IMG/VR virus record: IMGVR_UViG_3300036791_000116
Coordinates: 1-44,588 of that record
Length of the DNA: 44,588 nt
DNA from: a virus
Reading direction: 5' to 3' (one strand)
Program-made: the position numbers and the translations under genes
Shown here: positions 1 to 44,588 of the stretch, piece by piece
How the letters are laid out: every line of letters begins with the position of its first letter
Numbering within the stretch: the stretch's first letter is position 1
Notes under the pieces: generated by a model
Database searches by the model: none
What the model saw: the letters and a program-made list of their open reading frames with translations, nothing else
What the model was told of the DNA's origin: nothing

Positions 1-127
1 CGAAGCATGGTGTGCATCTGATCGTCACCGCGCATGAAGCTGATCCGGTCATGGAGATACGTGACGGCAAGGAGGTAGTGAGTCACATAGGCGTTATGCT
101 TGGTGGCCAGCTTGTCAACAATGTGAC
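1..127 (+). repeat. terminal overlap (identical to 44462-44588)
   Basis: Exact 127-nt identity, read base by base. Lies inside the ATPase gene. Confidence 0.95.
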
Positions 128-380
128 GTTCCGGTTGTCGGAGATATGGTATATGTCTGCGCAGAGGGAACGGAAGCTGGCTGTCAGGTCTGTGCGACTC
201 AGACGACCGATGAAAACGCGCATGTTCTCTGGCAAGTCTGACGCAGAGTTTATACTGGAGTATGACTCGGAGTTGCCAGACAAGGGCCAGATGACCATTG
301 CGGGCTGGTACAACAAGTGGGTCAAGGGCGGTGTGAAGATACTGCCGAATGGCGAGATACCCCGGACAGGGGGTTCGTGA
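1..380 (+). CDS. RecA-fold AAA ATPase (Sak4/AAA_24-like), 3' part; continuation of 43978..44588 across the circular junction
   Basis: The frame of listed ORF 12..380 is open to base 1. It is in phase with ATG 43978 once the 127-bp terminal overlap is collapsed (joined product ~287 aa). VHLIVTAHE strand is typical of RecA-like cores. Confidence 0.8.
   Translation, partial: KHGVHLIVTAHEADPVMEIRDGKEVVSHIGVMLGGQLVNNVTFRLSEIWYMSAQRERKLAVRSVRLRRPMKTRMFSGKSDAEFILEYDSELPDKGQMTIAGWYNKWVKGGVKILPNGEIPRTGGS
192..204. repeat. 13-bp dyad motif copy (1 mismatch)
   Basis: GTGCGACTCAGAC, inside the ATPase CDS. The T4-to-C change removes what would be an in-frame TGA. Confidence 0.6.
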
Positions 381-423
381 AACGTGTCAGGTGATACTGT
401 CCTATCACTTCTGGAGGATTGCT

Positions 424-963
424 ATGGTTGATGAAAACGAAGAACTCGACGTTATCGAACTCGACGAGAGTCTCGCTGACGTTGAGAAGCCAGCGGAACT
501 GCCCCCCGGCTTGTATGTCGGGGAAGTCCAAGACGTGCAAGTGGCCACTTCGGCCAAGGGCAATGCGTACTACGCCGTGCGGTTCACGGTGGCTCCCGAC
601 GAGATTCCCGCTGACATTCAGCAGGATTTCGAGGAGGGCGCAACGCTGTTCTGGAATCGGCAGATCAAGCCGAGGGACGGCAAGGATCGGCGTGCGCTGT
701 TCAATCTGCGCAAGTTCGTTGAGGCGCTTGGCCTCGATGCGAACACCACGTCGATCGATCCGAACGACTGGATGGGTTGTCGGGCTCGCCTGCGGATCAG
801 GCAGACCGTCAACCCGCGTGATCCCGCCGCCGGTAAGCGTGCGGAGATCGCGTCGATCGAGCCGCTAGAGGATGCTCCGGCTGCCCGTCAGGCGGTCGAG
901 GAGGATGATGAGCCGGTAGTGCAAGCGCCGGCTCGCGGCCGTGGTGGTCGTGCTCGTCGGTAG
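424..963 (+). CDS. DUF669-like putative ssDNA-binding protein
   Basis: ORF 349..963. Preferred ATG 424 lies 6 nt after GGAGG (413-417) and is clear of the upstream stop at 380. LPPGLYVGEV...TSAKGNAYYAVRFTV N-terminus, acidic EEDDEP stretch, then an RGG tail. It sits next to the Sak4-like ATPase, as in many phage recombination modules. Confidence 0.6.
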   Translation: MVDENEELDVIELDESLADVEKPAELPPGLYVGEVQDVQVATSAKGNAYYAVRFTVAPDEIPADIQQDFEEGATLFWNRQIKPRDGKDRRALFNLRKFVEALGLDANTTSIDPNDWMGCRARLRIRQTVNPRDPAAGKRAEIASIEPLEDAPAARQAVEEDDEPVVQAPARGRGGRARR

Positions 964-970
964 TTGAGAT

Positions 971-1013
971 GGCCCGGTGCTGTGTGACTCAAACAGCACC
1001 GGGCCTTTTGTGT
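971..1013 (+). terminator. rho-independent terminator with the 13-bp motif in its loop
   Basis: GGCCCGGTGCTG (971-982) pairs with CAGCACCGGGCC (994-1005). Followed by TTTTGTGT. Confidence 0.75.
982..994. repeat. 13-bp dyad motif copy
   Basis: GTGTGACTCAAAC, in the loop of terminator 971-1013. Confidence 0.9.
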
Positions 1014-1035
1014 ATCTAAATAACGGAGAATAGGA

Positions 1036-1281
1036 ATGAGTGAAGTGGAGCGAAGCGACACCCCTGCGAAGGCGGGGGACGATGGTTGGGTTAGAGCCAG
1101 GATTGTCGAAGCACTATGGGAAGGCAACAAGGAAGGCAACGAGTCAAGCATTGAGCGACAAGCCGATGCGGTCATGGCACTATTGGATCGTACGGCAAGC
1201 GAGACAGATACATTCCACGCGTTTGTGGGTTATCTGAACGGCCTTCGCCTAATGGTGAGGGACATAGAGGAGGATAAGTGA
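1036..1281 (+). CDS. hypothetical protein (81 aa)
   Basis: ATG after ACGGAGAATAGGA. Follows the terminator at 971-1013. Contains one copy of the CCCTGCGAAGGCGGGG hairpin element in frame. Confidence 0.6.
   Translation: MSEVERSDTPAKAGDDGWVRARIVEALWEGNKEGNESSIERQADAVMALLDRTASETDTFHAFVGYLNGLRLMVRDIEEDK
1061..1078 (+). repeat. GC hairpin element copy (CCCTGC-GAAG-GCGGGG family)
   Basis: CCCCTGCGAAGGCGGGGG, inside CDS 1036..1281. Confidence 0.7.
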
Positions 1282-1282
1282 A

Positions 1283-1489
1283 ATGGTTGACTCTGTGCAA
1301 CTGCGTCTCGGTACATCGATCACTCGCGGTGTCTGCCAGATGATAATCCGGGTGCGTCTGGAGGATCGCAGGGATATTACACGAGCCGCACGCTTGCTGG
1401 GTCTTACGCAGGCTCAGTTTACGCGTAACGTACTTGTGCAGACTGCAAGAACCGTCATAGCAGAGGCGAAGTCCGAAGAGGCGGCGTAA
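1283..1489 (+). CDS. small ribbon-helix-helix-like DNA-binding protein (CopG/DUF1778-like)
   Basis: GAGGAGG lies 8 nt upstream. RVRLEDRRDITRAARLLGLTQAQFTRNVLVQTA fits a beta-strand/helix/helix antitoxin-like pattern. Confidence 0.5.
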   Translation: MVDSVQLRLGTSITRGVCQMIIRVRLEDRRDITRAARLLGLTQAQFTRNVLVQTARTVIAEAKSEEAA

Positions 1490-1821
1490 TGCGTGTACGA
1501 ATAATAGCAGTCAAGACCGAACTCCGCGACCTGCGGCCCGGCGATCTGTACTCGGAATACGATGGCTCCTACTGGAACCTCGCAATGTCCGGGCACGTCC
1601 CGCCACAGGCGCTCATTTGTACGAATGTAGCAGATGCAGAGGATATAAGCAAGGATTCGCTGCATGTGTATAAGCTGACGATCGTCAAGGAGGGGACGGA
1701 CAAGGAAGGCAACAAGTTCCAGCAGCGTGATGCGCATACGTCGGTGTTGCTTGACCCGAATGCGCCTCCAGGTTCAACACCGAAGGAGATAGGACGTGAC
1801 AGGAAGCGAAGTGAAACGTAG
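1489..1821 (+). CDS. hypothetical protein (110 aa)
   Basis: TAATG overlap with the upstream stop. Same-strand operon context. Confidence 0.6.
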   Translation: MRVRIIAVKTELRDLRPGDLYSEYDGSYWNLAMSGHVPPQALICTNVADAEDISKDSLHVYKLTIVKEGTDKEGNKFQQRDAHTSVLLDPNAPPGSTPKEIGRDRKRSET

Positions 1822-3091
1822 TCCCTGCGTAGGCGGGGATCAGGCGTTGCAGCGTTTGACTCAAATGCATCTGAGCCCGGAGCAGGAGCACGCCATAGAG
1901 CTATGTCAGGACGTGACTAGCCGCATTGTCTCGGTGACGGGTGGTGCGGGGACTGGTAAGACGCTTGTGCTTGGGTACGTGCATGGGGAACTTAGCAAGA
2001 GGTATCAAGTGGCTCTGTGCGCACCGACGGGCAGGGCCGCAAAGCGTATATACGAACTGACTGGCATCCAAGCGAAAACCATACACAAGCTGTTGGAGTA
2101 TCCGCAGCCTGATGACGATCCGTTGTTCGGGAAGGACGGTGAAGAGCTAGCGCCGAGGAACGAGCCCAAGAGGAATGCGACGAATCCGTTCGACGAGTTT
2201 GTCATTCTTGTAGATGAATCGTCAATGGTTGGACCACAGCTTTATCGAGAACTGATAGCAGCGTTGCAGAAGCGTGGTGTTATCAGGTTCTTCGGTGACA
2301 ACAATCAATTGCTTCCGGTCGAGGAGGGGCCACCGCCGTTCAGGACGGTGTTGGAGAAGTTCCCATCGGTTACGCTGACGTTCAACTTCCGGTCAGATGA
2401 CGAGATCGTAAGCAATGCGTATCGCATCCTGAACGGTAGCATACCGCTTCGCAACAGGCGCTTCGACGTGATGTATGCTGACTATCCAGTGCTGACGTTA
2501 ATCAGAGAGATGGACAAGCATCCCGAATACGCATATGACAACAACCAAATCATCATGCCAACGCGCAAGGGGCCTGTCGGCACGTTGCGTATCAACCCGT
2601 CTATTCAGGTGAAGCTGAACAGGGACAAGCACTTGCTGCGACTGCCACGGTTCGACAAGAACGAGCATGATCTGGTAGTGCGTGCGAACGACAAGTTCCT
2701 ATGGGTCAAGAACGATTACCAGTTGAACCTGTTCAATGGTGAGATTGGCCGTATATACAAGATTGATCCAGAAGATGGAACGATGTGGATCAAGACTTCC
2801 GAGGGACGTAGTGTAGAGATACCACCGAGCATCAGAGCGTACAATGCGTATTTAAGGACCACGATCAACTATGATCCTCGCAAGCAGATTGAGCTAGGCT
2901 ATGCCATCACGACTCACAAGGCGCAAGGTAGCGAGTTCGATACCGTTGTTTATTGTATGTCTAGCTCGGCAGCGTTCATGCTTAACAGGAATAATTTCTA
3001 CACTGCGATGACACGTGCCAGATCACGGGTAGTCATCATAACAGATCGCCGTGGGATGTTCCTGTCGTTGCGTCGTGAGGTACGAGAATGA
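1796..3091 (+). CDS. SF1 DNA helicase (RecD/Dda-like)
   Basis: GTG 1796 has GAAGGAG 7 nt upstream. An alternative ATG at 1865 abuts the 13-bp motif. Walker A VTGGAGTGKT, Walker B ILVDESSMV, C-terminal AITTHKAQGSEFDTVV. Confidence 0.85.
   Translation: MTGSEVKRSPCVGGDQALQRLTQMHLSPEQEHAIELCQDVTSRIVSVTGGAGTGKTLVLGYVHGELSKRYQVALCAPTGRAAKRIYELTGIQAKTIHKLLEYPQPDDDPLFGKDGEELAPRNEPKRNATNPFDEFVILVDESSMVGPQLYRELIAALQKRGVIRFFGDNNQLLPVEEGPPPFRTVLEKFPSVTLTFNFRSDDEIVSNAYRILNGSIPLRNRRFDVMYADYPVLTLIREMDKHPEYAYDNNQIIMPTRKGPVGTLRINPSIQVKLNRDKHLLRLPRFDKNEHDLVVRANDKFLWVKNDYQLNLFNGEIGRIYKIDPEDGTMWIKTSEGRSVEIPPSIRAYNAYLRTTINYDPRKQIELGYAITTHKAQGSEFDTVVYCMSSSAAFMLNRNNFYTAMTRARSRVVIITDRRGMFLSLRREVRE
1822..1839 (+). 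repeat. GC hairpin element copy
   Basis: TCCCTGCGTAGGCGGGGA. The extended block 1805-1842 matches 13151-13188 at 33 of 38 positions. Confidence 0.8.
1854..1866. repeat. 13-bp dyad motif copy (1 mismatch)
   Basis: GTTTGACTCAAAT, overlapping helicase ATG 1865. Confidence 0.85.
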
Positions 3092-3103
3092 CCGAAGAGG
3101 AAC

Positions 3104-3664
3104 ATGGAAATGAGCCGTTTGACTCAGACGAGGCGGCAGCGTTATATAGTATTCACAGGGCCATCGCTCGGTGGCAAAAGTACCGCGGCTGCATTGCTCG
3201 TGTCATGGTTCCGGCAGAAGGGGTTATCAGCGGTGCATTGCTCCTTCGAGACGCCAATGAAGCACTATCTAGCTATGCTATTAGGGCGGAAGTTAGGCAC
3301 CTTCAAGATGGACGAGCCGTTATCCGCATTGTTATCAAAAACCTGCAAGGACTTTCTTAGGCTCGAAGCGGCGCATATGCGGTTCAACTACGGCCCGAAT
3401 GTCATGGGCAATATGTTGAAGGAGCGGACAAAGCACTGGCGTCACGATCCTTTGTTTGTTGTTGTGGATGACGGAGTGAGTGTGCTGGATTGCCGTGCGC
3501 TGGGCGATTACTTCCTGATCCAGATAGTGAGGGACAGGCAGGAGCGTGTGTATCCGTTCATGATTCCTAATGCGGATGCACACGTGAGGAATGACGGGAC
3601 GCTCGAACAGTTGGGTGCGCAGATCGAGAAGATAGGAAACATCATACTAGCGGAGGATATATGA
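3104..3664 (+). CDS. P-loop kinase-like protein (dNMP/nucleoside kinase-like)
   Basis: FTGPSLGGKST P-loop and FVVVDDG Walker-B-like strand. ATG 3104 (or 3110) follows GAAGAGGA. The function is inferred from motif and size only. Confidence 0.65.
   Translation: MEMSRLTQTRRQRYIVFTGPSLGGKSTAAALLVSWFRQKGLSAVHCSFETPMKHYLAMLLGRKLGTFKMDEPLSALLSKTCKDFLRLEAAHMRFNYGPNVMGNMLKERTKHWRHDPLFVVVDDGVSVLDCRALGDYFLIQIVRDRQERVYPFMIPNADAHVRNDGTLEQLGAQIEKIGNIILAEDI
3117..3129. repeat. 13-bp dyad motif copy
   Basis: GTTTGACTCAGAC, codons 5-9 of the kinase-like gene (RLTQT). Confidence 0.9.
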
Positions 3665-6132
3665 GCATTAAGGAAGAGTTTACGGCAATGGCCATGGGGT
3701 TCGGACTCGACGTGCAAGCCGTTTGCAGCGGCCCAGAGGATGCCACTACGGCGTTCATTGGTGAAGGGCTTGGCGACGTAGAGGTACGGAAGAAAGCACC
3801 GCTTGTCGGTAGGTCTGGCCAGTTGCTATGGAAGCGTCTTGAGCGTTATGGGCTGCGGCCTGACAACGTATATGCGACCAACGTCATCAAGCGACAGATC
3901 AGCATGTCAAATAACGAGCAGTTCAAGATGTATCCAGGCGAGTTAGAGCAGTGGCGTGAGTTGTTGAACTGGGAGCTAGGGCAGTTGCCAAACCTTAAGA
4001 CGGTTGTACTGCTGGGGAACTATGCGCTTAATGCCATACTCGACAAGGACGGGATCAACTCTTGGCGTGGGTCTGTGTTGGATATCAATCTGCCAAATGG
4101 TAAGCGTGGCAGAGCGGTGTGCACCAACAATCCAGCGTATCCGCTGCGCGAGCCTAGGGCCGAGATCACGTTCCTCATGGACATGCAAAAGGTTGGGCAG
4201 GTGGTAGCTGATACGTTCAAGACGTATGATGTTGATGCGATTATCAACCCGACGTATCGAGAAACCATGTCGTTCCTGCTGGATATGCAACGGAGTGACA
4301 AGCCTGTGGCTGCGGACATTGAAGGGCTGAACGACGAGACGGCATGTATGGGACTTGCGAACGGTGCGCATCGCGCGATCTGTATCAACTTCCGTGACGC
4401 AGATCGGAACACGTTCACGCCTGTCGAAGAGTACGACATTTGGATGGGCATTCAGCGGCTGTTTGACTCACACAAGGTTATTGCGCAGAACGGAGGGTTC
4501 GATGCGTATTGGTGTAGGCTCCGTGACTGGCTCCGCATTCGTGTCTGGTTTGATACGCTGTTGGCGCATCACACTCTGTACCCGCAACTACCACATAACC
4601 TTGCTTATCTCACTAGTCAGTACACGAACCACCCCTACTACAAAGACGAAGGAGACTACTGGAAAGAGGGAGGAGACATAAACGAGTTTTGGGTTTACAA
4701 TTGCAAAGACGCAGCCATAACGTGGGCGATTGCGCAGAGAGAGAAGGCTGAACTGGAGAAGCAAGGACTGAGTAAGTTCTTCTTCGAGCATGTCATGCAC
4801 GCGCAACCGCATCTGGTGGAGGCGACGGTACACGGTTTGCCGGTAGACAAAACGGTGAAGGCTGCGATTGCGCTAGAGATCGACAAGGATGTGTCGCGGA
4901 TCGAAGACGAGTTCCACAGGCTTGTGCATGAATGTACGGAAGATACAATGTACTTTCCCAATCCAAACTCATGGCAGCAGTTACGCGAGTTGTTCTTCGG
5001 CCGGCTCGATCTACAAGGCGTTGGGCTGTCCACAGACAAGACGAACCGTGACCACATAATGAAACATGCAAAGACCCGACCAGTGGAGAGGGAGATGCTA
5101 GCGGCACTGAATAAGTACAAAGAGGAGGATAAGTTCCGTGGGACGTATGCCAACGCAAAGGAGTCGAAAGATGGCAGGTTTCGTTTTGAATTTAAGCAGT
5201 ACGGAACGCAGAATGCTCCGGGACGGCTCTCCTCTAGTCAGCTTATTAACGGTGAGGGAGGTAACATCCAGAATCAACCGATGCGAGCGAGGGGGTTCTT
5301 TGTTGCGGACCCAGAGTGCGTCTATATCTACTTTGATCTGGCACAGGCTGAGGCTCAGGTGGTTTCTTTTAGGGCCGACATTCCAAAGTGGAAGCAACAA
5401 TTTGCCAAGGCACGGCGTGACGGGTCTTACGATTGTCATCGTGCATTGGCCTCGGAGATGTTCAAGGTCCCTTACGAGGATGTTCCAATGGCGGATTGGG
5501 ACGAGGATAATCGTCCTACGATTCGCTACGTCTCCAAACGTTGTAGACATGGCCTCAATTACCGAATGGAACGTTTTAGGCTCTCTGAGGTAACGGGCCT
5601 ATCATATCATGTAGCAGCGCGTGCGTTTATGCTATACCACAAGATCACGCCGGAGTTGCAGGATTGGTGGAAGCAGGAAGAGTATATGTTCAGGAAGACG
5701 CGGACAATGTATAACGCACTCGGTCGAAGGTTCCGTGTGCTGCAACCCGTTGATGATGAAGTGTCTAAGTCCGTTGTGGCATTCTATCCGCAGAGCACAA
5801 TTGGAGATAAAGTCGTGCAGGTTTGGTATCAGGCCGAGGAAGATGACGAATGGCCAAAGGGACATGCGCGAGTTGCGATCAATGTGCATGACAACCTCGT
5901 GGGTATGGCAGAGGTTAAGTATGCGAAGACTGCACTGCGCATCCTGAAAAAGTATGCGGAGAGTCCGTTACTGATTCAGGATGCGTGGAGTCGGCGACCG
6001 CCCGAGCCGTTATCGATTGGAGCCGAATGCAAGATTTCGTATCCGACAAGCTGGGACGAGAAGACGAGGCGGTTCGTGGAAGACCCAAACGGTCTGCACC
6101 GCTGGAGTAACATGAAGACCGTGGCCGTTTGA
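3661..6132 (+). CDS. Family A DNA polymerase with 3'-5' exonuclease and an N-terminal UDG-superfamily-like domain
   Basis: N-terminus: FIGEGLGDVE...PLVGRSGQLL (UDG family-4-like). Exonuclease motifs: VAADIEG, QNGGFDAYW, YNCKDA. Polymerase motifs: IYFDLAQAEAQV (A), RYVSKRCRHGLNY (B), NVHDNLV (C). The TGA stop at 6130-6132 lies inside a 13-bp motif copy. Confidence 0.9.
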   Translation: MSIKEEFTAMAMGFGLDVQAVCSGPEDATTAFIGEGLGDVEVRKKAPLVGRSGQLLWKRLERYGLRPDNVYATNVIKRQISMSNNEQFKMYPGELEQWRELLNWELGQLPNLKTVVLLGNYALNAILDKDGINSWRGSVLDINLPNGKRGRAVCTNNPAYPLREPRAEITFLMDMQKVGQVVADTFKTYDVDAIINPTYRETMSFLLDMQRSDKPVAADIEGLNDETACMGLANGAHRAICINFRDADRNTFTPVEEYDIWMGIQRLFDSHKVIAQNGGFDAYWCRLRDWLRIRVWFDTLLAHHTLYPQLPHNLAYLTSQYTNHPYYKDEGDYWKEGGDINEFWVYNCKDAAITWAIAQREKAELEKQGLSKFFFEHVMHAQPHLVEATVHGLPVDKTVKAAIALEIDKDVSRIEDEFHRLVHECTEDTMYFPNPNSWQQLRELFFGRLDLQGVGLSTDKTNRDHIMKHAKTRPVEREMLAALNKYKEEDKFRGTYANAKESKDGRFRFEFKQYGTQNAPGRLSSSQLINGEGGNIQNQPMRARGFFVADPECVYIYFDLAQAEAQVVSFRADIPKWKQQFAKARRDGSYDCHRALASEMFKVPYEDVPMADWDEDNRPTIRYVSKRCRHGLNYRMERFRLSEVTGLSYHVAARAFMLYHKITPELQDWWKQEEYMFRKTRTMYNALGRRFRVLQPVDDEVSKSVVAFYPQSTIGDKVVQVWYQAEEDDEWPKGHARVAINVHDNLVGMAEVKYAKTALRILKKYAESPLLIQDAWSRRPPEPLSIGAECKISYPTSWDEKTRRFVEDPNGLHRWSNMKTVAV
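4461..4473. repeat. 13-bp dyad motif copy
   Basis: GTTTGACTCACAC, inside the PolA CDS (LFDSHK). Confidence 0.9.
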
Positions 6133-6139
6133 GTCAAAC
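6127..6139. repeat. 13-bp dyad motif copy
   Basis: GTTTGAGTCAAAC. Contains the PolA stop TGA at 6130-6132. Confidence 0.9.
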
Positions 6140-6145
6140 CAAGGT

Positions 6146-6161
6146 GCCTGCGAAGGCGGGC
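6146..6161 (+). repeat. GC hairpin element copy
   Basis: GCCTGCGAAGGCGGGC, between the PolA stop/motif and the SD of 6173. Confidence 0.7.
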
Positions 6162-6172
6162 AAGGAGAGTGC

Positions 6173-6442
6173 ATGAAAGTCCTGAACAAGCACAGAGATG
6201 GAATCCCCATAGGAGCGGTCTACATTGGACGCCCATCAAAATGGGGAAACCCTTTTGTGATCGGTCGTGATGGAACCAGAGAAGAGGTAGTTGCTAAATA
6301 TAGTCAGTGGCTCTTTGACAGTGGGCGAATTGATCAGATCGAGGAATTGCGTGGAAAAGACCTCGTTTGCTTTTGCGCTCCACTGGTTTGTCATGGGGAC
6401 GTGCTGCTGCAATTAGCCAACAGACGCACCCGCTCACGATAG
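6173..6442 (+). CDS. DUF4326-like protein
   Basis: AAGGAGAGTGC precedes the ATG. YIGRPSKWGNPF...LVCFCAPLVCHGDVL pattern. Confidence 0.6.
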   Translation: MKVLNKHRDGIPIGAVYIGRPSKWGNPFVIGRDGTREEVVAKYSQWLFDSGRIDQIEELRGKDLVCFCAPLVCHGDVLLQLANRRTRSR

Positions 6443-6658
6443 TCGTTCGATGTTTGACGTAGCTCGCCAGTAGGCTATCTGCCCTGGGAGCACGTACTTG
6501 TTAGCCTTCTTGTCGGCAGCGAGCGTTCGTAGGAAGGCTATCACTTCACCGTCGCGAATGTTGCCGCCAGCCTTGGAGATTAGCTCTGACTGGCGGCGAC
6601 CTTGCGTACCGCCGTCGATTAGGTGCTTCGTGACGTTCACTTGCCAATCAATGCTCAT
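6434..6658 (-). CDS. hypothetical protein (74 aa), last gene of the leftward arm
   Basis: ATGA start/stop overlap with the giant gene (6655-6658). 9-nt convergent overlap with 6173..6442. Confidence 0.55.
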   Translation of the reverse strand: MSIDWQVNVTKHLIDGGTQGRRQSELISKAGGNIRDGEVIAFLRTLAADKKANKYVLPGQIAYWRATSNIERLS

Positions 6659-9600
6659 GGTTGTGGTCCTTCCTCCTCGTATGATTGGTCTGCCGGAAGA
6701 TTGTGTGGCGATAGGTCTTGTATGCTAATGTGCCTACCGTATTCGGGATGCCTTGCCGTCATTTCGTCCTCGACACGTGTAATTGCTGCGTTGATCTCCC
6801 TTGCTGCTAATTGTCTGTATCGCTCGTACCAACTCCTGACCGCGAACGGGTCTGTGTGGTCCACACCAGCGTTCTTGAGCACTTGCATTACGTCTGGTTT
6901 TTGTTCTATGCGTTGTTTCCAAGTAGCCATGTTGCCAAAGTCGATGTACCGCATGGACTGAATGGCTTTGGATGATGAATTGTATCGATCCCAAAGCGAT
7001 CTGAACCCCATGCCTCCTCTGTTGAGGCTGTCTTTGCTGAAGCGTTCGTCGAGCAGCTTCGCAAACTCTATGTATAGCGGATTGTTCGGCGGCTCCTGTC
7101 CAAGACCGGGTGAGTGCGGCGGCAGTGGCGGCCCTAATAGTTTACTTGCCTCCGCAAAGCCTGATGGGCTCGTCGGCTTCGCCTTGGTTATGAATTGCTC
7201 TCCGGCCATACCCCACTGGTGGTAGTAGTCGAGGAGCCCACGGATCGCCTGCTCCCTGTTATACATCTCGTTCACCATCCGCGTATTGCCAGATGGTGGC
7301 GCAAATGTATTGAAGGCGTTGTTTAGCAGCGGTGTGCGTTGTACCTGCAATTTGCCCATCTGCTTGAGGCCATTCTTCAACGCATTGGCGTACCCGGTTT
7401 CGTCCGAGTGCTCGTACGCTCCGTATCCAGCCAGCCACATATCCAGAATCGCAGGACTCACGGCCCTGGACAGGCTTTCATTTAGCTGGCTCATCACCTT
7501 GTTTGAGTCATACGGGTTCTGTTTGCGCATAAATGTGTCGCCGCCGATATCAGTAGCACCTACGTTCTGACCAAGCGCATTTCCCAACGGACTGCGAAAG
7601 AACGCCCCGAGGTTGCCCGGCGCTGATGCTCCTAGTGCCTCCACACCGGCCCCGAATAATGGCGGTGTTGGTGGCAGCACAACATCGAGGGCCATCGAGA
7701 GTGCCGCTTTGGCGTCTTGCGTCTTAGTCCATTGGGCCGCATTCGGGCTGTGATCACCGCTCCAGTAGTTGTCTCCGTACATGTGCGACATGACGGCTTC
7801 TATTGCCATCTTAGGAAAGACGCCTTCCTGAAACCACGGCATTTCTATACCTTCTGCCGCACGCCTTCCCGGCCATGCGATATACAAGTACATGCCGCGC
7901 CTGTACTCGTTTCTGCCGTACAACTGGTGACGTATGTACGGAGTACCTTCCGGGTCTGCACCCGCATACGTGTTCCATAAATAGGCAAGTACTGGCGGTG
8001 TTATATAGGCTGTGAGAGCCTTGAGAGCAAACCTTGTAGGGCTGCGCTTGGCAGCCTTTGGAAATGCCTTCAATCCCTGCATAGACATATTGTGCCACGG
8101 CAGTGTACGCAGCACATCGTGAGAGAATACCCATGCCTCAGCCGTCTTCGCACGAGCAACTAAGTCAGGAGACATCGGGTCCTTGGTCTGGTATCTAATG
8201 AAGTGACCTTCCTGGTTGTGCGCAGTGCCAGACACCAACGGATCGCCTACCAGCGCGTTTGAATCAGACACCAGCCTGTCGTATGTCGTATCTAATACTT
8301 GCTCTTCTGTTGCTGATGGTCCTAGCTCATTGCGTACGGCTGCCTTCACCCGCTTGAAGTTCTTCTGCACAGCCGCTGTCTGTGTTGAACTGTGTACGTC
8401 ATTTAGAAGATTCCGATAGGCGTGGCCCAGCGTAGCCAGTTGTCTGGTTCCGGGCCTTGTGCTCATATCCTGCACCATAGCTCTTAACCGGCTGTGCGGA
8501 TTGACCAAGCTGCTATCAGTACCGTACCGCATCAGTCCGCGAGAGTGTGTACCTCTAGCGCGTATATTCGCAACCGTGCTGCGCGCATACTGATTCGCTA
8601 GTATGCTTGCTATGTGGTTTGATGCGTTGTCGCCAAAGGCATGTCGCAACCATCCACCGCTGGTCGCATCGAGTGAGTACGATGCGTGTCTAGCTAGTCG
8701 TGCTAGTGACGATGATCCTACAGCATATCCCAACCCTGCAAGTCCAGGGGCCTTCCTTGCGTACCTCATTCCACCGGATGTCCCTTTTGCGATGCGATAG
8801 TTGCGAAGTGTATCTAATGGCGCAAAGTACACTTGCAGCAGTCCTGTCGTAGAAGCCACAAACAATCGTTTTGTTGCAGAAAGCACCTTAGCTACCGTAC
8901 CTGAACTGAAATGGTCTGGTCCGAATCTAATCAAATCCTTCATCGTAGGATTGTCTGCAACCCAATGCTGCTTCACGCCCCGGCGATACGATGTCACATG
9001 ACGATGCTGGAGCGAATCTGTAATATCTCCTGCTCTCTTGGGCGTGAACATGTGCCGTGCGCCTGGGGATTGCCGCAACGTATCAATAATTTTGCCGGTG
9101 GCCTGTTCATTTATGGTCTTCCGCGCTTGTGTGGTCACATACTGCATAGCTGATTTAATGGGATCAGGACGACGCAAAGGTTCACCCATTGCATTCCGCC
9201 CGTCGGGATACTTGATGTACTCTGCACGCTTGCTCCTACTAACCGGAACCTCATTCGGGTTGTGCGCATACTTGTTAAGCTCTTCGCTCTTCGTCATGAT
9301 CGAGTGTTCGCCCTCAGCCTGACCACGACGCGATTCCAGTATGTTCTCTTTGTAATGACCGCGCACGCGAACCCAATCTGGATGGGCCTGCTCCGTCTGG
9401 CGGATTTCCTGCAACAGATCAGCTTCTGTCTTGCCATGAATCATCGGTGGCCCAACCTGCGGATTTGCGTTTGCTGCGACTGTGCGCTTTCGTTGTATGT
9501 TCCGGACTTCATCAAGATCGCTGTTGGCATTTAAGTATTCACGAAAGCCCCTGTTCCTACTGAAGTTCGCATACGCCTCAATCTTCCGCAACGATACAGG

Positions 9601-12600
9601 CACTTCAAACCGGAAGTGCGGCGATATGGCACGCCCTTCTTCCACTGCGGCGTTCGCAAGGGATTGAGACTGCGCACCTGTATACTCACGTAGCGTATCT
9701 TGCAGATCGTCTAATACCGCAGGTGTCAGCCCTGTCTTTGCTGCATACGACGTGATCGGTCCTATACGGTCGTTAGCAAGATACGAGTAATCATGCGGCG
9801 TGAACTGCGCTTCCCAAGTTGCTCCGGCTGGCGGCGTAGGCATAGCAGACGGCGCGCTAGGCGGTGGTGCAGCCGGACCCTGCATGATGTTGGCGGGTGG
9901 CGACTGACGAGAGAACGGCGTTGGCGCAGCGACGGGTGCAGCGGCAGGTGCAGCAGGTGCTGTTTGACTCAAACCGGGCACCTGATTAGCCGGCACAACA
10001 TCCACGGGGATGGCCGTAGCGGCCGGCGGCGTGACGACGGGAGCCGCCAGCGCACTGGGCCCAACGGGACGCGTGATAGGTACGCCTCGTCGAACACCTT
10101 CGCCTGTCGGTGCTGGAGGCACAGGCGCCTCTGTGCGTTGCGCTATGTCAGCAGCTTGCACCGGCAAGGACGATTCTGGAACTGCGCTGGGAACCACTCC
10201 GCCTAGGGACTGTACGCGAGCAGCTTCCTCGGCAGCCTTTCGTGCAGCAACAGCGCGGGGATTAGATCCGAGCGCACGCGGATTCGTTCCGTGCAGACGC
10301 CTGTTTGCTGGCGGAAGCTGCGGAGCAGGCGGCAATGTGGCCGGAGTGGCAGCTTCGGGTTGCAGCGCCTTCAACTCTTCAATAGGGGTCTTGGCCTCCG
10401 GTAGCGCCTGCTGGGTCTTGCGCTCCTCAAGAAGTTGACCTACAGGGCTCAGTCCCTGAGTAGGCGCCGGTGGTGGCATAGGTTCAGCGGCAGCAGTACG
10501 CGGAAGGAACTGCCCTGTCGCCGGATCGCGCGGAGGTATAGGCATATCGGGATGCGAAACGAACTGACCAGTCTCGGCGTCTCTGGGGAATACCGGCGGC
10601 GTGGGCCTGTTGCCGGGCACACCAATATCAGATTCGGGTACGCCTTCGGGGGTTATGATCTTGCCACCAGCCACACCGAGTCCTCTAGGCGTCTTGAACG
10701 GAGTCTTACCAATCAGCATTTGCGCTGTGTTGTTGGCCCAATCCATCGCTTCCTGTTCGTTCTCTCCACCAATCATATGGCTTGTATCGCCTTGCCATGC
10801 CTTTTCTGCCATCTGGCCTGGGGTCATGGCCAAACCGTACATGCCTTGGATAGTACGCGATGGCAGACCAGCAACGCCGTAGCCCAGCGTCTTCCACCAG
10901 TCCCCTTGCACGTCGGGAGGCATCTTGCCGGACAGAATGGCGTCAGCGGCCCTGTTCGCAGCAGTATCTGGAATTGGTGGTGGTGGTATGTGCGACATAG
11001 ACTTCTGGTCTTCAATGCTCATGTGACTAAGTGGCTTTATCTCTCCGTTCGCGAACCGCTGCAAGAACTCTGGTGACTGCATAATGCCTTTCGTCATGCC
11101 GATGGTAGGGTCCATCTCTGCATCATAGTGCTGGATACGTTGCGGTTGTCCATCGGCACCGATCACTGTGTGAGTCAAACTAGGTAGCGCATCGGGTACC
11201 ATAGCGTCTGTCAGCCATGACGGGAACTGTGACTCGTCAACTGGCGTCGAGGCAGCCTGCAAATCTACAGGCGGTATCGGAGGCAGTGGCGGCATAGGCG
11301 CTTGTGGCTGCGTAGGATGCTGTAACTGCTTCGCGTAGTCACGCAATGCTACAATATCGGGGTCTTCCTGCGGAGGCCCATACTCCTCTGGCTGCTGGAT
11401 TTGCTCATCAGGCGCGCCGGCTACGTTCACACTGGCCATCTGATATGGTAGCTCAGGTGATGCGTCTGTCATCGTTCCGGTGTCGCGCTGCGCATACCGA
11501 ATTGGTGCATTGCTAGCGGCACGGACAGCAGGAGGCGCCATACCACCAGCCATTGCCGTGACCCACTTCCGGTCGGCATTCTCCTGAACGAATCGTTCGC
11601 CGGTACGGGGGTCGAATGCTACAGGCGCACCACCAGAATGCACACTGCCGCTCTCGTTGCCGGTGGCGTAGTTGGCAACGTTCGAGCCGCGCAGTGCATT
11701 CTGTATATAGCCATTGATTCGCCCTTGCTGGTCCGGTCCAAAGCCCTCGCCTAGCTTGTTAATGGTTGTTGATGGATAGTAGTGTACGTCTCGGATAGCC
11801 TGCTCCAGCGTCATGCCACGCGACGCAGCACGATTCATTACTGACTCGACATATGCCTGCTCGGCCCGTGGTCCCTGCCCGCCAACTTCCGCGTTGACCG
11901 AAGCCGCAAACAGCCGTCGCGTATTGGGGTCGGATAGTTCCTGCCCGAACCGCGACTGCCGTAGCTGCATCAAGTTAGTTGCAGAGGATGGAGCCGATGC
12001 ACCACCGTATGGCCCAGGAACGCTAGCACCGCCAGCACTAGCAACAGGAACACTATCGCTAGAACCGTCCGCCCCTGATCGCCCTCCAGCCATCTGGATA
12101 TGCACAGGGTCATTCTGGAATGCGCTACCCTTAAGGAACTCCAGCCCGTAACGACCCGCGTTCTGATGCAAGTAATCCAGCACCGGACCCCGTCGCACGT
12201 CTGCCGCCAGACCTTGTTCATGAAGGCTGCGTCCGGGCGGAGCGGCCAACCCGCCCTGGTTGTTTGGATTCGGTTGATACGTGGTTCCCCCGAAGGTGAC
12301 GGGGTGTCTGGTGTAGTCTGCATAGTATTGTGCCTGTCTTTCTGCTGGTCGATATAGATCGGATAGCGACGCCTTCTGCCCTGTGGCTGATTCTGCATCC
12401 TGTAGTGCTCGTGTCAGTCTCCCTGCAAAGGTTGGATTTAGGAACTGCGCGTTAAGGTCTGTGCCACGACTGAGTAGGTACTGATACGGTTGCACCGCTC
12501 CCGCAGGCGTGTCATTTGCAGCGACTTGCACTGGCCGCAACTGGTTCTGTATGATCTGGAACTGGTCTGATCCGTATGGAGGAGTATACGGCGGCGGTGT

Positions 12601-13122
12601 ACGCTGCGGGTATGCCGTCGGTGCCAGCCTCTGCAAATCGATAGCGCCGATCTCCCCCGGCTGTATTCCAGGCAATGCGCCCATGGGGGTCGCACCCGGC
12701 CGATAGAGAGGCAAGCCGTTTTGCATGTATCCAAAGGTCCGTGGTGCCCCTGGCGGTAACGCAGCGTCTTGCGCTTCCTCTACACTCAGCGGCGTTCCGG
12801 CTGCCCACTGCGCCTGCTGCATCGTGAACGGTAAGGCTAGGGCCTCCGGCAATTGTGCTCCCAGCGATGCCATCATTGGATACTGCGTCGGAGGCATGGC
12901 AGGCATGGGCGGTGGCGGCATCATGCCTATGGTGGCACCCTGCGGCCCTTCCTGTGGGGATGCCAGTGCAATGGCATCCTCCAATGGAATGTGCTCGTCC
13001 TGCGGCGGCGGGACGAATGGTGCTGCCGCAGGAGGAGGCGGAGGCAACTCCTGTTGCTTGTCCTCGTCCTGTGTGTCGTCTTGCGGCATCAGGCTTTCGA
13101 GTTCGTCAATGTCATCGGCCAT
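6655..13122 (-). CDS. giant virion-associated (ejection/internal) protein with an M15 (VanY-type) peptidoglycan peptidase domain, 2155 aa
   Basis: Uninterrupted 6.5-kb ORF in the structural arm. M15 signature: SDLYRPAERQ...GRSLHEQGLAADV...DPVHIQ (approx aa 225-345, nt ~12088-12450). Long Pro/Ala-rich linkers. ATG 13122 has no SD and lies 2 nt from a motif copy. Confidence 0.85.
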   Translation of the reverse strand: MADDIDELESLMPQDDTQDEDKQQELPPPPPAAAPFVPPPQDEHIPLEDAIALASPQEGPQGATIGMMPPPPMPAMPPTQYPMMASLGAQLPEALALPFTMQQAQWAAGTPLSVEEAQDAALPPGAPRTFGYMQNGLPLYRPGATPMGALPGIQPGEIGAIDLQRLAPTAYPQRTPPPYTPPYGSDQFQIIQNQLRPVQVAANDTPAGAVQPYQYLLSRGTDLNAQFLNPTFAGRLTRALQDAESATGQKASLSDLYRPAERQAQYYADYTRHPVTFGGTTYQPNPNNQGGLAAPPGRSLHEQGLAADVRRGPVLDYLHQNAGRYGLEFLKGSAFQNDPVHIQMAGGRSGADGSSDSVPVASAGGASVPGPYGGASAPSSATNLMQLRQSRFGQELSDPNTRRLFAASVNAEVGGQGPRAEQAYVESVMNRAASRGMTLEQAIRDVHYYPSTTINKLGEGFGPDQQGRINGYIQNALRGSNVANYATGNESGSVHSGGAPVAFDPRTGERFVQENADRKWVTAMAGGMAPPAVRAASNAPIRYAQRDTGTMTDASPELPYQMASVNVAGAPDEQIQQPEEYGPPQEDPDIVALRDYAKQLQHPTQPQAPMPPLPPIPPVDLQAASTPVDESQFPSWLTDAMVPDALPSLTHTVIGADGQPQRIQHYDAEMDPTIGMTKGIMQSPEFLQRFANGEIKPLSHMSIEDQKSMSHIPPPPIPDTAANRAADAILSGKMPPDVQGDWWKTLGYGVAGLPSRTIQGMYGLAMTPGQMAEKAWQGDTSHMIGGENEQEAMDWANNTAQMLIGKTPFKTPRGLGVAGGKIITPEGVPESDIGVPGNRPTPPVFPRDAETGQFVSHPDMPIPPRDPATGQFLPRTAAAEPMPPPAPTQGLSPVGQLLEERKTQQALPEAKTPIEELKALQPEAATPATLPPAPQLPPANRRLHGTNPRALGSNPRAVAARKAAEEAARVQSLGGVVPSAVPESSLPVQAADIAQRTEAPVPPAPTGEGVRRGVPITRPVGPSALAAPVVTPPAATAIPVDVVPANQVPGLSQTAPAAPAAAPVAAPTPFSRQSPPANIMQGPAAPPPSAPSAMPTPPAGATWEAQFTPHDYSYLANDRIGPITSYAAKTGLTPAVLDDLQDTLREYTGAQSQSLANAAVEEGRAISPHFRFEVPVSLRKIEAYANFSRNRGFREYLNANSDLDEVRNIQRKRTVAANANPQVGPPMIHGKTEADLLQEIRQTEQAHPDWVRVRGHYKENILESRRGQAEGEHSIMTKSEELNKYAHNPNEVPVSRSKRAEYIKYPDGRNAMGEPLRRPDPIKSAMQYVTTQARKTINEQATGKIIDTLRQSPGARHMFTPKRAGDITDSLQHRHVTSYRRGVKQHWVADNPTMKDLIRFGPDHFSSGTVAKVLSATKRLFVASTTGLLQVYFAPLDTLRNYRIAKGTSGGMRYARKAPGLAGLGYAVGSSSLARLARHASYSLDATSGGWLRHAFGDNASNHIASILANQYARSTVANIRARGTHSRGLMRYGTDSSLVNPHSRLRAMVQDMSTRPGTRQLATLGHAYRNLLNDVHSSTQTAAVQKNFKRVKAAVRNELGPSATEEQVLDTTYDRLVSDSNALVGDPLVSGTAHNQEGHFIRYQTKDPMSPDLVARAKTAEAWVFSHDVLRTLPWHNMSMQGLKAFPKAAKRSPTRFALKALTAYITPPVLAYLWNTYAGADPEGTPYIRHQLYGRNEYRRGMYLYIAWPGRRAAEGIEMPWFQEGVFPKMAIEAVMSHMYGDNYWSGDHSPNAAQWTKTQDAKAALSMALDVVLPPTPPLFGAGVEALGASAPGNLGAFFRSPLGNALGQNVGATDIGGDTFMRKQNPYDSNKVMSQLNESLSRAVSPAILDMWLAGYGAYEHSDETGYANALKNGLKQMGKLQVQRTPLLNNAFNTFAPPSGNTRMVNEMYNREQAIRGLLDYYHQWGMAGEQFITKAKPTSPSGFAEASKLLGPPLPPHSPGLGQEPPNNPLYIEFAKLLDERFSKDSLNRGGMGFRSLWDRYNSSSKAIQSMRYIDFGNMATWKQRIEQKPDVMQVLKNAGVDHTDPFAVRSWYERYRQLAAREINAAITRVEDEMTARHPEYGRHISIQDLSPHNLPADQSYEEEGPQP
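7501..7513. repeat. 13-bp dyad motif copy
   Basis: GTTTGAGTCATAC, inside the giant CDS (YDSNK). Confidence 0.85.
8257..8269. repeat. 13-bp dyad motif copy (centre A)
   Basis: GTTTGAATCAGAC, inside the giant CDS (SDSNA). Confidence 0.7.
9962..9974. repeat. 13-bp dyad motif copy
   Basis: GTTTGACTCAAAC, inside the giant CDS (GLSQT). Confidence 0.9.
11168..11180. repeat. 13-bp dyad motif copy
   Basis: GTGTGAGTCAAAC, inside the giant CDS (SLTHT). Confidence 0.9.
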
Positions 13123-13124
13123 CT

Positions 13125-13137
13125 GTTTGACTCACAC
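13125..13137. repeat. 13-bp dyad motif copy
   Basis: GTTTGACTCACAC, 2 nt from giant-gene ATG 13122. Confidence 0.9.
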
Positions 13138-13166
13138 AGGTTTGAGGAAGGCGAAGCGGAGCGTAG

Positions 13167-13184
13167 TCCCTGCGAAGGCGGGGA
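13167..13184 (+). repeat. GC hairpin element copy
   Basis: TCCCTGCGAAGGCGGGGA, in the 66-nt gap upstream of the giant gene. Confidence 0.8.
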
Positions 13185-13188
13185 TCAG

Positions 13189-13707
13189 TCAGTATCCGGC
13201 CTTCTTCTTGCCCATTTGCTGCTGGGCCATTGCAAGTTCGTCTTCGGTTGACATGGGCTGGATCGAACCTTGCGATGACGGCTGCGGTGGGGCGCCTCCA
13301 GTAAACGCGCCGGGAGGAGGCATTCCACCACCACGCGGCGGGGGCGGCCTACGCATAGGCATAGGAGGCGCACCGCCAGGAGGAGGCATTCCGCCACCAC
13401 CGGGAGGAGGCATACTACCGCCGCCGCCCATTCTGCCGAGTAGCATTGGCAGGAACTTCTGCGCAAGCTGCGGGATCATCTGCGGATTGGCCATGGCGGC
13501 CTGCACCACTTGCGGAGGAATCATCCTCATGATCTGCTGGATCATTCCAGGCGGGGCGTTGGCAGCCATCTGGGCCAGCCCTGGAGGTAATCCACCGCCT
13601 GCCCCTGGAGGCATACCGCCGCCTGCTCCCGGTGATGGCATGGGTGGCCTTCGCGGTGGCATCCCTCCTCCTGGTGGCATTCCGCCTCCTGGTGGCATCA
13701 TGGTCAT
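13189..13707 (-). CDS. Gly/Pro/Met-rich low-complexity protein (172 aa), probable internal virion protein
   Basis: AAGGAG lies 7 nt upstream of the ATG, directly after the upstream stop. GGMPPP-type repeats flank a Met/Gln-rich helical core. The antisense ORF 12725..14134 is judged spurious. Confidence 0.65.
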   Translation of the reverse strand: MTMMPPGGGMPPGGGMPPRRPPMPSPGAGGGMPPGAGGGLPPGLAQMAANAPPGMIQQIMRMIPPQVVQAAMANPQMIPQLAQKFLPMLLGRMGGGGSMPPPGGGGMPPPGGAPPMPMRRPPPPRGGGMPPPGAFTGGAPPQPSSQGSIQPMSTEDELAMAQQQMGKKKAGY

Positions 13708-13719
13708 GTCGTTCTCCTT

Positions 13720-13926
13720 TCACTCTTGGTTCATCTGCTTCATTATGTTATTGAGTACGCTAACACGAAAGTCATGTCTTGGAGCAGGAGTCGCACGCTC
13801 TGGAAGATTCTTGTACGCTGACGCTGGTGTATTGGCAATGAACTCGCGGGCAACGACCCCGGTTTGGCCTGGAACGAACTCGTTCGCGTACATGAACCGT
13901 TGCTGCGCCTTGGAGACTATTGGCAT
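13720..13926 (-). CDS. hypothetical protein (68 aa)
   Basis: Junction order is motif, then AGGAG, then ATG. N-terminal SKAQQRFMYA motif. Confidence 0.6.
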   Translation of the reverse strand: MPIVSKAQQRFMYANEFVPGQTGVVAREFIANTPASAYKNLPERATPAPRHDFRVSVLNNIMKQMNQE

Positions 13927-13937
13927 ATCGCGCTCCT

Positions 13938-13950
13938 GTTTGACTCAGAC
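13938..13950. repeat. 13-bp dyad motif copy
   Basis: GTTTGACTCAGAC, between the stop at 13952 and the SD of the 13926 gene. Confidence 0.9.
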
Positions 13951-13951
13951 A

Positions 13952-15067
13952 CTAGAATCCACTATAGTCGCCACCCCAATCGTTGCCGTAGCTGTTGAAC
14001 GACGAGCCTGTATCGCCCCAGCCGCTGCCGAGCGAGGAGTCATCTGGGCGAACCGGCGGCAACGGGACTTGTCCTGTCATCGGCGTTCCCCACTGGCCTG
14101 GGTACGTGTCGGTATATCCAACACCGGGGTCTGAGGCCGCAGTGTTCGGCACGAGCCCGTACTGCGACTGCTGATTACCGCTTCTGTTACCACCACCTTT
14201 GCCAGCACCAGCAAGCGCCGACGCGATGCCAGCTAGGCTGGGAGACTGCCCAGCGGCTCTTGCGTAGGCATCGAATGCGCTACCGACGCCTGATGCACCA
14301 GCCTGTCCAGCGGATTGCATCAGTTGGGCCTGCTGTCCTTCGATTGCATTAAGCTCTTGAGGGACCGTCGAGTACGGATTTGGCGCGCTGGACATACCAC
14401 CGGCCATGGTCTTTTGTAGTTGTTCCAGCAGTGGGAGGTAGTGTTGTTGTCGAGACTGTACGTCTTGCTGGTATTGCGGTATCGATGCTTCATACGCCTT
14501 GGTCAGATTGGCTCCGATGTTCTGGCCCTGAGCGTCGTCCATTGACTTGATGAAGGTTGCATAGTCAGCGCCGCGCCCTTGCCGAAGCAGGGTACGCCCA
14601 ATCGCTTGTCTATCGCCGCCGACTGCATCCTGATTCTGGAGCGACATTAACGTAAACAGCTTGTCCTCGTCGGATGCACGACTAGGTGCCTCGTCATAGC
14701 GGAAGCCGGCGAGTGCCTTGTTGTAGTCAGGAACCGCTTCGAGGCCGCGCTGGCGTTGCTCTTCGAGGATTAGCCTATTGCGTGTAGCGTCCTCGGTTAG
14801 TTGTTTCAATTGCTGCTGCTCGCCAGCGCCAACGATGCTTTTCTGTGTCGGTGTTAGATCAGTCTCCCATGTGTTCGTCGCCTGATTGTAACGCTGTGTG
14901 TTGCCGTAGGCATCGGTACGAGTTGCCGACGCCATACGTTGATTTTGTCGAGCCATCTGTTGCTGGAAGCGCAAGTTCATTAGCTCGATTTGCGCCTGTT
15001 CTTGCTGCGCACTGTACTGTAGTCCTGCACCGACTAGACCAACGAGGGCGCCTGCGATCTCGGCCAT
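13952..15067 (-). CDS. Gln-rich structural/internal protein (371 aa)
   Basis: TAG-ATG abutment with the upstream gene. GAGGAGG lies inside the upstream 3' end. Position is between the tail genes and the giant protein. Confidence 0.7.
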   Translation of the reverse strand: MAEIAGALVGLVGAGLQYSAQQEQAQIELMNLRFQQQMARQNQRMASATRTDAYGNTQRYNQATNTWETDLTPTQKSIVGAGEQQQLKQLTEDATRNRLILEEQRQRGLEAVPDYNKALAGFRYDEAPSRASDEDKLFTLMSLQNQDAVGGDRQAIGRTLLRQGRGADYATFIKSMDDAQGQNIGANLTKAYEASIPQYQQDVQSRQQHYLPLLEQLQKTMAGGMSSAPNPYSTVPQELNAIEGQQAQLMQSAGQAGASGVGSAFDAYARAAGQSPSLAGIASALAGAGKGGGNRSGNQQSQYGLVPNTAASDPGVGYTDTYPGQWGTPMTGQVPLPPVRPDDSSLGSGWGDTGSSFNSYGNDWGGDYSGF

Positions 15068-16066
15068 CTACGCAGCCTCCTCTTCGTCGTCCGACTCTGG
15101 CAGCGGATTGTATCTCATGCTGCCATCGTCCGGCCCCTTCGGTACGTTGAACGACTGCGGTCCAACGGGCGGTGCGCTGGGTGTAGCCTGACCCGGCTCG
15201 GTCCCACCAAACGCTGGAGTGCGCTTGCCTTCCCACATATTCTTTAGAGTATCCAGTATTGCACCGACCGTCGAAGTTGGTGCACCAGCAGGCGGTGCAG
15301 AAGGTGCCGGCACAGGTGGTGCAGGGTTTTGATTATATGACGTAGGTGGTACGCTGGGTGCCGCAGCCGGAGGAGCCGCCATGGCCGGTAGTTGCGCAGG
15401 TAGTCCGCTAAGGGGCAAGCCGGCATATGGACTGGCGGCCGCAGGCGCCATCGCTTGCCCAGGCACTAGAGCAGGAGCCCCAGGCGTCTGTACTGCTTGA
15501 GCGGCTGGCTGTAGCTGCGGAAACTGTTCGTACAGTCTCTGCTTCCTTTGAGCTTCCTCCGCGTTCCACTTCGCGCGCTCGTATGTGCCTGCGTCCGTGC
15601 CTTTTGGATACAGGAAGTGATGCACCGGAGGCGGCATTGGAAGCCCAGCGGGCCACGCAGTCAATCCAGGGTACGGTCCCTGCTGGGCCGGAACCGACTG
15701 TCCAGTATTAGGATCGACTTGAGAAGGCATCGGATAGTTTGTTTGCCCTTGCTGGTTAAGTTGATAGAGCATAGCATGGCGACGCTGACGCTCCATCTCA
15801 CGCTCTTGGATGCCTTGCGGCGTGCCGGCAGCATACCGGAATATCGTACGGCCGAAACCTCCAGGCATACTACCAGTTCCGCCAGTCCCACCAGGGATAC
15901 CCGGCATCGGTGCGTTGGGGTCGCCGGGTAGCATCTGCATCTTCCCCGGCAGCTTCACGATTGTATAGCCGGGGATGTTCTGTTCGATCTTCTCGTCGTT
16001 GCGGTTCCCGAATAGATTGCCGAACGGATCGCCGCTCCCGCCTCCACCCGCTGCTGGTCCTGACAT
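15068..16066 (-). CDS. Pro-rich structural/internal protein (332 aa)
   Basis: Junction order is motif, then ATAGGAGCGTCCG, then ATG. Structural-arm context. Confidence 0.7.
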   Translation of the reverse strand: MSGPAAGGGGSGDPFGNLFGNRNDEKIEQNIPGYTIVKLPGKMQMLPGDPNAPMPGIPGGTGGTGSMPGGFGRTIFRYAAGTPQGIQEREMERQRRHAMLYQLNQQGQTNYPMPSQVDPNTGQSVPAQQGPYPGLTAWPAGLPMPPPVHHFLYPKGTDAGTYERAKWNAEEAQRKQRLYEQFPQLQPAAQAVQTPGAPALVPGQAMAPAAASPYAGLPLSGLPAQLPAMAAPPAAAPSVPPTSYNQNPAPPVPAPSAPPAGAPTSTVGAILDTLKNMWEGKRTPAFGGTEPGQATPSAPPVGPQSFNVPKGPDDGSMRYNPLPESDDEEEAA

Positions 16067-16079
16067 CGGACGCTCCTAT

Positions 16080-16092
16080 GTTTGAGTCAAAC
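16080..16092. repeat. 13-bp dyad motif copy
   Basis: GTTTGAGTCAAAC, between the stop at 16108 and the SD/ATG at 16066. Confidence 0.9.
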
Positions 16093-16107
16093 GACGGGGA
16101 AGCGAGA

Positions 16108-17019
16108 TCAGAACACGGACGAGGTATCTGTGTTTTGCTTCTGGTTCGCCTGTGCGTTCGGGTCAACGACTCCTTGCTGGGCTGTTGGATCGAAGGGCAG
16201 GTTCTGGGCTCCTTGTCCTGCTCCTGCAATAGCGGCCAAGCCTGTAGTATTGAAGAGGTTAGCCGATCCGATTTTACCGCGGAGGGTTGTTCCGAGGTTA
16301 GTGATGAAGTCGCTGAACTGCTTATCAGCGGAACTGCCGTAGGTGTTTGGATCGAAGGAGTCGCCGAGTTTGAGAGTGGAGGCCGCTGTTCGTCCTTGGT
16401 TCGCGATATCGCGTAGAGACTGCTGCTCAGTAGCGACAGTACCAGTGCCAATCTCATTGAGCTTCGCAAGGACGCCGGGGTTCTGACGATCCAGTTCGGC
16501 TTCCGCAGCACCCTGTCCGGCAGGCGTGATGACACCACGGGCAAGCATGTTTTGGATGATTGCATCTGCGCTCTGTCGTTGCTCAGTGTCGATGCCCTGA
16601 ATGTAAGGATCGACGGTTTGTGCGTTGACGCGAGTCGTGTCGAAGTTGCCTGGGAATAGCGCATTGAGTTGCTGATTTGCTCTGGCTTGTGCACCGGCAG
16701 TTGCTTGGTTATAGATGCGTGCGCCTACGTCTTGAAACGACGCACCAGGGTTCGGATCAGTCGGCGAAATGCCTGAAAGAATGCCCGAAATCTGTGTGTC
16801 GATGTCGGAGGCGTACTGAGAGGGATCAAGTCCCTGCTGCTGATAATAGGCTCTTGCGGCCTGGGTTCCACTGGCTGCGGAACTGGTTCGCAGAGCCTGG
16901 AGATCGGCCTTGTCTTGCGCAGCCTTCGCGTCGGCCGCGTCTTGGGCCTTCTGCGCCGCTTGTTCTTGCATTTGCTCAACTTGCATACTGTTATCTGGAG
17001 GCATACTCGGTGCTGACAT
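16108..17019 (-). CDS. structural/internal protein (about 303 aa)
   Basis: Listed as 16108..17079. Preferred ATG 17019 is preceded by AGAGGAG plus 8 nt and by a half motif (GCGTCAAAC). It overlaps the upstream gene by 29 nt. Confidence 0.6.
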   Translation of the reverse strand: MSAPSMPPDNSMQVEQMQEQAAQKAQDAADAKAAQDKADLQALRTSSAASGTQAARAYYQQQGLDPSQYASDIDTQISGILSGISPTDPNPGASFQDVGARIYNQATAGAQARANQQLNALFPGNFDTTRVNAQTVDPYIQGIDTEQRQSADAIIQNMLARGVITPAGQGAAEAELDRQNPGVLAKLNEIGTGTVATEQQSLRDIANQGRTAASTLKLGDSFDPNTYGSSADKQFSDFITNLGTTLRGKIGSANLFNTTGLAAIAGAGQGAQNLPFDPTAQQGVVDPNAQANQKQNTDTSSVF

Positions 17020-17512
17020 TTCCAGTGCTCCTCTGTTTGACGCGGTAGTGATAGAGTTTCCCGATCGGCTCGAAGCCAACCATCTTGATTAGCTTGTCCA
17101 TTCCCTCATCGTTCCCTCCGCCTGTGTAAGTAGCTCCAATGATAGTCGCCTTGCGTGCGATTGCCCAATCGCGATAAGCGGTCATCAGCTTCATTGCATT
17201 TGGCAGCGTGCGCCACTCCGGTAGAATAAAGAAGAATATGTCATTGCATACACGATCCCAAGAGAACGCCATCGTTACACAGTACGCACCGATGCCACCG
17301 ACAAGCTCTTCGCGATCATTCAGCAGAACAAAAACCATAAAGAACCCATCGTTATTCACATTCTGTTCTAGCATGAACCTGATACGCGACGGATCAACGA
17401 CCACGCCTTTGTAGTTTGGTAGTTTTGGAATCTCGCGTGCGGCATGTTCAATGATACCTGGGATATCGATTGCCGAATAGCGCCGAACGTGTGTCTTGCG
17501 TATTGTTGACAT
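16991..17512 (-). CDS. GNAT-like acetyltransferase-fold protein (173 aa)
   Basis: ELVGGIGAYCV...FFFILPEWRTLPNAMKLMTAYRDWA...MVGFEP resembles the GNAT core. The ATG has no SD and lies 3 nt from a motif copy. Confidence 0.5.
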   Translation of the reverse strand: MSTIRKTHVRRYSAIDIPGIIEHAAREIPKLPNYKGVVVDPSRIRFMLEQNVNNDGFFMVFVLLNDREELVGGIGAYCVTMAFSWDRVCNDIFFFILPEWRTLPNAMKLMTAYRDWAIARKATIIGATYTGGGNDEGMDKLIKMVGFEPIGKLYHYRVKQRSTGNVSTEYASR

Positions 17513-17515
17513 AGT

Positions 17516-17528
17516 GTTTGACTCACAC
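17516..17528. repeat. 13-bp dyad motif copy
   Basis: GTTTGACTCACAC. Contains the tail-fibre stop (17523-17525) and lies 3 nt from ATG 17512. Confidence 0.9.
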
Positions 17529-19367
17529 AGTTGTATTTCCCTCCAATGCCGCCACCCTGGCCCGCAGCGCCTTCAACTCGGCCAGCAGCACCGGCACATA
17601 TTTCGAATAGTCGATACCCCACCAGTCGTCAGGACTAGTAACGTGAGTGACCGCCTGCGGATAAACCTGCACCGCCTGCTGCGCGATCACCCCGCAAGCA
17701 CGCTCGCCGGTGGCTTTCCATTTGAAGTCATAGACTTCGGTGTTGTCGATGATGCTGCCAGCATTGAACGACTTGAAATCTTCCTTTAGCTCACTACTGG
17801 AAGATGTGTTGTATGCCGCGGTGGTCGCGGTAATCGAGATTGAGCCGGACCAGGAACCGCCGCTCTGGGCGAAGGTGTGGACGGTGCCGGCGGAGTTCCG
17901 GTTCCAGTTGGCGTTCCACTGACCGGCACCAGCACTGGAATACAACGTAGCCGAAGTGCCATCGACCTCGAAACCCACCAAAGCGTTGCCATTCCCCGGC
18001 TGGGAACCTGGGTTAGCACCTGCAGCGGCAATGCCGTGGGAGGCTTTCAAGTCACCGTACTGCCGAGTAACGGCTAGCGGCGTGCCAAGCACAGTAGTAC
18101 CATCATCGGCATAGCGAATGATGTTGAAATCAGAACCGGCATTCGAGCCGGTTTCCGCAGTGCTATCACCCAGTATGATCTGCCAACGATTTTTGCCGCC
18201 CTTCTGCCCAGTTAGTGCAGCGGAACTGCCGGCGGCTGCATTGACCACCAGATTGTTGACTATCGCACCCCCGGCAAGCGGCAGATAGCCAGCCGCAGTA
18301 AAAGCTGTAGTGGCAATCTGGGTCGTATTGGTGCCTGGAGCCGCAGTGGGGGCGAGCGGAACGCCTGTGAACGCCGGAGACGCTACCGGAGCGCCACCCG
18401 CGCCAGTAATATCGGCAATAGTCATGACTACATCGCCAATGCGCGCATTCCACGAGGCTACTCCGGTAGTGGATGCCACGACGGCAGCCTGCACGAAGGC
18501 CGTAGTGGCGAGTTGGCCTGTGTTCGTACCGGAAGTAGCAGTAGGAGCAACGGGGATGCCGGTGAAGGCAGGATTAGCTATTGGAGCACCACCAATGCTC
18601 GTAATGTCAGCAAGAGTCATCGTCACGGCACCGTTGCGACCATTCCAGTTTGTCACAATCCCTGCTGACACCAAAGACTGCGCAACCGATTGCACAAATG
18701 CCGTCGTGGCAACTTTTGTCGTACTGTCCGTACTTGGTGCAACTGTCGGAGCCGTAGGCGTACCTGTAAATGCTGGAGATGCCTTTGGCGCCTTCAGACT
18801 AAATGACTCGTCAATCGCCGTCTGGACGTTGGTGGCGACCATCCCGGTAGCTGTATGATCGTATCCAATGGTGGACGCCGTCCCAGGAGCCATGCTATTG
18901 TAGGTGAAGGCCCAATAAACAGCGTCATCATTCATTATTCCGGACGCGTTGCTTGTATGATTGGTAACACAAATACCGTATGTGTTGCGTCCTCCTACAG
19001 TGTCGAACGCCATATCATTGACATGGTACGCCGTATTGTTCAGCCATTGGCCACGCGGCCTAAGTGATAGTTGAATTGCTGTCCAATACGACGGATGGGC
19101 TGCCCTATCCTGCGCAAACGTTGTTGGCACAACAGCACTCGTATGTAGCTGCGCGCACAGCCATGTCGTAGCGTCTGCACCATCAATAGCTAAATTCCCA
19201 ACCACGTAGTTGTAGTTGTTCGCCCATAGCGTCGCGCCCGTCGTTTGCGACTGCCCATACAATGCCAGATCGATCGCATCGAACGAGTCCCAAACGCCTT
19301 GAATCCAAGGCTCAGACAGGAAGTCGGTCTTCGGGAGCCGAAAGTATTTGGTATATGTGAGTGTCAT
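17523..19367 (-). CDS. tail fibre with C-terminal intramolecular-chaperone (peptidase S74-like) domain
   Basis: Three copies of the (S/N)PAFTG-P-APT...ATTAFV tail-fibre repeat. C-terminus: SSELKEDFKSF...YDFKWK...GVIAQQAVQVYP...LLAELKALRARVAALE. The TGA stop lies inside a motif copy. Confidence 0.85.
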   Translation of the reverse strand: MTLTYTKYFRLPKTDFLSEPWIQGVWDSFDAIDLALYGQSQTTGATLWANNYNYVVGNLAIDGADATTWLCAQLHTSAVVPTTFAQDRAAHPSYWTAIQLSLRPRGQWLNNTAYHVNDMAFDTVGGRNTYGICVTNHTSNASGIMNDDAVYWAFTYNSMAPGTASTIGYDHTATGMVATNVQTAIDESFSLKAPKASPAFTGTPTAPTVAPSTDSTTKVATTAFVQSVAQSLVSAGIVTNWNGRNGAVTMTLADITSIGGAPIANPAFTGIPVAPTATSGTNTGQLATTAFVQAAVVASTTGVASWNARIGDVVMTIADITGAGGAPVASPAFTGVPLAPTAAPGTNTTQIATTAFTAAGYLPLAGGAIVNNLVVNAAAGSSAALTGQKGGKNRWQIILGDSTAETGSNAGSDFNIIRYADDGTTVLGTPLAVTRQYGDLKASHGIAAAGANPGSQPGNGNALVGFEVDGTSATLYSSAGAGQWNANWNRNSAGTVHTFAQSGGSWSGSISITATTAAYNTSSSSELKEDFKSFNAGSIIDNTEVYDFKWKATGERACGVIAQQAVQVYPQAVTHVTSPDDWWGIDYSKYVPVLLAELKALRARVAALEGNTTV

Positions 19368-19381
19368 GGCTCACTGCCCCT

Positions 19382-19394
19382 GTTTGAGTCAAAC
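19382..19394. repeat. 13-bp dyad motif copy
   Basis: GTTTGAGTCAAAC, between the stop at 19401 and tail-fibre ATG 19367. Confidence 0.9.
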
Positions 19395-19400
19395 GATGGG

Positions 19401-21218
19401 TTACCTTTTGTACTTGCCACGCGAATAAAGGAACGAAGCACTTATAATCTGTAGCGGTTTGCTCGCCGTTCCGATGAATCGCAGCTTCAAGAGCTTAAAC
19501 TTGGCCGGATAGCCCCACAGACGGGGGTCATCCGCGCGTCTGCCACCACCCATTGGACCGTCATTGTACCCAGCGCCGAGTGTGCCACCGCCAGTAAACG
19601 GCACAGATAATGCAGGACCGAATCTCACAACGCCATTATCGTCCTTATACATTCCATCCACGTATGCTTCCGCAGTAAACTCCGCAGAGCCCACTGTTCC
19701 CACGCTGATGAAGCGCAAATGCTTCGACTTCATTGGGTCTTTGCCACTCAGCCATGGCAATTCCATCTCGAATGTAATCGGTATGCCGGTATATAACAGC
19801 CACCAAGTTGGATTGGCTGCGATATCGTTCGCAATGCTTGTCGTTCCACTTGTATGGGGAACTTGACACGTGTACGTCACATTACCGACCGTATCGCGGA
19901 TAAGCTGTCCTACAGTAAAAGCTGTGCTAACAGTCCAATTCGCATCGCGGTCGTTCATAAGGTCGGCGTTGTAATTCTCCCCGACGAATACAGGATTACC
20001 GTGCTGATAAATCCTCGTGCCGAACGCATAGAATATACGTCCCAAAAATGAAGCACATGCGCATGTCCACAACTTCGGAAAGTTGTATTCGGACCACGAG
20101 CTATAATGCAGATTCTCGCTACCTGTATGCACAAACGCACGTCCCGATGGATTGAACAAGATGGTATCGTGCCAAAGCGGATCGTGAACCATGAAGCAGT
20201 TGTTCTGTTGTTGTAGGTCAGTCAAATTGCCTGTTATGTTGCGATAAAACGGCTCGATGCGATCGCTTACATGGTCGCTAGTGATCGCACCGCTGAACAG
20301 ATTGCGCTTGGCGTCACTAAATCCATCGAGTCCAGAGAATATCAAATCATGCTCGACTGGCGTAACGCATCGATGTCCCAGCAGGCCGAATTTGGGCATT
20401 GTGTCGGGAAATTGAGGCTTGTGGATGCCATTGCTATCGTAGTTGCCAAGCTGCACGAGTAGCGACTGGCCTTGGAAGAACACGATAAGGTAACTGCGAA
20501 AGCCTGCTAGGCCACGAATAGCTACCGCACCCTCTGGAGAATAGGCACCAACGTCGATGGAGATACTATCATTGGGAGCAGCATCACCTGGAAAGACGCC
20601 AGAAGTGCCAACCGCCGATATGTAAATGGTCGTTGGTAAGTTTACAATGCCGGCAATACAATGGTAGTTCTGCGCAACGCATCCGTACTTGCCTATTGGC
20701 GTGTTTACGTTGCTACCCACTGCCAAGTCCTGCAAGTAGTCGAACTTGTAGTTCTTGTCTATAACAATCGGCTTATCTGTCCCATTGTGAATAATCAGTG
20801 TATCCTTGAACGGCACAAAGCTCACCGCGACGTAGGCGCTGCCCCATCCGGCTGGATTCCCTGGAAGCGCACCAGCAATCGTGCTGTTCCAGCCAGCAGC
20901 AACAACACCTGTAGGCGTCACTGTCGCTATCTGGCCAGAGTTCATGACAACAACTATGCGGCCATTGAAATAGAACATATCCATGACAGTGCCGGTTACG
21001 ACACTCTTCACATCCGCGAACCAATTGCTACCGAAGCGCACCTGCTGACCACCTGATGGCGTGCGTCGGAAGTTCTTCAACGTCATAGAGTATTTCGGCT
21101 CCATGGTGAAATCGTCATCCACAGAGTTCAATCCGCCACCAAAGCCCCTGAGTGACAGACTCAGAAGCTCCGATTTCGGTGTCTTGCCCGAAAAGCTCTT
21201 AGGAAACAGCAATCCCAT
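19401..21218 (-). CDS. tail tubular protein B-like / nozzle protein (605 aa)
   Basis: The call rests on position only: after the adaptor-like gene and before the tail fibre. Large, beta-rich sequence. AGGTGA precedes the ATG. Confidence 0.45.
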   Translation of the reverse strand: MGLLFPKSFSGKTPKSELLSLSLRGFGGGLNSVDDDFTMEPKYSMTLKNFRRTPSGGQQVRFGSNWFADVKSVVTGTVMDMFYFNGRIVVVMNSGQIATVTPTGVVAAGWNSTIAGALPGNPAGWGSAYVAVSFVPFKDTLIIHNGTDKPIVIDKNYKFDYLQDLAVGSNVNTPIGKYGCVAQNYHCIAGIVNLPTTIYISAVGTSGVFPGDAAPNDSISIDVGAYSPEGAVAIRGLAGFRSYLIVFFQGQSLLVQLGNYDSNGIHKPQFPDTMPKFGLLGHRCVTPVEHDLIFSGLDGFSDAKRNLFSGAITSDHVSDRIEPFYRNITGNLTDLQQQNNCFMVHDPLWHDTILFNPSGRAFVHTGSENLHYSSWSEYNFPKLWTCACASFLGRIFYAFGTRIYQHGNPVFVGENYNADLMNDRDANWTVSTAFTVGQLIRDTVGNVTYTCQVPHTSGTTSIANDIAANPTWWLLYTGIPITFEMELPWLSGKDPMKSKHLRFISVGTVGSAEFTAEAYVDGMYKDDNGVVRFGPALSVPFTGGGTLGAGYNDGPMGGGRRADDPRLWGYPAKFKLLKLRFIGTASKPLQIISASFLYSRGKYKR

Positions 21219-21227
21219 GCGTCACCT

Positions 21228-21240
21228 GTCTGAGTCAAAC
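21228..21240. repeat. 13-bp dyad motif copy
   Basis: GTCTGAGTCAAAC. Contains the stop of the 21235 gene and lies 9 nt from ATG 21218. Confidence 0.9.
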
Positions 21241-21930
21241 ACCAGTGCCGACAAGCCATTCGTTTGGAATACCGGATCGACCGCCAGAGCCAAAAGATAT
21301 CTCGTGCGATGCAAATTGTGCCAGAATGTCTTTGTAGCGCATTTCCATCATATTCTTTGCCATGTCCGCAGCGGCGGCATTCAGATCATCCGTGGATAGC
21401 GTCGCCCATGCCGTCCCATACACAAGCATATCGCGATCCATGTAAAACGTATCCTGCCAGTCCCAGGCATCGTTCTGCACAGGATAGAACTTCGCGAACA
21501 CATTGATTTTGCCTGTGGAGGTCTTCGGCATCACGAAAATGCGCTTCGTTGCATACAAAGGATTTAGCACGTTTAGAGCATTCCAGTACAACGGCCCCGA
21601 TCCTGACGACATATCAGGCTGAAACGGACTAATGCCACGCGGCGCAAGGGTCAGGTTCGTAAACGAGCCATCCCTACGCACCGCAATAATGTCTTCAAAG
21701 TCTTGCACATTCACTAACTCATCAGTTGTCACCGTCCCTGTAACTCCATCGAGCGTCAATTGCAACCAGTCACAATAGTTGCGCCAGTTGTATTTCTTGA
21801 ACAGCATGTTGAACGCACGAATCGCATCAGCGAACATGCGATCGTCCGAATACATCTGCACGCCTGGACCGGAAACCTCTCCGATCAATTCCTGAGCGTC
21901 ATCAACTATGTGCCGAATGGTCGCAGACAT
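21235..21930 (-). CDS. tail tubular protein A / adaptor-like protein (231 aa)
   Basis: Listed as 21235..21969. Preferred ATG 21930 (TAATG overlap, GAGGAG 8 nt upstream). N-terminal IVDDAQELIGE...AIRAFNMLFKKYNWRN loosely follows the T7 gp11 N-terminal pattern. Confidence 0.45.
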   Translation of the reverse strand: MSATIRHIVDDAQELIGEVSGPGVQMYSDDRMFADAIRAFNMLFKKYNWRNYCDWLQLTLDGVTGTVTTDELVNVQDFEDIIAVRRDGSFTNLTLAPRGISPFQPDMSSGSGPLYWNALNVLNPLYATKRIFVMPKTSTGKINVFAKFYPVQNDAWDWQDTFYMDRDMLVYGTAWATLSTDDLNAAAADMAKNMMEMRYKDILAQFASHEISFGSGGRSGIPNEWLVGTGV

Positions 21931-22124
21931 TATTTCATCTCCTCGATTCTCTGACGTACCTTCACACAAGGATCAACAACGCCTACGAACTTGCCATCGA
22001 CGGTAAATATGAGACAGTGCAACTCCCTCGATACATGATCGGTGCCACGCGGAGAGCGGATCGAGGCCACTTCTGTCGGATTGACTGCTACATACTGACC
22101 AGATGGGCCTGTAAATAGCAGCAT
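21930..22124 (-). CDS. hypothetical protein (64 aa)
   Basis: Listed as 21930..22205. Start 22124 is preferred because it leaves motif 22143-22155 intergenic. The SD is weak. Confidence 0.4.
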   Translation of the reverse strand: MLLFTGPSGQYVAVNPTEVASIRSPRGTDHVSRELHCLIFTVDGKFVGVVDPCVKVRQRIEEMK

Positions 22125-22142
22125 TTCGATCACCGTGGCCTC

Positions 22143-22155
22143 GTTTGAGTCACAC
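22143..22155. repeat. 13-bp dyad motif copy
   Basis: GTTTGAGTCACAC, between the stop at 22159 and ATG 22124. Confidence 0.9.
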
Positions 22156-22158
22156 AGG

Positions 22159-22869
22159 CTAACTGGTGAACTGTTGGATACCAAGAAATCCACCGTTGCC
22201 AGCAACGTTCACGCTATTGTCACCGAACATATCCACGTCGATTCTGGATACGCCGTCCAGCGTCATAAGCGGTTGATACGTCCCACGTGGATCACCAGAG
22301 ACGTTCGTGGCAGGGTCGGTCAGATCGGGCAGCGTGAATACCGCTGGGATCGTGATCGACGATTGCGGAACCAAGACGCCGGCCTCGTGTGCAAACGCAA
22401 TCACGCCCTTATACGGTAGTCCGAGTCCGTTACCGGTGCCGATCGATATGGTGATCGCATTCGTAGACGGCGTAACGGTCCTCACCGAGATGACACGATA
22501 GAATGCCTTCTTGCCTGCGATCGCCGTTGCGCCACCGGACGCGCCTGTAATCCTCTCGACCATAGGCTGACCGATATAGTCCTGCCCAACGACTTCGAGA
22601 ATGTTGGCATTGCCGGGAGCGGCCGACGGCGTAACGGTAATCGTGCGACCGTAAGTCGAGTCCGCAACACCAACGACAGATAACGCAGCAACGCTACCGG
22701 CCACACCGTTCGCCGCCATACCGACCGCAAACTTCGTCGGATTGGCAAGTCCGGGTGTGCCAAGCGAGAAGTTCTGCGGTTCGAGATCGATCATGTCAGA
22801 CGAATACTGCATCGCCTTGACATAATTGTTGATACCCTGCTGACTGAATCTCCTATCTCTCGCGGTCAT
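22159..22869 (-). CDS. structural protein (236 aa), function unknown
   Basis: ATGA overlap with the upstream gene. Gly/Ala/Thr-rich, beta-type sequence downstream of the capsid gene. Confidence 0.65.
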   Translation of the reverse strand: MTARDRRFSQQGINNYVKAMQYSSDMIDLEPQNFSLGTPGLANPTKFAVGMAANGVAGSVAALSVVGVADSTYGRTITVTPSAAPGNANILEVVGQDYIGQPMVERITGASGGATAIAGKKAFYRVISVRTVTPSTNAITISIGTGNGLGLPYKGVIAFAHEAGVLVPQSSITIPAVFTLPDLTDPATNVSGDPRGTYQPLMTLDGVSRIDVDMFGDNSVNVAGNGGFLGIQQFTS

Positions 22870-23300
22870 GCTACCTCCTTGTCTGCGACCTGTTCTGGCA
22901 TCAACTGCGGGCCAGTCTTCGCACAGGCCATCTGAATGACCATGGTTTCCATGTCGATCATGGCACCGGCACGTGCATCGGCGTCCTGTGCCATCATTAC
23001 CCGACCCAATGGACTATTCGGATCGGAGAGCCCTTCGAGATTGATAATCCGAGGCTTCATGTGGAGGTTGTAATGCTGCAGAAGCTGTCTCGTCGGAATG
23101 CGAACGACATGCCCACGAGGAAAGTACACCATGTACCCTGCCGCTTCCTCGACCATCTCCTTCTTCCACTCGAACTGGTCACGCTGCTTTGCGTTACCCT
23201 TCCGAGCGAGCACGAGGCGACATTTCTCGCGCTTGACGGTTCCTTGCAACTCACGCACGACGTATGCCAATCGCGCGCCTATCATATTTGCCGTGAGCAT
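22866..23300 (-). CDS. hypothetical protein (144 aa)
   Basis: AGGAGG lies 6 nt upstream of the ATG. Confidence 0.65.
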   Translation of the reverse strand: MLTANMIGARLAYVVRELQGTVKREKCRLVLARKGNAKQRDQFEWKKEMVEEAAGYMVYFPRGHVVRIPTRQLLQHYNLHMKPRIINLEGLSDPNSPLGRVMMAQDADARAGAMIDMETMVIQMACAKTGPQLMPEQVADKEVA

Positions 23301-23315
23301 GTCGAGCCTCCTGCG

Positions 23316-23765
23316 CTAGACCTTGGGCGACTTGGGCGGCTTGGGTTGCGTTGTTTGAGACGATGGCGTTGGGACCGGACTATCTGGCGTTACAATGCCA
23401 ACCGTAACCCAGCCCTTCTCGGCAGTCCAGCCGGTCTTCCACTCAATCACCGCATCGTCCTCCGGCGGATCGACCGGGGGCTGATCCGGAGGGATGAATA
23501 TGGGATGCGCCGGATGACCCGGAGACGGCCAAATGCCAGGGGGAGGCTGCGGCAGGCCCTGATCGGGACGACCCGGTGAAGGCCAGATGCCGGGAGGCTG
23601 ACCACCGGGTGCGATGGGATGCGTTGGGAAACCCGGTCCCTGCGACGGACCACCGCCGGGCGCAATGGGATGCGAAGGAAACCCAGGCGAACCTCCGGGT
23701 GCAATCGGATGGGACGGCTGCGCGCCGGAGTCAACAATCGTAATGTAGGCAAGAAAGGTATTCAT
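23316..23765 (-). CDS. Pro-rich repeat protein (149 aa), possible capsid-associated protein
   Basis: Junction order is motif, then AGGAG, then ATG. 3x FP(S/T)HPIAPGG and 2x PPGIWPSPG(R/H)P repeats. Lies immediately after the capsid gene. Confidence 0.65.
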   Translation of the reverse strand: MNTFLAYITIVDSGAQPSHPIAPGGSPGFPSHPIAPGGGPSQGPGFPTHPIAPGGQPPGIWPSPGRPDQGLPQPPPGIWPSPGHPAHPIFIPPDQPPVDPPEDDAVIEWKTGWTAEKGWVTVGIVTPDSPVPTPSSQTTQPKPPKSPKV

Positions 23766-23777
23766 GCTGCTTCTCCT

Positions 23778-23790
23778 GTTTGAGTCAAAC
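23778..23790. repeat. 13-bp dyad motif copy
   Basis: GTTTGAGTCAAAC, between the capsid stop and the SD of 23765. A half-site CTTGACTCGC lies at 23797-23806. Confidence 0.9.
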
Positions 23791-23809
23791 GGAATGCTTG
23801 ACTCGCGGC

Positions 23810-24778
23810 TCAGTTGGTAAGAAAGGCGTGCGTCCTGTAGTTACGCCATGTGCAAAGCTGTCCTTCCCACACGACGCGCCGGCCGGTTGCATCCATTGAC
23901 CACGGAGCGACTAGTTGCTTGATCTTCATGTTGACGCCACGCAGCACGTGCAGCGTCATATATCCGTCGTTGACGAAATACGCCTGATTAGCATTGAGTT
24001 TCTCGTCAAACAGTAATGGAATACCGTTGTGCGTGGTTCCGACAATCCCCAGATTGACAAGTTTTTTGCCAGTTCCGGTAGCGTCGAGATCGATATGCTG
24101 CTTGTCCCGTGCGGCACCCTTGTGCATCCGGTAGATATTGCGTCCTGCAAAGATGACAGTAGGCTGCGGAGAGCTTTGGCCGTCGGTTGACCGATTGAGG
24201 TCAAGTTCTGTGATATCATCGAACGCCTCCTCGATGTTCTCCGGCGTCAGCGTGCCTGTGAAGTCGTAGGACGATGTGCGCCACTGGCTCTCGCTCGCCA
24301 TGCTGATACCGCCGACCGACCCACTGGTAGGATCGACCGGAATGAGATTGCCAAGACCATTCGGGTCGGTTCCAGCGCCGACACTCGTATGGTACGTGGC
24401 GAACTGCCGTGAGATCGATTCATCAAGGGCCATGATCTTGCCCTTGATGATCTTGAAGATCGCCGCCCGACCTTGGTTTTCGTCCTCTTCCTGATCGGAG
24501 ATAATCAGCGATCCGACGACTCGTGACATGAAGTGATTGACTGTCACAAATTCGTTCGTCTGGTTCACCGGCACAGTGTCGTAATACTGCATCGATGTCA
24601 CATTCGGATTGAGGCCGGTAATCAGCGGATTGCTAATCTGCGGACCACCATCCTCGACCACCACACGCTTTTTCGCATGTAGGTACGCACTGACGGTACC
24701 TGAGATCGCAGAAGCCATAATGAGCTTGGCGCGACTGCGAGTCAGCATCGCATTGACAACTGTGTCAAGAGTAGCCAT
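23810..24778 (-). CDS. major capsid protein (322 aa)
   Basis: Gene order is portal, scaffold, then this gene. Size is typical of HK97-fold podovirus capsid proteins. GGAG precedes the ATG. Confidence 0.7.
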   Translation of the reverse strand: MATLDTVVNAMLTRSRAKLIMASAISGTVSAYLHAKKRVVVEDGGPQISNPLITGLNPNVTSMQYYDTVPVNQTNEFVTVNHFMSRVVGSLIISDQEEDENQGRAAIFKIIKGKIMALDESISRQFATYHTSVGAGTDPNGLGNLIPVDPTSGSVGGISMASESQWRTSSYDFTGTLTPENIEEAFDDITELDLNRSTDGQSSPQPTVIFAGRNIYRMHKGAARDKQHIDLDATGTGKKLVNLGIVGTTHNGIPLLFDEKLNANQAYFVNDGYMTLHVLRGVNMKIKQLVAPWSMDATGRRVVWEGQLCTWRNYRTHAFLTN

Positions 24779-24793
24779 CGATCAAACTCCGTG

Positions 24794-24806
24794 GTTTGAC
24801 TCAAAC
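24794..24806. repeat. 13-bp dyad motif copy
   Basis: GTTTGACTCAAAC. Contains the scaffold stop (24801-24803), upstream of capsid ATG 24778. Confidence 0.9.
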
Positions 24807-25871
24807 ACCCAGGGAATCCAATGTCTCCTTGAGTATTGCGTCGTACGATTGCCCTATAGGCGCCATGCCGTTCGCCTGTACGAACTGTGGCTGTCCACGC
24901 CCGGTTGGTAGATTTCGTCTCGCCTGTCTCACCTGCCCATTACCATTGCCGGTCATGCGCATGTGGTTCAACTGTATTCTGGCCCACACTTCGCTCATGC
25001 TCATATGCTGAAACTGTGGTTGACTGAGCACTGCGTGAAAGATGGGTATGTACTCCCGCGCTGCGGGGTTCGCGATGAAGAAGCCGTTAACCTCACGCTC
25101 TGTTTCCTGATACACACGCTGGGCCGTTTCTTGCTGCGCAGCTTGATACTGCTCGGCCTGCATCCGTTGTTGCAGTGGGGTCAGCGCCCCTCTGATCTCG
25201 TTCTGAACCATACCCATCAGGGCCTGCGAGTCCACACCGCCGGGCGCAATGCCAATCCGCGTCACGTCCACGCCGGCGGCCGCAGCCATCGTCAACAGCT
25301 TTTTGAGCGTCGCCACTGGATCGCGCTTCGCCTCGGCCGCAAGCTGCATTGCCTGAATCGATTCGCCATCGTTCAAACCGAGACGCGCGGCTGCCGTATT
25401 CCGGTCATTGAGTTGCGCCGTGAGCCCCTCGATACGCTGGTGGAACTGCTGCCCTAGCTCAATCGCCCGTGTTAGACGCGATGACAAGTCCTGCGATCGC
25501 GCCTGCTCCGTTGCTAGCTCTCGCCGACTGCGCTGCGTCTCTTGATACATACGGGCCTCGAAGCCCGCCTTGGCAACGACCTTGCCATCGGCACCGACAA
25601 GGTTCCCGCGCTGGTCGGCCTGAACCTCGGCACCACGAGGCAGCGGCCTTTGCTGCTGTTGCCCAGGTTGCTGACGCTGCGGAGCCCTCGCCTCTTCGCG
25701 TCCCTGCTCTCCGTGTGACTCAAACGACTGACCTTCGTCACCGCCGGATTCATACGACTCCGACTCTCCTCCCTCTTCTCCACCGATATCCGACTCGTCC
25801 ATACCAAGGTTGTCCAGCACCATATCCATGGCGCTCTCTGAACCACCGTCCAGGTTCCTGTCTTCTGACAT
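24801..25871 (-). CDS. scaffolding protein (356 aa)
   Basis: Lies between portal and capsid. Acidic N-terminus and Gln/Glu/Arg-rich predicted coiled coil. The TGA stop lies inside a motif copy. Confidence 0.65.
   Translation of the reverse strand: MSEDRNLDGGSESAMDMVLDNLGMDESDIGGEEGGESESYESGGDEGQSFESHGEQGREEARAPQRQQPGQQQQRPLPRGAEVQADQRGNLVGADGKVVAKAGFEARMYQETQRSRRELATEQARSQDLSSRLTRAIELGQQFHQRIEGLTAQLNDRNTAAARLGLNDGESIQAMQLAAEAKRDPVATLKKLLTMAAAAGVDVTRIGIAPGGVDSQALMGMVQNEIRGALTPLQQRMQAEQYQAAQQETAQRVYQETEREVNGFFIANPAAREYIPIFHAVLSQPQFQHMSMSEVWARIQLNHMRMTGNGNGQVRQARRNLPTGRGQPQFVQANGMAPIGQSYDAILKETLDSLGV
25713..25725. repeat. 13-bp dyad motif copy
   Basis: GTGTGACTCAAAC, inside the scaffold CDS (FESH). 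Confidence 0.9.
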
Positions 25872-25880
25872 AGTACGCTC

Positions 25881-28250
25881 CTATTGCATTGGTGTCATTT
25901 TGGCTAACGGCGACTTCTTGGGTAGAACGGGCGCAGACGCACCACCACCACCACCACCGGAGCCATTACCGGGTGGAGGCTGTGGCGCGCCTGGAGGCCC
26001 TCCCTGCGCAGCGTGCAGAGCCGCTACATGCTGCAACAGGTAGCTCATAATCATCTGTGGGCTGGCCCCTGAGTTCTTCATCTGTAGCACTTGCTGCTTA
26101 ACCTGCATCGGGATATTAGAAAGCAACTGCTCGATGTTCGCTCCAGGCTGCACACCCGGTCCCTGTGTCGGCGATGGCGTTGGCGCACCCGGCGTCCCAG
26201 GGTCTGCGCCACCCGGAGGCTGATCCGGTGCCTGCCCAGGCTGATTGCCGCCCGGTTGCGTACCCGTAGCCGATCCCGTACCCTGCCCGGTCTTCGCACT
26301 GATCTCGGCATCGATCGCAGCCCAATCCTCTGGCTGGATGACAACCTCGGTGAATGCCTGTTCGAGCACCTTGAGCATCACTTTCAGCGTCGCGCCCGGT
26401 GCAGCCTGCGCAAATTGCCCAACGGCCTGCGCAATCTGAATAGCCTCCTTTTTCTTGAATATGCTATTCGGCTTCTCCATACTGCCAGCGACGATTTCCA
26501 TATTGTACGTGCTATTGAGCATCGCGACACTCATAGGCTTAAAGAACTGCCCAAGCGCCGGCCCAATCAAACCGATCACGTCGTCCACGGTCATATACTG
26601 CACACACAATTCGGCAAGCGAAATGGCAATATCCGCAACCGCATCCTCCACAACGTCAACCTTGGCTCCGACCGAGAGCTTCATCGATTCCTGATATGTA
26701 TTAACAGCGTCCTCATTTGTGTTAGTCTTGAACTGCACTCCTCGCAGCGCATCGCTGGTATTGGTGATTCGGTTGATTGCATCCAACAAGTCTTGCTTAT
26801 TAAACAGTTCCTTGTACTGATCCATTCGTGGGTAAAGTGACTCAAACACATCTTGAATCTTGCCCTCGCCGGCCTTGACGCCACAGACATGCTTCTGGTC
26901 ACTCCCGACGTTCTCGCCACGGATGCCGTTTAGCATCTTCTCGATCTGATCGCTGTCCGTCTTGTCAGCGTTGTAGAAGAAATAATCGAACACGGACGTA
27001 CGCATACGTCGTAATTTGCGATTGATGACGTTAATTTCATCCTGCTGGTCTAGATAATACGACGACTCGCCCACGGCCACAGTGCCGCCGGTGCTCATTG
27101 TATAGCCTACAATGTAATATGGATAGAACCGACTGATATTCAGTGGGTCGTCCCATACCCATAACGGCCACGTCCAATCATCTCTGTGGAACAGCATGAC
27201 TCGTCGCGTCAGCTTGTCCCAAATCATGTAACACTCAGTCGTATACATATTCAGATAGGCTGTACGCTCGTCATCCGTGTGGTGCGTACTGTCGATACCG
27301 GCTTCCATCGCCTGTTGCACGAATCCCAAGCCGTCGTCGCGCTTCCCATCCGACGTATCGAACGAAGCCTTATGCGTAGGCTTGTAGATCAGCACACGAT
27401 TTCCGCCTTTGAGATCGTTTGACTCAGACGGCGAGTCGGGATCAGGTATAGTGAACCGCTGCGTGAGCATCGCCGTCGGCAAAAACACGCGCTCGGCCTG
27501 CCAATCCGCATCTGTGCCATCTTGCAATTCGGCATACGGATCGATAATCAGATTATGAGGCAGCACGTTATTCAGGCTGGGACCGCTTGGTTTCATCACT
27601 TCCATATTCATCTCCAAGGCTTCCATCTGCCCATAGAGATTCGATACCTCCTCTTGCGTCTTTGCGACAGCCAATTGCTGCGTAATTTGCGTCAATTGCT
27701 GTACTGCAACCTCTCGCGAGTCGTCTTTTCTGGTGTAATCCAGCTTCAAAACACCAAAATTGGTCAACAAACCGACACCAACACACTTCTTAATCTTCAA
27801 TTTTGCCCGCAGCGTCGTCCTGAACAACGTATTTATCAGCTTCTCCAACGCCTTGCAGAAGTCCTGATCTGTGCTGTCCGACGTACTGACTGTAATGTCG
27901 GGGTTCTTGCTGTAAACCGCCGGTAGCATCACGTTCAGATTCGAGAACACCACATTTTCCGTAACATCGCCGCGCTTAAACACGCCACGGGATGACTCGA
28001 TCGGACGGCCTTGGCTGTTGTTGTAATACCGAAATACCTCATCCCAGGCAATCGTAACCTGCTCGTACGCCTTGATTGCCGCATTGATTCTGCGCTGCCA
28101 CAGCTTGCCCACCGACGAACTGATCGCAATACGGCTACCCTCGTAGATGCGATATACCGGCTCCGGCTCATTGCCGGGCTTCGATGGCGTTGGTGCATCT
28201 TCACCAACATCATCAACATCAGTCTCGTCGGCGCCATATACGTCTGTCAT
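25881..28250 (-). CDS. portal protein (789 aa) with a low-complexity C-terminal extension
   Basis: Large ORF between TerL and the scaffold. C-terminal ~150 aa are Gly/Pro-rich with a Met/Gln-rich helix. The ATG has no SD and lies 2 nt from a motif copy. Confidence 0.75.
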   Translation of the reverse strand: MTDVYGADETDVDDVGEDAPTPSKPGNEPEPVYRIYEGSRIAISSSVGKLWQRRINAAIKAYEQVTIAWDEVFRYYNNSQGRPIESSRGVFKRGDVTENVVFSNLNVMLPAVYSKNPDITVSTSDSTDQDFCKALEKLINTLFRTTLRAKLKIKKCVGVGLLTNFGVLKLDYTRKDDSREVAVQQLTQITQQLAVAKTQEEVSNLYGQMEALEMNMEVMKPSGPSLNNVLPHNLIIDPYAELQDGTDADWQAERVFLPTAMLTQRFTIPDPDSPSESNDLKGGNRVLIYKPTHKASFDTSDGKRDDGLGFVQQAMEAGIDSTHHTDDERTAYLNMYTTECYMIWDKLTRRVMLFHRDDWTWPLWVWDDPLNISRFYPYYIVGYTMSTGGTVAVGESSYYLDQQDEINVINRKLRRMRTSVFDYFFYNADKTDSDQIEKMLNGIRGENVGSDQKHVCGVKAGEGKIQDVFESLYPRMDQYKELFNKQDLLDAINRITNTSDALRGVQFKTNTNEDAVNTYQESMKLSVGAKVDVVEDAVADIAISLAELCVQYMTVDDVIGLIGPALGQFFKPMSVAMLNSTYNMEIVAGSMEKPNSIFKKKEAIQIAQAVGQFAQAAPGATLKVMLKVLEQAFTEVVIQPEDWAAIDAEISAKTGQGTGSATGTQPGGNQPGQAPDQPPGGADPGTPGAPTPSPTQGPGVQPGANIEQLLSNIPMQVKQQVLQMKNSGASPQMIMSYLLQHVAALHAAQGGPPGAPQPPPGNGSGGGGGGASAPVLPKKSPLAKMTPMQ
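26835..26847. repeat. degenerate 13-bp motif copy (2 mismatches)
   Basis: AAGTGACTCAAAC, inside the portal CDS (FESL). Confidence 0.45.
27417..27429. repeat. 13-bp dyad motif copy
   Basis: GTTTGACTCAGAC, inside the portal CDS (SESN). Confidence 0.9.
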
Positions 28251-28252
28251 CG

Positions 28253-28265
28253 GTCTGACTCACAT
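28253..28265. repeat. 13-bp dyad motif copy (1 mismatch)
   Basis: GTCTGACTCACAT, 2 nt from portal ATG 28250. Confidence 0.7.
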
Positions 28266-28283
28266 AGCTAGAGTACCTTGGGT

Positions 28284-28315
28284 GGGGCGCTTGACAGCAG
28301 GACTGCAAGCGCCCC
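28284..28315 (-). other. perfect 10-bp GC hairpin downstream of the PEP-CTERM-like gene
   Basis: GGGGCGCTTG (28284-28293) pairs with CAAGCGCCCC (28306-28315). No U-tract on either strand. Confidence 0.5.
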
Positions 28316-28351
28316 CGCTCATCAATCAGGCGTATAGTGATGGATGGTCAC

Positions 28352-29026
28352 CTACACGACAGAGAGTGACGAGCGTTTCCGACGGAGCCTGTTGAGCCCA
28401 AGCATCCCGAATAGAGCAGTAATCATGCCGGGCAGACCAGCGCCCAATATGGGACCAGGAACTGCACTGATATCAATACCGCCATTGAATTGGCCGGAGC
28501 CAACTGAATTGATGGTATATCGAACCTCGGCGCTGAACGGGTTAGTCTCCAATGCGAAGCTAGTGACATCGGCCGAAGCCGAGTTTGTCGTAACCACTGG
28601 GGTCGCCGCCAGCAACACGCCATTGATGAACGTCTGCTCCATTACGTTCCATCCGGTAGTGAGGCCGGTAACAGAGAACTCGCTTAAGAACGACTGGAGC
28701 GTTCCGGTGCCAGTGAGCCCCGCCGCGGTAACATCGAGGATCAGTTGATGATTACCGACAGCATTCGCCGCGATGTCCAGTGTGTTGGTGTTCAACTCAG
28801 CAGGCACGGCAAGCGCACTAGCCGAATTGATCGTCAGCGAATTGAGTAGGAAGGCAGCACCAAAATCGATGTTGCTGATGTCGAGAGTCGGCAAGCCACC
28901 ACTGTTGATCGTGTCAACCAGAACACCATCAGCCGTAGCATTGAGTGTGATGTTGTCAGCCCTTGCAGACGCCATTCCTAGTCCGACGCCAAGCACAGCG
29001 ACGGTAGCCAGTAGCAGTTGCCTCAT
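28352..29026 (-). CDS. secreted protein with a PEP-CTERM-like C-terminal sorting signal (moron)
   Basis: Signal peptide MRQLLLATVAVLGVGLGMASARA. Thr/Asn/Leu-rich beta-type body. C-terminus VPGPILGAGLPGMITALFGMLGLNRLRRKR (Pro motif, TM helix, basic cluster). AGGAGAG SD. Hairpin downstream. Confidence 0.7.
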   Translation of the reverse strand: MRQLLLATVAVLGVGLGMASARADNITLNATADGVLVDTINSGGLPTLDISNIDFGAAFLLNSLTINSASALAVPAELNTNTLDIAANAVGNHQLILDVTAAGLTGTGTLQSFLSEFSVTGLTTGWNVMEQTFINGVLLAATPVVTTNSASADVTSFALETNPFSAEVRYTINSVGSGQFNGGIDISAVPGPILGAGLPGMITALFGMLGLNRLRRKRSSLSVV

Positions 29027-29062
29027 TGCAGTCTCTCCTGTTGTGACGGTACCGCCGCCCCG

Positions 29063-29075
29063 GTTTGACTCACAC
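29063..29075. repeat. 13-bp dyad motif copy
   Basis: GTTTGACTCACAC, between the TerL stop at 29078 and the PEP-CTERM-like gene. Confidence 0.9.
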
Positions 29076-29077
29076 AG

Positions 29078-30589
29078 TCAGTACACTTTGTGATCTTCGA
29101 CTTCATGCCAATACGACCACTTGGGTGGCATCGCGTGCTCTGGCACAACAATCTTGCTCACTTCCGGCAGATACGAAAGCATATACTTTAGCGCATTCAT
29201 CGCATGGTCATTCGCATCCGTGGGCTCGTCAATACGCTGACCCATTGTATTCTGTTTCCAGTAATACGCCGTCATTTCGTCGCCAATGAATGCCAAATCG
29301 TCTGCGAAATACAGCAGCGGGCTCGGATCTTCCTTCGTGATTATATGTGGAACGCCCTTCTTTCCAGCCAAATAAGAATTAACCTTCGCAATGCCTGTGA
29401 CAATATCGTTGCTCGACGGGCGCATATAAATCCTGTCATCCTGATACAGCTTCGCAATTGTCGCTCCCGTCTCTCGCATCCCAGCAACAACAACTTTCTT
29501 GAATATCGCAGGATCGGCATGAATCCGATTGTTGAACATCAGCAATCCAGCATACTTTGCTCGTATATCTCTGATCGCTTGCGGCTGGAGATTGTAAGGG
29601 AAGTCGCTCTGGTAATACCCATCCAGTATAATGACTCTCCCACGGTCGTCCACGAAACCCATCAAATAACAACTCGGTGACACTATACCAAAATCATAAG
29701 ACTCAATTGCCTGAATCTGAACGTGGCGAAGTAGACACTCCGCAAGATAATTCTCGGCCTCCTCACGCGATATGGTGTGGACCGACGGGTCGTAATCAGG
29801 ATGGACCAAGCCCTCGAAGGCAACCCATTTTCCGAGCAGGAAACGGTCGCGCATCTGGCCTTTGTAAGTTGATTCGAGCCCAACAATGTAATCATGTGAT
29901 AAGTTATGCTTATTCGCATAAGTATCACTCTCAAACAACTCAATAATAGGCATACCCGTATCGGTATCAACAAGCAACTTCTCCACACGCTGGCCAGTCT
30001 TCAACCACAACAAATATGGCTGTATGAGTTCCTTGTAGAACCAATTGTGTGATGGGTTTGCCGTAAGCATAAGCCAACGCGGGCCTGTGGCGGGCATGGA
30101 CATATCTTCGTCGTCCGCCTGATAAGGCGTGTCGCCTCGAAGACGACCAAGGAGATCAAAGAAATCTTTGTGTATGATACCTGGGTCCTCGATCTGATCG
30201 ACCCCGACCCAATCATACGTTGCGGATAGAAGATTACTCGTCGAACTCCCATCATTGCGAGCCCTCCCGCGCTGCGATATGTACCGGAAATTGACAACCG
30301 AGCCATTCTTCATGTAGCACGTGTTGTCATCAATCGTGGGCTTTTTCAGTATCCAATCGATCGGACACCACTTGAAGAACACCTTGCGCAGTGTGTCATT
30401 CAGCTTCGGGTACGTCTCTCGCGCTAGCAATCCATTGCAGCCTGGATAATCCTTGACCAGCTTCAATGCCTTGACCGCTAGCGCCGTCGTCTTACCGTTC
30501 GCAAACGCACCACCGAATACCTGTATCTTCGCCCGGCTATGGTAGAAGCCGGACTGCACAGAACCTTCGATGAGCTTGTAATTCGGCAT
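29078..30589 (-). CDS. terL: terminase large subunit
   Basis: Walker A FGGAFANGKTT and Walker B WVGVDQIED. C-terminal RNaseH-like nuclease motifs (SYDFGI..., DANDHAMNALKYM). The ATG has no SD and lies 2 nt from a motif copy. Confidence 0.9.
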   Translation of the reverse strand: MPNYKLIEGSVQSGFYHSRAKIQVFGGAFANGKTTALAVKALKLVKDYPGCNGLLARETYPKLNDTLRKVFFKWCPIDWILKKPTIDDNTCYMKNGSVVNFRYISQRGRARNDGSSTSNLLSATYDWVGVDQIEDPGIIHKDFFDLLGRLRGDTPYQADDEDMSMPATGPRWLMLTANPSHNWFYKELIQPYLLWLKTGQRVEKLLVDTDTGMPIIELFESDTYANKHNLSHDYIVGLESTYKGQMRDRFLLGKWVAFEGLVHPDYDPSVHTISREEAENYLAECLLRHVQIQAIESYDFGIVSPSCYLMGFVDDRGRVIILDGYYQSDFPYNLQPQAIRDIRAKYAGLLMFNNRIHADPAIFKKVVVAGMRETGATIAKLYQDDRIYMRPSSNDIVTGIAKVNSYLAGKKGVPHIITKEDPSPLLYFADDLAFIGDEMTAYYWKQNTMGQRIDEPTDANDHAMNALKYMLSYLPEVSKIVVPEHAMPPKWSYWHEVEDHKVY

Positions 30590-30591
30590 GT

Positions 30592-30604
30592 GTGTGACTC
30601 AAAC
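30592..30604. repeat. 13-bp dyad motif copy
   Basis: GTGTGACTCAAAC, 2 nt from TerL ATG 30589. Confidence 0.9.
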
Positions 30605-30606
30605 GG

Positions 30607-30774
30607 CTATTTGTCGCATCTCGCGAGCGGTGGAGGGGTAGGATTGAACACCTGCGGAGGATCGTAACACTTCTTCATGTCGTCCAAAGTCAAGTGCATC
30701 CTATCGTCGAAATGCTCCGTCTTGTTCGATGACAGCACCAAGTCCTTCGGGCCGACAGACCGGCCCTCTGTCAT
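30607..30774 (-). CDS. small ORF (55 aa), hypothetical
   Basis: Below the ORF-track cutoff; I translated it by hand as MTEGRSVGPKDLVLSSNKTEHFDDRMHLTLDDMKKCYDPPQVFNPTPPPLARCDK. ATGA overlap with the stop of 30771..30986. It fills the gap before TerL. Confidence 0.4.
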   Translation of the reverse strand: MTEGRSVGPKDLVLSSNKTEHFDDRMHLTLDDMKKCYDPPQVFNPTPPPLARCDK

Positions 30775-30986
30775 TGTCTCACCGCCTGCTTTTGCCAGTG
30801 CCCGGTGGTCATGTCAGTCGCTTGATACGTGTCGCCCGTGTCCAGGGCAAGGACAGGCTCACCGGGATAAAGCGGCGTCGTCGTTGCGATCGTCGCCGCG
30901 GTCGCTATGAAACGGTTGATCTTCGAATACGGCGTATCGACAGCCGGACCAGCGTTCGTTCCCGCCTTGTTCACTACCCAAGCCAT
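30771..30986 (-). CDS. hypothetical protein (71 aa)
   Basis: AGGAGG lies 4 nt upstream of the ATG. Lies between the TerS-like gene and TerL. Confidence 0.55.
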   Translation of the reverse strand: MAWVVNKAGTNAGPAVDTPYSKINRFIATAATIATTTPLYPGEPVLALDTGDTYQATDMTTGHWQKQAVRQ

Positions 30987-30995
30987 GAAATCCTC

Positions 30996-31619
30996 CTAAT
31001 TGTCCAGCGTTATGCCGTTTACTGCAACCTCCGCACCGTCGTCACTCTTCACAATCGTGATACGCAACTCGTTCTGCTGACCCTTGCCCTCAGCCAAATC
31101 CTTCGGCCGAACGCCTGCACGATCCAGCAAATCGATACTCGCCTTGAGTACGTTGTTTTCCTTCTGCCCGTTCATCGCGATGTTATGCACGTTGTCCAGT
31201 GCGTCATCAGCATACGCCGCGATCCTCGAAATGAGACGCTTCGACTTCGCGTTGACAAACTCAGACGCGACAATCTCGAACGTCTCACCATACCCAGGAT
31301 GCGTACGCACACTCCGAACATCGCTCGGCGTGATCTCCAATAGCTCGGCAATGTCGCGATCCGGCAGGCCGAGAATCGTAAACGTGAACACCAACGCAAT
31401 GCCACGCATGGCTTTCGTCGAAGCTGGCAACTCGGGAATCGATCGTTTACGCAACGGTCGATACTCACTACTCGACTTTACGTGACTCTTAGCAGGATCG
31501 TTGAACAGCACTTCTGGAGGAATGACTTTGCCGTCCACCGTCACGTAAGGATCGCCCCAAGCCGCCAGCTTCGAGCGCTTCACGACAGCTTTGTGTCCGT
31601 TTGCCGCCGCTTTAGCCAT
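30996..31619 (-). CDS. terminase small subunit-like DNA-binding protein (207 aa)
   Basis: Lies upstream of TerL. HTH-like segment LGLPDRDIAELLEITPSDVRSVR. GGGAGGGG SD after a motif copy. Confidence 0.5.
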   Translation of the reverse strand: MAKAAANGHKAVVKRSKLAAWGDPYVTVDGKVIPPEVLFNDPAKSHVKSSSEYRPLRKRSIPELPASTKAMRGIALVFTFTILGLPDRDIAELLEITPSDVRSVRTHPGYGETFEIVASEFVNAKSKRLISRIAAYADDALDNVHNIAMNGQKENNVLKASIDLLDRAGVRPKDLAEGKGQQNELRITIVKSDDGAEVAVNGITLDN

Positions 31620-31633
31620 CGTAACCCCTCCCT

Positions 31634-31646
31634 GTTTGACTCAGAC
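31634..31646. repeat. 13-bp dyad motif copy
   Basis: GTTTGACTCAGAC, touching the stop at 31646 and upstream of the SD of the TerS-like gene. Confidence 0.9.
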
Positions 31647-32041
31647 TAACGAGTGCCGAGCGGATTGCCATCCTTGTTCGGTACCGGATTACTACCGAAT
31701 GTCGTACGCGAGGACCACGCGAGCACATCATTCTTGTACTCAGCCACATCCGCAGCCGTCGTTGCCCGGTTAATCAATACCGTCTGCGTAATGGCACGCT
31801 TACCACCCAACTCAACGTTCGCCTCAACCTGCGGAAACGTCTGCGTCGCTACCGCACCAGGAGCCGCACCGGCCGTCACGATCATAATCCTACGCAGGTA
31901 CAGCATGGACTTCTGACCCAACTCTCTGGCAGCATACGAACGCCTACCATCCTTACCACTGACACTCAGCAACTGCGAAAGTCCGGCCGAGTCACCGAAC
32001 AATCCGCCCTTCACATTCCCAACAGCCGTATTCGAAGCCAT
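31646..32041 (-). CDS. hypothetical protein (131 aa)
   Basis: AGGAGG lies 5 nt upstream of the ATG. Leftward operon context. Confidence 0.6.
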   Translation of the reverse strand: MASNTAVGNVKGGLFGDSAGLSQLLSVSGKDGRRSYAARELGQKSMLYLRRIMIVTAGAAPGAVATQTFPQVEANVELGGKRAITQTVLINRATTAADVAEYKNDVLAWSSRTTFGSNPVPNKDGNPLGTR

Positions 32042-32050
32042 GAAATCCTC

Positions 32051-32248
32051 CTACCTGCTGGACAAAACACGATTGGGGACAACGCCATTGGCTGTCCCTT
32101 GCATTATACGCAAGTCCAACGCGGGCTCTGATCTGCCTACGTTGGGTGGAACTGTCGCAGCTTTCGTCGTATTCACACTCAACTGCAACGCGATATCCGC
32201 AGAATTCTTCTTGTGGATCGCGTCACCTTCCGCGGTGCTTTGAGCCAC
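32051..32248 (-). CDS. hypothetical small protein (about 65 aa)
   Basis: Frame of listed ORF 32051..32314. Preferred GTG 32248 is preceded by AAGGAGG plus 8 nt. It overlaps the upstream gene by 26 nt. The start is uncertain. Confidence 0.35.
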   Translation of the reverse strand: MAQSTAEGDAIHKKNSADIALQLSVNTTKAATVPPNVGRSEPALDLRIMQGTANGVVPNRVLSSR

Positions 32249-32609
32249 GCCGATGCCCTCCTTCGTTCTCCGGCTCGACTTCATCCGGCTCCGGTTCCGG
32301 CCCCGGCGCATCATTCGGATACGCTTCCGAGCCGCCTACAGTCTGCGGCGTCGGCTGCTGCGACTGCTGCTGCGCCTGCGCCTCCATCTCCGCTGCCGTC
32401 GCTGCGGCCGCTCGCTTCATCGTAGCCTCGTTGATCGCTGCCTGCTCCTCGTTGTACTTGCGAACCTGGTCGTCACGAGCCAGATCGTAAGCCCTTCGAT
32501 CCGGTGTCGGGCCTGGATGCGGATCTGGAACCACTACCCCAGGCGGCAACGACTGATTCGGAGGCCCTTCTTCACCCTCACGAGGCTGCTCATTCTGCTC
32601 GTTCGTCAT
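32223..32609 (-). CDS. acidic/Gln-rich protein (128 aa), first gene of the leftward arm
   Basis: Preceded by the leader terminator, motif 32624-32636 and a GGGAGCGG SD. Confidence 0.6.
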   Translation of the reverse strand: MTNEQNEQPREGEEGPPNQSLPPGVVVPDPHPGPTPDRRAYDLARDDQVRKYNEEQAAINEATMKRAAAATAAEMEAQAQQQSQQPTPQTVGGSEAYPNDAPGPEPEPDEVEPENEGGHRRGSKHRGR

Positions 32610-32623
32610 GTTCCGCTCCCTTG

Positions 32624-32636
32624 GTTTGAGTCAAAC
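32624..32636. repeat. 13-bp dyad motif copy
   Basis: GTTTGAGTCAAAC, between the leader terminator and the first leftward gene. Confidence 0.9.
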
Positions 32637-32640
32637 AGCA

Positions 32641-32706
32641 ACAAAAAGAGGAGGCCGAGCAACCGCTGCAACGTACATGGCCACACGTACTCGGCACCCG
32701 GCCTCC
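32641..32706 (-). terminator. leader terminator/attenuator between PL and the first leftward gene
   Basis: On the minus strand, GGAGGCCG (32706-32699) pairs with CGGCCTCC (32657-32650). The stem encloses a foldable 41-nt insert and is followed by TCTTTTTGT (32649-32641). Confidence 0.55.
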
Positions 32707-32773
32707 AAGCTGAATGGGTCCTCGTCGTGCGGATGGGAGGAAGAATCACCGCAAAAGTCCATTCAACACACGT

Positions 32774-32802
32774 ATTATGGCACAAAAATTGCATGTTGTC
32801 AA
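32774..32802 (-). promoter_or_regulatory. leftward promoter PL for the structural arm (sigma70-like)
   Basis: Minus strand reads TTGACA (32802-32797), 17-nt spacer ACATGCAATTTTTGTGC, CATAAT (32779-32774). A-rich sequence lies upstream of the -35. Confidence 0.7.
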
Positions 32803-32860
32803 GCACTATTTTTCGCGGTGATAGCAACCTGATATCAAATCACTATCAATTTATGGTGCT

Positions 32861-32873
32861 GTTTGAGTCAAAC
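32861..32873. repeat. 13-bp dyad motif copy
   Basis: GTTTGAGTCAAAC, non-coding, 59 nt upstream of the PL -35. Confidence 0.9.
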
Positions 32874-33028
32874 GATGGACAATGTGGGGGGATAGTGTGG
32901 AGGACCGGATGTACTATATGGCTCATGGTGTATGTGTGCCGCTGCGCGGCCCCCACACCCCATTCGCCGACCGCCGCCGCCGCACAAACCGGACCGCTGA
33001 CCTGGGGGGTGCTTCGCAAAGACAACTA

Positions 33029-33056
33029 AGTGTACCACATTCACGCACCTTGTCAA
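33029..33056 (-). promoter_or_regulatory. second leftward promoter (extended -10 type)
   Basis: Minus strand reads TTGACA (33056-33051), 16-nt spacer, TGG-TACACT (-10 at 33034-33029). Operator 33077-33093 lies 20 nt upstream. Confidence 0.45.
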
Positions 33057-33076
33057 GCATTATTTTCACATTTACC

Positions 33077-33093
33077 TGCGACATATTGTCGCA
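33077..33093. promoter_or_regulatory. 17-bp palindromic operator, copy 1
   Basis: TGCGACA-TAT-TGTCGCA, perfect inverted arms. Confidence 0.75.
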
Positions 33094-33227
33094 CCCTACA
33101 CCCCACGCGCACACCCCACACGTGCCATCAGCGCGTAAGCGCGTGACTTGGCGGTTCACTTTTTGTTCTTCATTTTCGAGCCGTGAATGCGCCTTTGGCG
33201 AATGCCTCCATCCTCCCTCCGGGCTAG

Positions 33228-33270
33228 GGGTTAGAACACTCCTCGCCGCAGGCACGGACTGTTCTAACCC
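33228..33270. other. 11-bp perfect inverted repeat in the control region
   Basis: GGGTTAGAACA (33228-33238) pairs with TGTTCTAACCC (33260-33270). 21-nt spacer. Confidence 0.6.
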
Positions 33271-33297
33271 ATGGCCATTTCACGCTCCACATACCCT

Positions 33298-33310
33298 GTT
33301 TGACTCACAC
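33298..33310. repeat. 13-bp dyad motif copy
   Basis: GTTTGACTCACAC, non-coding control region. Confidence 0.9.
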
Positions 33311-33403
33311 ACGACCCCAGTGGCGGTATCACAACACCACAAATTGCACGATGTCCGGTTCCGCCGTCGTCCTACCTCCCCCCCATCCCCCCCTCAATGT
33401 CAA

Positions 33404-33420
33404 TGCGACATGTTGACGCA
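33404..33420. promoter_or_regulatory. operator-like site, imperfect copy
   Basis: TGCGACA-TGT-TGACGCA (one arm mismatch). Confidence 0.45.
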
Positions 33421-33454
33421 GTTTGGAAAACGGGGCGGAGGGTCGAGGGTCTAG

Positions 33455-33502
33455 CAACAACCAATCAACAACCAATCAACAACCAATCAACAACCAACAA
33501 TT
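33455..33502 (+). repeat. iteron array A: 11-bp unit CAACAACCAAT, about 4.3 copies
   Basis: Three exact tandem copies at 33455-33487, then CAACAACCAACAATT. Confidence 0.9.
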
Positions 33503-33551
33503 CAGAATGCAAGAAACCCCCGTAGAATGGGCACAAGTTGGTAGTGTGCGA

Positions 33552-33589
33552 TTTGTTTGATTGATGTTTGATTGGAGATTGGTTGTTGG
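33552..33589 (-). repeat. iteron-like array C (TTG-rich on the plus strand)
   Basis: TTTGTTTGATTGATGTTTGATTGGAGATTGGTTGTTGG: degenerate complements of the array A unit. Confidence 0.6.
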
Positions 33590-33670
33590 AGCCTCCCTTT
33601 GAAAGTGATTTTGCGGCGGGCAAATGTGCATTTTGGGGTCCGTGCCGGCGGGGCGCGTCGATTGTGGCAT

Positions 33671-33683
33671 GTGTGAGTCAAAC
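33671..33683. repeat. 13-bp dyad motif copy
   Basis: GTGTGAGTCAAAC, between iteron arrays C and B. Confidence 0.9.
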
Positions 33684-33704
33684 GTGTGGTTTGATAGATC
33701 GGCA

Positions 33705-33743
33705 TTTGTTGGTTGTTGGTTGATTGTTGGTTGATTGTTGATG
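33705..33743 (-). repeat. iteron array B, inverted relative to array A
   Basis: The minus strand reads CAACAATCAAC x2, then CAACAACCAAC, with an 11-bp period. Confidence 0.8.
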
Positions 33744-33845
33744 AAGTAGGTAGATGGGCGAAATGTCGGTTGCTTGGGAACATTCCGTGCCTTGCGGCGA
33801 GGTATGTTCCCAGCCCGGATGAATGATGGGACGCACGCCGCGTGA

Positions 33846-33904
33846 TCGATGGGGGCGATAGGCGATAAGCGATAGGTCGATAGGCGAGGGCGATGGGCGA
33901 TAGG
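33846..33904 (+). repeat. tandem array of about seven 7-8-bp CGATRGG units
   Basis: CGATGGGGG CGATAGG CGATAAG CGATAGGT CGATAGG CGAGGG CGATGGG CGATAGG. Confidence 0.8.
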
Positions 33905-33968
33905 CTCTAGAATGCGCTAGGAAGGCCGCTGGCGCGCTTTCGTGGGTCGGCCGCTAGGGTGGTAGCCT

Positions 33969-33981
33969 GTTTGACTCAAAC
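33969..33981. repeat. 13-bp dyad motif copy
   Basis: GTTTGACTCAAAC, 70 nt upstream of the P1 -35. Confidence 0.9.
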
Positions 33982-34050
33982 GCACGTGCGGCCATTTGTG
34001 GGCTTCCTAGAGGCTATTGCGGCAGGATGGACGCACATTGAAAAAATCGG

Positions 34051-34078
34051 TTGACCGACATGGGGAAGTCGCTATGTT
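34051..34078 (+). promoter_or_regulatory. rightward promoter P1 (sigma70-like)
   Basis: TTGACC (34051-34056), 16-nt spacer, TATGTT (34073-34078). A-tract TTGAAAAAATCGG immediately upstream. Confidence 0.5.
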
Positions 34079-34103
34079 GGCGATATCGAATCGATAGGGA
34101 GGT

Positions 34104-34127
34104 TGATTGCTGATGGATTGCTGATGG
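34104..34127 (+). repeat. 12-bp tandem duplication
   Basis: TGATTGCTGATGG / GGATTGCTGATGG. Confidence 0.7.
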
Positions 34128-34483
34128 GTCGCGGGGCCGCTTAGTCCCTCGCACGCGGGTCTTGCCAATGCCACCCGCTCGAAGCCGGAACCGAGAACCG
34201 GCAGGCAACCATAGTGGCGCCCAACGTTCCATTCGGGACGCCTGTTAGGGTAGTGTTACGCGTGATGGCGGACATGAGAGTAGCAGGCGCGGTGAACGTG
34301 ACTTAGCTCGAACCATCAGGGTAGGCAAAAGCTTGCGCGTTAGTGCGGCGCGCTAGTGAGTAGCCTGTAAGTCCTGGAACGGCATTGTTGTTAGCTGGAG
34401 GTTGTAGGGAAAATGAGAACGGCTCATTCGGGCTTAATTGCTCGCAATGGCCATGCAAAAGACAATCAATGGAGTGCAGAACT

Positions 34484-34807
34484 ATGACAGATAGAGAAAA
34501 GGCAAAGGTGGCGCTTGCCGCAATTGCGGATATTGTTGTCGAGACGTTAGAAGAGGCACGACATACGGCGCTTGGCGGAATACCCGCTGGGCATTTGTAC
34601 GCAATGCTTATGGGTGTCATGTCACTATCGACGTTTCAGGCGATCATGAACGGCTTAGTTGTCTCTGGTAAGGTGACCAAAGACGGGCTGGTCTATCGTG
34701 TTGGCGACGCCATTTGCGGGCGTCGCAAAGACGGAACTAATCCGCGCGCTATGGGAACCAATCCGCGCGCTGTGGGGACTAATCCCAGAGCGGACGGAGA
34801 CAGGTAG
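34484..34807 (+). CDS. small winged-helix-like protein with a C-terminal 3x GTNPRA repeat (107 aa)
   Basis: Listed as 34385..34807. ATG 34484 is preferred because a GGAGTGCA box (34471-34478) lies 5 nt upstream. IPAGHLYAMLMG-MSLSTFQAIMNGLVVSGKV resembles a wHTH. Confidence 0.6.
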   Translation: MTDREKAKVALAAIADIVVETLEEARHTALGGIPAGHLYAMLMGVMSLSTFQAIMNGLVVSGKVTKDGLVYRVGDAICGRRKDGTNPRAMGTNPRAVGTNPRADGDR

Positions 34808-34924
34808 ATGGAAAACTGTTGGTTTGCGCCGCAGTACTGCGATATCGGTACCTATAGCAACTTTCCACTTGTGGTGATCGCGGTGCTGATCTGTTTCGCA
34901 ATGCTATGTGTTGGAACTGACTAA
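34808..34924 (+). CDS. small membrane protein (38 aa), hypothetical
   Basis: Below the ORF-track cutoff; translated by hand as MENCWFAPQYCDIGTYSNFPLVVIAVLICFAMLCVGTD. TAG-ATG abutment. One hydrophobic helix. Confidence 0.4.
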   Translation: MENCWFAPQYCDIGTYSNFPLVVIAVLICFAMLCVGTD

Positions 34925-35000
34925 AACTTAACCTTGCATGGTCATCGCGGGCAATTAGGCCCCTCGACACAATCAAGTGTCGGGACAATGGAGTGCTAAA

Positions 35001-35453
35001 ATGTTGCAAGTGCGAAAAGTGGTGCTTCCCGTCGTGTATCTGGCGGCTACTGTTGCCAGCGTTTACTTCCCGCCTTCCGTTTTTGCGCAGACTGTCCCAG
35101 TCATCCCGGGAGTGCAGGCCGCGCAAGAGGGAGCCGCGAATAACCCGCCAACGTGGCAGGCTATGTGCGGCTATAAGTGGCGTCAGTATCGTCAGGCTAC
35201 GGGTGCGAGCGGTCGCGATGCTTACGTTGCGTTCCAACGCACGCCGTCGAAGGATGGCGGTTGTGGTGCGGACGAAACGACGGCCACGCGCAAGCCGACG
35301 GCCAAGCCGAACGATGACCGCATCAAGGCGTACATCGATCAGCTTGGCACAAAGGTTCCGGGCGTGCCGGAGCCCCAGGCGTCCCCGGACGTGCATGGCG
35401 AACTGCCGCAGACGTGGCAGGATGCGCGGCGCGGCGGCGGGCGTCACGGCTAA
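35001..35453 (+). CDS. secreted early protein (150 aa)
   Basis: Listed as 34977..35453. ATG 35001 lies 3 nt after a GGAGTGCT box. Signal peptide MLQVRKVVLPVVYLAATVASVYFPPSVFAQ. The antisense ORF 34779..35576 is rejected. Confidence 0.6.
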   Translation: MLQVRKVVLPVVYLAATVASVYFPPSVFAQTVPVIPGVQAAQEGAANNPPTWQAMCGYKWRQYRQATGASGRDAYVAFQRTPSKDGGCGADETTATRKPTAKPNDDRIKAYIDQLGTKVPGVPEPQASPDVHGELPQTWQDARRGGGRHG

Positions 35454-35461
35454 ACGGTGAT

Positions 35462-35527
35462 GGCTTCCCTCGCCAAAGGGAAAGCCGGTGCGATAGACCG
35501 GAGCGGCGTGCGGTATGCACGCCGCTC
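35462..35527 (+). terminator. two tandem hairpins after the secreted-protein gene (putative terminator region)
   Basis: First hairpin 35462-35486: 8-bp stem with one bulge. Second hairpin 35501-35527: GAGCGGCGTGC-GGTAT-GCACGCCGCTC, 11-bp perfect stem. The T-tract is weak. Confidence 0.5.
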
Positions 35528-35551
35528 TAGCCTGTTGCATGTGTGGCAGGG

Positions 35552-35568
35552 TGCGACAATATGTCGCA
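35552..35568. promoter_or_regulatory. 17-bp palindromic operator, copy 2
   Basis: TGCGACA-ATA-TGTCGCA, abutting the -35 of P2. Confidence 0.75.
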
Positions 35569-35569
35569 G

Positions 35570-35598
35570 TTGACAAAACTGTGACAGTGTGGCATAAT
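35570..35598 (+). promoter_or_regulatory. rightward promoter P2 (sigma70-like)
   Basis: TTGACA (35570-35575), 17-nt spacer, CATAAT (35593-35598). The operator ends 1 nt upstream of the -35. Confidence 0.75.
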
Positions 35599-35640
35599 GG
35601 TAACAGCTAGCATTTCGCTAGCAATCTGGAGGAATAAGAC

Positions 35641-36711
35641 ATGGCGATTAAGTTCCGTTTGAGTCAAACAGTGAGTAAACCGGCCCTTGTCGCGGGTCGG
35701 AAGGCGGTTCCCGCAAGGGCTCCGGCTGCGGTGGTCAAGGCTCCGCCGAAGGGTAGGGCTGAGACTGCGGCGGAGAAGGCCGCAAACGAGACTACCGGCG
35801 GTCTGGTGCCGATTAAGAAGTCGGCCTTGTCGCTGGACGTTGGTCCTCGCGTCATCCACGCGCTCTTTGCTAACTCGGAGCGTTTGGACGCGATCACCGA
35901 GGAGATGCACATACTCAAAAAGAGTTATGCGCAGTTGTCGGAACTAACCGCTGCCATTACCAAGGCGGCGAAGGCCGATACCTCTATCGACCTTACTTCC
36001 GCGTTCTCTGGGGAGGTTAAGCAGATCGCCAAGTTGAATAACCAGCTTGGCATTGCGCTTGGCTTCCGCGTGGTGCGGAAGGGTGAGCCTGACAAGAGCG
36101 GCGTTGCCTATGACGCCGTGGTGACCAGTGAGAGCGTCGCTGATTGCTTCCCCATGCCTGGGGAGGACAAGAAGCTGCCCGCGATCCGGCGGAAAGAAAC
36201 CTTCCGCAGCAACTTCATGACACAACTTAAGAAGTGTGCCATGGCCGCGCACGCGATCATCGAGAACGATATCGATGCGCGGTTCGACACCAAGGCTGGC
36301 ACGTTGCTGATCTCAGGACCGGCCGTTCGTAAGCATTTCGGGCAAGAGCGAGTTTTGCTCGATGAGCGGAAAACGGTCGGGAGTGGCGACGCCAAGGTGG
36401 AGTTGAGCGAGAAGCCCAGCTTCACGGCGCTTGCCAATATCGGCGCGGCGTCGCAAGGTGTCGCGCCAGCGGTGGCTGGCTCCGGTGGAGCGCAGCACCG
36501 TGGCAACAACCCAGGAACCGTTGGCGGTACGCAAGCCGTCGCGGCAACGAAAGCTGCCGAGGTTACGGGCAAGGAGAGCATCGACGCGGCGATCCTGACT
36601 ATCTGCAAGGCGCTGCGGACGACGCTGGAAAAGGCCAAGGAACTGAGCAAGAACGCCATTGCGGCTCTTGAAGAGACAAAGAACGCAATTGACGTGCGGC
36701 TCACGAACTGA
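35641..36711 (+). CDS. early protein of unknown function (356 aa) with an Ala/Lys/Pro-rich N-terminal tail
   Basis: Driven by promoter TTGACA-17-CATAAT (35570-35598). GGAGG lies 8 nt upstream of the ATG. Motif copy at codons 6-10. Confidence 0.75.
   Translation: MAIKFRLSQTVSKPALVAGRKAVPARAPAAVVKAPPKGRAETAAEKAANETTGGLVPIKKSALSLDVGPRVIHALFANSERLDAITEEMHILKKSYAQLSELTAAITKAAKADTSIDLTSAFSGEVKQIAKLNNQLGIALGFRVVRKGEPDKSGVAYDAVVTSESVADCFPMPGEDKKLPAIRRKETFRSNFMTQLKKCAMAAHAIIENDIDARFDTKAGTLLISGPAVRKHFGQERVLLDERKTVGSGDAKVELSEKPSFTALANIGAASQGVAPAVAGSGGAQHRGNNPGTVGGTQAVAATKAAEVTGKESIDAAILTICKALRTTLEKAKELSKNAIAALEETKNAIDVRLTN
35657..35669. repeat. 13-bp dyad motif copy
   Basis: GTTTGAGTCAAAC, codons 6-10 of the 35641 gene (RLSQT). 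Confidence 0.9.
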
Positions 36712-36722
36712 TACAGAAAAGG

Positions 36723-36750
36723 CCCGGTGCGGTTTAGGAGCCGCACCGGG
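36723..36750 (+). terminator. GC-rich hairpin after 35641..36711
   Basis: CCCGGTGCGG (36723-36732) pairs with CCGCACCGGG (36741-36750). Only TGTTT follows. The 13-bp motif starts 4 nt downstream. Confidence 0.45.
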
Positions 36751-36753
36751 GCT

Positions 36754-36766
36754 GTTTGACTCACAC
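36754..36766. repeat. 13-bp dyad motif copy
   Basis: GTTTGACTCACAC, after hairpin 36723-36750 and before the GGAGTGCA box. Confidence 0.9.
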
Positions 36767-36784
36767 ACAATGGAGTGCAAAAAG

Positions 36785-36982
36785 ATGAGCGTAGATGGTC
36801 TATCTAAGCTGGATTTGCAGTTTTGCATATCCGGCATGAAGCGGACAAAGCATTACAGACTGGCGCTTGCCGAGTACAATCTCCTGCTTTCTATCCTCGG
36901 CAATGTCGAAGGTGATGATATTGTCGCGTTGGCTCTGGTCGCTGGTTACAACACAATCGATGAGGCCCAAATGGGCAAGTAG
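36785..36982 (+). CDS. hypothetical protein (65 aa)
   Basis: Listed as 36659..36982. ATG 36785 lies 5 nt after GGAGTGCA (36772-36779). Followed by a strong terminator. Confidence 0.6.
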   Translation: MSVDGLSKLDLQFCISGMKRTKHYRLALAEYNLLLSILGNVEGDDIVALALVAGYNTIDEAQMGK

Positions 36983-36986
36983 CGTA

Positions 36987-37023
36987 GACCCAGGCGTGGA
37001 GCGAGCGCCTGGGTCTTTTTTTT
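36987..37023 (+). terminator. rho-independent terminator
   Basis: GACCCAGGCG (36987-36996) pairs with CGCCTGGGTC (37006-37015). Followed by T8 (37016-37023). Confidence 0.85.
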
Positions 37024-37035
37024 GCCTTGCCGCAC

Positions 37036-37055
37036 CAACTTGGTCAGGGTCACGA
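37036..37055 (+). repeat. 20-bp direct repeat 1 of 3 upstream of P3
   Basis: CAACTTGGTCAGGGTCACGA. Confidence 0.85.
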
Positions 37056-37063
37056 GGGCGAAG

Positions 37064-37083
37064 CAACTTGGTCAGGGTCACGA
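37064..37083 (+). repeat. 20-bp direct repeat 2 of 3
   Basis: CAACTTGGTCAGGGTCACGA, identical to copy 1 and 28 bp downstream of it. Confidence 0.85.
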
Positions 37084-37099
37084 CATGGACGCGAAATCG

Positions 37100-37119
37100 C
37101 AAGCTGGTCAGGGTCACGG
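37100..37119 (+). repeat. 20-bp direct repeat 3 of 3
   Basis: CAAGCTGGTCAGGGTCACGG (17/20 match to copies 1 and 2). Ends 1 nt before operator copy 3. Confidence 0.8.
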
Positions 37120-37120
37120 G

Positions 37121-37137
37121 TGCGACAATTTGTCGCA
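37121..37137. promoter_or_regulatory. 17-bp palindromic operator, copy 3
   Basis: TGCGACA-ATT-TGTCGCA, 10 nt upstream of the -35 of P3. Confidence 0.75.
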
Positions 37138-37147
37138 GGCGACCCTA

Positions 37148-37176
37148 TTGACAGTGTGCTATCATTATGATATAAT
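37148..37176 (+). promoter_or_regulatory. rightward promoter P3 (perfect sigma70 consensus)
   Basis: TTGACA (37148-37153), 17-nt spacer, TATAAT (37171-37176). Confidence 0.8.
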
Positions 37177-37246
37177 TATCTGTTTTGCTGGTAATTTGGA
37201 TGGTAGACGGCGAAAAACCTTGAGGCTGCGGACGGGAGCGGCCGCA

Positions 37247-37259
37247 GTTTGAGTCACAC
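37247..37259. repeat. 13-bp dyad motif copy
   Basis: GTTTGAGTCACAC, in the leader of the P3 transcript. Confidence 0.9.
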
Positions 37260-37281
37260 AGAGGTAAGAGGAGTGCAGAAT

Positions 37282-37512
37282 ATGGATAGAGCAAGGTACG
37301 AGATGCTGGCGCAAGTTGTCAACGTAATGACAAAGGCCCGCGCTGAACTTGAGAATGATAACTTGAAGCCATTACGCGAGCTTATCAGATCGAAGGGCTT
37401 CGAGATCAACAGTAGGGATTTCAGAAGGTGTGTAACTGTTGCGCGTGCTATTGTGTCCAATATGGCCACGCTGGTAATCCCGAGGCAGCACGTTAGCGAC
37501 AGCATACACTAG
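37282..37512 (+). CDS. hypothetical protein (76 aa)
   Basis: Listed as 37249..37512. ATG 37282 lies 4 nt after GGAGTGCA (37270-37277). First gene after consensus promoter P3. Confidence 0.6.
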   Translation: MDRARYEMLAQVVNVMTKARAELENDNLKPLRELIRSKGFEINSRDFRRCVTVARAIVSNMATLVIPRQHVSDSIH

Positions 37513-37525
37513 AGGAGTGCAAAAC

Positions 37526-37813
37526 ATGGCCAAGAGCTTTAAGGAGAAGTTTGATATGAGCGTTGAGAATGAAGACCACATTCGGTATCTGGCTGGCGTC
37601 CATACGACGATGACGGCGCTGGAGTTGACGATCGACGAGTACGGATTGCCGAAGGTGATCGATATGCTGACGGACATATGCCACGGTAAGGCAAATCATG
37701 TCCGTGAGTACGGGGCCGATCCAGAGGCGGCGAAGCATTGGGATAGCATTGCAGAGCGGCTCTCGAAGATGGGCGGTAGTTTGACTCAAACCGAAGCGGA
37801 GTGCAGCGAATGA
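37526..37813 (+). CDS. hypothetical protein (95 aa)
   Basis: ATG 37526 lies 4 nt after GGAGTGCA (37514-37521). Confidence 0.6.
   Translation: MAKSFKEKFDMSVENEDHIRYLAGVHTTMTALELTIDEYGLPKVIDMLTDICHGKANHVREYGADPEAAKHWDSIAERLSKMGGSLTQTEAECSE
37779..37791. repeat. 13-bp dyad motif copy
   Basis: GTTTGACTCAAAC, in the 3' end of the 37526 gene (SLTQT), upstream of the next SD. Confidence 0.9.
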
Positions 37814-38046
37814 GCAATGAGTTTTCGGTGTATCAGTTCTTTCCGGATGGCCAGTACGAAAGGCTTGAGCGTATGGTGAGTGCCGAGAAGGCTATGGAAG
37901 TAGCAAAGAGCTACACAATGCCGACGAGGCCGGCGGTCAAGCTGGGCATTATCATGCGCGTCATCGTTACGGACGGTGCTGACCTTACGGTGTTCGATTG
38001 GAAGAACGGCGGGGGCGTAGTGTTCCCGCCAGACAAAGAGGAGTAA
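37810..38046 (+). CDS. hypothetical protein (78 aa)
   Basis: ATGA overlap. GGAGTGCA box at 37798-37805. Confidence 0.6.
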   Translation: MSNEFSVYQFFPDGQYERLERMVSAEKAMEVAKSYTMPTRPAVKLGIIMRVIVTDGADLTVFDWKNGGGVVFPPDKEE

Positions 38047-38051
38047 CGAAA

Positions 38052-38354
38052 GTGCGTCACGAGCGAGAAGCGTTTATCCTCTGCCCTGTATGTGAGGGCA
38101 GAGGAACTACCGTTGATCCGGCAATAGATGCGCACGGACTGACGCGAGCAGACTTCGCAGAAGACCCGGAGTTTGAGCGTGACTACTTTGGCGGCATGTA
38201 CGATATCGAGTGTCGGGCGTGCAAGGGTAAGCGTGTTGTGCCAAAGAGCTACCTGCGCGTGCTGGAGCGTCATGCCGAGGAGCGCGAGCAGGCAGCGCAA
38301 GAGAGCGGAGATTGGGAAGAGTATCGAGGCGCTAGGGACTGGCGATACGGGTAG
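38052..38354 (+). CDS. zinc-finger protein (about 100 aa, two CxxCxGxG-type motifs)
   Basis: Frame of ORF 37998..38354. GTG 38052 follows AGAGGAG plus 8 nt. CPVCEGRGT and CRACKGKRV motifs, as in DnaJ-type zinc fingers. Confidence 0.55.
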   Translation: MRHEREAFILCPVCEGRGTTVDPAIDAHGLTRADFAEDPEFERDYFGGMYDIECRACKGKRVVPKSYLRVLERHAEEREQAAQESGDWEEYRGARDWRYG

Positions 38355-38355
38355 T

Positions 38356-38368
38356 GTGTGAGTCAAAT
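38356..38368. repeat. 13-bp dyad motif copy (1 mismatch)
   Basis: GTGTGAGTCAAAT, 1 nt after the stop at 38354. Confidence 0.8.
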
Positions 38369-38408
38369 GCATCCTCGCGAAAGCGGGGACCAGATAGGAG
38401 TGCAAAAC

Positions 38409-38750
38409 ATGGTCATATATCCATACACAGAGAAGGCTGCTCGTGAGAAGCAGCGCACAGACCGCGAGAGTGCAGTGAACCTCGCGGGTATCCAATTCGA
38501 GATGCTGGCAAGGAACTATGAGCGGCGGCATAGCGTGTCGCACGACTTGTTCCACCGGATTGTGCAGTCGATGCTCAAGATCGGAGCGCATCTCAAGCTG
38601 ACACAGGACCGCATGGAAAGCCTTGAGAAGAAACTGTTTGGGGCTGGCATGGGCGACGAGTTCACAGTGAATAGGGACGGAGATGGCAAGCGGATTTACA
38701 TCGAGGGCCACTTCGATATGGAAAAGCTGCGAAAGGAACTGCTATGGTGA
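38409..38750 (+). CDS. hypothetical protein (113 aa)
   Basis: Listed as 38358..38750. ATG 38409 lies 4 nt after GGAGTGCA (38397-38404). Confidence 0.6.
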   Translation: MVIYPYTEKAAREKQRTDRESAVNLAGIQFEMLARNYERRHSVSHDLFHRIVQSMLKIGAHLKLTQDRMESLEKKLFGAGMGDEFTVNRDGDGKRIYIEGHFDMEKLRKELLW

Positions 38751-38926
38751 GAAGAACAGAATGCACATGCGGGTCGAAAGAGTATCCGACTGCGCAGTAT
38801 GACGGTCATGGCATATTCATGACGTACACATGCTCGAAGTGCGAGGCTAAGAAGTTGGCGCAGTTTCGGCCGGACATATTCGAGAAGTACAAGACAGACG
38901 AGCCGATCGAGGAGGATGAACGATGA
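38744..38926 (+). CDS. small Cys-rich (CxC...CxxC) protein (60 aa)
   Basis: 7-nt overlap with the upstream gene. TECTCGS...YTCSKCE. Confidence 0.5.
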   Translation: MVRRTECTCGSKEYPTAQYDGHGIFMTYTCSKCEAKKLAQFRPDIFEKYKTDEPIEEDER

Positions 38927-39219
38927 CAGTTGTCGAGAACTGTCCAAAATGCGGCGGCACGCATTTTGGATCCTATACATGCCCAATTGTGAGGACGACC
39001 ATGAAGCTAAGTGAGCTAAAGGCCGGAGATGTCCTGATCGCTGACGATGGATTTACGTGTTTGCGCGCAGGGCCACACACTGTCGAGGCTTCGGAAAACG
39101 GCCTGTTTATCAAATGCGATGTTGGTAGGCATTTCCTCACCGCGCAGGAAGATCGTGAGACTGGAGAACTTGTAGGGTTTTCGTTTGACTCACACAAGCC
39201 TGGACAGGAGCCGAAATGA
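38923..39219 (+). CDS. hypothetical protein with an N-terminal CxxC...C motif (98 aa)
   Basis: ATGA overlap. The 3' end carries a motif copy in frame (FDSH). Confidence 0.6.
   Translation: MTVVENCPKCGGTHFGSYTCPIVRTTMKLSELKAGDVLIADDGFTCLRAGPHTVEASENGLFIKCDVGRHFLTAQEDRETGELVGFSFDSHKPGQEPK
39183..39195. repeat. 13-bp dyad motif copy
   Basis: GTTTGACTCACAC, in the 3' end of the 38923 gene (FDSH), upstream of the SD of 39216. Confidence 0.9.
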
Positions 39220-39416
39220 ATAAGTCATGGTCAAAGAAAGTATCGGCGGAGCCTGTGAAATGGTATAGCGTCACCGTAAGCCGTATCGGTGATCCTGATG
39301 GCCTGATGGTCATAGAGATTAAGGGCAGAGGCCAGCAAGACGCAGCAATGAAGCTGGCCGACGTGTTGCGTATCCAGGCGGTACACGTAATCGCGAACAC
39401 ATGGCAGGAGTTGTGA
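39216..39416 (+). CDS. hypothetical protein (66 aa)
   Basis: ATGA overlap. GGACAGGAG SD. Confidence 0.55.
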   Translation: MNKSWSKKVSAEPVKWYSVTVSRIGDPDGLMVIEIKGRGQQDAAMKLADVLRIQAVHVIANTWQEL

Positions 39417-39417
39417 C

Positions 39418-39885
39418 ATGAAAAGCCAAAAGCCGATCTTGTGCGTGGACTTCGATGGCGTCATTCATGCGTACACGACGCCGTGGACAGATGCCAAAAC
39501 GATAAGCGACGGCCCGGTGCCTGGGGCGTTGCGTTGGTTATGGACGGCCAGTTGTTACTTTACGGTGTATATCTATTCAAGCAGATCGAAAGAGCCGGAG
39601 GGGCGTGCGGCTATACACGATTGGTTGCTCAAGCATTTGTTGGAGGAGTTTCCGCCGGACGATGCAAGAGCGCACCACATTCCGGTGGTGCTGGCGCATG
39701 AGAAGCCGGCTGCGTTTCTCACAATCGATGATCGAGCGGTGTGCTTCGAGGGCAGTTGGAAGGCTCTCGATCCGGTAGAGTTGTTGCAGTTCAGGCCGTG
39801 GAATAAACGGGAGAGCGTGCCGCGCACCGACGAAATAGGCAAGCTGCAAGCAGGGGCGCCAAGCCTAATTGATGGCAAACGCTAA
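39418..39885 (+). CDS. HAD-superfamily phosphatase/nucleotidase-like protein
   Basis: Motif I LCVDFDGVIH and late motif FLTIDDRA. Confidence 0.7.
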   Translation: MKSQKPILCVDFDGVIHAYTTPWTDAKTISDGPVPGALRWLWTASCYFTVYIYSSRSKEPEGRAAIHDWLLKHLLEEFPPDDARAHHIPVVLAHEKPAAFLTIDDRAVCFEGSWKALDPVELLQFRPWNKRESVPRTDEIGKLQAGAPSLIDGKR

Positions 39886-39901
39886 CAACAGGAGGAAGTG
39901 A

Positions 39902-40381
39902 ATGACTACGCGATCCAAGATGAAGGAAGGCGATGAAGGCGTACAGGCGGTACCGAGCACATTCCAAGGAATGATCGCCAAGGATATGGGCCTTGTGACA
40001 AACCAACTGCTCGGCAAGATCAAACAGGATACGGGCAGTGGTGCCAACGTGTCGCGTGTGTTGGCAGAGTTGTTCATGTGGAACTGGATCAGGAAGTTTG
40101 CCGATAGCAAGTACGAGAAGCTGCTTGTAGCGGCTAAGGAGGATGGCGTGCTCGGCGATCTGATAGGCCACGAGCCCGGCAGCTATGTTGCTGCGGAGAG
40201 TAGGCATTTCGTGGTGACAGTCAATATCAGCGAGCCGGTGCGCCGCTTCGATCCTGACGTGCTTGCAGGCTGGGCGCTGTCTGCGTACAAAATTCCGGTC
40301 ATCGTGCTGAAAGAGCAGATCGACAAGGCAAAGACTCCTACGCAGTCGCAGGTACGTGTCACGATCACGGAGCGACAGTAG
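39902..40381 (+). CDS. hypothetical protein (159 aa)
   Basis: AGGAGGAAG SD. Followed by a motif copy and two hairpins. Confidence 0.65.
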   Translation: MTTRSKMKEGDEGVQAVPSTFQGMIAKDMGLVTNQLLGKIKQDTGSGANVSRVLAELFMWNWIRKFADSKYEKLLVAAKEDGVLGDLIGHEPGSYVAAESRHFVVTVNISEPVRRFDPDVLAGWALSAYKIPVIVLKEQIDKAKTPTQSQVRVTITERQ

Positions 40382-40383
40382 CC

Positions 40384-40396
40384 GTTTGAGTCAAAC
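40384..40396. repeat. 13-bp dyad motif copy
   Basis: GTTTGAGTCAAAC, 2 nt after the stop at 40381 and before the tandem hairpins. Confidence 0.9.
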
Positions 40397-40400
40397 AGAT

Positions 40401-40472
40401 AGCTGCGCCGGTTTTCATCCACACGGCGCGGCTAGGGAGGCTGGGCTTGATTTGCACTCCGGCCCAGCCTCC
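40401..40472 (+). terminator. two tandem hairpins between 39902..40381 and 40502..40786
   Basis: First hairpin 40401-40433: 10-bp stem including one G-T pair. Second hairpin 40436-40472: GGAGGCTGGGC pairs with GCCCAGCCTCC. No clear T-tract. Confidence 0.4.
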
Positions 40473-40501
40473 TTCCACCTTCAACCAAATGGGAGATCGA
40501 G

Positions 40502-40786
40502 ATGACAGACATTGATGTAGCGGTGAACGGCAAGCTGGCAGATACGGTGCCGGACTGCGGAGCACTCAAGTTGAGTGACCAGTTGAATGCGAAGATCGAC
40601 GAGGCGACTGTGCATATCGTCGGCGAGTTGGACCAGCTTAAGGAGGAGATCGAGCGTATCAAGTCCAAGCTGATAAAGGACACAGGGCTGGTCAAGGAGG
40701 CAGTTGCCACGCACTTTATGCTAGGTGCCGAGGCGATGGCGTTCCGGGCCAAGGTAGTGTCACGCTTGCAGGAGTTGGTAAAGTAA
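40502..40786 (+). CDS. coiled-coil hypothetical protein (94 aa)
   Basis: GGGAGATCGAG precedes the ATG. Confidence 0.6.
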   Translation: MTDIDVAVNGKLADTVPDCGALKLSDQLNAKIDEATVHIVGELDQLKEEIERIKSKLIKDTGLVKEAVATHFMLGAEAMAFRAKVVSRLQELVK

Positions 40787-41196
40787 TGCCGCTCATACTC
40801 CAGCCAACGTTCAGCGATAAGACACGCCAGCAGATCGAGGAGCATCTGCTGGTCGTAAGGGCGCGGCGCATGGCTGCGGTAGTGACGTACTATGCCGGCG
40901 TCAATGCAAAGAACATGCACTTGATTATGAAAGAGCAGCAACGGATTGCGCGCGAGTATGCGATGCTTGCGCGTGATCTCGCAAGGATGGACAAGCTGGA
41001 TGCGGCGATCGAAGCACGGCTGGGAGTGATTGTGCAGCACCAGCAGGAGTTGGACATATACCGAGGCAACATAGTGGAGATCGAGGATGATCGAGAAGAG
41101 AGCAGACAGACAAGTACGAGTAGAGAAGGAACCGGGGAACGCCCAAGGCCCAAGCCCAACGGAGCAGTCAGAGTGGGTCGTCCACCCGGAGCGTGA
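40786..41196 (+). CDS. hypothetical protein (136 aa)
   Basis: TAATG overlap with the upstream gene. The C-terminal ~35 aa overlap the next ORF. Confidence 0.55.
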   Translation: MPLILQPTFSDKTRQQIEEHLLVVRARRMAAVVTYYAGVNAKNMHLIMKEQQRIAREYAMLARDLARMDKLDAAIEARLGVIVQHQQELDIYRGNIVEIEDDREESRQTSTSREGTGERPRPKPNGAVRVGRPPGA

Positions 41197-41368
41197 GTTG
41201 CACAAAGAGCGCGAGCGGTTTCCGATAGAGATGCCGCAGCACAAGATGCTGGTCAAGTGTCGCGACGGGGATCAGGCGTGGACGATATATACGGAGTTCA
41301 CGGACTACCGCCCTATGTGCCCAGAGTGTGGCAAGCTCATGGACGTTATCACCGAGCAGGAGGAATAG
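41087..41368 (+). CDS. hypothetical protein with a C-terminal CPECG motif; start uncertain
   Basis: ATG 41087 overlaps the upstream gene by 110 nt. Alternative starts are TTG 41198 (after GGAG) and ATG 41231. Confidence 0.45.
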   Translation: MIEKRADRQVRVEKEPGNAQGPSPTEQSEWVVHPERELHKERERFPIEMPQHKMLVKCRDGDQAWTIYTEFTDYRPMCPECGKLMDVITEQEE

Positions 41369-41644
41369 ATGGCGCTGTCGTTCAACCAGTTCCAGAAGGA
41401 ATTGCGCCAGATGAATGTCGATGGCAGGACCGCGTATTTCCTGACGATGATATACGAGCGCCTGATCGACACGGAGAACCAGTTGATGACGTGCGCGAGG
41501 CTATTGGAGAGTATGGCCGACTCCATGAAGGGCTTCGCGGAGTTGAACGAAGTGCAGCAACGGGAGATGCGAAAGGTGCTGCGCGGTGGTCGGCCTGATG
41601 GTATCGAAGTGGAGAGTGTAGCAATCAAACCGGAGGAAGACTAA
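41369..41644 (+). CDS. hypothetical protein (91 aa)
   Basis: AGGAGGAATAG precedes the ATG. Confidence 0.6.
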   Translation: MALSFNQFQKELRQMNVDGRTAYFLTMIYERLIDTENQLMTCARLLESMADSMKGFAELNEVQQREMRKVLRGGRPDGIEVESVAIKPEED

Positions 41645-41645
41645 C

Positions 41646-42074
41646 ATGAAGCTCGATGGAACCAACGTGCGGGATGCGGTCAGATCGTGTGTGCTCAAGA
41701 TCAACAAGGCCGACGCAAATTCCGGCCAAGGAAATCCAGCGACGTGTGCGGCAGCAAAGGCTGCGTGCAGAGTCGCACATGTAGTCGAGGCGCGTATCTA
41801 CAGGACAAGATCGTATTTGCTGGTAGAAAATACCAGCGGTGGCAGGTGCTGGGTACGGTACGGAACGCCTGGAGCGTTGCGTATAGAGTTGATCGCGTTC
41901 GATCGAGGAGGCACGTTCGATCCAGGCGAGTACGTACTTGAAACGTTGCCGGACAACAAGCATATCGGGCAGGAGAGGCACAGCAAGCCGGCAGGTCCGA
42001 AGCGAAAGAAGCGTGCGGCACCGCATGTGATACGGGGGATCAGGCCAAGGGCGCCAATCAATGCGAAGGCTTAG
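41646..42074 (+). CDS. hypothetical protein with a basic C-terminus (142 aa)
   Basis: Tight spacing within the operon. Confidence 0.6.
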   Translation: MKLDGTNVRDAVRSCVLKINKADANSGQGNPATCAAAKAACRVAHVVEARIYRTRSYLLVENTSGGRCWVRYGTPGALRIELIAFDRGGTFDPGEYVLETLPDNKHIGQERHSKPAGPKRKKRAAPHVIRGIRPRAPINAKA

Positions 42075-42077
42075 GCA

Positions 42078-42329
42078 ATGGCAGAATATGAAAGGATCAC
42101 GCTAATGAGTGTGGACAAGATCGTGGACTTGACCGGCAACGCGAAGGAATTTGCTGATTTGTACTGCGAAAGTACTAGCATTGATGGACGCAGGACGTTC
42201 AACATTGCGCTAGTGAGCCTGCTTATCAACGTGTACGAGGCGGGCTTCGATAACGGCAGGCGTGAAGCCCGCTTGACTCAAACATTCGAGAGCGTACGGG
42301 ACGAGGAGAGCCTGGAGCCTGACGAATGA
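42078..42329 (+). CDS. hypothetical protein (83 aa)
   Basis: Operon context. Motif variant GCTTGACTCAAAC in frame (RLTQT). Confidence 0.6.
   Translation: MAEYERITLMSVDKIVDLTGNAKEFADLYCESTSIDGRRTFNIALVSLLINVYEAGFDNGRREARLTQTFESVRDEESLEPDE
42271..42283. repeat. 13-bp dyad motif copy (1 mismatch)
   Basis: GCTTGACTCAAAC, in the 3' part of the 42078 gene. Confidence 0.7.
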
Positions 42330-42877
42330 AGAAGGTCAGTGGGTATCTGGCTGATGACGGTACCTTCTTCGATGCCGAGGCCGACGTGGAGTTGTATGAG
42401 GCGCTCCATGCGTTGGAGTTCTCGGTCAAGAATATAGGTGCCGATCCAGCCAAGTTCATGATTGTGGTAGAAGGTTGTCAAGATCAACTCATGAGGTATC
42501 TGAATGCCCAAAGCAAATTCAAGAGAAGCGAAGCCCTTGGGCCTGTCCCGAGGGCGACCGGCAGCAGCAATCCACAACCTGCTGTCGATCACACCAACGA
42601 CCGTAGCGCAGAAGGACATGCACCCGTACTCGAACAGTCGGCTGACGAACCTGAACATGTGCCCGACATACGGGGTAGTATCGGCGCAGAAGCAGTACCA
42701 GACGGGCGCACGATCGATGGCACTGGAAGCGGGAGCACTGATGCACGAAGTGTTCGCGGCGCTGCGTATATGGCAACTGTATCGAGTGCAGCGATTACAG
42801 CTGCACGCAGAGGTAGTAGCGACCCGTTTGTTCGGCAGGCCGAAGCAAGGGCAAAACTATCACGGTCAGACGTTTGA
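42326..42877 (+). CDS. hypothetical protein; the 3' two-thirds overlap the nuclease gene out of frame
   Basis: ATGA overlap with the upstream gene. The first ~60 aa look protein-like. The remaining ~120 aa are low-complexity and overprint 42504..43661. The stop is the TGA inside motif 42872-42884. Confidence 0.4.
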   Translation: MKKVSGYLADDGTFFDAEADVELYEALHALEFSVKNIGADPAKFMIVVEGCQDQLMRYLNAQSKFKRSEALGPVPRATGSSNPQPAVDHTNDRSAEGHAPVLEQSADEPEHVPDIRGSIGAEAVPDGRTIDGTGSGSTDARSVRGAAYMATVSSAAITAARRGSSDPFVRQAEARAKLSRSDV

Positions 42878-43661
42878 CTCAAACAGATGGTCTAAGTGCT
42901 GGGCGAAGAGCATGGATCAGAAGGACCCACGCGAGTCGATGATGGTGCTCGCGTTCGAGATACTACGCAGTAGCGGCTGGGAGGATAGTCCTGACGACAA
43001 TATCAGGACGGTCGCCAATATGGAGTTGTCGTCGATCGCGTACATCGACGAGATACTTCCGAGGATGGCCAATTTGCCGCTCTATGTAGAAGACGAAAAT
43101 GATCCGCATTGCATCGTGGGGATCGAGAACGTGTTCGACGTAGTGCTGACGTATGACGACAGTAAGCAATTCCGGTTCATCGGGACGCTCGATGGGCTGA
43201 CGCTCAACAAGGCGAAGAAACATGCCGTGCTGGAGGATAACAAGACGGCTGCGAGATTGGATGAAGGCTGGAAGGCATCGTTCCTGCTGTCCAATCAGGT
43301 GACGGGGTATCTGGCATGTGCCGCATCGGTATATGGGTTTGACATATACAATGCCAAGATCATCGGGCTCAAGATCAAGCCTTCGAGTAGGGGCGAGGAT
43401 GTTTGGCCGATCATGGTAAGCAGGACCGGCGAGCAGTTTGCGCGATGGGCATTCTGGTTCAGGCACACGGCCGAGATGTTCGAGAAATATAAGGACAGTT
43501 TCGAGTATGCGCCAAGGTATACGCATTCGTGCAATCGGTACTTTCGGCCATGCTCGTTGCTGAGTTTCTGCTGCGACACGTATGAGGGGAGGGTCGAGCA
43601 ATGGGAGGAAATGGTACCAGCGCGTTCGAGTCCGTCAGAGTTGGCAATCGGCGAAGATTAA
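42504..43661 (+). CDS. PD-(D/E)XK exonuclease, Cas4/RecB-like with Fe-S cysteines
   Basis: N-terminal NLNMCP Cys. GTLDGL...LEDNKT (D...ExK). QVTGY. C-terminal CNRYFRPCSLLSFCC. GAGG lies 8 nt before ATG 42504, with an in-frame TGA immediately upstream. Confidence 0.8.
   Translation: MPKANSREAKPLGLSRGRPAAAIHNLLSITPTTVAQKDMHPYSNSRLTNLNMCPTYGVVSAQKQYQTGARSMALEAGALMHEVFAALRIWQLYRVQRLQLHAEVVATRLFGRPKQGQNYHGQTFDSNRWSKCWAKSMDQKDPRESMMVLAFEILRSSGWEDSPDDNIRTVANMELSSIAYIDEILPRMANLPLYVEDENDPHCIVGIENVFDVVLTYDDSKQFRFIGTLDGLTLNKAKKHAVLEDNKTAARLDEGWKASFLLSNQVTGYLACAASVYGFDIYNAKIIGLKIKPSSRGEDVWPIMVSRTGEQFARWAFWFRHTAEMFEKYKDSFEYAPRYTHSCNRYFRPCSLLSFCCDTYEGRVEQWEEMVPARSSPSELAIGED
42872..42884. repeat. 13-bp dyad motif copy
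   Basis: GTTTGACTCAAAC, inside the nuclease CDS (FDSN). Supplies the TGA stop of overlapping ORF 42326..42877. Confidence 0.9.
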
Positions 43662-43678
43662 CCAAGGAGGATATCGCT

Positions 43679-43975
43679 ATGGAGTTGGAAGATGATGGTG
43701 TGTTCGAGTCTGCGATTCAAGCTGCGATTAGGCAACAGGGAGCGGAGCAGGAGCCGATAATCAGGGCGGTGGCGGAGGCCGTCAGGCACTTCCTGATTAA
43801 CATCGAGCACATATCGAGTCAGATGGAACGCCTCTCGGACTCGATAGAAGGCGGTGTGAGCAACGGGTCGGAGGAGCGTTCGGCTGCGGCACTAGAGCGC
43901 ATTGCGGATGCGCAGGAGGTAATTCAGAAGACGCACCAAGAGGCATCGTCTGAGTCAAACAAGAGGAAGCGGTAG
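43679..43975 (+). CDS. hypothetical acidic protein (98 aa)
   Basis: Listed as 43601..43975. ATG 43679 follows AAGGAGG and is clear of the nuclease stop at 43661. Confidence 0.6.
   Translation: MELEDDGVFESAIQAAIRQQGAEQEPIIRAVAEAVRHFLINIEHISSQMERLSDSIEGGVSNGSEERSAAALERIADAQEVIQKTHQEASSESNKRKR
43948..43960. repeat. 13-bp dyad motif copy
   Basis: GTCTGAGTCAAAC, in the 3' end of the 43679 gene (SESN), upstream of the SD of the ATPase gene. Confidence 0.9.
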
Positions 43976-43977
43976 GT

Positions 43978-44588
43978 ATGGCAAGCGCCCCATTTAAGAT
44001 TGGGCCGGTGACGGTGCAGGCCGGACGGGAGATATCGAAGCGCATGAGCGTGCTTATATGGGGCGCTGCCGCCTGTGGCAAAACCTCATTTGCAGCCACG
44101 GCACCGGGAATTAAGCTGTGGCTGTCATTCGGAGATCAGGAGCATGTGTCGGTAGCGCATAGGCCGGACGTGTGTGTTGCTGATCTGTCGAAGCTATCAT
44201 CGGAGGAGTTGTTCAAGCACGCATTGAGTGACAACCCATTCGGTATGGATCAAATACTTGCGCAGCGCACGGATATACAGACGGTGGTATGCGACTCGGC
44301 AACAGCGTTGGTGTATCAGGCATTGCAGCGATCGGTAGAGAAGGGCGTTGGCGCGGGTAGGCGTGGGTTTGTGCCAACGATCGAGGAGCCTGGGCAGGCG
44401 GCGTACGGCGCTCGCAATGCGTTGATGCTCAAGGTGTTGACAGGGTTGTTAAGGGTCACGGCGAAGCATGGTGTGCATCTGATCGTCACCGCGCATGAAG
44501 CTGATCCGGTCATGGAGATACGTGACGGCAAGGAGGTAGTGAGTCACATAGGCGTTATGCTTGGTGGCCAGCTTGTCAACAATGTGAC
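43978..44588 (+). CDS. RecA-fold AAA ATPase (Sak4/AAA_24-like), 5' part; continues at base 1 through the circular junction
   Basis: Not in the ORF track because there is no stop before the window end. ATG 43978 follows AAGAGGAAG. Hand translation: MASAPFKIGPVTV...; Walker A WGAAACGKTS; Walker B TVVCDSAT. Confidence 0.8.
   Translation, partial: MASAPFKIGPVTVQAGREISKRMSVLIWGAAACGKTSFAATAPGIKLWLSFGDQEHVSVAHRPDVCVADLSKLSSEELFKHALSDNPFGMDQILAQRTDIQTVVCDSATALVYQALQRSVEKGVGAGRRGFVPTIEEPGQAAYGARNALMLKVLTGLLRVTAKHGVHLIVTAHEADPVMEIRDGKEVVSHIGVMLGGQLVNNV
44462..44588 (+). repeat. terminal overlap (identical to 1-127)
   Basis: Exact 127-nt identity. Signature of a circular assembly. Confidence 0.95.

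Follow-up and report, generated by a model that had tools for sequence, protein, structure and literature searches.

The window analysed here, a stretch of 44,588 nucleotides, is the complete circular genome (approximately 44.46 kb) of an uncultured phage. It contains a 13-base core motif, GTNTGA-S-TCANAC, in 38 strong copies (those scoring at least 15 bits in a position-weight scan) where none is expected, together with one weak junction copy (Table 1). The sequence GTNTGASTCANAC occurs exactly 34 times, but is absent from each of 100 dinucleotide-preserving shuffles, and the full extent of the palindrome is approximately 15–17 bp, (C)(Y)GTTTGA-S-TCAAAC(R)(G). Most copies are situated in intergenic spacers, and nearly every spacer of 16 nt or longer is occupied. 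Seven lie deep within ORFs: one in PolA (4461), four in the giant gene (7501, 8257, 9962 and 11168), and one each in the portal (27417) and nuclease (42872) genes, the last of which also provides the TGA stop of an alternative ORF (42326–42877). For the helicase, whose in-frame ATG overlaps a junction site, the alignments of relatives begin at residue 12–26. In the control and early regions there is one site per 240–600 bp, a density greater than any spacing rule needs.

Table 1. Palindromic sites and the candidate binding protein in the phage genome (+ and −, strand of the ORF).
Feature	Coordinates	Strand	Context
RHH (ribbon-helix-helix) protein	1283–1489	+	68 aa; profile match to DUF1778/TacA antitoxin structures, E = 0.002
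PolA, deep internal	4461–4473		GTTTGACTCACAC; ORF 3661–6132 (+); codons L-F-D-S-H
Giant ORF, deep site 1	11168–11180		ORF 6655–13122 (−); Pro-rich linker
Giant ORF, deep site 2	9962–9974		Pro/Ala-rich linker; in 3/4 orthologues, ~10 codons displaced
Giant ORF, deep site 3	8257–8269		centre A, 16.8 bits; window only, 0/23 orthologues
Giant ORF, deep site 4	7501–7513		19 bits; window only, 0/27 orthologues
Portal, deep	27417–27429		ORF 25881–28250 (−)
Nuclease, internal	42872–42884		ORF 42504–43661 (+); 368 nt from ORF start; in 8/32 orthologues
Scaffold-like ORF, coding	25713–25725		ORF 24801–25871 (−); 146 nt in; in 3/10 orthologues
dNMP-kinase-like ORF, coding	3117–3129		codons 5–9 of ORF 3104–3664 (+); in 4/6 orthologues
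ORF 35641–36711 (+), coding	35657–35669		codons 6–10; ~+52 from sigma-70-like promoter
Junction	982–994		in loop of 11-bp terminator-like hairpin, 3' of ORF 349–963
Junction	1854–1866		final base T not C, giving in-frame ATG at 1865 of helicase
Gene end	6127–6139		motif TGA (6130–6132) is PolA stop codon
Junction	13125–13137		2 nt 5' of giant-gene ATG
Junction	13938–13950		followed by AGGAG; ATG 11 nt downstream
Junction	16080–16092		13 nt 5' of ATG
Junction	17516–17528		overlaps stop of ORF 17523–19367; 3 nt 5' of next ATG
Junction	19382–19394		14 nt 5' of ATG
Junction	21228–21240		overlaps stop of ORF 21235–21969; 9 nt 5' of next ATG
Junction	22143–22155		3 nt past stop of ORF 22159–22869
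Junction	23778–23790		followed by AGGAG; ATG 12 nt downstream
Junction	24794–24806		overlaps scaffold-like ORF stop; 15 nt 5' of ATG at 24778
Junction, weak	28253–28265		12.2 bits; 2 nt 5' of portal ATG; placed like other junction sites
Junction	29063–29075		2 nt past large-terminase ORF stop
Junction	30592–30604		2 nt 5' of large-terminase ATG (30589)
Junction	31634–31646		14 nt 5' of small-terminase ATG
Site	32624–32636		between leftward sigma-70-like promoter (32802–32774) and first late gene
Control region	32861–32873		non-coding
Control region	33298–33310		non-coding
Control region	33671–33683		between inverted iteron arrays
Control region	33969–33981		non-coding
Junction	36754–36766		adjoins terminator-like hairpin on its 3' side; GGAG and ATG downstream
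Junction	37247–37259		~+64 from consensus promoter 37148–37176
Junction	37779–37791		final codons of ORF 37517–37813
Junction	38356–38368		2 mismatches, 15.2 bits
Junction	39183–39195		20 nt 5' of ATG
Junction	40384–40396		2 nt past stop of ORF 39902–40381
Site	42271–42283		16.6 bits; 46 nt ahead of end of ORF 42078–42329
Site	43948–43960		final codons of ORF 43601–43975; 17 nt 5' of ATPase ATG

A preliminary description had placed the motif at ten coordinates within long ORFs, and the sequences it described are present at all ten. The copies at 7501, 8257, 9962, 11168, 4461, 27417, 25713 and 42872 are real strong sites of 16.8–24 bits. Those at 192 in the ATPase gene and, in degenerate form, at 26835 in the portal gene score 11.6 and 8.0 bits, for which shuffled sequence yields approximately 0.4 and 1.3 such matches respectively; their orthologues keep the peptides (VRLRR and IFESL) with free synonymous change and lack the motif. 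Both are chance look-alikes, and the argument that a T-to-C change at 192 rescues the third reading frame by destroying an in-frame TGA therefore fails. Coding copies do shun the frame in which TGA is read, although this is a mere consequence of how ORFs are defined, and the recurrent peptides F/Y/S-D/E-S-N/H and L-T/S-Q/H-T, although present, are simply the two remaining translations of the motif.

The distribution of sites along the chromosome is far more even than random placement, with a gap coefficient of variation of 0.44 for the whole genome versus 0.96, and a largest gap of 2142 bp versus 4944 bp expected (P < 1e-5). When the junction sites are held fixed and the seven internal sites are placed randomly, the largest gap stays at or below 2142 bp in just 1.4e-4 of trials. 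Within the giant gene the gaps measure 756–1957 bp, in agreement with the ~0.8–2 kb first reported. Across the family a site is present in every one of the 16 ORFs that exceed 3 kb, in 66% of those of 2.1–3 kb and in about 25% of those of 0.9–2.1 kb. The proposed dependence on spacing is nevertheless loose, as relatives tolerate gaps of 3.0–3.9 kb and in one instance 4.7 kb, and because internal sites occur at ~0.25–0.4 per kb across genes of every size, a tendency to have more sites wherever they are tolerated accounts for the data almost as well as a rule based on distance. The data support a soft limit of ~2–4 kb but not a strict rule.

The internal PolA site is found at orthologous codons in relatives as distant as 52% identity. 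A strict test finds it at these codons in 29 of 34 orthologues, and direct reading in essentially every orthologue with GTNTG-type arms. It follows each lineage's own version of the palindrome (GTTTGACTCACAC, GTGTGACTCACAC, GTGTGATTCACAC and TTGTGAGACACAA), and the peptide shifts along with the motif from LFDSH to LCDSH and CCETQ, with F changing to C, D to E, S to T, and H to Q. The Ser270 codon is TCA in 19 of 19 sequences, and the motif codons hold ranks 2, 3, 5 and 6 for low codon entropy, that is low synonymous variation, among 327 conserved columns. Genomes with the unrelated palindromes CTACAG-N3-CTGTAG or TATAC-N3-GTATA, or with TACAA-N3-TTGTA or CTTTAA-N-TTAAAG, have one to three internal PolA sites at other positions, and nearly all genomes with these four versions also have one to four sites in the giant ORF; the chance expectation for 12-base versions is approximately 0.05 site per locus. 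Such lineages have evolved their own internal PolA sites by convergence. Because of the conservation of the PolA site, its tracking of lineage motifs, its low synonymous variation and this convergence, a role at the level of DNA, as originally suggested for the intragenic copies, is strongly supported, with selection working on the DNA itself.

The other internal sites differ in how widely they are shared. Giant-ORF site 1 occupies an identical alignment column in four orthologues, the most distant at 35% identity, is retained in orthologues at 35–42% identity, and varies only at motif positions 1, 3, 7 and 11, of which 3, 7 and 11 are degenerate in the motif. The portal site is common only to a clade at 82% identity, and is missing from an 89% clade and from every distant relative. 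The sites at 7501, 8257 and 27417 are young and confined to their lineage.

At position 3 or 11, 23 of the 38 sites have a change that the opposite arm does not compensate; compensated pairs are absent, and one canonical half-site is kept in all. Folded as RNA, perfect copies reach a calculated −0.7 kcal/mol and the common variants (at least 13 copies) 0. These uncompensated half-site variants and the negligible hairpin energy favour recognition of the DNA duplex by a protein with two-fold symmetry. The flanking bases prolong the symmetry, the centre base is not oriented with respect to transcription, neither strand is favoured, and isolated half-sites are not enriched in the genome (22 versus 20 expected). 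A search of the genome for the binder found none, nearly all early proteins being without a Pfam or PHROG match, and a survey of gene presence and absence near PolA revealed no family that tracks the array. The RHH protein is a weak candidate: no other protein of the genome could be recognised as a dimeric DNA binder, and 13 of 19 orthologues match Pfam TacA1. Genomes carrying other versions of the palindrome gave no hit to it, and some that lack the array gave a weak match.

We propose that the palindrome is read on double-stranded DNA by a dimeric, sequence-specific protein that is probably phage-encoded, since specificity differs among related phages. Where a gene offers no spacer for more than ~2.5–3 kb a site is selected within the coding sequence, in either of the two frames free of stops and preferably in tolerant linkers. 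The distribution suggests that the putative protein has only a short reach along the DNA from each site, perhaps coating it, sliding on it or blocking it, and given this limited reach the process served would concern the whole chromosome, for instance transcription-unit control, chromosome organisation, or replication and recombination; the site would not be a gene-by-gene signal. The earlier view that punctuation of gene expression alone is insufficient was right. We put at about even the chances that a symmetric phage-borne protein and a chromosome-wide array, with coding copies selected where spacers are absent, account for these observations, and as part of this explanation the internal long-ORF copies would be full members of a single array of 38–39 sites. 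Sites written into genes point to a protein that must bind the entire chromosome at short intervals.

Silencing of the kind exerted by stoperators, in which repressor-bound roadblocks would stop RNA polymerase at every junction and the internal sites would be extra roadblocks, we regard as unlikely, notwithstanding several similarities. The stoperators of Cluster A mycobacteriophages (L5) and of Streptomyces phage R4 are likewise numerous sites of ~13 bp, the same length class, mostly in short intergenic spaces and downstream of promoters, with a motif that diverges among relatives (PMC6550527, PMC10276819) as do their repressors (PMC6550527), and in the window each strong sigma-70-like promoter is separated from the first gene it serves by a site, at approximately +52, +64 and +131. 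However, stoperators are asymmetric and transcription-oriented (PMC4351075, PMC6550527) and are bound by the immunity repressor of temperate phages (PMC6550527, PMC10276819), whereas the phage sites are palindromic and unoriented. Integrase, repressor and partition genes were looked for in the genome and none was found, and the family is hardly represented in bacterial genomes, a search of 185,579 species genomes returning just one distant relative, so that the phage is not a common prophage. Moreover, a roadblock in the middle of PolA would be redundant with the upstream site at 3117, and yet the PolA site is the best conserved. Somewhat less probable again is that the sites are targets of a symmetric DNA-processing enzyme, being nicked or cut or serving as spaced starting points for priming, recombination or packaging. 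Dimeric nucleases typically target interrupted palindromes, the ~1–2 kb spacing regardless of coding suits a per-unit-length process, and the phage encodes recombination and replication functions of its own (Walker-A ATPase, SSB-like protein, nuclease, helicase and PolA) with no recognisable primase in the genome; but the sites have no nuclease or primase tied to them, the known phage nick sites of T5, phiKMV and tf are asymmetric and on a single strand, and such a process has no need for the very dense control region or near-universal junction placement.

We hold out little prospect for a signal in RNA, such as an element governing how mRNA is processed, stabilised or translated, or a promoter or terminator hairpin at gene starts, with the internal copies as by-products. 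The late operon sites are tightly placed 2–15 nt 5' of start codons, a central G yields an SD-like GAG in four sites abutting an ATG, and relatives whose arms are 7 bp long could form a stable hairpin of −5.8 kcal/mol. The window hairpin reaches at best the negligible energy given above, however, arm changes are never compensated, neither strand is preferred, a search of Rfam returned no family matching the motif, and the PolA site is conserved far from any gene start. Equally improbable in our estimation is a relation to the host, either through binding of a host factor or through GANTC methylation or restriction. GANTC does form the centre of the window motif, and in relatives the palindrome centre shifts in step with GANTC depletion; nevertheless, arrays with other centres persist in genomes holding 0–4 GANTC versus 50–88 expected, so GANTC is not required, and the presence of at least ten palindrome versions among relatives, including close ones, is more readily explained by a specificity carried by the phage than by a conserved host factor.

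Scattered palindromes of 12–16 bp bound by dimers serve chromosome-scale processes in the MatP/matS (13 bp), SlmA and Noc systems, and MatP contains a ribbon-helix-helix element. The phage array is similar in arrangement, its own binder being putative, but in these systems the sites number tens per megabase and are confined to defined regions of cellular chromosomes. Plasmid RK2, with some 60 kb, carries roughly a dozen copies of the operator OB. The KorB operator OB (TTTAGCGGCTAAA) is, like the phage site, a 13-bp 6-1-6 palindrome with a central S scattered over the replicon, and is where a clamp is loaded that then slides on the DNA and acts at a distance (PMC11790492). The KorA operator OA (TGTTTAGCTAAACA; PMC11790492) has outer arms, TGTTT/AAACA, in common with the window site, a resemblance only. 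Neither a ParB/KorB nor a KorA homologue was detected in the phage genome. The start-associated sequences of Cluster K mycobacteriophages lack symmetry and take in the ribosome-binding site, and we know of no report of them deep inside genes. They resemble the phage sites as 13-bp repeats a few bases 5' of many start codons (PMC3203893).

The closest known analogue is the 17-bp repeat TGTTCGG-N3-CCGAACA of Cluster O mycobacteriophages (Corndog), whose function is unexplained and for which the authors predict a dimeric DNA-binding protein with a role other than transcription initiation (PMC4351075). Both are inverted repeats with a short variable centre and more than 30 copies genome-wide, in Cluster O about one third of them within coding regions, in both the orientation relative to transcription is without meaning, and neither phage is obviously temperate (PMC4351075). 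The sequences are nevertheless unrelated, as are the actinobacterial siphoviruses that carry the Cluster O repeat, and the Cluster O sites, unlike those described here, are not closely tied to translation starts; nor is a spacing rule, co-evolution across relatives or codon-level selection reported for them (PMC4351075). The present array, in contrast, exists in at least ten versions over a large uncultured family, and its intragenic sites are under selection as DNA.

The 13-base palindrome GTNTGA-S-TCANAC (hereafter the site) is present in the window as 34 exact copies of GTNTGASTCANAC, compared with none in 100 shuffled sequences, and a weight matrix identifies 38 sites scoring at least 15 bits. 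With one weaker site near the portal gene the total is 38–39; seven sites lie deep within ORFs and about six more overlap ORF ends or first codons, as collected in the table. The site, written as a duplex in the form CTGTTTGAGTCAAACAG, consists of inverted-repeat arms and a short, less constrained centre, with a 6-1-6 arrangement in the window and 5-3-5 or 7-3-7 arrangements in relatives. There is no orientation with respect to transcription, the centre base and the variant half-site being mixed on the sense strand. A full-text literature search for the 13-mers returned only unrelated primer sequences, and an exact-pattern scan of viral contigs for GCTACAGNNNCTGTAGC gave only unrelated single matches.

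All of the positions listed in a preliminary description of this DNA hold the sequences reported for them. Two of them, at 192 and 26835, score at the level of shuffled sequence (11.6 and 8.0 bits respectively) and are chance look-alikes; in orthologues the peptides VRLRR and IFESL are kept at these places with synonymous change free and the motif absent. A T-to-C change at 192 had been taken to rescue a third-frame copy from an in-frame TGA, an idea that fails because 192 is a look-alike. It is true that coding copies avoid the TGA frame, although this follows from the definition of an ORF.

Positions of sites and other features in the window
Feature	Position	Remark
Terminal direct repeat	1-127 and 44462-44588	exact
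Walker-A ATPase gene	43978 to 380	across the closure junction
RHH protein gene	1283-1489 (+)	68 aa
Giant protein gene	6655-13122 (-)	2155 aa
Deep internal sites	4461, 7501, 8257, 9962, 11168, 27417, 42872	PolA (4461), giant gene (7501 to 11168), portal (27417), nuclease (42872)
First-codon sites	3117, 35657	
Coding site	25713	146 nt into ORF
Last-codon sites	37779, 42271, 43948	
Weak site, 12 bits	2 nt before portal start	placed as other junction sites
Motif TGA used as PolA stop	6130-6132	
Late-gene stops within sites	17523, 21235, 24801	
Sites 2-3 nt before ATG	13125, 17516, 28253, 30592	sense-strand centre G
Sites ending in T	1854, 38356	ATG at 1865 (helicase) and 38367
Terminator-like hairpin, site 982	971-1012	site forms the loop
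Terminator-like hairpin	36723-36766	site 36754 directly 3', within this stretch
Sigma-70-like promoters	32774-32802, 33029-33056, 35570-35598, 37148-37176	strong, extended -10 TG
Candidate replication origin	33440-34130	
Iteron CAACAACCAAT	33455-33497	x4 at 11-bp spacing
Inverted iteron copies	33555-33590, 33707-33743	
Site between iteron arrays	33671	
GGGCGATAGGCGA-type 13-mers	33853-33900	

Because the first and last 127 bases of the window are identical, the genome closes into a circle of about 44,461 bp. Rightward genes run from about 35.0 kb through the window end to 6.1 kb and include many matchless ORFs, a nuclease, the Walker-A ATPase, an SSB-like protein, a small ribbon-helix-helix (RHH) protein, a helicase, a dNMP-kinase-like protein and a UDG-exonuclease-PolA fusion. 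Leftward genes, from 32.6 kb to 6.4 kb, encode terminases, portal, scaffold-like, capsid and tail proteins, and a giant protein. The latter has a conserved peptidase-like segment (approximately residues 224–358) that weakly matches VanY and resembles a PHROG tape-measure family, and its long Pro/Ala-rich linkers house both conserved internal sites. Its conserved C-terminal 1000 or so residues have no match in Pfam or PDB sequences, and a profile of the protein likewise found nothing among PDB sequences, such that a virion RNA polymerase is neither supported nor contradicted by sequence. Rfam and tRNA scans of the window were negative, and a described RNA family is rejected on the Rfam result.

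A search for near-identical DNA and a portal tblastn search gave no match among cultured phages, and the giant protein used as a single query for related loci gave no pattern match. Many relatives are present in IMG/VR, with portal identities of 89–33% and PolA identities of 90–44%; relatives by PolA number roughly 470. Among 185,579 species genomes a sole relative was found (L303, CAZEZI010000018.1, from a Thioalkalispiraceae MAG), a 26 kb contig without a palindrome array and with 44% identity in PolA, which hints weakly at gammaproteobacterial hosts for distant relatives. The cultured Microcystis phage Mel-JY34 (L112, PP438425.1) has a layout resembling that of the window, with early genes, PolA, a 5.7-kb gene on the opposite strand and then structural genes. 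Mel-JY34 lacks the array and is thus a natural negative control.

The sites between genes are fitted closely to their surroundings. Within the late operon a site occupies the spacer that follows a gene's stop codon and precedes the next ribosome-binding site, mostly 2–15 nt 5' of the ATG; nearly all spacers of at least 16 nt contain one, and overlapping or abutting genes have none. The motif TGA doubles as the PolA stop codon, and the stops of three late genes also fall within sites. At site 1854 the last base is T instead of C, which creates the in-frame helicase ATG, and the same terminal T creates an in-frame ATG at site 38356. All four sites lying 2–3 nt before an ATG have G as the sense-strand centre, which puts an SD-like GAG about 8 nt 5' of the start codon; the free centre base thus seems to serve in ribosome binding as well. 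Two sites are also associated with terminator-like hairpins: the 13 nt of site 982 make up the loop of a GC-rich hairpin with an 11-bp stem, followed by TTTTGTG, and the TTT of another site, directly 3' of its hairpin, may act as a U-tract.

Five sites are grouped in a 1.7-kb non-coding stretch that also has 11-bp iterons in direct and inverted arrays, and part of this stretch looks like a replication origin. The strong sigma-70-like promoters in the table are the only ones in the window; for those at 32.8, 35.6 and 37.15 kb, a site lies at about +131, +52 and +64 respectively, ahead of the first gene. The 26-kb late block has no comparable sigma-70-like promoter, and late genes may therefore be read over a long distance from one or two promoters at 32.8–33.05 kb.

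The sites within genes are selected as DNA, as the preliminary description had proposed. Direct reading of the first set of PolA orthologues finds the PolA site at the same codons in every member, and in a wider set, at identities as low as 52%, almost every genome with GTNTG-type arms keeps it, one relative (L262) being an exception. The site reads GTTTGACTCACAC (peptide LFDSH) in the window clade, GTGTGACTCACAC (LCDSH) in GTGTG-type genomes, GTGTGATTCACAC (LCDSH or MCDSH) in those of the A/T-centre type, and TTGTGAGACACAA (CCETQ) in those of the TTGTG-N3-CACAA type. Because the PolA site follows the local version of the palindrome, it is the protein that changes to keep the DNA site. Conservation also exceeds what the amino acids require: across 327 conserved-residue columns in 21 PolA sequences dereplicated at 95%, the mean codon entropy is 1.43 bits, and the motif codons rank second (Ser, TCA in 19/19), third (His), fifth (Asp) and sixth (Leu) from the lowest. 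This comparison had been called for in the preliminary description, and its outcome is favourable. Within the giant gene, four orthologues of 35–76% identity have site 1 (11168) at one common column of the alignment, and the site varies only at motif positions 1, 3, 7 and 11, the last three of which are the degenerate ones. Site 2 (9962) is found in three of the four orthologues, displaced by about 10 codons within a proline-rich linker.

Other internal sites are less widely shared. Those at 7501 and 8257 occur in none of the 23–27 orthologues, one of which has 76% identity; the portal site is common to one sub-clade only, and the nuclease site is present in 8/32 orthologues. These internal sites (7501, 8257, portal and nuclease) are young, and near-matches at the orthologous positions show that they arose by point substitution.

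Across the wider family there are at least 10 versions of the palindrome: GTTTGA-S-TCAAAC, GTGTGA-N-TCACAC, GTATGA-N-TCATAC, GTGTG-N3-CACAC, TTGTG-N3-CACAA, CTTTAA-N-TTAAAG, TACAA-N3-TTGTA, CTACAG-N3-CTGTAG, TATAC-N3-GTATA and GATTAA-S-TTAATC. About 15 distant relatives lack an array. Genomes with unrelated versions also carry sites within PolA, elsewhere in the gene (three in the CTACAG type, two in the TATAC type and one each in the TACAA and CTTTAA types), and nearly all have 1–4 sites in the giant ORF, where about 0.05 per locus is expected by chance for 12-base versions. Independent lineages have thus reached a common solution in the same genes.

The preliminary description also proposed a dependence on spacing, and this holds in a soft form. 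Gaps between sites in the window are more even than under random placement, with a coefficient of variation of 0.44 versus 0.96, and the largest gap is 2142 bp versus 4944 bp (P < 1e-5). When the junction sites are fixed and the seven internal sites are shuffled among eligible coding positions, only 1.4e-4 of trials keep the largest gap to 2142 bp or below; removal of the internal sites opens a gap of 7.0 kb. The three genes that exceed 2.3 kb contain six of the seven deep internal sites (P = 0.014). For 27 related contigs the largest gap is 1.5–3.9 kb, with one of 4.7 kb, and reaches 8.8 kb if junction sites alone are considered. A site is present in 16/16 ORFs longer than 3 kb, 66% of those of 2.1–3 kb and about 25% of those of 0.9–2.1 kb, while internal density is fairly flat at 0.22–0.42 per kb (roughly 0.03 per kb by chance), the contigs behind these counts being interrelated and the counts therefore not independent. 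Site density is far higher where coding imposes no constraint. Long site-free stretches are thus disfavoured, but there is no fixed period.

What reads the site can be narrowed from its pattern of variation. A signal acting as a hairpin, be it an RNA stem-loop, a hairpin promoter or an intrinsic terminator, would be expected to keep a stable stem by compensatory change, and none is seen in the window: 23 of the 38 sites carry a single change at position 3 or the mirror position 11, none carries the compensating pair, and one canonical GTTTGA half is kept in every site. As RNA, the perfect copy folds with only -0.7 kcal/mol and the common variants are unfolded (0), and with so negligible a hairpin energy hairpin promoters are unlikely. 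Independent oriented half-sites, or a Chi-like single-strand signal, are rejected because isolated GTTTGA half-sites outside full sites are not enriched (22 observed versus 20 expected). Isolated GTGTGA outside full sites is rarer than a first-order Markov expectation, itself a crude null (9 versus 28, sd 4.5). Symmetry extends into the flanks, where 87% of half-sites have a pyrimidine at -1 and 50% have C at -2. From the uncompensated changes, negligible folding, symmetric flanks and unenriched half-sites, we infer that a two-fold symmetric protein reads the site on duplex DNA, and the many versions in use among close relatives suggest that the phage itself carries the specificity.

The sole recognisable dimeric DNA-binding protein is the RHH protein, for which the fold assignment is supported, and it is conserved in genomes whose sites have TGA-N-TCA centres (TGASTCA in the window). 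It was not detected in genomes with other versions and is missing from the matching slot in one CTACAG-type genome, and its beta-strand residues do not map simply onto the palindrome versions; it is thus a weak candidate for the binder. When gene families near PolA were compared with the presence of the array, none stood out as a clean candidate, and no Pfam or PHROG match to a ParB-family CTPase was obtained, though most early ORFs are matchless in general. Other conserved early ORFs in the window are 35641-36711, 39902-40381 and 41369-41644.

The core of the preliminary description is right, in that there is selection at the DNA level together with a need related to density or spacing. We give roughly even chances to a chromosome-wide array of predicted binding sites for a symmetric phage protein that acts over a limited distance. 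The main alternatives are that the sites serve roadblock-type control of transcription, or that they are targets for a nuclease, for priming or for packaging. A further reading, which we regard as rather improbable, is that a DNA-tracking factor able to reach about 1–2 kb, for example a clamp-like regulator or a factor that restarts replication or recombination, is loaded or anchored at the sites of the array. The phage would then have to keep a site within reach of this factor everywhere on its chromosome, a requirement that would reshape protein sequences such as those of PolA and the giant virion protein, and the recognition sequence would diversify under pressure from host restriction, with GANTC lost from the centre.

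GANTC is reduced to 0–4 occurrences versus 50–88 expected in a number of relatives (L104, L263, L277, L279, L284, L287, L297, L299, L300, L282, L293, L295, L283 and L285) and partially depleted in others (L271, L275, L110, L272, L036, L037, L040 and L267); it is not depleted in the window (157 observed, 170 expected). Every genome with 0–4 GANTC that has an array keeps the arms and has a centre without GANTC, which suggests that host restriction pressure shapes the site. A GANTC (CcrM/HinfI-type) methylation or restriction signal is rejected as the function, since arrays survive without GANTC in these genomes.

To our knowledge, genome-wide short repeats are familiar in phages (stoperators, Cluster O), and the palindromic, unoriented kind is without an assigned function. 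The present family supplies hundreds of natural relatives, at least 10 site versions, array-less relatives and intragenic sites with codons demonstrably constrained by the DNA motif, and is thus a clean comparative system for array function. It also shows clearly how a non-coding signal in the DNA imposes amino-acid substitutions on an essential enzyme and, if a distance-limited process were confirmed, would reveal a new organising principle for phage chromosomes.

Stoperators are asymmetric, transcription-oriented sites of temperate phages (PMC4351075, PMC6550527). The site described here resembles them in that its motif diverges among relatives, but differs in being palindromic without orientation bias. 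Pfam and PHROG searches of about 40 ORFs found no immunity repressor, integrase or parABS, although with most early ORFs matchless the absence of lysogeny genes is not proven. A classical stoperator system is rejected on the symmetry of the site, this lack of detected lysogeny genes and the single distant relative among species genomes. The scattered 13-bp palindromic OB operators of RK2 can load KorB, a protein acting at a distance (PMC11790492). The window resembles such ParB/KorB loading systems in having several copies of a palindromic 13–16 bp site; no KorB-type loading protein was detected in it. The RK2 KorA operator OA, TGTTTAGCTAAACA (PMC11790492), has the outer arms TGTTT/AAACA as does the window site TGTTTGASTCAAACA; this is no more than a likeness, and nothing resembling KorA was detected in the window. 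Cluster O mycobacteriophages have a 17-bp 7-3-7 palindrome, with 34 copies in Corndog, of which about one third are inside genes; the repeat is unoriented and its function is not assigned, and its authors likewise proposed that a dimer binds the repeat and that it has some role apart from transcription initiation (PMC4351075). The sequence of the window site is distinct, and the window phage has no DNA or portal match to cultured phages. Inverted arms with a short centre, more than 30 copies, a sizeable share within ORFs and the lack of orientation are common to both, and the Cluster O palindrome is the closest known counterpart of the array.

Follow-up and report, generated by a model that had tools for sequence, protein, structure and literature searches.

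The phage genome analyzed here (IMG/VR record IMGVR_UViG_3300036791_000116; "the window" is the whole stretch of 44,588 nucleotides) carries, between the genes for the terminase large subunit (TerL) and the portal protein, an ORF whose 224-residue product, X224, begins like an exported protein and ends like a substrate of a surface-sorting system. What is such a gene doing in this position, and to which host machinery would its product be addressed? The evidence presented below suggests that a soil phage enlists the machinery of its host to decorate the cell surface anew.

The cassette in the TerL-portal slot

The X224 ORF occupies positions 28352..29026 on the minus strand (Table 1). An earlier note on this DNA had proposed a 224-aa ORF between TerL and portal, and this ORF proved to be real: its frame, body and tail are conserved in ~107 homologues. 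In the public JGI gene call the product (P0001) is 207 aa long, with its start placed 17 codons too far downstream, so that the signal peptide is missing; the 224-aa start is preferred because the SD sequence and all homologues support it. No foreign base composition was seen in the gene (GC 0.55 vs 0.551 for the genome, GC3 within range). The source phage is tailed, has ~44.5 kb and encodes its own replication genes.

Table 1. Features of the X224 cassette and the genes on either side of it
Feature	Position	Strand	Remark
TerL	29078..30589	-	upstream flank of slot; PHROG terL families, best E 4e-12
Motif copy GTTTGACTCACAC	29063..29075	-	instance of the genome-wide palindrome-like GTTTGA[G/C]TCAAAC, upstream of cassette
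Cassette 5'UTR	29027..29062	-	SD AGGAGAG at 29033-29039, spacer of 6 nt to ATG
Signal peptide, residues 1-23 MRQLLLATVAVLGVGLGMASARA	28958..29026	-	predicted SPase I site between ARA and DN
Mature body, residues 24-187	28466..28957	-	predicted 12-strand beta-sandwich, CBM/jelly-roll-like (AF2)
VPGP motif, residues 189-192	28451..28462	-	counterpart by position of VPEP in PEP-CTERM
Gly-rich hydrophobic TM segment, residues 193-211 ILGAGLPGMITALFGMLGL	28394..28450	-	predicted AF2 helix 197-222; KD15 1.6-1.65
GAGLPG motif, residues 195-200	28427..28444	-	signature of the X224 tail class; conserved in ~84 of 108 family members
Basic cluster RLRRKR, residues 213-218	28373..28390	-	from sequence; cytoplasmic side predicted
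C-terminal extension SSLSVV and stop codon	28352..28372	-	from sequence
3'UTR hairpin	28284..28315	-	perfect 10-bp stem GGGGCGCTTG/CAAGCGCCCC, without U-tract
Portal protein	25881..28250	-	downstream flank; phrog_12082, E 7.5e-21

The gene is absent from all 28 IMG/VR relatives of the phage, whose TerL proteins are 77-97% identical to its own. Their TerL-portal gap measures 138 nt when empty and ~260-850 nt when it holds other cargo. This alternative cargo is also envelope-directed and includes a thioester-domain-like adhesin that ends in another kind of CTERM tail as well as small membrane peptides with two TM segments; homologue searches with it returned full-length matches that were all metagenome proteins. 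Moreover, 23 viral loci (19 from IMG/VR and 4 from metagenomes) have solely the X224 gene in common with the window. In these unrelated phages the homologue follows the endolysin, is embedded among early genes or separates TerS from TerL, and the genes around it change from one locus to the next. The gene had been described previously as a moron at the TerL-portal junction, and its absence from the close relatives, in which the slot is empty or differently filled, bears this out: it is a mobile accessory cassette in a swap-prone slot.

Sequence comparison further indicates that the gene is a mosaic, in which a frame common to other cassettes (5'UTR and signal peptide on one side, tail and 3'UTR on the other) encloses a body that has been swapped in-frame. 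The 5'UTR is ~75-80% identical to the 5'UTRs of cassettes with unrelated bodies at loci L114/L139 and L147, and a nearly identical signal peptide is present on the Y229-family proteins P0129, P0119 and P0126. The 19-nt stretch CCGTCGGAAACGCTCGTCA (RRKRSS) is 100% identical in L114/L139 despite the unrelated bodies, and the X224 body segment shows background identity to the same-slot gene of L114. At the other end, the beginning of the 3'UTR, GTAGGTGACCATCCATCA, is common to the P0124 cassette.

The SD, the upstream motif copy and the downstream hairpin, which the earlier note had ascribed to the gene as its own, are all real, but the expression signals belong to a shared cassette frame (5'UTR, SD and signal peptide; tail and 3'UTR) that recurs in other phages. 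The GTTTGA[G/C]TCAAAC motif has 38 copies in the window vs 0.86 in shuffles and is mostly found 2-15 nt ahead of a start codon, whereas the copy upstream of X224 is 36 nt away; a degenerate copy is found at 28252-28264, ahead of the portal gene. The 110-nt hairpin region has a fold z of -3.25. The hairpin lacks a U-tract and so does not qualify as a canonical intrinsic terminator (none was scored either), and no sigma-70-like promoter was found for the X224 gene.

Architecture of X224 and exchange of its tail

The N-terminus of X224, up to the DN that follows the predicted cleavage site, is built from n, h and c regions like a Sec signal peptide, with an AF2 helix at residues 3-16 and hydropathy (KD15) up to 2.35, and Sec-like N-termini are present in 91 of 99 full-length homologues. 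These observations agree with the Sec-type signal peptide assigned from the sequence beforehand. A lipobox is absent because X224 has no Cys at all. The beta-type body, likewise assigned beforehand, is matched by a confident AF2 model, in which residues 24-189 form 12 beta strands (pLDDT >90) arranged as a sandwich. The nearest folds detected by Foldseek in PDB and BFVD are CBM6/35/61/4 and the CBM-like domains of phage tail fibres. The sandwich is similar to these CBMs in size and topology class, but the matches are weak (probability ~1.0, but TM 0.3-0.5, rmsd 7-14 A and identity 5-15%); X224 has no Pfam CBM match, its sole Pfam match being PKD_5 (E 0.26), and a PDB sequence search gave no match. 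As modelled, the body would resemble a sugar-binding module of the beta-jelly-roll type.

The tail of X224 reads A188-VPGP-IL-GAGLPG-MITALFGMLGL-N-RLRRKR-SSLSVV, in short AVPGPILGAGLPG-TM-RLRRKR-SSLSVV. Of the tripartite C-terminus claimed for it, the motif, the TM helix and RRKR are present as written, and a further six residues, SSLSVV, come after RRKR. The layout is of the PEP-CTERM type, in which motif, TM helix and basic cluster follow one another at the extreme C-terminus of a protein with an N-terminal signal peptide. PEP-CTERM proteins have a near-invariant Pro-Glu-Pro motif and are associated with EPS, soil and an outer membrane (Haft et al. 2006, PMC1569441).

The search with TIGR02595 and variant CTERM models that the earlier note had recommended left X224 unmatched. 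Neither the whole protein nor the isolated tail matched TIGR02595/PF07589 at E<=10, and neither matched VPLPA-CTERM (TIGR03370). With the other curated CTERM families of NCBIfam, whole X224 was unmatched and isolated tails aligned only in their generic TM and basic parts; NCBIfam, Pfam and PHROGs together gave nothing useful for X224 and its tail (PFE-CTERM, E 0.16). Ten other GAGLPG tails scored 9-13 bits against the PEP-CTERM model, whose cutoff is 16, and hhalign of the GAGLPG and PEP tail profiles gave a probability of 25%, with only the TM and basic parts aligned. The models themselves work on this family, as 12-13 homologues with VPEP tails do match them. The X224 tail matches no curated CTERM model because the PEP glutamate is missing.

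Among the ~107 homologues of the body, ~84 have GAGLPG tails, 14 have PEPxxWA/PEP-CTERM tails and ~10 have VPLPA-like tails, and the three types are interleaved (polyphyletic) on the body tree, an NJ tree without bootstrap. In 40 aligned homologues spanning the three tail classes, P190 and P192 are the sole invariant columns; at the position of the PEP glutamate X224 has Gly, and relatives also A/S/V/M/L/I, both prolines being invariant. From 12 to 13 of these 40 match TIGR02595/PF07589/PEPxxWA-CTERM (best E 1.6e-10), and three weakly match VPLPA-CTERM, in each case exactly at the position of the VPGP tail. VPLPA-like tails were found on the body homologues P0054, P0070 and P0076, and PLPA-type tails score under the TIGR03370 cutoff (17-19 bits vs 25.35). 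The tail is therefore interchangeable with true PEP-CTERM tails on the same body. As to the earlier assignment to the PEP-CTERM class, the tail does behave as a sorting-signal module that is exchanged for true CTERM tails, but it belongs to no curated CTERM family.

The nearest known system is PEP-CTERM/exosortase (EpsH, Xrt; TIGR02595, PF07589), especially the alphaproteobacterial PEPxxWA-CTERM (NF035944). Like its tails, that of X224 is strictly C-terminal, runs from V-P-x-P through a Gly-rich TM helix to an Arg/Lys cluster and a short extension, and accompanies an N-terminal signal peptide; soil bacteria that have an outer membrane likewise bear tails of the X224 type, several to a genome, on a wide range of unrelated small secreted proteins, and in homologues of the X224 body the corresponding position is taken by true PEPxxWA/PEP-CTERM tails. 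Unlike them, it has Gly in place of the near-invariant Glu and an additional conserved GAGLPG block that makes its register 3 residues longer, and it is scored by no curated model. As a non-PEP "VPxP" variant it is also similar to VPLPA-CTERM and to [TV]P[LI]PAALPLFAGGLGLMGW-RRRK tails, and such VPLPA-like tails occur both on some X224-body homologues and on alternative cargo of the same phage slot, but TIGR03370 does not match it.

A further parallel is the choice-of-anchor concept of NCBIfam, in which one extracellular domain is combined with different C-terminal sorting signals. The X224 body family, with its three interleaved C-terminal signals, fits this description, and a neighbour of a remote cellular X224 homologue weakly matches choice_anch_C; however, X224 matches none of the named families, and outside viral contigs no member of its close family is known. 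Megablast and tblastn detected no relative of the gene or region in GenBank phages, and a two-peptide-motif scan, which distant cellular relatives would escape, found none in 185,579 GTDB genomes. Remote cellular relatives adjoin an EPS cluster with a WcaF-family acetyltransferase and a Wzy-like polymerase above cutoff plus GT4s. The Nitrobacter-type proteins P0102 and P0103 were downgraded as homologues, as a body-only HMM reaches just P0095 (4.6e-8) and P0097 of that clade; the EPS-locus context is therefore indirect support.

The same tail in bacteria and the likely host

At least 49 bacterial ORFs, 75-372 aa long, terminate in a stereotyped tail, [A/P]VPGP[IV]VGAGLPGL..W-RRRR, and their bodies have no detectable similarity to X224. 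The search for these tails used a strict DNA pattern, so that the counts are lower bounds and GAGLPG, being part of the pattern, is present in all 49 by construction. Their unconstrained flanks are conserved as well, with V before PGP in 47 of 49, L after GAGLPG in 46 of 49 and RRR in 41-44 of 49, and 3-8 residues follow the basic cluster, like SSLSVV in X224. The tail-bearing loci comprise 20 from Bradyrhizobium and ~19 from uncultured soil Alphaproteobacteria; single genomes have at least 5-6 tails in B. centrosematis LMG 29515 and at least 4 in Bradyrhizobium sp. McL0615. A tblastn search of plasmids with the consensus tail gave no match, probably owing to the short, filtered query.

The 8-kb loci around 46 of the bacterial tail genes contained no exosortase or other sorting enzyme. 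Their 12 multi-pass ORFs are, by eye, MFS-, RND-, permease- and EamA-like transporters, together with a sugar-phosphate transferase and a histidine kinase, both confirmed by NCBIfam. The EPS sugar transferase and the glycosyltransferases at these loci score under the XrtA/XrtY-associated cutoffs. Processing of the tail is therefore something that we infer. The host check advised by the earlier note thus had a divided outcome: the same tail is present on dozens of secreted proteins of Bradyrhizobium-like bacteria, but no exosortase was found near them. The note's view that the tail constrains the host holds nonetheless, in that its occurrence on unrelated secreted proteins of these bacteria narrows the choice. 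Because the tail is so abundant there, Bradyrhizobium-like Alphaproteobacteria are the likely hosts. The GC content of the phage is 55%, vs 55-66% in the bacterial tail loci. No tRNAs were found in the phage, and TerL and the DNA polymerase give no host clue because they are merely 21-26% identical to those of cultured phages.

Possible function and competing explanations

We consider it moderately probable that X224 is the product of a moron cassette that is exported by Sec, sorted at its C-terminus by a host enzyme and alters the surface of the infected cell through its CBM-like body. Sec would export X224, and the signal peptide would be removed after ARA23. The Gly-rich C-terminal helix would then hold the protein in the inner membrane with RLRRKR on the cytoplasmic side, leaving VPGP..GAGLPG at the periplasmic face for recognition by an exosortase-like host sorting enzyme, which may cleave the anchor and hand X224 to the cell surface or the exopolysaccharide layer. 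There the 165-residue CBM-like sandwich could bind envelope polysaccharide and change the infected-cell surface. Possible effects include masking of glycan receptors against superinfection or loss of progeny on debris, and altered aggregation. That a host enzyme cleaves and sorts X224, that the protein reaches the surface or EPS and binds glycans there, and that the phage gains from this, are steps that we infer; the link to surface and EPS is drawn because remote relatives adjoin an EPS cluster and because alternative cargo of the slot is a CTERM-tailed thioester-domain-like adhesin.

Alternatively, the tail may be a plain stop-transfer anchor, so that X224 stays uncleaved as a bitopic protein tethered to the inner membrane and facing the periplasm, where it could act on DNA injection by other phages (Sp-/Imm-like exclusion) or on envelope polysaccharide export. 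This explanation, which is possible though rather doubtful, agrees with the failure of all CTERM models, with the lack of a sorting enzyme near the bacterial tail genes and with a positive-inside topology identical to a type I anchor's; the same slot elsewhere also holds small membrane peptides with two TM segments. However, a plain anchor would not need an invariant VPxP and GAGLPG across 49 proteins with dissimilar bodies, nor would it be replaced time and again, on the same body, by genuine PEP-CTERM signals and by VPLPA-like ones.

The combination of signal sequence and C-terminal TM helix might also belong to a lysis accessory that bridges the inner and outer membranes like a unimolecular spanin, and one homologue does lie directly downstream of an Amidase_3 endolysin. 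Such a role is very unlikely for a protein with no lipobox, zero cysteines and a globular beta-sandwich of 165 residues, whose gene varies in position among phages and is missing from 28 close relatives, although these, too, have to lyse their hosts. Hardly credible is a role in the virion or in packaging, as a head decoration, a portal-associated protein or a tail protein: the gene lies in the late module between TerL and portal, and its predicted fold is loosely like the CBM-like domains of tail fibres, but a protein that has a cleavable signal peptide and is anchored in the membrane cannot take part in virion assembly in the cytoplasm. Moreover, all 28 relatives that lack the gene do have the remainder of the module, TerL and portal included, the gene lies among early genes in other phages, and the window contains no paralogue of it.

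Returning to host-mediated sorting, we tentatively propose, as a possibility of lower likelihood, that VPxP-xx-GAGLPG marks a distinct, undescribed C-terminal sorting system of Bradyrhizobium-like soil Alphaproteobacteria. Phages would exploit it through a portable surface-display cassette (5'UTR, signal peptide, tail and 3'UTR), in which adhesin-like bodies, such as the CBM-like sandwich and the thioester domain, are recombined in-frame and the tail is exchanged to suit the sorting system of each host. The full-text literature searched contained no description of the X224 tail; its only related statement, made in passing, concerned a PEP-CTERM domain on a mobile element of Dehalococcoides, and queries on phage PEP-CTERM, Bradyrhizobium exosortase, GAGLPG and PEPxxWA found nothing relevant.

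If the tail is processed by the host, X224 would be an example of phages carrying exosortase-type sorting substrates in Gram-negative bacteria; to our knowledge, the sole counterpart is a prophage-borne sortase substrate in Gram-positives. The tail class would then also serve as a host marker for uncultivated soil phages, readable from sequence: on one and the same body family, GAGLPG tails would point to Bradyrhizobium-like hosts and PEPxxWA and PLPA tails to other Alphaproteobacteria. It would further expose an abundant uncurated C-terminal signal in Bradyrhizobium, which is among the commonest soil genera, and the search for the sorting enzyme would be directly testable by phylogenetic profiling.

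Morons and lysogenic-conversion genes for envelope proteins include lambda Bor and Lom, the T5 lipoprotein Llp and the prophage-borne LPXTG sortase substrate SasX of S. aureus. Like these, the X224 gene is optional, occupies a variable slot of the late region, comes with an SD and is followed by a hairpin; its product is presumably routed to the envelope by host machinery, and surface alteration or exclusion is plausible. Unlike in them, the putative routing signal of X224 is of exosortase type rather than a lipobox or LPXTG, no integrase was found among the phage ORFs tested, and the cassette is modular. With bodies exchanged in-frame while signal peptide and tail stay conserved, it is a compact natural case of modular surface-protein evolution on mobile elements.

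The X224 gene and its slot between terminase and portal

The 224-aa ORF (X224) that the earlier note placed between the terminase large subunit (TerL) and portal genes is real, with both flanks assigned by PHROGs (see table). Its N-terminus, MRQLLLATVAVLGVGLGMASARA|DN, is built like a Sec signal peptide, as had been proposed, and the expected beta-type body was modelled as a 12-strand beta-sandwich with pLDDT >90 over residues 24-189. The C-terminus (A188-VPGP-IL-GAGLPG-MITALFGMLGL-N-RLRRKR-SSLSVV) matches the earlier reading but extends it by six residues. The expression signals described for the gene are also present: an SD (AGGAGAG) at a 6-nt distance from the ATG, an upstream copy of a genome-wide motif, and a downstream 10-bp hairpin (z = -3.25), which is without a U-tract. 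No sigma-70 promoter was seen for X224. In the public JGI annotation the gene (P0001, 207 aa) begins at Met18, 17 codons late, and so lacks the signal peptide; the longer ORF is supported by the SD and by all homologues, and automated annotation of P0001 would overlook secretion of the protein.

Features of the window and of compared loci (L-numbers)
Feature	Position	Strand	Remark
X224 ORF	28352..29026	minus	224 aa
Signal peptide missed by P0001	28976-29026
TerL	29078..30589		flank of X224
Portal	25881..28250		other flank
Motif copy upstream of X224	29063-29075
Hairpin downstream of X224	28284-28315
TerL-portal interval, L128			138 nt; hairpin, one motif copy, portal ATG
TerL-portal interval, L115, L116			~260-300 nt; 57-66-aa membrane peptide
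TerL-portal interval, L124			~520 nt; 95-aa ORF + 57-aa membrane peptide
TerL-portal interval, L114, L139, L129, L141			~810-850 nt; other genes
Y229	L114:7559-8248; L139:7556-8248		TerL-portal slot; family proteins P0108-P0139
Terminal direct repeat	1-127; 44462-44588
GTTTGA[G/C]TCAAAC, example sites	13125-13137; 16080-16092; 19382-19394; 24794-24806; 30592-30604; 32624-32636; 35657-35669
CAACAACCAAT (x3) and GTTGATTG-type repeats	33455-33497; 33555-33743; 34101-34126
GC-rich hairpin GTCCCTGCGAAGGCGGGGATC	1045-1082; 1806-1843; 13151-13188; L128:1650-1680
Phosphoheptose isomerase-like ORF	39418-39885	plus

X224 is, as the earlier note had it, a moron (an accessory phage gene cassette), and its slot is a hotspot: none of 28 IMG/VR relatives with TerL 77-97% identical has a homologue, and in the two closest (L114 and L139, TerL 97%) the slot holds a different gene, the 229-aa Y229. 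A search for X224 homologues returned 107 clusters, all of metagenome proteins except one Nitrobacter MAG "hypothetical". The gene is found at 19 loci in IMG/VR and on several long metagenome contigs, none of which has anything else in common with the window. In those phages it follows an Amidase_3 endolysin, lies among early genes adjoining GcrA and VRR-NUC, or lies between TerS and TerL; some of the phages are 77-81 kb long and have genes for primase and helicase. No relatives were found in GenBank phages or, by scanning for motifs, in 185,579 reference genomes. The gene is mobile among unrelated phages, and, given the distribution of GcrA, the neighboring GcrA-like genes point to alphaproteobacterial hosts.

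Comparison with L114 and L139 revealed a mosaic. Similarity extends from the TerL end to ~28950, covering the 5'UTR, SD and signal peptide, drops to background across the X224 body and sorting motif, reaches 100% over the 19 nt encoding RRKRSS, and resumes at the motif before portal. Moreover, the X224 5'UTR and signal peptide are ~75-80% identical to those of a Y229-type gene in a different phage (P0129). The P0124 gene of another phage agrees with X224 in the tail, the stop codon and the first bases of the 3'UTR (GTAGGTGACCATCCATCA). These segmental matches show that the ORF is a shared export and sorting frame whose body has been swapped.

A sorting-type tail and its bacterial counterparts

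No curated model recognises the X224 tail. Among the 108 family members, ~84 end in a VPxP-xx-GAGLPG tail, 14 in VPEPxTW(A/G)MM.. tails matching TIGR02595, PF07589 and PEPxxWA-CTERM (best E 1.6e-10), and ~10 in [TV]PLPA.. tails weakly matching VPLPA-CTERM; two prolines are the sole invariant columns across the three classes. On an NJ tree of the bodies alone (no bootstrap) the classes interleave, implying that tails were swapped repeatedly on this body family.

We also scanned the genome collection with a strict back-translated pattern, PGP[hydrophobic]2GAGLPG, which gave 87 stretches. At 46 loci, 49 ORFs (75-372 aa) terminate in a hydrophobic stretch plus RRR, 29-37 residues past the motif; the other matches, chiefly in Streptomyces and other high-GC taxa, are without this tail architecture and served as an internal control. 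Outside the imposed positions, the bacterial tails have V before PGP (47/49), L after GAGLPG (46/49), W before the basic cluster (32/49) and RRR (41-44/49). Many of these ORFs open with an obvious signal peptide; in the bodies there is no detectable similarity to X224. Bradyrhizobium accounts for 20 loci (B. centrosematis LMG 29515, strain McL0615 and MAGs), with several per genome, and uncultured soil Alphaproteobacteria for ~19; a few loci are on short contigs whose bins belong to other phyla. The same tail is found on proteins of plausible hosts. Several of these loci have a GC of 0.55-0.60, lower than expected for Bradyrhizobium genomes, which hints at variable regions. Tail genes often occur two per locus (L034, L069, L086, L048, L050, L084, L093, L097, L107), and in the first three they lie beside an EPS polyprenyl glycosylphosphotransferase that scores below the XrtA-associated subfamily cutoff.

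PEP-CTERM was defined by a PEP motif, TM helix and basic cluster, together with multiplicity per genome, signal peptides and EpsH co-occurrence, and was tied to EPS, soil and outer-membrane biology, with no mention of Bradyrhizobium, Nitrobacter or phages (Haft et al. 2006, PMC1569441). The X224 tail resembles it in position, architecture and exchangeability but falls outside it and every curated CTERM family.

A remote GAGLPG-tailed clade includes the Nitrobacter vulgaris MAG protein; with a body-only HMM, homology to X224 was supported only for P0095 (4.6e-8) and P0097. A Trypsin_2 protease adjoins the clade members P0103 (L113:1-11880) and P0102 (L111). L113 has an EPS cluster beside P0103, in which a WcaF-family acetyltransferase and a Wzy-like polymerase score above cutoff, accompanied by GT4/GT2 and acyltransferase_3; L111 has an IS66 element and a protein with a weak likeness to choice-of-anchor C.

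Alternative cargo and probable function

Y229 has a signal peptide, and its body has no detectable similarity to X224, BLASTP aligning the tail alone. This tail, VPTVPIPAALPLFAGGLGLMGWLSRRRKRSST (type [VT]P[LI]PAALPLFAGGLGLMGW-RRRK), when scanned alone, passes the generic PEP-CTERM cutoff (18.5 versus 16 bits) and comes near that of VPLPA-CTERM; in two family members, P0124 and P0139, the GAGLPG tail replaces the usual PLPA tail. The body has invariant W-C-x-D and Q-L-A-I-W motifs. Its model (pLDDT 68.5) gave a single outlying PDB match, the thioester (TED) adhesin domain of a Clostridium perfringens surface protein (5a0g_A, E 2.5e-3; next match E >= 1), and on this model Y229 would be a phage-borne thioester-type adhesin with a CTERM signal. 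Foldseek matched the X224 sandwich with high probability to CBM6/35/61/4-type modules and CBM-like phage tail-fibre domains; because TM is only 0.3-0.5 despite this probability, "lectin-like" is no more than a lead. Both modelled cargos look like extracellular adhesin-type domains. Another, highly stereotyped tail, [TV]P[LI]PAALPLFAGGLGLMGW(L/M)(S/A)RRRK, terminates >40 unrelated metagenome proteins (P0140-P0183); it scores below the VPLPA-CTERM cutoff and is probably a further under-curated CTERM class.

The data establish the architecture of X224, its accessory status, mobility and modularity, and the equivalence of the tails. What we infer about processing, location, ligand and benefit to the phage follows a four-step route, the best-supported reading: X224 would be exported by Sec and anchored by its C-terminal helix with the basic cluster in the cytoplasm, a host sorting enzyme would recognise VPGP..GAGLPG, and release would bring the protein onto the surface or into the EPS, where its sandwich could alter the infected-cell surface. 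An exosortase-like gene, which the earlier note proposed to seek in candidate hosts, was not seen around the 46 bacterial tail loci or in the remote-clade contigs. The main rival, that X224 stays an unprocessed type I membrane protein, is less likely; three lines of evidence, namely that the tail is exchangeable, forms a class in bacteria and occurs on other phage cargo, make it a sorting-signal-type module and not an arbitrary anchor. Spanin-like or virion roles are unlikely because X224 has no cysteine, is absent from relatives, and carries a signal peptide and anchor. We rate X224 as a phage moron whose product is an envelope protein routed by the host, its signal being PEP-CTERM-like but of an uncurated class. 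What the earlier note saw is confirmed, and its interpretation is supported in part, namely for the moron, the exported beta protein and the sorting-type tail.

The phage genome

The two ends of the window share a 127-bp direct repeat (100% identical), either terminal redundancy or circular-assembly overlap, so the window probably represents the whole genome of the phage. It encodes a Dda-like helicase, DNA polymerase, dNMP kinase, TerS, TerL, portal, major head protein, tail fibre and a 2155-aa giant protein; TerL and DNA polymerase are only 21-26% identical to those of cultured phages. No integrase match was obtained among the window ORFs tested, and the window has no tRNAs. The palindrome-like motif GTTTGA[G/C]TCAAAC (<=2 mismatches) has 38 sites versus 0.86 in shuffles. 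Within the structural module, most major genes (TerL, TerS, MCP, tail fibre and giant protein among them) carry it 2-15 nt ahead of the start codon, at the expected SD position, and copies border the moron slot; the motif could serve as a promoter/operator, a recombination site or a signal for translation.

The CAACAACCAAT tandem 11-mers and GTTGATTG-type repeats are intergenic, where the minus-strand late and plus-strand early modules diverge, and are candidates for an origin, an iteron or a regulatory region. The GC-rich hairpin is repeated between genes and recurs in the empty TerL-portal interval of relatives. One plus-strand ORF matches, at E 2e-8, a PHROG of the moron/AMG category annotated as phosphoheptose isomerase, and may be a second phage gene touching envelope (LPS core) biosynthesis.

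Follow-up and report, generated by a model that had tools for sequence, protein, structure and literature searches.

A short inverted repeat scattered across the genome of this uncultured phage is most likely, judging from its sequence properties, a double-stranded DNA site for a dimeric phage-encoded protein and not a promoter or an RNA hairpin. We propose, with a confidence that is about even, that this dyad doubles as a minimal Shine-Dalgarno (SD) sequence for several low-copy proteins, whose mRNAs would be ordinary and not leaderless. The analysed window is the entire stretch of 44,588 nucleotides of IMG/VR record IMGVR_UViG_3300036791_000116.

The motif consensus, CY-GTKTGA-S-TCAMAC-RG, is a symmetric dyad with a 13-bp core, which extends to 17 bp with weaker outer positions, and a comparison of 40 sites revealed no extra conserved flank beyond it. 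The core TGASTCA is present 41 times in the window (6.3 expected), a number reached in 0/100 shuffles. Since a 127-bp terminal assembly overlap duplicates one copy, there are 40 unique sites, and the inverted repeat is thus found genome-wide far above the chance level of about 6. Relative to gene direction the central base is G in 21 sites and C in 19, without consistent orientation. Site density is nearly uniform (0.76-1.1 per kb) while gene density ranges from 0.95 to 2.48 per kb, and the CV of inter-site spacing is 0.48 versus 1.14 for gene starts drawn at random; a strict spacing rule was rejected, considering that gaps reach 5.4 kb in some relatives. Isolated half-sites are not enriched (totals of 58 and 55, about 37 of each inside full sites), and a single 7-mer resembling Chi or an uptake sequence was rejected on this ground. 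A literature search on the motif sequence returned no relevant paper.

About 12 of the 40 copies (a third) lie inside ORFs and the remainder are mostly located in small intergenic gaps. Intragenic copies were found in the helicase gene (1854..1866), the DNA polymerase gene (4461..4473, encoding LFDSH), the giant gene (7501..7513, lineage-specific; 9962..9974, in an Ala/Pro-rich linker; and 11168..11180, kept in 4 relatives), a scaffold-like gene at 24801-25871 (25713..25725), the portal gene (27417..27429, and a degenerate copy at 26835..26847 seen in the window only), and an exonuclease ORF at 42504-43661 (42872..42884, kept in 5/6 lineages), where the TGA of the motif is the stop of the overlapping ORF 42326-42877. 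Additional copies are located at codons 5-9 of the dNMP kinase gene (3117..3129), at codons 6-10 of a 356-aa early gene (35657..35669, about 52 nt downstream of the start point of a strong sigma-70 promoter), in the 3' end of ORF 42078-42329 (42271..42283), and, in degenerate form, inside ORF 12-380 (76..88, repeated at 44537-44549 in the terminal assembly overlap). Other copies include the intergenic ones past the stops of genes 22159-22869 (22143..22155) and 39902-40381 (40384..40396), one 40 nt 5' of ATG 38409 (38356..38368), one that provides, with its TGA at 6130-6132, the stop codon of the DNA polymerase gene (6127..6139), and one in the loop of a terminator-like hairpin (982..994; GGCCCGGTGCT...AGCACCGGGCC, then TTTT), an arrangement also observed in a relative. 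Four copies reside in a non-coding control region (32861..32873, 33298..33310, 33671..33683, and 33969..33981), the third of them between inverted iteron arrays. The copy 2 nt past the TerL stop codon (29063..29075) and the copy at 28253-28265 flank a lineage-specific 224-aa cassette gene. Recombination junctions were considered and set aside: breakpoints in homology show a 3- to 4-fold enrichment close to the motif, with gene boundaries as a confounder.

Relatives carry 0.7-1.4 motif copies per kb. In IMG/VR, 49 clade loci contain the motif at 0.76 copies per kb and 71 non-clade loci have one chance match each; dense occurrence is limited to this phage clade in that database. The arms vary jointly between clades (GTTTGA to GTGTGA to GTATGA), and deeper clades possess a different dyad, CTACAG-N3-CTGTAG, with 24 copies in 17.5 kb versus 0.01 expected. 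The copy within the DNA polymerase gene is conserved at the nucleotide level in all 11 relatives and invariant at synonymous positions; its alignment reads CTG TTT/TGT GAC TCA CAC/CAT, in which the F-to-C change tracks the T-to-G substitution permitted by the motif. Considering symmetry, even spacing, intragenic synonymous conservation, and clade-specific arms together, a DNA site for a dimeric protein is therefore the most likely identity of the motif.

Several other identities were rejected. A phage promoter does not fit a symmetric motif that is used in both orientations and has intragenic copies, and an RNA polymerase or sigma factor was not found among the phage proteins. Mimicry of sigma-70 -35/-10 elements (TTGACT occurs within the motif) would, by its geometry, start transcription inside the downstream gene. 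Long-range RNA pairing between G-centred and C-centred sites was discarded, as the two types do not alternate along the genome, and avoidance of CcrM/GANTC methylation or restriction was discarded, as GANTC is undepleted (156 sites, with 55 GASTC outside the motif). An RNA-level element, either a small hairpin or a site through which an RNase or RNA-binding protein would regulate the translation or stability of each cistron, appears very improbable. Perfect copies could form a 5-bp stem with a 3-nt loop, the motif adjoins ribosome-binding sites, and one copy forms a terminator hairpin loop; however, in about half of the copies the stem is interrupted at positions 3/11, and no compensating change occurs within the same site (the ground on which an RNA hairpin was rejected), both orientations are equally used, copies are spaced by distance and not by gene, and four of them lie in the non-coding control region.

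We refer to genes whose ATG abuts the motif without an SD as class II, and to those in which the motif is followed by an SD and then the ATG as class I. Four class II junctions, all on the minus strand, are present in the window exactly as an earlier sequence-only reading had quoted them, with the ATG 2-3 nt past the motif. For TerL (30587..30604), the sense-strand sequence of the motif at 30592-30604 is GTTTGAGTCACAC, after which come ac and ATG 30589; the upstream ORF has its TAG stop 2 nt 5' of the motif, and the N-terminus MPNYK is kept from residue 1 in all relatives. The portal junction (28248..28265) reads ATGTGAGTCAGAC-cg-ATG 28250; the gene is class II in two close relatives and sister clades, and has either motif plus SD or no motif in other relatives. 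The junction of the 2155-aa giant virion protein (13120..13137) reads GTGTGAGTCAAAC-ag-ATG 13122, with a 64-nt gap upstream and no cistron ending nearby. At the acetyltransferase junction (17510..17528; GTGTGAGTCAAAC-act-ATG 17512), the tail-fibre gene terminates at the TGA of the motif (17523-17525). Each of the four ATGs is the first start codon of its own ORF, and all four N-termini are conserved in relatives with synonymous changes.

The claim that these four starts lack a purine-rich SD also held: the predicted anti-SD duplex is only -2.2 kcal/mol for the four abutting genes (all ATG starts), versus -5.6 kcal/mol or stronger, mostly -6 to -12, for about 45 other genes. A few further genes score weakly but have uncertain start codons; among the well-supported genes of the window, the four motif-abutting genes are the only SD-less ones. 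A fifth proposed motif-linked start, ATG 1865 of the helicase gene, was not upheld, as GTG 1796 is preceded by an AAGGAG SD (-8.8 kcal/mol). Homology of the helicase to a relative extends upstream of Met24 (ATG 1865), and the copy at 1854, which covers codons 20-24 counted from GTG 1796, is therefore internal and not a start site.

It had also been suggested that most other genes place an SD between the motif and the start. This applies to about 15 SD-bearing genes, but in the majority of the remaining SD-bearing genes any motif is more than 45 nt from the start. Class I arrangements (d is the motif-to-start distance in nucleotides) were observed at 13938..13950 (AGGAG, ATG 13926, d=11), 16080..16092 (TAGGAG, ATG 16066, d=13), 19382..19394 (a weak SD before the tail fibre ATG 19367, d=14), 21228..21240 (AGGTGA, ATG 21218, d=9; the orthologues are class II in five other lineages), 23778..23790 (AGGAG, ATG 23765, d=12), 24794..24806 (cacGGAG before ATG 24778 of the major capsid protein, d=15), 31634..31646 (GGGAGG before ATG 31619 of TerS, d=14), 32624..32636 (ATG 32609 of the first gene of the leftward operon, d=14), 36754..36766 (tGGAGTGCAAAAAG, then ATG), 37247..37259 (ATG 37282, d=22), 37779..37791 (ATG 37810, d=18), 39183..39195 (ATG 39216, d=20), and 43948..43960 (ATG 43978, d=17).

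The orientation of the motif is locked at abutting starts. In the own-clade set, the central base on the sense strand is G in 23/24 unique abutting sites versus 35 G:34 C at SD-bearing sites (Fisher 5e-5), and in the sister clades, which form an independent set, it is G in 38/41 versus 20 G:23 C (Fisher 4e-6), although these p-values overstate independence because the compared sites are phylogenetically related, and in relatives, genes and their starts were called with a simple in-house program. The 24 and 41 unique abutting sites are spread over many gene families. The G-centred orientation places UGAG/GAG 6-9 nt 5' of the ATG in 61/65 abutting sites, with only 3 bp pairing (-2.2 kcal/mol); in canonical SDs of the phage, the spacing from GAG to ATG has a mode of 8 nt and is mostly 5-9 nt. 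The motif-to-start distance is bimodal: it is -2 to 4 nt for starts without an SD and at least 9 nt for starts with one, and the window of 5-8 nt is empty. Because this constant facing sets GAG about 8 nt before the ATG, the motif probably acts as a weak ribosome-binding site. Weak pairing between GAG and the anti-SD (-2.2 kcal/mol) counts against reading it as a minimal SD.

SD-less flush starts have evolved repeatedly, in separate lineages and in front of different genes. The TerL, portal, and 605-aa genes are repeatedly SD-less across clades, and the capsid and scaffold genes keep a canonical SD in every clade. None of the TerL genes examined in relatives has a strong canonical SD, and some show weak SD-like stretches (AGGA, or GAGGTGAT with a GTG start). 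The centre of the TerL motif is G wherever an SD is missing and C where an SD-like GGAG or AGGTG sits just 5' of the motif; in some relatives, an SD lies upstream of the motif, which separates it from the ATG. Perfectly palindromic arms are rarer at abutting sites (3/24 versus 31/69, p=0.006), where GTGTGA left arms are enriched. The sequence-only reading had offered motif-dependent translation initiation as one possibility, and this survives in a modified form, which is built on the orientation lock, GAG at SD spacing, and repeated origin.

It is also conceivable, though unlikely, that the motif plays no role in translation and that the ATG has simply been pressed against the site by tight packing, with low-level termination-reinitiation or an SD-independent start supplying the proteins. 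With d=2, an ATG follows the 17-bp extended dyad without any gap, SD-bearing genes likewise lie at the minimal possible distance from the motif, and at most abutting sites the upstream stop codon is 0-2 nt 5' of the motif or within it. Some TerL genes are SD-less even with the motif 14-23 nt away, an observation that agrees with packing and counts against the minimal-SD reading. However, packing leaves unexplained the near-absolute central G in two independent clade sets, the enrichment of GTGTGA left arms together with the depletion of perfect palindromes at abutting sites, and the restriction of a central C to sites where an upstream SD exists.

Another explanation, already raised in part from the letters, is that the G-centred motif directs a transcription start, a strand-specific nick, or RNA cleavage just 5' of the ATG, yielding near-leaderless mRNAs that 70S ribosomes read without an SD. 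We consider it improbable. The absence of a canonical SD, the ATG lying 0-4 nt from the motif, and an orientation lock that implies strand-specific reading of something are all compatible with it, as are the lack of an adjacent upstream cistron for the giant and portal genes and the strong hairpin preceding the portal junction. However, the element is symmetric and occurs in an orientation ratio of about 50:50 before SD-bearing genes, intragenic copies are conserved and under DNA-level constraint, and the spacing between motif and ATG is not fixed but ranges from 0 to 4 nt. In those relatives with an SD 5' of the motif, a 5' end at the motif would remove that SD. No -35/-10 pair was found upstream of the four class II starts, although host-type consensus sigma-70 promoters exist elsewhere (at 35570, 37148, 32802, and 33056 only), no phage RNA polymerase or sigma factor was detected in the phage proteins, and a DxDxD motif is absent from the giant protein. 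Symmetry, intragenic copies, missing promoters, and variable spacing thus give no support to RNA cleavage or initiation at the motif; leaderless mRNAs are only disfavoured, given that sequence does not reveal where the 5' ends of transcripts lie.

A combined possibility, to which we attach similarly little credence, is that two signals share one element: an even DNA array for a phage dimer and, when G-centred, a dedicated SD-independent start signal, which would act via ribosome recruitment by a phage or host factor, or via a strand-specific nick, transcription start, or cleavage just past the motif producing a near-leaderless mRNA; GAGTC plus 4 nt ends exactly at the motif edge. If such a start signal were true, gene starts in this phage family would follow a code of their own, used by about half of the motif-adjacent genes in sister clades.

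Under the preferred reading of a DNA site doubling as a minimal SD, a dimeric phage-encoded protein would bind the dyad DNA, with copies placed about once per kb, in small intergenic gaps where these are present and inside long genes where there are none. Most genes would follow the order of stop codon, motif, separate SD, and ATG, with at least 9 nt between motif and ATG. The genes for TerL, portal, giant virion protein, and acetyltransferase, which presumably encode low-copy proteins, would instead dispense with a separate SD and have the ATG flush with the site edge. There, the G-centred site would give an mRNA of the form (G)UGAG-N6-9-AUG, in which GAG may serve as a truncated SD core at the usual spacing, separated from the AUG by an A-rich spacer predicted to have little structure. 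Re-initiation by ribosomes leaving the upstream gene probably assists in most cases, but since no cistron lies directly upstream of the giant and portal genes in this window, such translational coupling cannot be general. The outcome would be weak initiation, as fits proteins of which few copies are required, on ordinary polycistronic transcripts that would start at host-type promoters.

A candidate for the dyad binder is a 68-aa ribbon-helix-helix (RHH)-like protein encoded at 1283..1489 on the plus strand and conserved across the clade, for which sequence and structure-model evidence is weak. It matches Pfam TacA1 (E=0.002) and a NikA-like family (E=0.02), both below the family cut-offs, a homologue is named DUF1778 by JGI, and its AlphaFold2 model adopts a beta-alpha-alpha arrangement (pLDDT 75), for which a Foldseek search gave no significant match. 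Pfam searches of 30 small proteins detected nothing beyond this sub-threshold RHH match, and a PDB profile search was not significant. No integrase or repressor was detected among the phage proteins, and the host search found no match in INPHARED or GTDB genomes.

Several known phage systems resemble parts of this arrangement. Stoperators of temperate phages are asymmetric, orientation-dependent with respect to transcription, and bound by a monomeric immunity repressor. Unlike them, the present dyad is symmetric, is not oriented with transcription, and has a third of its copies inside genes. It is similar to the stoperators of Cluster A phages (L5 and Bxb1) in consisting of about 13-bp sites distributed over short intergenic regions of both genome arms; stoperators are bound by a phage protein and act downstream of promoters (PMC9283540). 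With leaderless phage and bacterial mRNAs the dyad-abutting genes share ATG starts without a canonical SD, but they differ in having no promoter elements at the required distance, variable motif-ATG spacing, and, in some relatives, an SD 5' of the motif.

The Cluster O mycobacteriophages carry a 17-bp dyad repeat, 5'-TGTTCGGNNNCCGAACA, in more than 30 copies per genome, for which the authors proposed binding by a dimeric protein without naming a regulatory role (PMC4351075). Both repeats have dyad symmetry with no meaningful orientation, are clade-specific, occur in gaps, at gene 5' ends, and in gene interiors, and have copies flanking insertions and deletions (PMC4351075). They differ in sequence, half-site spacing, and host phylum, and the Cluster O paper reported no link to SD-less starts or to orientation at starts (PMC4351075), while the present dyad appears, from its sequence context, to serve as a ribosome-binding site in one orientation. 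The Start-Associated Sequences (SAS) of Cluster K are 13-bp repeats, 5'-GGGATAGGAGCCC, located 3-7 bp upstream of mostly ATG starts, with a proposed but unproven role in translation initiation (PMC3203893). Like SAS, the dyad is 13 bp long and occupies, in its abutting subset only, the position of a ribosome-binding site before non-homologous genes, as do SAS, which are conserved across subclusters (PMC3203893). However, SAS are asymmetric, have one orientation, contain a full AGGAG core, and are restricted to non-structural genes with 11-19 copies (PMC3203893), whereas the dyad is palindromic, used in both orientations, offers only GAG, and is distributed genome-wide with a minority of copies at starts.

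Short scattered phage repeats such as the Cluster O dyad and the Cluster K SAS have been known for over a decade and have no established function. This phage family offers a clean test system, in which one dyad can be read in two ways and the central G/C may act as a one-base switch, and clade-to-clade variation of the arms would be expected to mirror the binding protein. Confirmation would show how, in a compact genome, one element can be put to use twice, as a DNA site and as a weak, tunable ribosome-binding site serving virion and packaging proteins of low copy number; it would also improve start-codon calling in metagenomic phage genomes.

All four motif-to-start junctions quoted in the sequence-only reading, in which the start codon directly follows the dyad repeat (core TGASTCA), were found in the sequence as written, namely those of TerL (ATG 30589), the portal (ATG 28250), the giant protein (ATG 13122), and the acetyltransferase (ATG 17512). 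Each ATG is the earliest start codon of its ORF and the N-termini are kept in relatives with synonymous differences; the first codons of TerL vary as ATGCCGAAT, ATGCCGAAC, ATGCCTAAC, or ATGCCCGAA among the window and its relatives. By tabulating the best anti-Shine-Dalgarno (anti-SD) duplex at the starts of about 55 window genes, we found that these four lack an SD, in agreement with the earlier claim, and are the only well-supported genes to do so (-2.2 kcal/mol for the four versus -5.6 to -12.7 kcal/mol for nearly all others); no other gene has the motif at 2-3 nt from its ATG. The helicase, which had been offered as a further example, does not belong with them: GTG 1796 is preceded by an AAGGAG SD, and ATG 1865 corresponds to Met24, upstream of which homology to a relative's helicase extends. 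The relative's gene starts with AAGGAG-N5-ATG and has the motif immediately past the ATG.

The core was observed 41 times in the window versus 6.3 expected. The assembly is circular or terminally overlapping, with an exact 127-bp duplication of its ends (1-127 = 44462-44588), so the copy at 76-88 is counted twice, leaving 40 unique copies and a genome of 44,461 bp. The logo is a symmetric 13-mer, GTKTGA-S-TCAMAC, which weaker outer positions (CY and RG) extend to a 17-bp dyad with no further flank conservation, and the central base shows no bias relative to gene direction (21 G:19 C). Variation at positions 3 and 11 is uncompensated within sites, GTGTGA...TCAAAC being a common combination. Half-sites standing alone show no enrichment in the window. 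The arms co-vary between clades, with RTKTGA in the nearer ones and GTGTGA/TCACAC or GTATGA/TCATAC where TerL is 56-63% identical; where TerL is about 50% identical, TGASTCA is absent and another dyad is present, CTACAG-N3-CTGTAG (24 copies in 17.5 kb versus 0.01 expected). When IMG/VR was scanned with the 15-mer, 49 loci of the clade were recovered, at 0.76 copies per kb, along with 71 unrelated loci that each had a single match attributed to chance. Taken together, the uncompensated variation, lack of half-sites, joint change of arms, and clade specificity point to a duplex-DNA site that would be bound by a dimeric protein. An RNA hairpin was rejected on the first of these observations and a single-stranded 7-mer on the second. 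A 68-aa ribbon-helix-helix-like protein (1283-1489), conserved across the clade, is a weak candidate for the binder. The alternative dyad reaches about 1.4 copies per kb in L214 (IMGVR_UViG_3300019872_000006) and is also present in L209 and L213-L215; one copy lies in a terminator-hairpin loop and one just past an ATG, paralleling the window motif.

Of the copies, about 28 are intergenic or belong to the non-coding control region and about 12 are intragenic; long genes have copies within them. Copy spacing tracks distance rather than genes: density is 0.76-1.1 copies per kb across three genome regions where gene density ranges from 0.95 to 2.48 per kb, and the coefficient of variation of spacing is 0.48, versus 0.97 when positions are random and 1.14 when 40 gene starts are drawn at random. 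A strict spacing rule was not upheld, with gaps of up to 5.4 kb in some relatives. In the copy inside the polymerase gene (CTG TTT GAC TCA CAC), synonymous positions are invariant in 11/11 relatives, and the sole amino-acid change, F to C, is the motif-tolerated T-to-G. A terminator-like hairpin has one copy as its loop, and two copies bracket a lineage-specific cassette between TerL and the portal. The cassette gene (28352-29026, 224 aa) has no homologue at this position in relatives, which have unrelated or shorter inserts there; the slot is variable, with a dyad copy at either end. Between this gene and the portal junction is a strong hairpin without a U-tract, GGGGCGCTTG-N12-CAAGCGCCCC (28281-28312, minus strand).

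The window (44,588 nt, GC about 55%) is a podovirus-like phage with genes in two blocks. The rightward early and replication block runs from about 34.5 kb through the window origin to 6.1 kb (plus strand; AAA_24 ATPase, SSB-like protein, Dda-like helicase, dNMP kinase, DNA polymerase, and exonuclease), and the leftward structural block from 32.6 kb down to 6.2 kb (minus strand; TerS, TerL, portal, scaffold-like gene, major capsid protein, tail fibre, acetyltransferase, and giant protein). The giant protein (2155 aa, Pro/Ala-rich) has a VanY-like peptidase domain and lacks a DxDxD motif; no gene of the window was recognised as encoding an RNA polymerase, a sigma factor, or an integrase. Nothing close was found among cultured phages (best TerL match 26% identical) and no relatives in GTDB genomes; in IMG/VR there are dozens of relatives, whose TerL is 46-97% identical. 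Near-consensus sigma-70 promoters (TTGACA-17-TATAAT, TG extended -10) are located at 35570-35598 and 37148-37176 on the plus strand and at 32802-32774 and 33056-33029 on the minus strand; therefore, host RNA polymerase is used. Together with strong intrinsic terminators (36986-37016 and about 971-1005), they delimit the early and late operons and suggest that promoter recognition in the host is E. coli-like. The control region, about 1.8 kb of non-coding DNA between and around the divergent promoters (32640-34480), is a likely replication origin and contains four dyad copies, the mutually inverted iteron arrays CAACAACCAAT (x3.9, 33455-33497) and GTTGATTGTTG (x3, 33708-33740), and GGCGATA x7 (33854-33905).

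Several other features of gene content were observed. A DUF4326-family gene (6173-6442, E=1e-24) ends the rightward block, convergent with the end of the structural operon. ORFs 42326-42877 (whose stop is a TGA within a dyad copy) and 42504-43661 overlap by 374 nt in different frames and are both matched by tblastn in distant relatives (37-66% and 60-81% identity, respectively), and may represent two truly overlapping genes or a frameshift. The AAA_24 (Sak4-like) ATPase is apparently split over ORFs 43978-44463, with Walker A, and 12-380, opening with an hhhhTAHE Walker-B-like stretch, as may result from two separate genes, a frameshift, or misassembly at the terminal overlap. The major capsid protein (23810-24778) is 95-99% identical among relatives whose other proteins are only 50-90% identical, and still 83-87% identical in clades with TerL about 60%; either its conservation is unusually strong or it was exchanged recently. 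The giant protein (aa 943-958, window about 10260-10300) contains the peptide repeat GTNPRA(L/M/V)G, which is also present three times at the C-terminus of a small early ORF, there as a 21-bp tandem repeat (34733-34785).

In nine genomes of the window's clade, with relatives' genes taken from a simple codon-bias caller, we surveyed how far downstream of the 13-mer the next start codon lies (d). This distance is bimodal, with a cluster from -2 to 4 nt (8 sites at -2, 1 at -1, 2 at 1, 19 at 2, 4 at 3, and 6 at 4 nt) and many sites at 9 nt or more, peaking at 11-14 nt; none were found at 0 or 5-8 nt. The starts in this more distant group are preceded by an SD, in the order stop codon, motif, SD, and ATG (layout 1). 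In layout 2, the motif is followed by 0-4 nt and the ATG with no SD, and a stop codon lies 0-2 nt 5' of the motif or within it at most abutting sites. In layout 3, an SD-like GGAG or AGGTG, 10 nt from the start, is fused to the motif's 5' edge, and the AT of the ATG forms the last two motif bases. A 20-codon mini-ORF stops at the TGA of the portal motif. The genes with layout 2 vary among lineages (TerL, portal, giant, acetyltransferase, a 605-aa gene, a 144-aa gene, and others), and in other lineages their orthologues show layout 1 or lack the motif. Read on the sense strand, 23/24 unique layout 2 sites have a central G, the lone exception being a mis-called start, versus 35 G:34 C in layout 1 (Fisher 5e-5, with sites related by descent). 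In sister clades, an independent set whose sites are likewise related by descent, the values were 38/41 and 20 G:23 C (Fisher 4e-6), with 9, 7, 16, 8, and 1 sites at 0, 1, 2, 3, and 4 nt and none at 5-8 nt. Layout 3 sites with an upstream SD have a central C, and TerL has a central G wherever the SD is absent. Layout 2 is enriched in GTGTGA left arms and poorer in perfect palindromes (3/24 versus 31/69).

Based on these patterns, we interpret the element as a dyad site on DNA with a probable second role, in one of its orientations, as a minimal ribosome-binding site: a G-centred motif would give UGAG in mRNA, then 6-9 nt and AUG. Canonical SDs of the window have a GAG-to-ATG spacing of mostly 5-9 nt, peaking at 8 nt. 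The early-gene box GGAGTGCA(R)AAC-ATG, an SD with a conserved 8-nt spacer, closely resembles the abutting motif TGAGTCAAAC-NN-ATG. GGAGTGCA has 9 copies versus 2 expected and is also present in relatives; seven of the copies are on the plus strand of the early region, and the box marks early-gene starts there between 34471 and 38404 (34471, 35109, 36772, 37270, 37514, 37798, and 38397), fixing the true start of ORF 34385-34807 at about ATG 34484. On this reading the gap at 5-8 nt is expected, since a true SD with spacer needs at least 9 nt and past 4 nt the motif's own GAG would be too distant from the start. The putative three-base SD is weak (-2.2 kcal/mol). The abutting genes encode low-copy proteins, and capsid and scaffold genes keep canonical SDs in all clades examined. 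Termination-reinitiation probably contributes at abutting starts; the giant and portal genes of the window have no adjoining upstream cistron. The earlier proposal of motif-dependent initiation or near-leaderless mRNAs is thus supported in its first part, in modified form, with the central G favouring a motif-borne minimal site. Formation of near-leaderless mRNAs at the motif, suggested by the SD-less starts beside it, is improbable, considering that the element is symmetric, shows no preferred orientation in front of genes with an SD, is conserved within genes, is sometimes wedged between SD and ATG, and lies at several distances from the ATG, and that neither promoter elements at the right distance nor a phage polymerase were found.

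The closest known kind is the 17-bp dyad repeat of Cluster O mycobacteriophages, which has more than 30 unoriented copies, some intergenic, some at 5' ends, and some intragenic; it borders indels, and no function is known for it (PMC4351075). Start-associated sequences of Cluster K share the position beside the ATG and a suspected translation role but are asymmetric, in a single orientation, and contain a full AGGAG (PMC3203893). Cluster A stoperators share the idea of scattered 13-bp intergenic protein binding, whereas they are asymmetric and orientation-dependent. What we read as novel in this phage is that a palindromic repeat, spaced by distance, is held to one orientation only at those sites where it would serve as a ribosome-binding site.

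Follow-up and report, generated by a model that had tools for sequence, protein, structure and literature searches.

In phages that rely on the RNA polymerase of their host only, the delay or dosing of virion gene expression is known for few models, among them lambda Q, HK022 put, and phi29 p4. In the PR'-qut-tR' region of lambda, a strong, constitutive-looking promoter lies directly before a single long late operon, and a short leader closes with a GC hairpin and a U-run ahead of the first gene; lambda 6S RNA measures 194 nt. Both arrangements recur at the head of the structural genes of an uncultured phage whose sequence is analyzed here (44,588 nt; this whole stretch is referred to as the window), where the corresponding RNA is predicted to be ~126 nt long. 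A first-pass annotation had called this region lambda PR'-like; the layout is real and its order is conserved in relatives, but the parts that define a Q system were not found. Unlike in lambda, no Q homolog was detected, no gene abuts the promoter, and no promoter-proximal −10-like pause element is conserved; instead, the transcript begins with a helix (P1) that is conserved, close relatives do not all keep the U-run, and the leader has no sequence similarity to that of lambda. What agrees with lambda is the layout; by that analogy, antitermination of the PR' type is possible, and an assignment to the Q system finds no support.

HK022 put is a cis-acting RNA antiterminator of a lambdoid phage, located at the start of long operons (PMC9378689). 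Like the leader described below, it is a nascent RNA of two stem-loops just downstream of a promoter in which structure, not sequence, is conserved (PMC9378689). It differs in that it suppresses termination and is itself no terminator; the two RNAs share no sequence similarity, and the operon studied here is devoid of predicted downstream intrinsic terminators. In Gram-positive mobile elements, conAn2 of pLS20 (PMC8191782) and canT of Tn916 (PMC11658703) act as cis RNA antiterminators; as here, a strong promoter is followed by a structured leader RNA with which a very long operon begins. However, they comprise 300–450 nt, serve operons with many terminators, show no detectable homology to the present leader and, in the case of conAn, also need the protein ConAn1. 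Further, stem-loops at the 5' end stabilize mRNAs of Bacillus, examples being the aprE leader and the “5' stabilizers” of ermC and SP82 (reviewed in PMC3997798). There, too, a helix occupies the very 5' end upstream of a strong SD sequence, but these stabilizers are single hairpins or ribosome-stall sites, whereas here a second long hairpin is present, with a U-run in some lineages.

A resemblance of another kind exists to the pRNA of phi29: in each case, a phage with a podovirus-like packaging module makes, from a strong promoter, an RNA of ~120–170 nt that is closed by a helix of the 5'/3' type, has internal hairpins, and has a terminator after it. Protein-primed replication of the phi29 type uses a family-B polymerase. 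The analogy was rejected: the phage encodes TerS and a full-length TerL, its polymerase belongs to family A, and the folds offer no consistent loop–loop complementarity.

Genome and promoter region

The first 127 bases of the window are repeated at 44462–44588, which indicates a circular phage genome of ~44,461 bp. A leftward structural arm of ~26 kb, running from 32609 down to ~6434, encodes two unknown proteins, TerS, TerL, an SU10-like portal, the major capsid protein, and a protein of 2155 aa that contains a VanY-like domain. Rightward genes, among them those for a RecD-like helicase and a UDG-PolA fusion, extend from ~34484 onward and resume at 1–6442. The nearest TerL of a cultured phage is that of Paenibacillus phage API480, with 26% identity, and the capsid protein is 23–24% identical to those of phages Mx8 and Mx9 and of a Bradyrhizobium phage; no cultured phage in INPHARED gave a DNA match to the window, and no related prophage was found in the bacterial genomes of GTDB. 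Two features, the −16 TRTG of the promoter described below and the strong SD sequences, suggest a host of the Gram-positive type. Neither a tRNA nor a tmRNA was found in the window with ARAGORN. Origin-like iterons are located at 33450–33905, away from the leader. The features of the region upstream of the structural arm are compiled in Table 1.

Table 1. Features at the head of the structural arm (coordinates refer to the window)
Feature	Position	Strand	Details
Second leftward promoter P33056	33029..33095	-	TTGACA-16-TACACT; 20-bp element GGTGCGACAATATGTCGCAG upstream (33095-33076)
Region upstream of promoter	32803..32860	-	A-tract GCGAAAAATAGTGC adjoining the -35; three TGATAG/TGATAT/CTATCA boxes
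Promoter P32802	32774..32802	-	-35 TTGACA (32802-32797); 17-nt spacer; -10 CATAAT (32779-32774)
P1 5' strand GUUGAAUGG	32759..32767	-	begins at predicted start G32767, 7 nt past the -10
P1 variable interior	32718..32758	-	GCGG/CCGC hairpin; loop carries a C/U-rich, anti-SD-like run CUUCCUCCC (32743-32735)
P1 3' strand CCAUUCAGC	32709..32717	-	pairs with the P1 5' strand
P2 GC-rich hairpin	32650..32706	-	57 nt; 10-bp base and folded apical part
U-run UCUUUUUGU	32641..32649	-	immediately after P2; 7 T in the best 8-nt window
13-mer motif GTTTGACTCAAAC	32624..32636	-	copy of palindromic GTTTGAsTCAAAC
SD and start codon of first arm gene	32607..32620	-	SD GGGAG (32620-32616); ATG (32609-32607)
First gene of leftward arm	32223..32609	-	128 aa, acidic, proline-rich, function unknown; followed by TerS, TerL, portal, capsid

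P32802 matches the consensus at 11 of 12 positions, and its spacer ends in TGTGC, so that it has an extended −10 (TGn at 32782–32780). Sites with at least 10 of 12 matches plus the TG number four in the 44.6-kb window, at 33056(−), 32802(−), 35570(+), and 37148(+), against 0.19 expected from a first-order Markov simulation. In the relatives the promoter is kept, with 9–12 of 12 matches. Barring read-through from P33056, whose transcripts would enter P32802 and the leader, it is the only host-type promoter ahead of the structural arm, and the promoter scan returned no other one inside the arm. All lineages of the clade carry two to three TGATAG-type boxes and phased AAAAATA tracts upstream of the promoter; judging by its sequence, the region adjoining the −35 (32803–32860) may serve as an UP-element, as curved DNA, or as the site of a regulator. 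It belongs to a non-coding stretch (no ORF within 32803–33028), and the genes found in the slot upstream of the promoter in relatives differ and are unrelated to each other. The palindromic 20-bp element of P33056 sits just upstream of each of the three strong promoters other than P32802; P32802 is without it, which suggests that it is controlled in another way. A weak match to nhaA-I at 33056–33096 (16.7 bits, with 37 needed) corresponds to this palindromic operator and not to the leader.

The two-helix leader and its conservation

A transcript starting at G32767 would begin with P1, which takes up its first 59 nt including the 5'-terminal nucleotide, and would continue 2 nt later with P2, whose onset lies 61 nt past the predicted start. 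At the base of P2, GGAGGCCGGG (32706–32697) pairs with CUCGGCCUCC (32659–32650); the apical region comprises 37 nt and is itself folded. The hairpin has a folding energy of −31.1 kcal/mol (z = −3.3) and the whole leader (32767–32641) one of −52.2 kcal/mol (z = −3.2); the opposite strand folds less well (−42.1 kcal/mol, z = −1.9). Every element that the first-pass annotation had placed in this region was recovered at the coordinates given and goes beyond chance expectation, that is, the near-consensus promoter, the GC stem ~60 nt downstream of it, the run behind the stem, the motif, and the SD with its ATG; likewise, its estimate of a ~125-nt leader agrees with the RNA predicted to reach from G32767 to ~32642, and the minus-strand fold it had envisaged for that leader is a stable one. 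The 13-mer motif is palindromic and distributed over the genome (~38 sites in the window versus 0.7 expected, mostly directly 5' of ribosome-binding sites in both arms) and is thus no signal specific to the leader.

Fold computations indicate that P1 forms independently and that the 5' arm of P2 is largely free in the nascent RNA. An alternative, antiterminator fold was not found in the leader, and blocking the 3' arm of P2 costs 14–27 kcal/mol; as there is no built-in alternative, any regulated read-through would need a trans-acting factor. With P2 favored to this extent and no competing helix, riboswitch-like refolding was dismissed. The same applies to a leader peptide, for which an AUG at +6 opens a frame of 43 codons: the AUG is lost in lineage L011 (AUA), and the frame in L001 has 33 codons and is unrelated. 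A pseudoknot or kissing interaction of the CU-rich P1 loop with the P2 apex (GGAAG:CUUCC) can be drawn for L011 and L030 and is inconsistent elsewhere, and a boxA-like reading of the U-run (CUCUUUUUG compared with GCUCUUUAACAA) agrees at 6 of 12 positions and is absent in the lineages devoid of the U-run; the former was dropped, and the latter finds no support. No match at gathering score was obtained with Rfam 15 in the window, nor any relevant match at E ≤ 10 with the leader and its homolog from L030.

Relatives were collected by TerL searches of IMG/VR and JGI metagenomes, which yielded contigs of ~44–46 kb for a close clade of about ten diverged soil phages from IMG/VR, whose TerL proteins are 77–97% identical, plus a wider set with TerL identities of 46–67%. 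Every lineage of the close clade has the same order of elements, namely the A-tract, TTGACA-17-TGn-TAnAAT, the leader, the GC hairpin, the 13-mer, and SD-ATG; the first G of P1 follows the −10 after 5–6 nt in every lineage, and the gap between P1 and P2 amounts to 0–2 nt. When the minimum free energy folds were computed separately, the P1–P2 architecture emerged in 10 of 11 lineages, L021 being the exception. P1 encloses a variable hairpin of 37–152 nt, often with a C/U-rich loop, which recurs in relatives as CCUCCC, UUCCCUC, CUUCC, or UCCUUUCC.

Plain MAFFT alignment of the full-length leaders (A1) put the helices out of register, and only part of P2 was recovered from it with RNAalifold; instead, the helix arms of 11 lineages were aligned on their own and free of gaps (A3), and six leaders served to build a covariance model (A5). 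A3 was anchored by hand on the helices, with the arms picked by pairing; 97% of its cells pair, and both sides have changed in 15 of the 19 pairs, values that none of 500 shuffles reached, while slid partners pair in 29–59% of cells. Changes on both sides affect six of nine pairs in P1 and nine of ten in P2, where all cells (100%) are paired. The P2 arms of L016, L018, and L028 are not homologous in sequence to the others, that is, they have been replaced rather than substituted, so that part of this “covariation” is retention of a hairpin and not covariation in the strict sense. G-U or U-G occupies 15 cells on the sense strand of A3, which argues for a function as RNA, and not as DNA, on the minus strand. 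Four lineages share a conserved block, GUCGGCGGrAG, in the apex of P2.

With the covariance model, each genome gave exactly one match, always heading the structural arm; there was no further match in the window, nor any in relatives with a TerL identity of 67% or less. Pattern scans for further variants of the leader, with AAAATARTGCTTGACA and a pattern for the P2 arm, were unspecific and added no lineage. In a sister clade (L065/L072, TerL 60% identical), the leader is of another kind; it likewise contains a GC hairpin, whose U-rich tail is present or absent. In the distant relatives L082–85 and L089, a leader of 30–60 nt devoid of hairpins connects the promoter with the first gene, which means that the P1–P2 leader is dispensable for this genome plan. 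The leader is a conserved cis-leader RNA with which the structural operon begins in a clade of uncultured phages, and it belongs to no known family; what is new is the promoter shared by the clade together with a two-helix, covarying leader.

Probable termination at P2 and competing readings

P2 with its U-run is the best candidate for an intrinsic terminator on the minus strand. A GC-rich stem base of 10 bp is directly followed by the U-run, and base and UCUUUUUGU resemble, in GC content and T-run, the canonical terminators that the phage uses elsewhere (971–1005 and 36986–37016). The hairpin is not compact; its apex exceeds the loop limit of 3–8 nt, which is why a consensus scan missed it (our own permissive scan was noisy and served only for ranking hairpin energies). 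A structured apex of 37 nt is atypical of intrinsic terminators and could lower the efficiency. Among the relatives, a U-run with at least 6 T in 8 positions occurs in the window, in L030, and in the group of L004/L005/L010/L029; it is marginal in L001/L026 (5 of 8) and absent (4 of 8 or fewer) from L002, L011, L027, L028, L016, and L018/L021. Counted by lineage, it is good in four, marginal in one, and absent in six, some of the latter with TerL proteins 90–91% identical, while the P2 stem is retained in all. Since the U-run can be lost while P2 is kept, termination cannot be the conserved function of P2; since, on the other hand, it persists in the L004 group despite rearranged flanks, selection seems to act on it wherever it occurs. 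Selection thus appears to preserve the P1–P2 RNA fold, with termination as a facultative property of P2. For this phage, termination of transcription is predicted and very probably exists beside the role as a cis-leader; that P2 terminates measurably is considered likely.

In a true switch of the lambda PR'/Q type, an early phage protein, loaded onto the RNA polymerase at or close to the promoter or modifying it in some other way, would make it read through P2, leaving the ~126-nt RNA as a by-product comparable to 6S. Such a switch would account for the order of strong promoter, short leader, terminator, and single long late operon, and it fits both a 26-kb arm with no second host-type promoter in it and a P32802 that lacks the operator common to the other strong promoters; the leader, having no antiterminator fold of its own, would depend on a trans-acting factor for regulation. 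However, Pfam and PHROGs scans of ~40 ORFs revealed no antiterminator family, be it Q, N, sigma, or other, and no solved structure related to any of three conserved early proteins was found. Early ORFs that are conserved along with the leader lie at 35641–36711, 38358–38750, 39902–40381, and 40786–41196. There is no gene directly upstream of the promoter that could be equated with Q, and the slot genes of the relatives are a mutually unrelated assortment. The first transcribed bases (+1 to +9, GUUGAAUGG) are one strand of a covarying helix whose hexamers do not combine A at position 2 with T at position 6, as a promoter-proximal pause would have it, and the U-run is gone in half of the lineages. 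The zinc-finger protein encoded at 38052–38354, suggested earlier as the factor, had to be given up: it has only a weak CxxCxGxG pattern of the DnaJ/anti-TRAP type, and its gene, present only in the two nearest relatives (L001/L026), is missing in L002 and the L004 group although the neighboring genes are there, and although some of these phages keep the leader and a good U-run; it is not co-conserved with the leader. A small Zn-ribbon gene adjoining the promoter in the L004 group was rejected as well, as it has no homolog in the window. A true Q-type switch is therefore regarded as quite improbable, and a Q-like working of the leader is given a slim chance. It is also unlikely that the P1–P2 RNA is itself an element for antitermination or factor loading in cis, after the fashion of HK022 put, pLS20 conAn2, Tn916 canT, or nut, even though a conserved, structured RNA at a fixed place just behind the promoter of so long an operon, with or without a U-run, is what such an element would look like, the apex block could be a binding site, and precedents for cis action at the start of long operons exist (PMC9378689, PMC8191782, PMC11658703). 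The late operon offers no strong predicted intrinsic terminators to bypass; matches resembling intrinsic terminators, the class covered by the scan, are weak on the minus strand of 6434–32600 and as numerous as expected from shuffles. Moreover, the element is itself terminator-like in this phage, is far smaller than conAn2 or canT, and bears no similarity to an Rfam family. There is a minor chance that P1–P2 represents an undescribed class of cis-acting phage RNA which binds or reprograms the host polymerase or loads a small phage factor via the conserved apex block GUCGGCGGrAG; in a clade of soil phages remote from all cultured ones, a compact put/nut-like device of ~100 nt would then set the processivity or timing of the 26-kb virion operon, and the terminator U-run would be a lineage-specific refinement.

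The remaining readings do without control of the polymerase. The leader might be a 5'-UTR module for stability or processing only, the 5'-terminal helix acting against a 5' exonuclease or pyrophosphohydrolase and the long duplex as an RNase III-type site, in which case the U-run of this phage would be incidental and terminate little. That P1 takes in the first transcribed nucleotide in all lineages agrees with this, as does the retention of both helices in the six lineages devoid of the U-run, and 5' stem-loop stabilizers are known from Bacillus (PMC3997798); still, the U-run retained amid the rearranged flanks of the L004 group suggests selection there, and the P2 base and UCUUUUUGU match the other canonical terminators of the phage. 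This reading, too, is improbable. If the ~126-nt RNA were instead a trans-acting small RNA that merely shares the promoter, its exposed CCUCC-type loop might pair with SD regions, or the RNA might act as a decoy. The very strong promoter and the two terminal helices do predict an abundant, stable RNA, and the loop CUUCCUCCC is complementary to SD-like GGAGGAA, e.g., at the first early gene (35625–35635); but any CU-rich loop complements SD-like sequences by chance, the loop sequence is loosely conserved, and lineages devoid of the U-run would release no discrete RNA unless it were processed, which makes a function of this kind very improbable. Finally, the P2 arms are a near-perfect inverted repeat near the terminase genes and could act as DNA, for example by binding a protein or as a signal for packaging or replication. 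This is scarcely credible: the 15 G-U cells of the sense strand are A-C mismatches on the complementary strand, the sense fold is better than the antisense one, the helices change their sequence and keep pairing, unlike a protein operator, and the iterons resembling an origin are located elsewhere.

A proposed valve on the structural operon

The reading preferred here, to which we assign about even chances, is that of a promoter and 5' leader of the structural operon in which P2 is a predicted terminator valve and the fold has a further role as RNA. The RNA polymerase of the host with its primary sigma factor would fire constitutively from P32802 at the predicted start, ~G32767, and P1 would cap the 5' end of the transcript, where, by analogy with the Bacillus 5' stem-loop stabilizers, it may be protective. 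With the U-run directly after it in this phage, P2 is expected to work as an intrinsic terminator. The majority of transcripts would stop at the predicted 3' end as a stable ~126-nt RNA with each end closed by a helix, and the way to the motif, the SD, and the 26 kb of virion genes would be open only to polymerases that read through, be it by leakiness or with the assistance of a factor. In this way, the leader would serve as a promoter-proximal valve, the promoter itself being constitutively strong. The existence of a dedicated read-through factor is conceivable, though doubtful. As the clade keeps the P1–P2 fold, with its spacing from the promoter fixed, and not the U-run, we infer a further role of the fold at the RNA level, for which 5' protection of the long mRNA or a site for binding or processing are candidates; termination would come on top of it in roughly half of the lineages, this one included.

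Promoter and leader together are a compact, testable part of ~130 nt, and the natural variants with and without the U-run provide built-in controls. In an uncultured clade, a consensus promoter is thus placed before the structural genes and followed by a covarying leader RNA outside the known families. If the hairpin indeed stops transcription and lets it pass on cue, PR'-like control would have been invented here independently and would work without a Q protein; if it is the RNA that acts on the polymerase, the leader would be a small new member among the few RNA antiterminators.

A palindromic 13-mer between genes

The palindrome GTTTGAsTCAAAC occurs about 38 times in the window, against 0.7 copies expected (examples in the table); most copies occupy the gap from a stop codon to the following SD, in both arms and in either orientation, and a few copies are contained in long ORFs. 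Among related phage lineages the version of the motif differs, being ATTTGACTCAAAC in L016/L032, while its counterparts are GCTGTGTGAATCACACAAC in L065/L072 and TGTACGACTCGCACA in L082-85. The motif may be bound by a dimeric protein, form a small RNA hairpin or mark a boundary of recombination.

Signals and units of the early region

A second motif, GGAGTGCW, is present at 10 sites in the window (3.9 expected), eight of which are on the plus strand of the early region (34471-38404), and in those sites that were compared with the sequence it lies a few bases 5' of start codons. The late genes differ in having AGGAG-type SDs immediately 3' of the 13-mer. GGAGTGCW may be a separate translation signal of the early genes. 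A strong terminator is located about 130 nt 5' of P37148 (37148-37176, plus strand), a perfect promoter (12/12), and the early region therefore comprises at least two units; the leader of P37148 is about 105 nt long, and the GC hairpin at its end adjoins a 13-mer copy at 37247.

Positions of repeated elements and terminators (13-mer copies are examples)
Feature	Positions	Strand	Remark
13-mer	6127-6139, 13125-13137, 16080-16092, 19382-19394, 23778-23790, 32624-32636, 37779-37791, 42872-42884		
Terminator	971-1005	+	canonical; 13-mer is part of the loop
Early-region site, grouped with the next terminator	36720-36753	+	
Terminator	36986-37016	+	strong
CAACAACCAAT arrays	33455-33497		
CAACAACCAAT, inverted copies	33554-33574, 33706-33742		
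GGCGATA	33854-33905		seven copies
GATTGCTGATG	34105-34127		two copies
20-bp element GGTGCGACAATATGTCGCAG	33076-33095	-	
20-bp element GGTGCGACAATATGTCGCAG	35550-35569, 37119-37138	+	

Genome ends, coding features and the region between the arms

Bases 1-127 are identical to 44462-44588; this identity of 127 bases at both ends is an assembly overlap, and the genome is circular or terminally redundant, with about 44,461 bp. The virion arm encodes a protein of 2155 aa (6655-13122, minus strand) with a VanY-like peptidase stretch at residues 237-312, the DNA polymerase A (3661-6132, plus strand) carries an N-terminal domain of the uracil-DNA-glycosylase family, and a DUF4326 protein (6173-6442, plus strand) is encoded where the arms converge. 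At their other junction the arms are separated by about 1.1 kb without genes (33300-34450), which, from its repeat arrays, looks like an iteron-type replication origin.

Sequences upstream of the strong promoters

Downstream of the second leftward promoter, P33056, lie 226 nt (32803-33028, minus strand) which are G-rich, highly structured and without an ORF; the equivalent slot holds a small gene in L004/L005/L029, for a CxxC...CCxxC Zn-ribbon protein of 76-84 aa, and in L001, for an unrelated protein of 78 aa. Upstream of the promoter linked to the conserved folded leader RNA of the structural operon (P32802 in the window), TGATAG/TGATAT/CTATCA boxes and AAAAATA tracts with a spacing of about 21-22 bp are found in all lineages (32803-32860, minus strand, and homologous positions in L001-L030); they suggest that the DNA here is curved, that it contains an UP element, or that it has a site for a regulator particular to this promoter. 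In the L018 lineage the leader-linked promoter is preceded by a 20-bp element, GGTGCGACAATATGTCGCAG, containing a 7-3-7 palindrome. Of the four strong promoters in the window, three (P33056, P35570 and P37148) have this element immediately 5' of them, and P32802 lacks it; the element is probably an operator for a regulator of early promoters.
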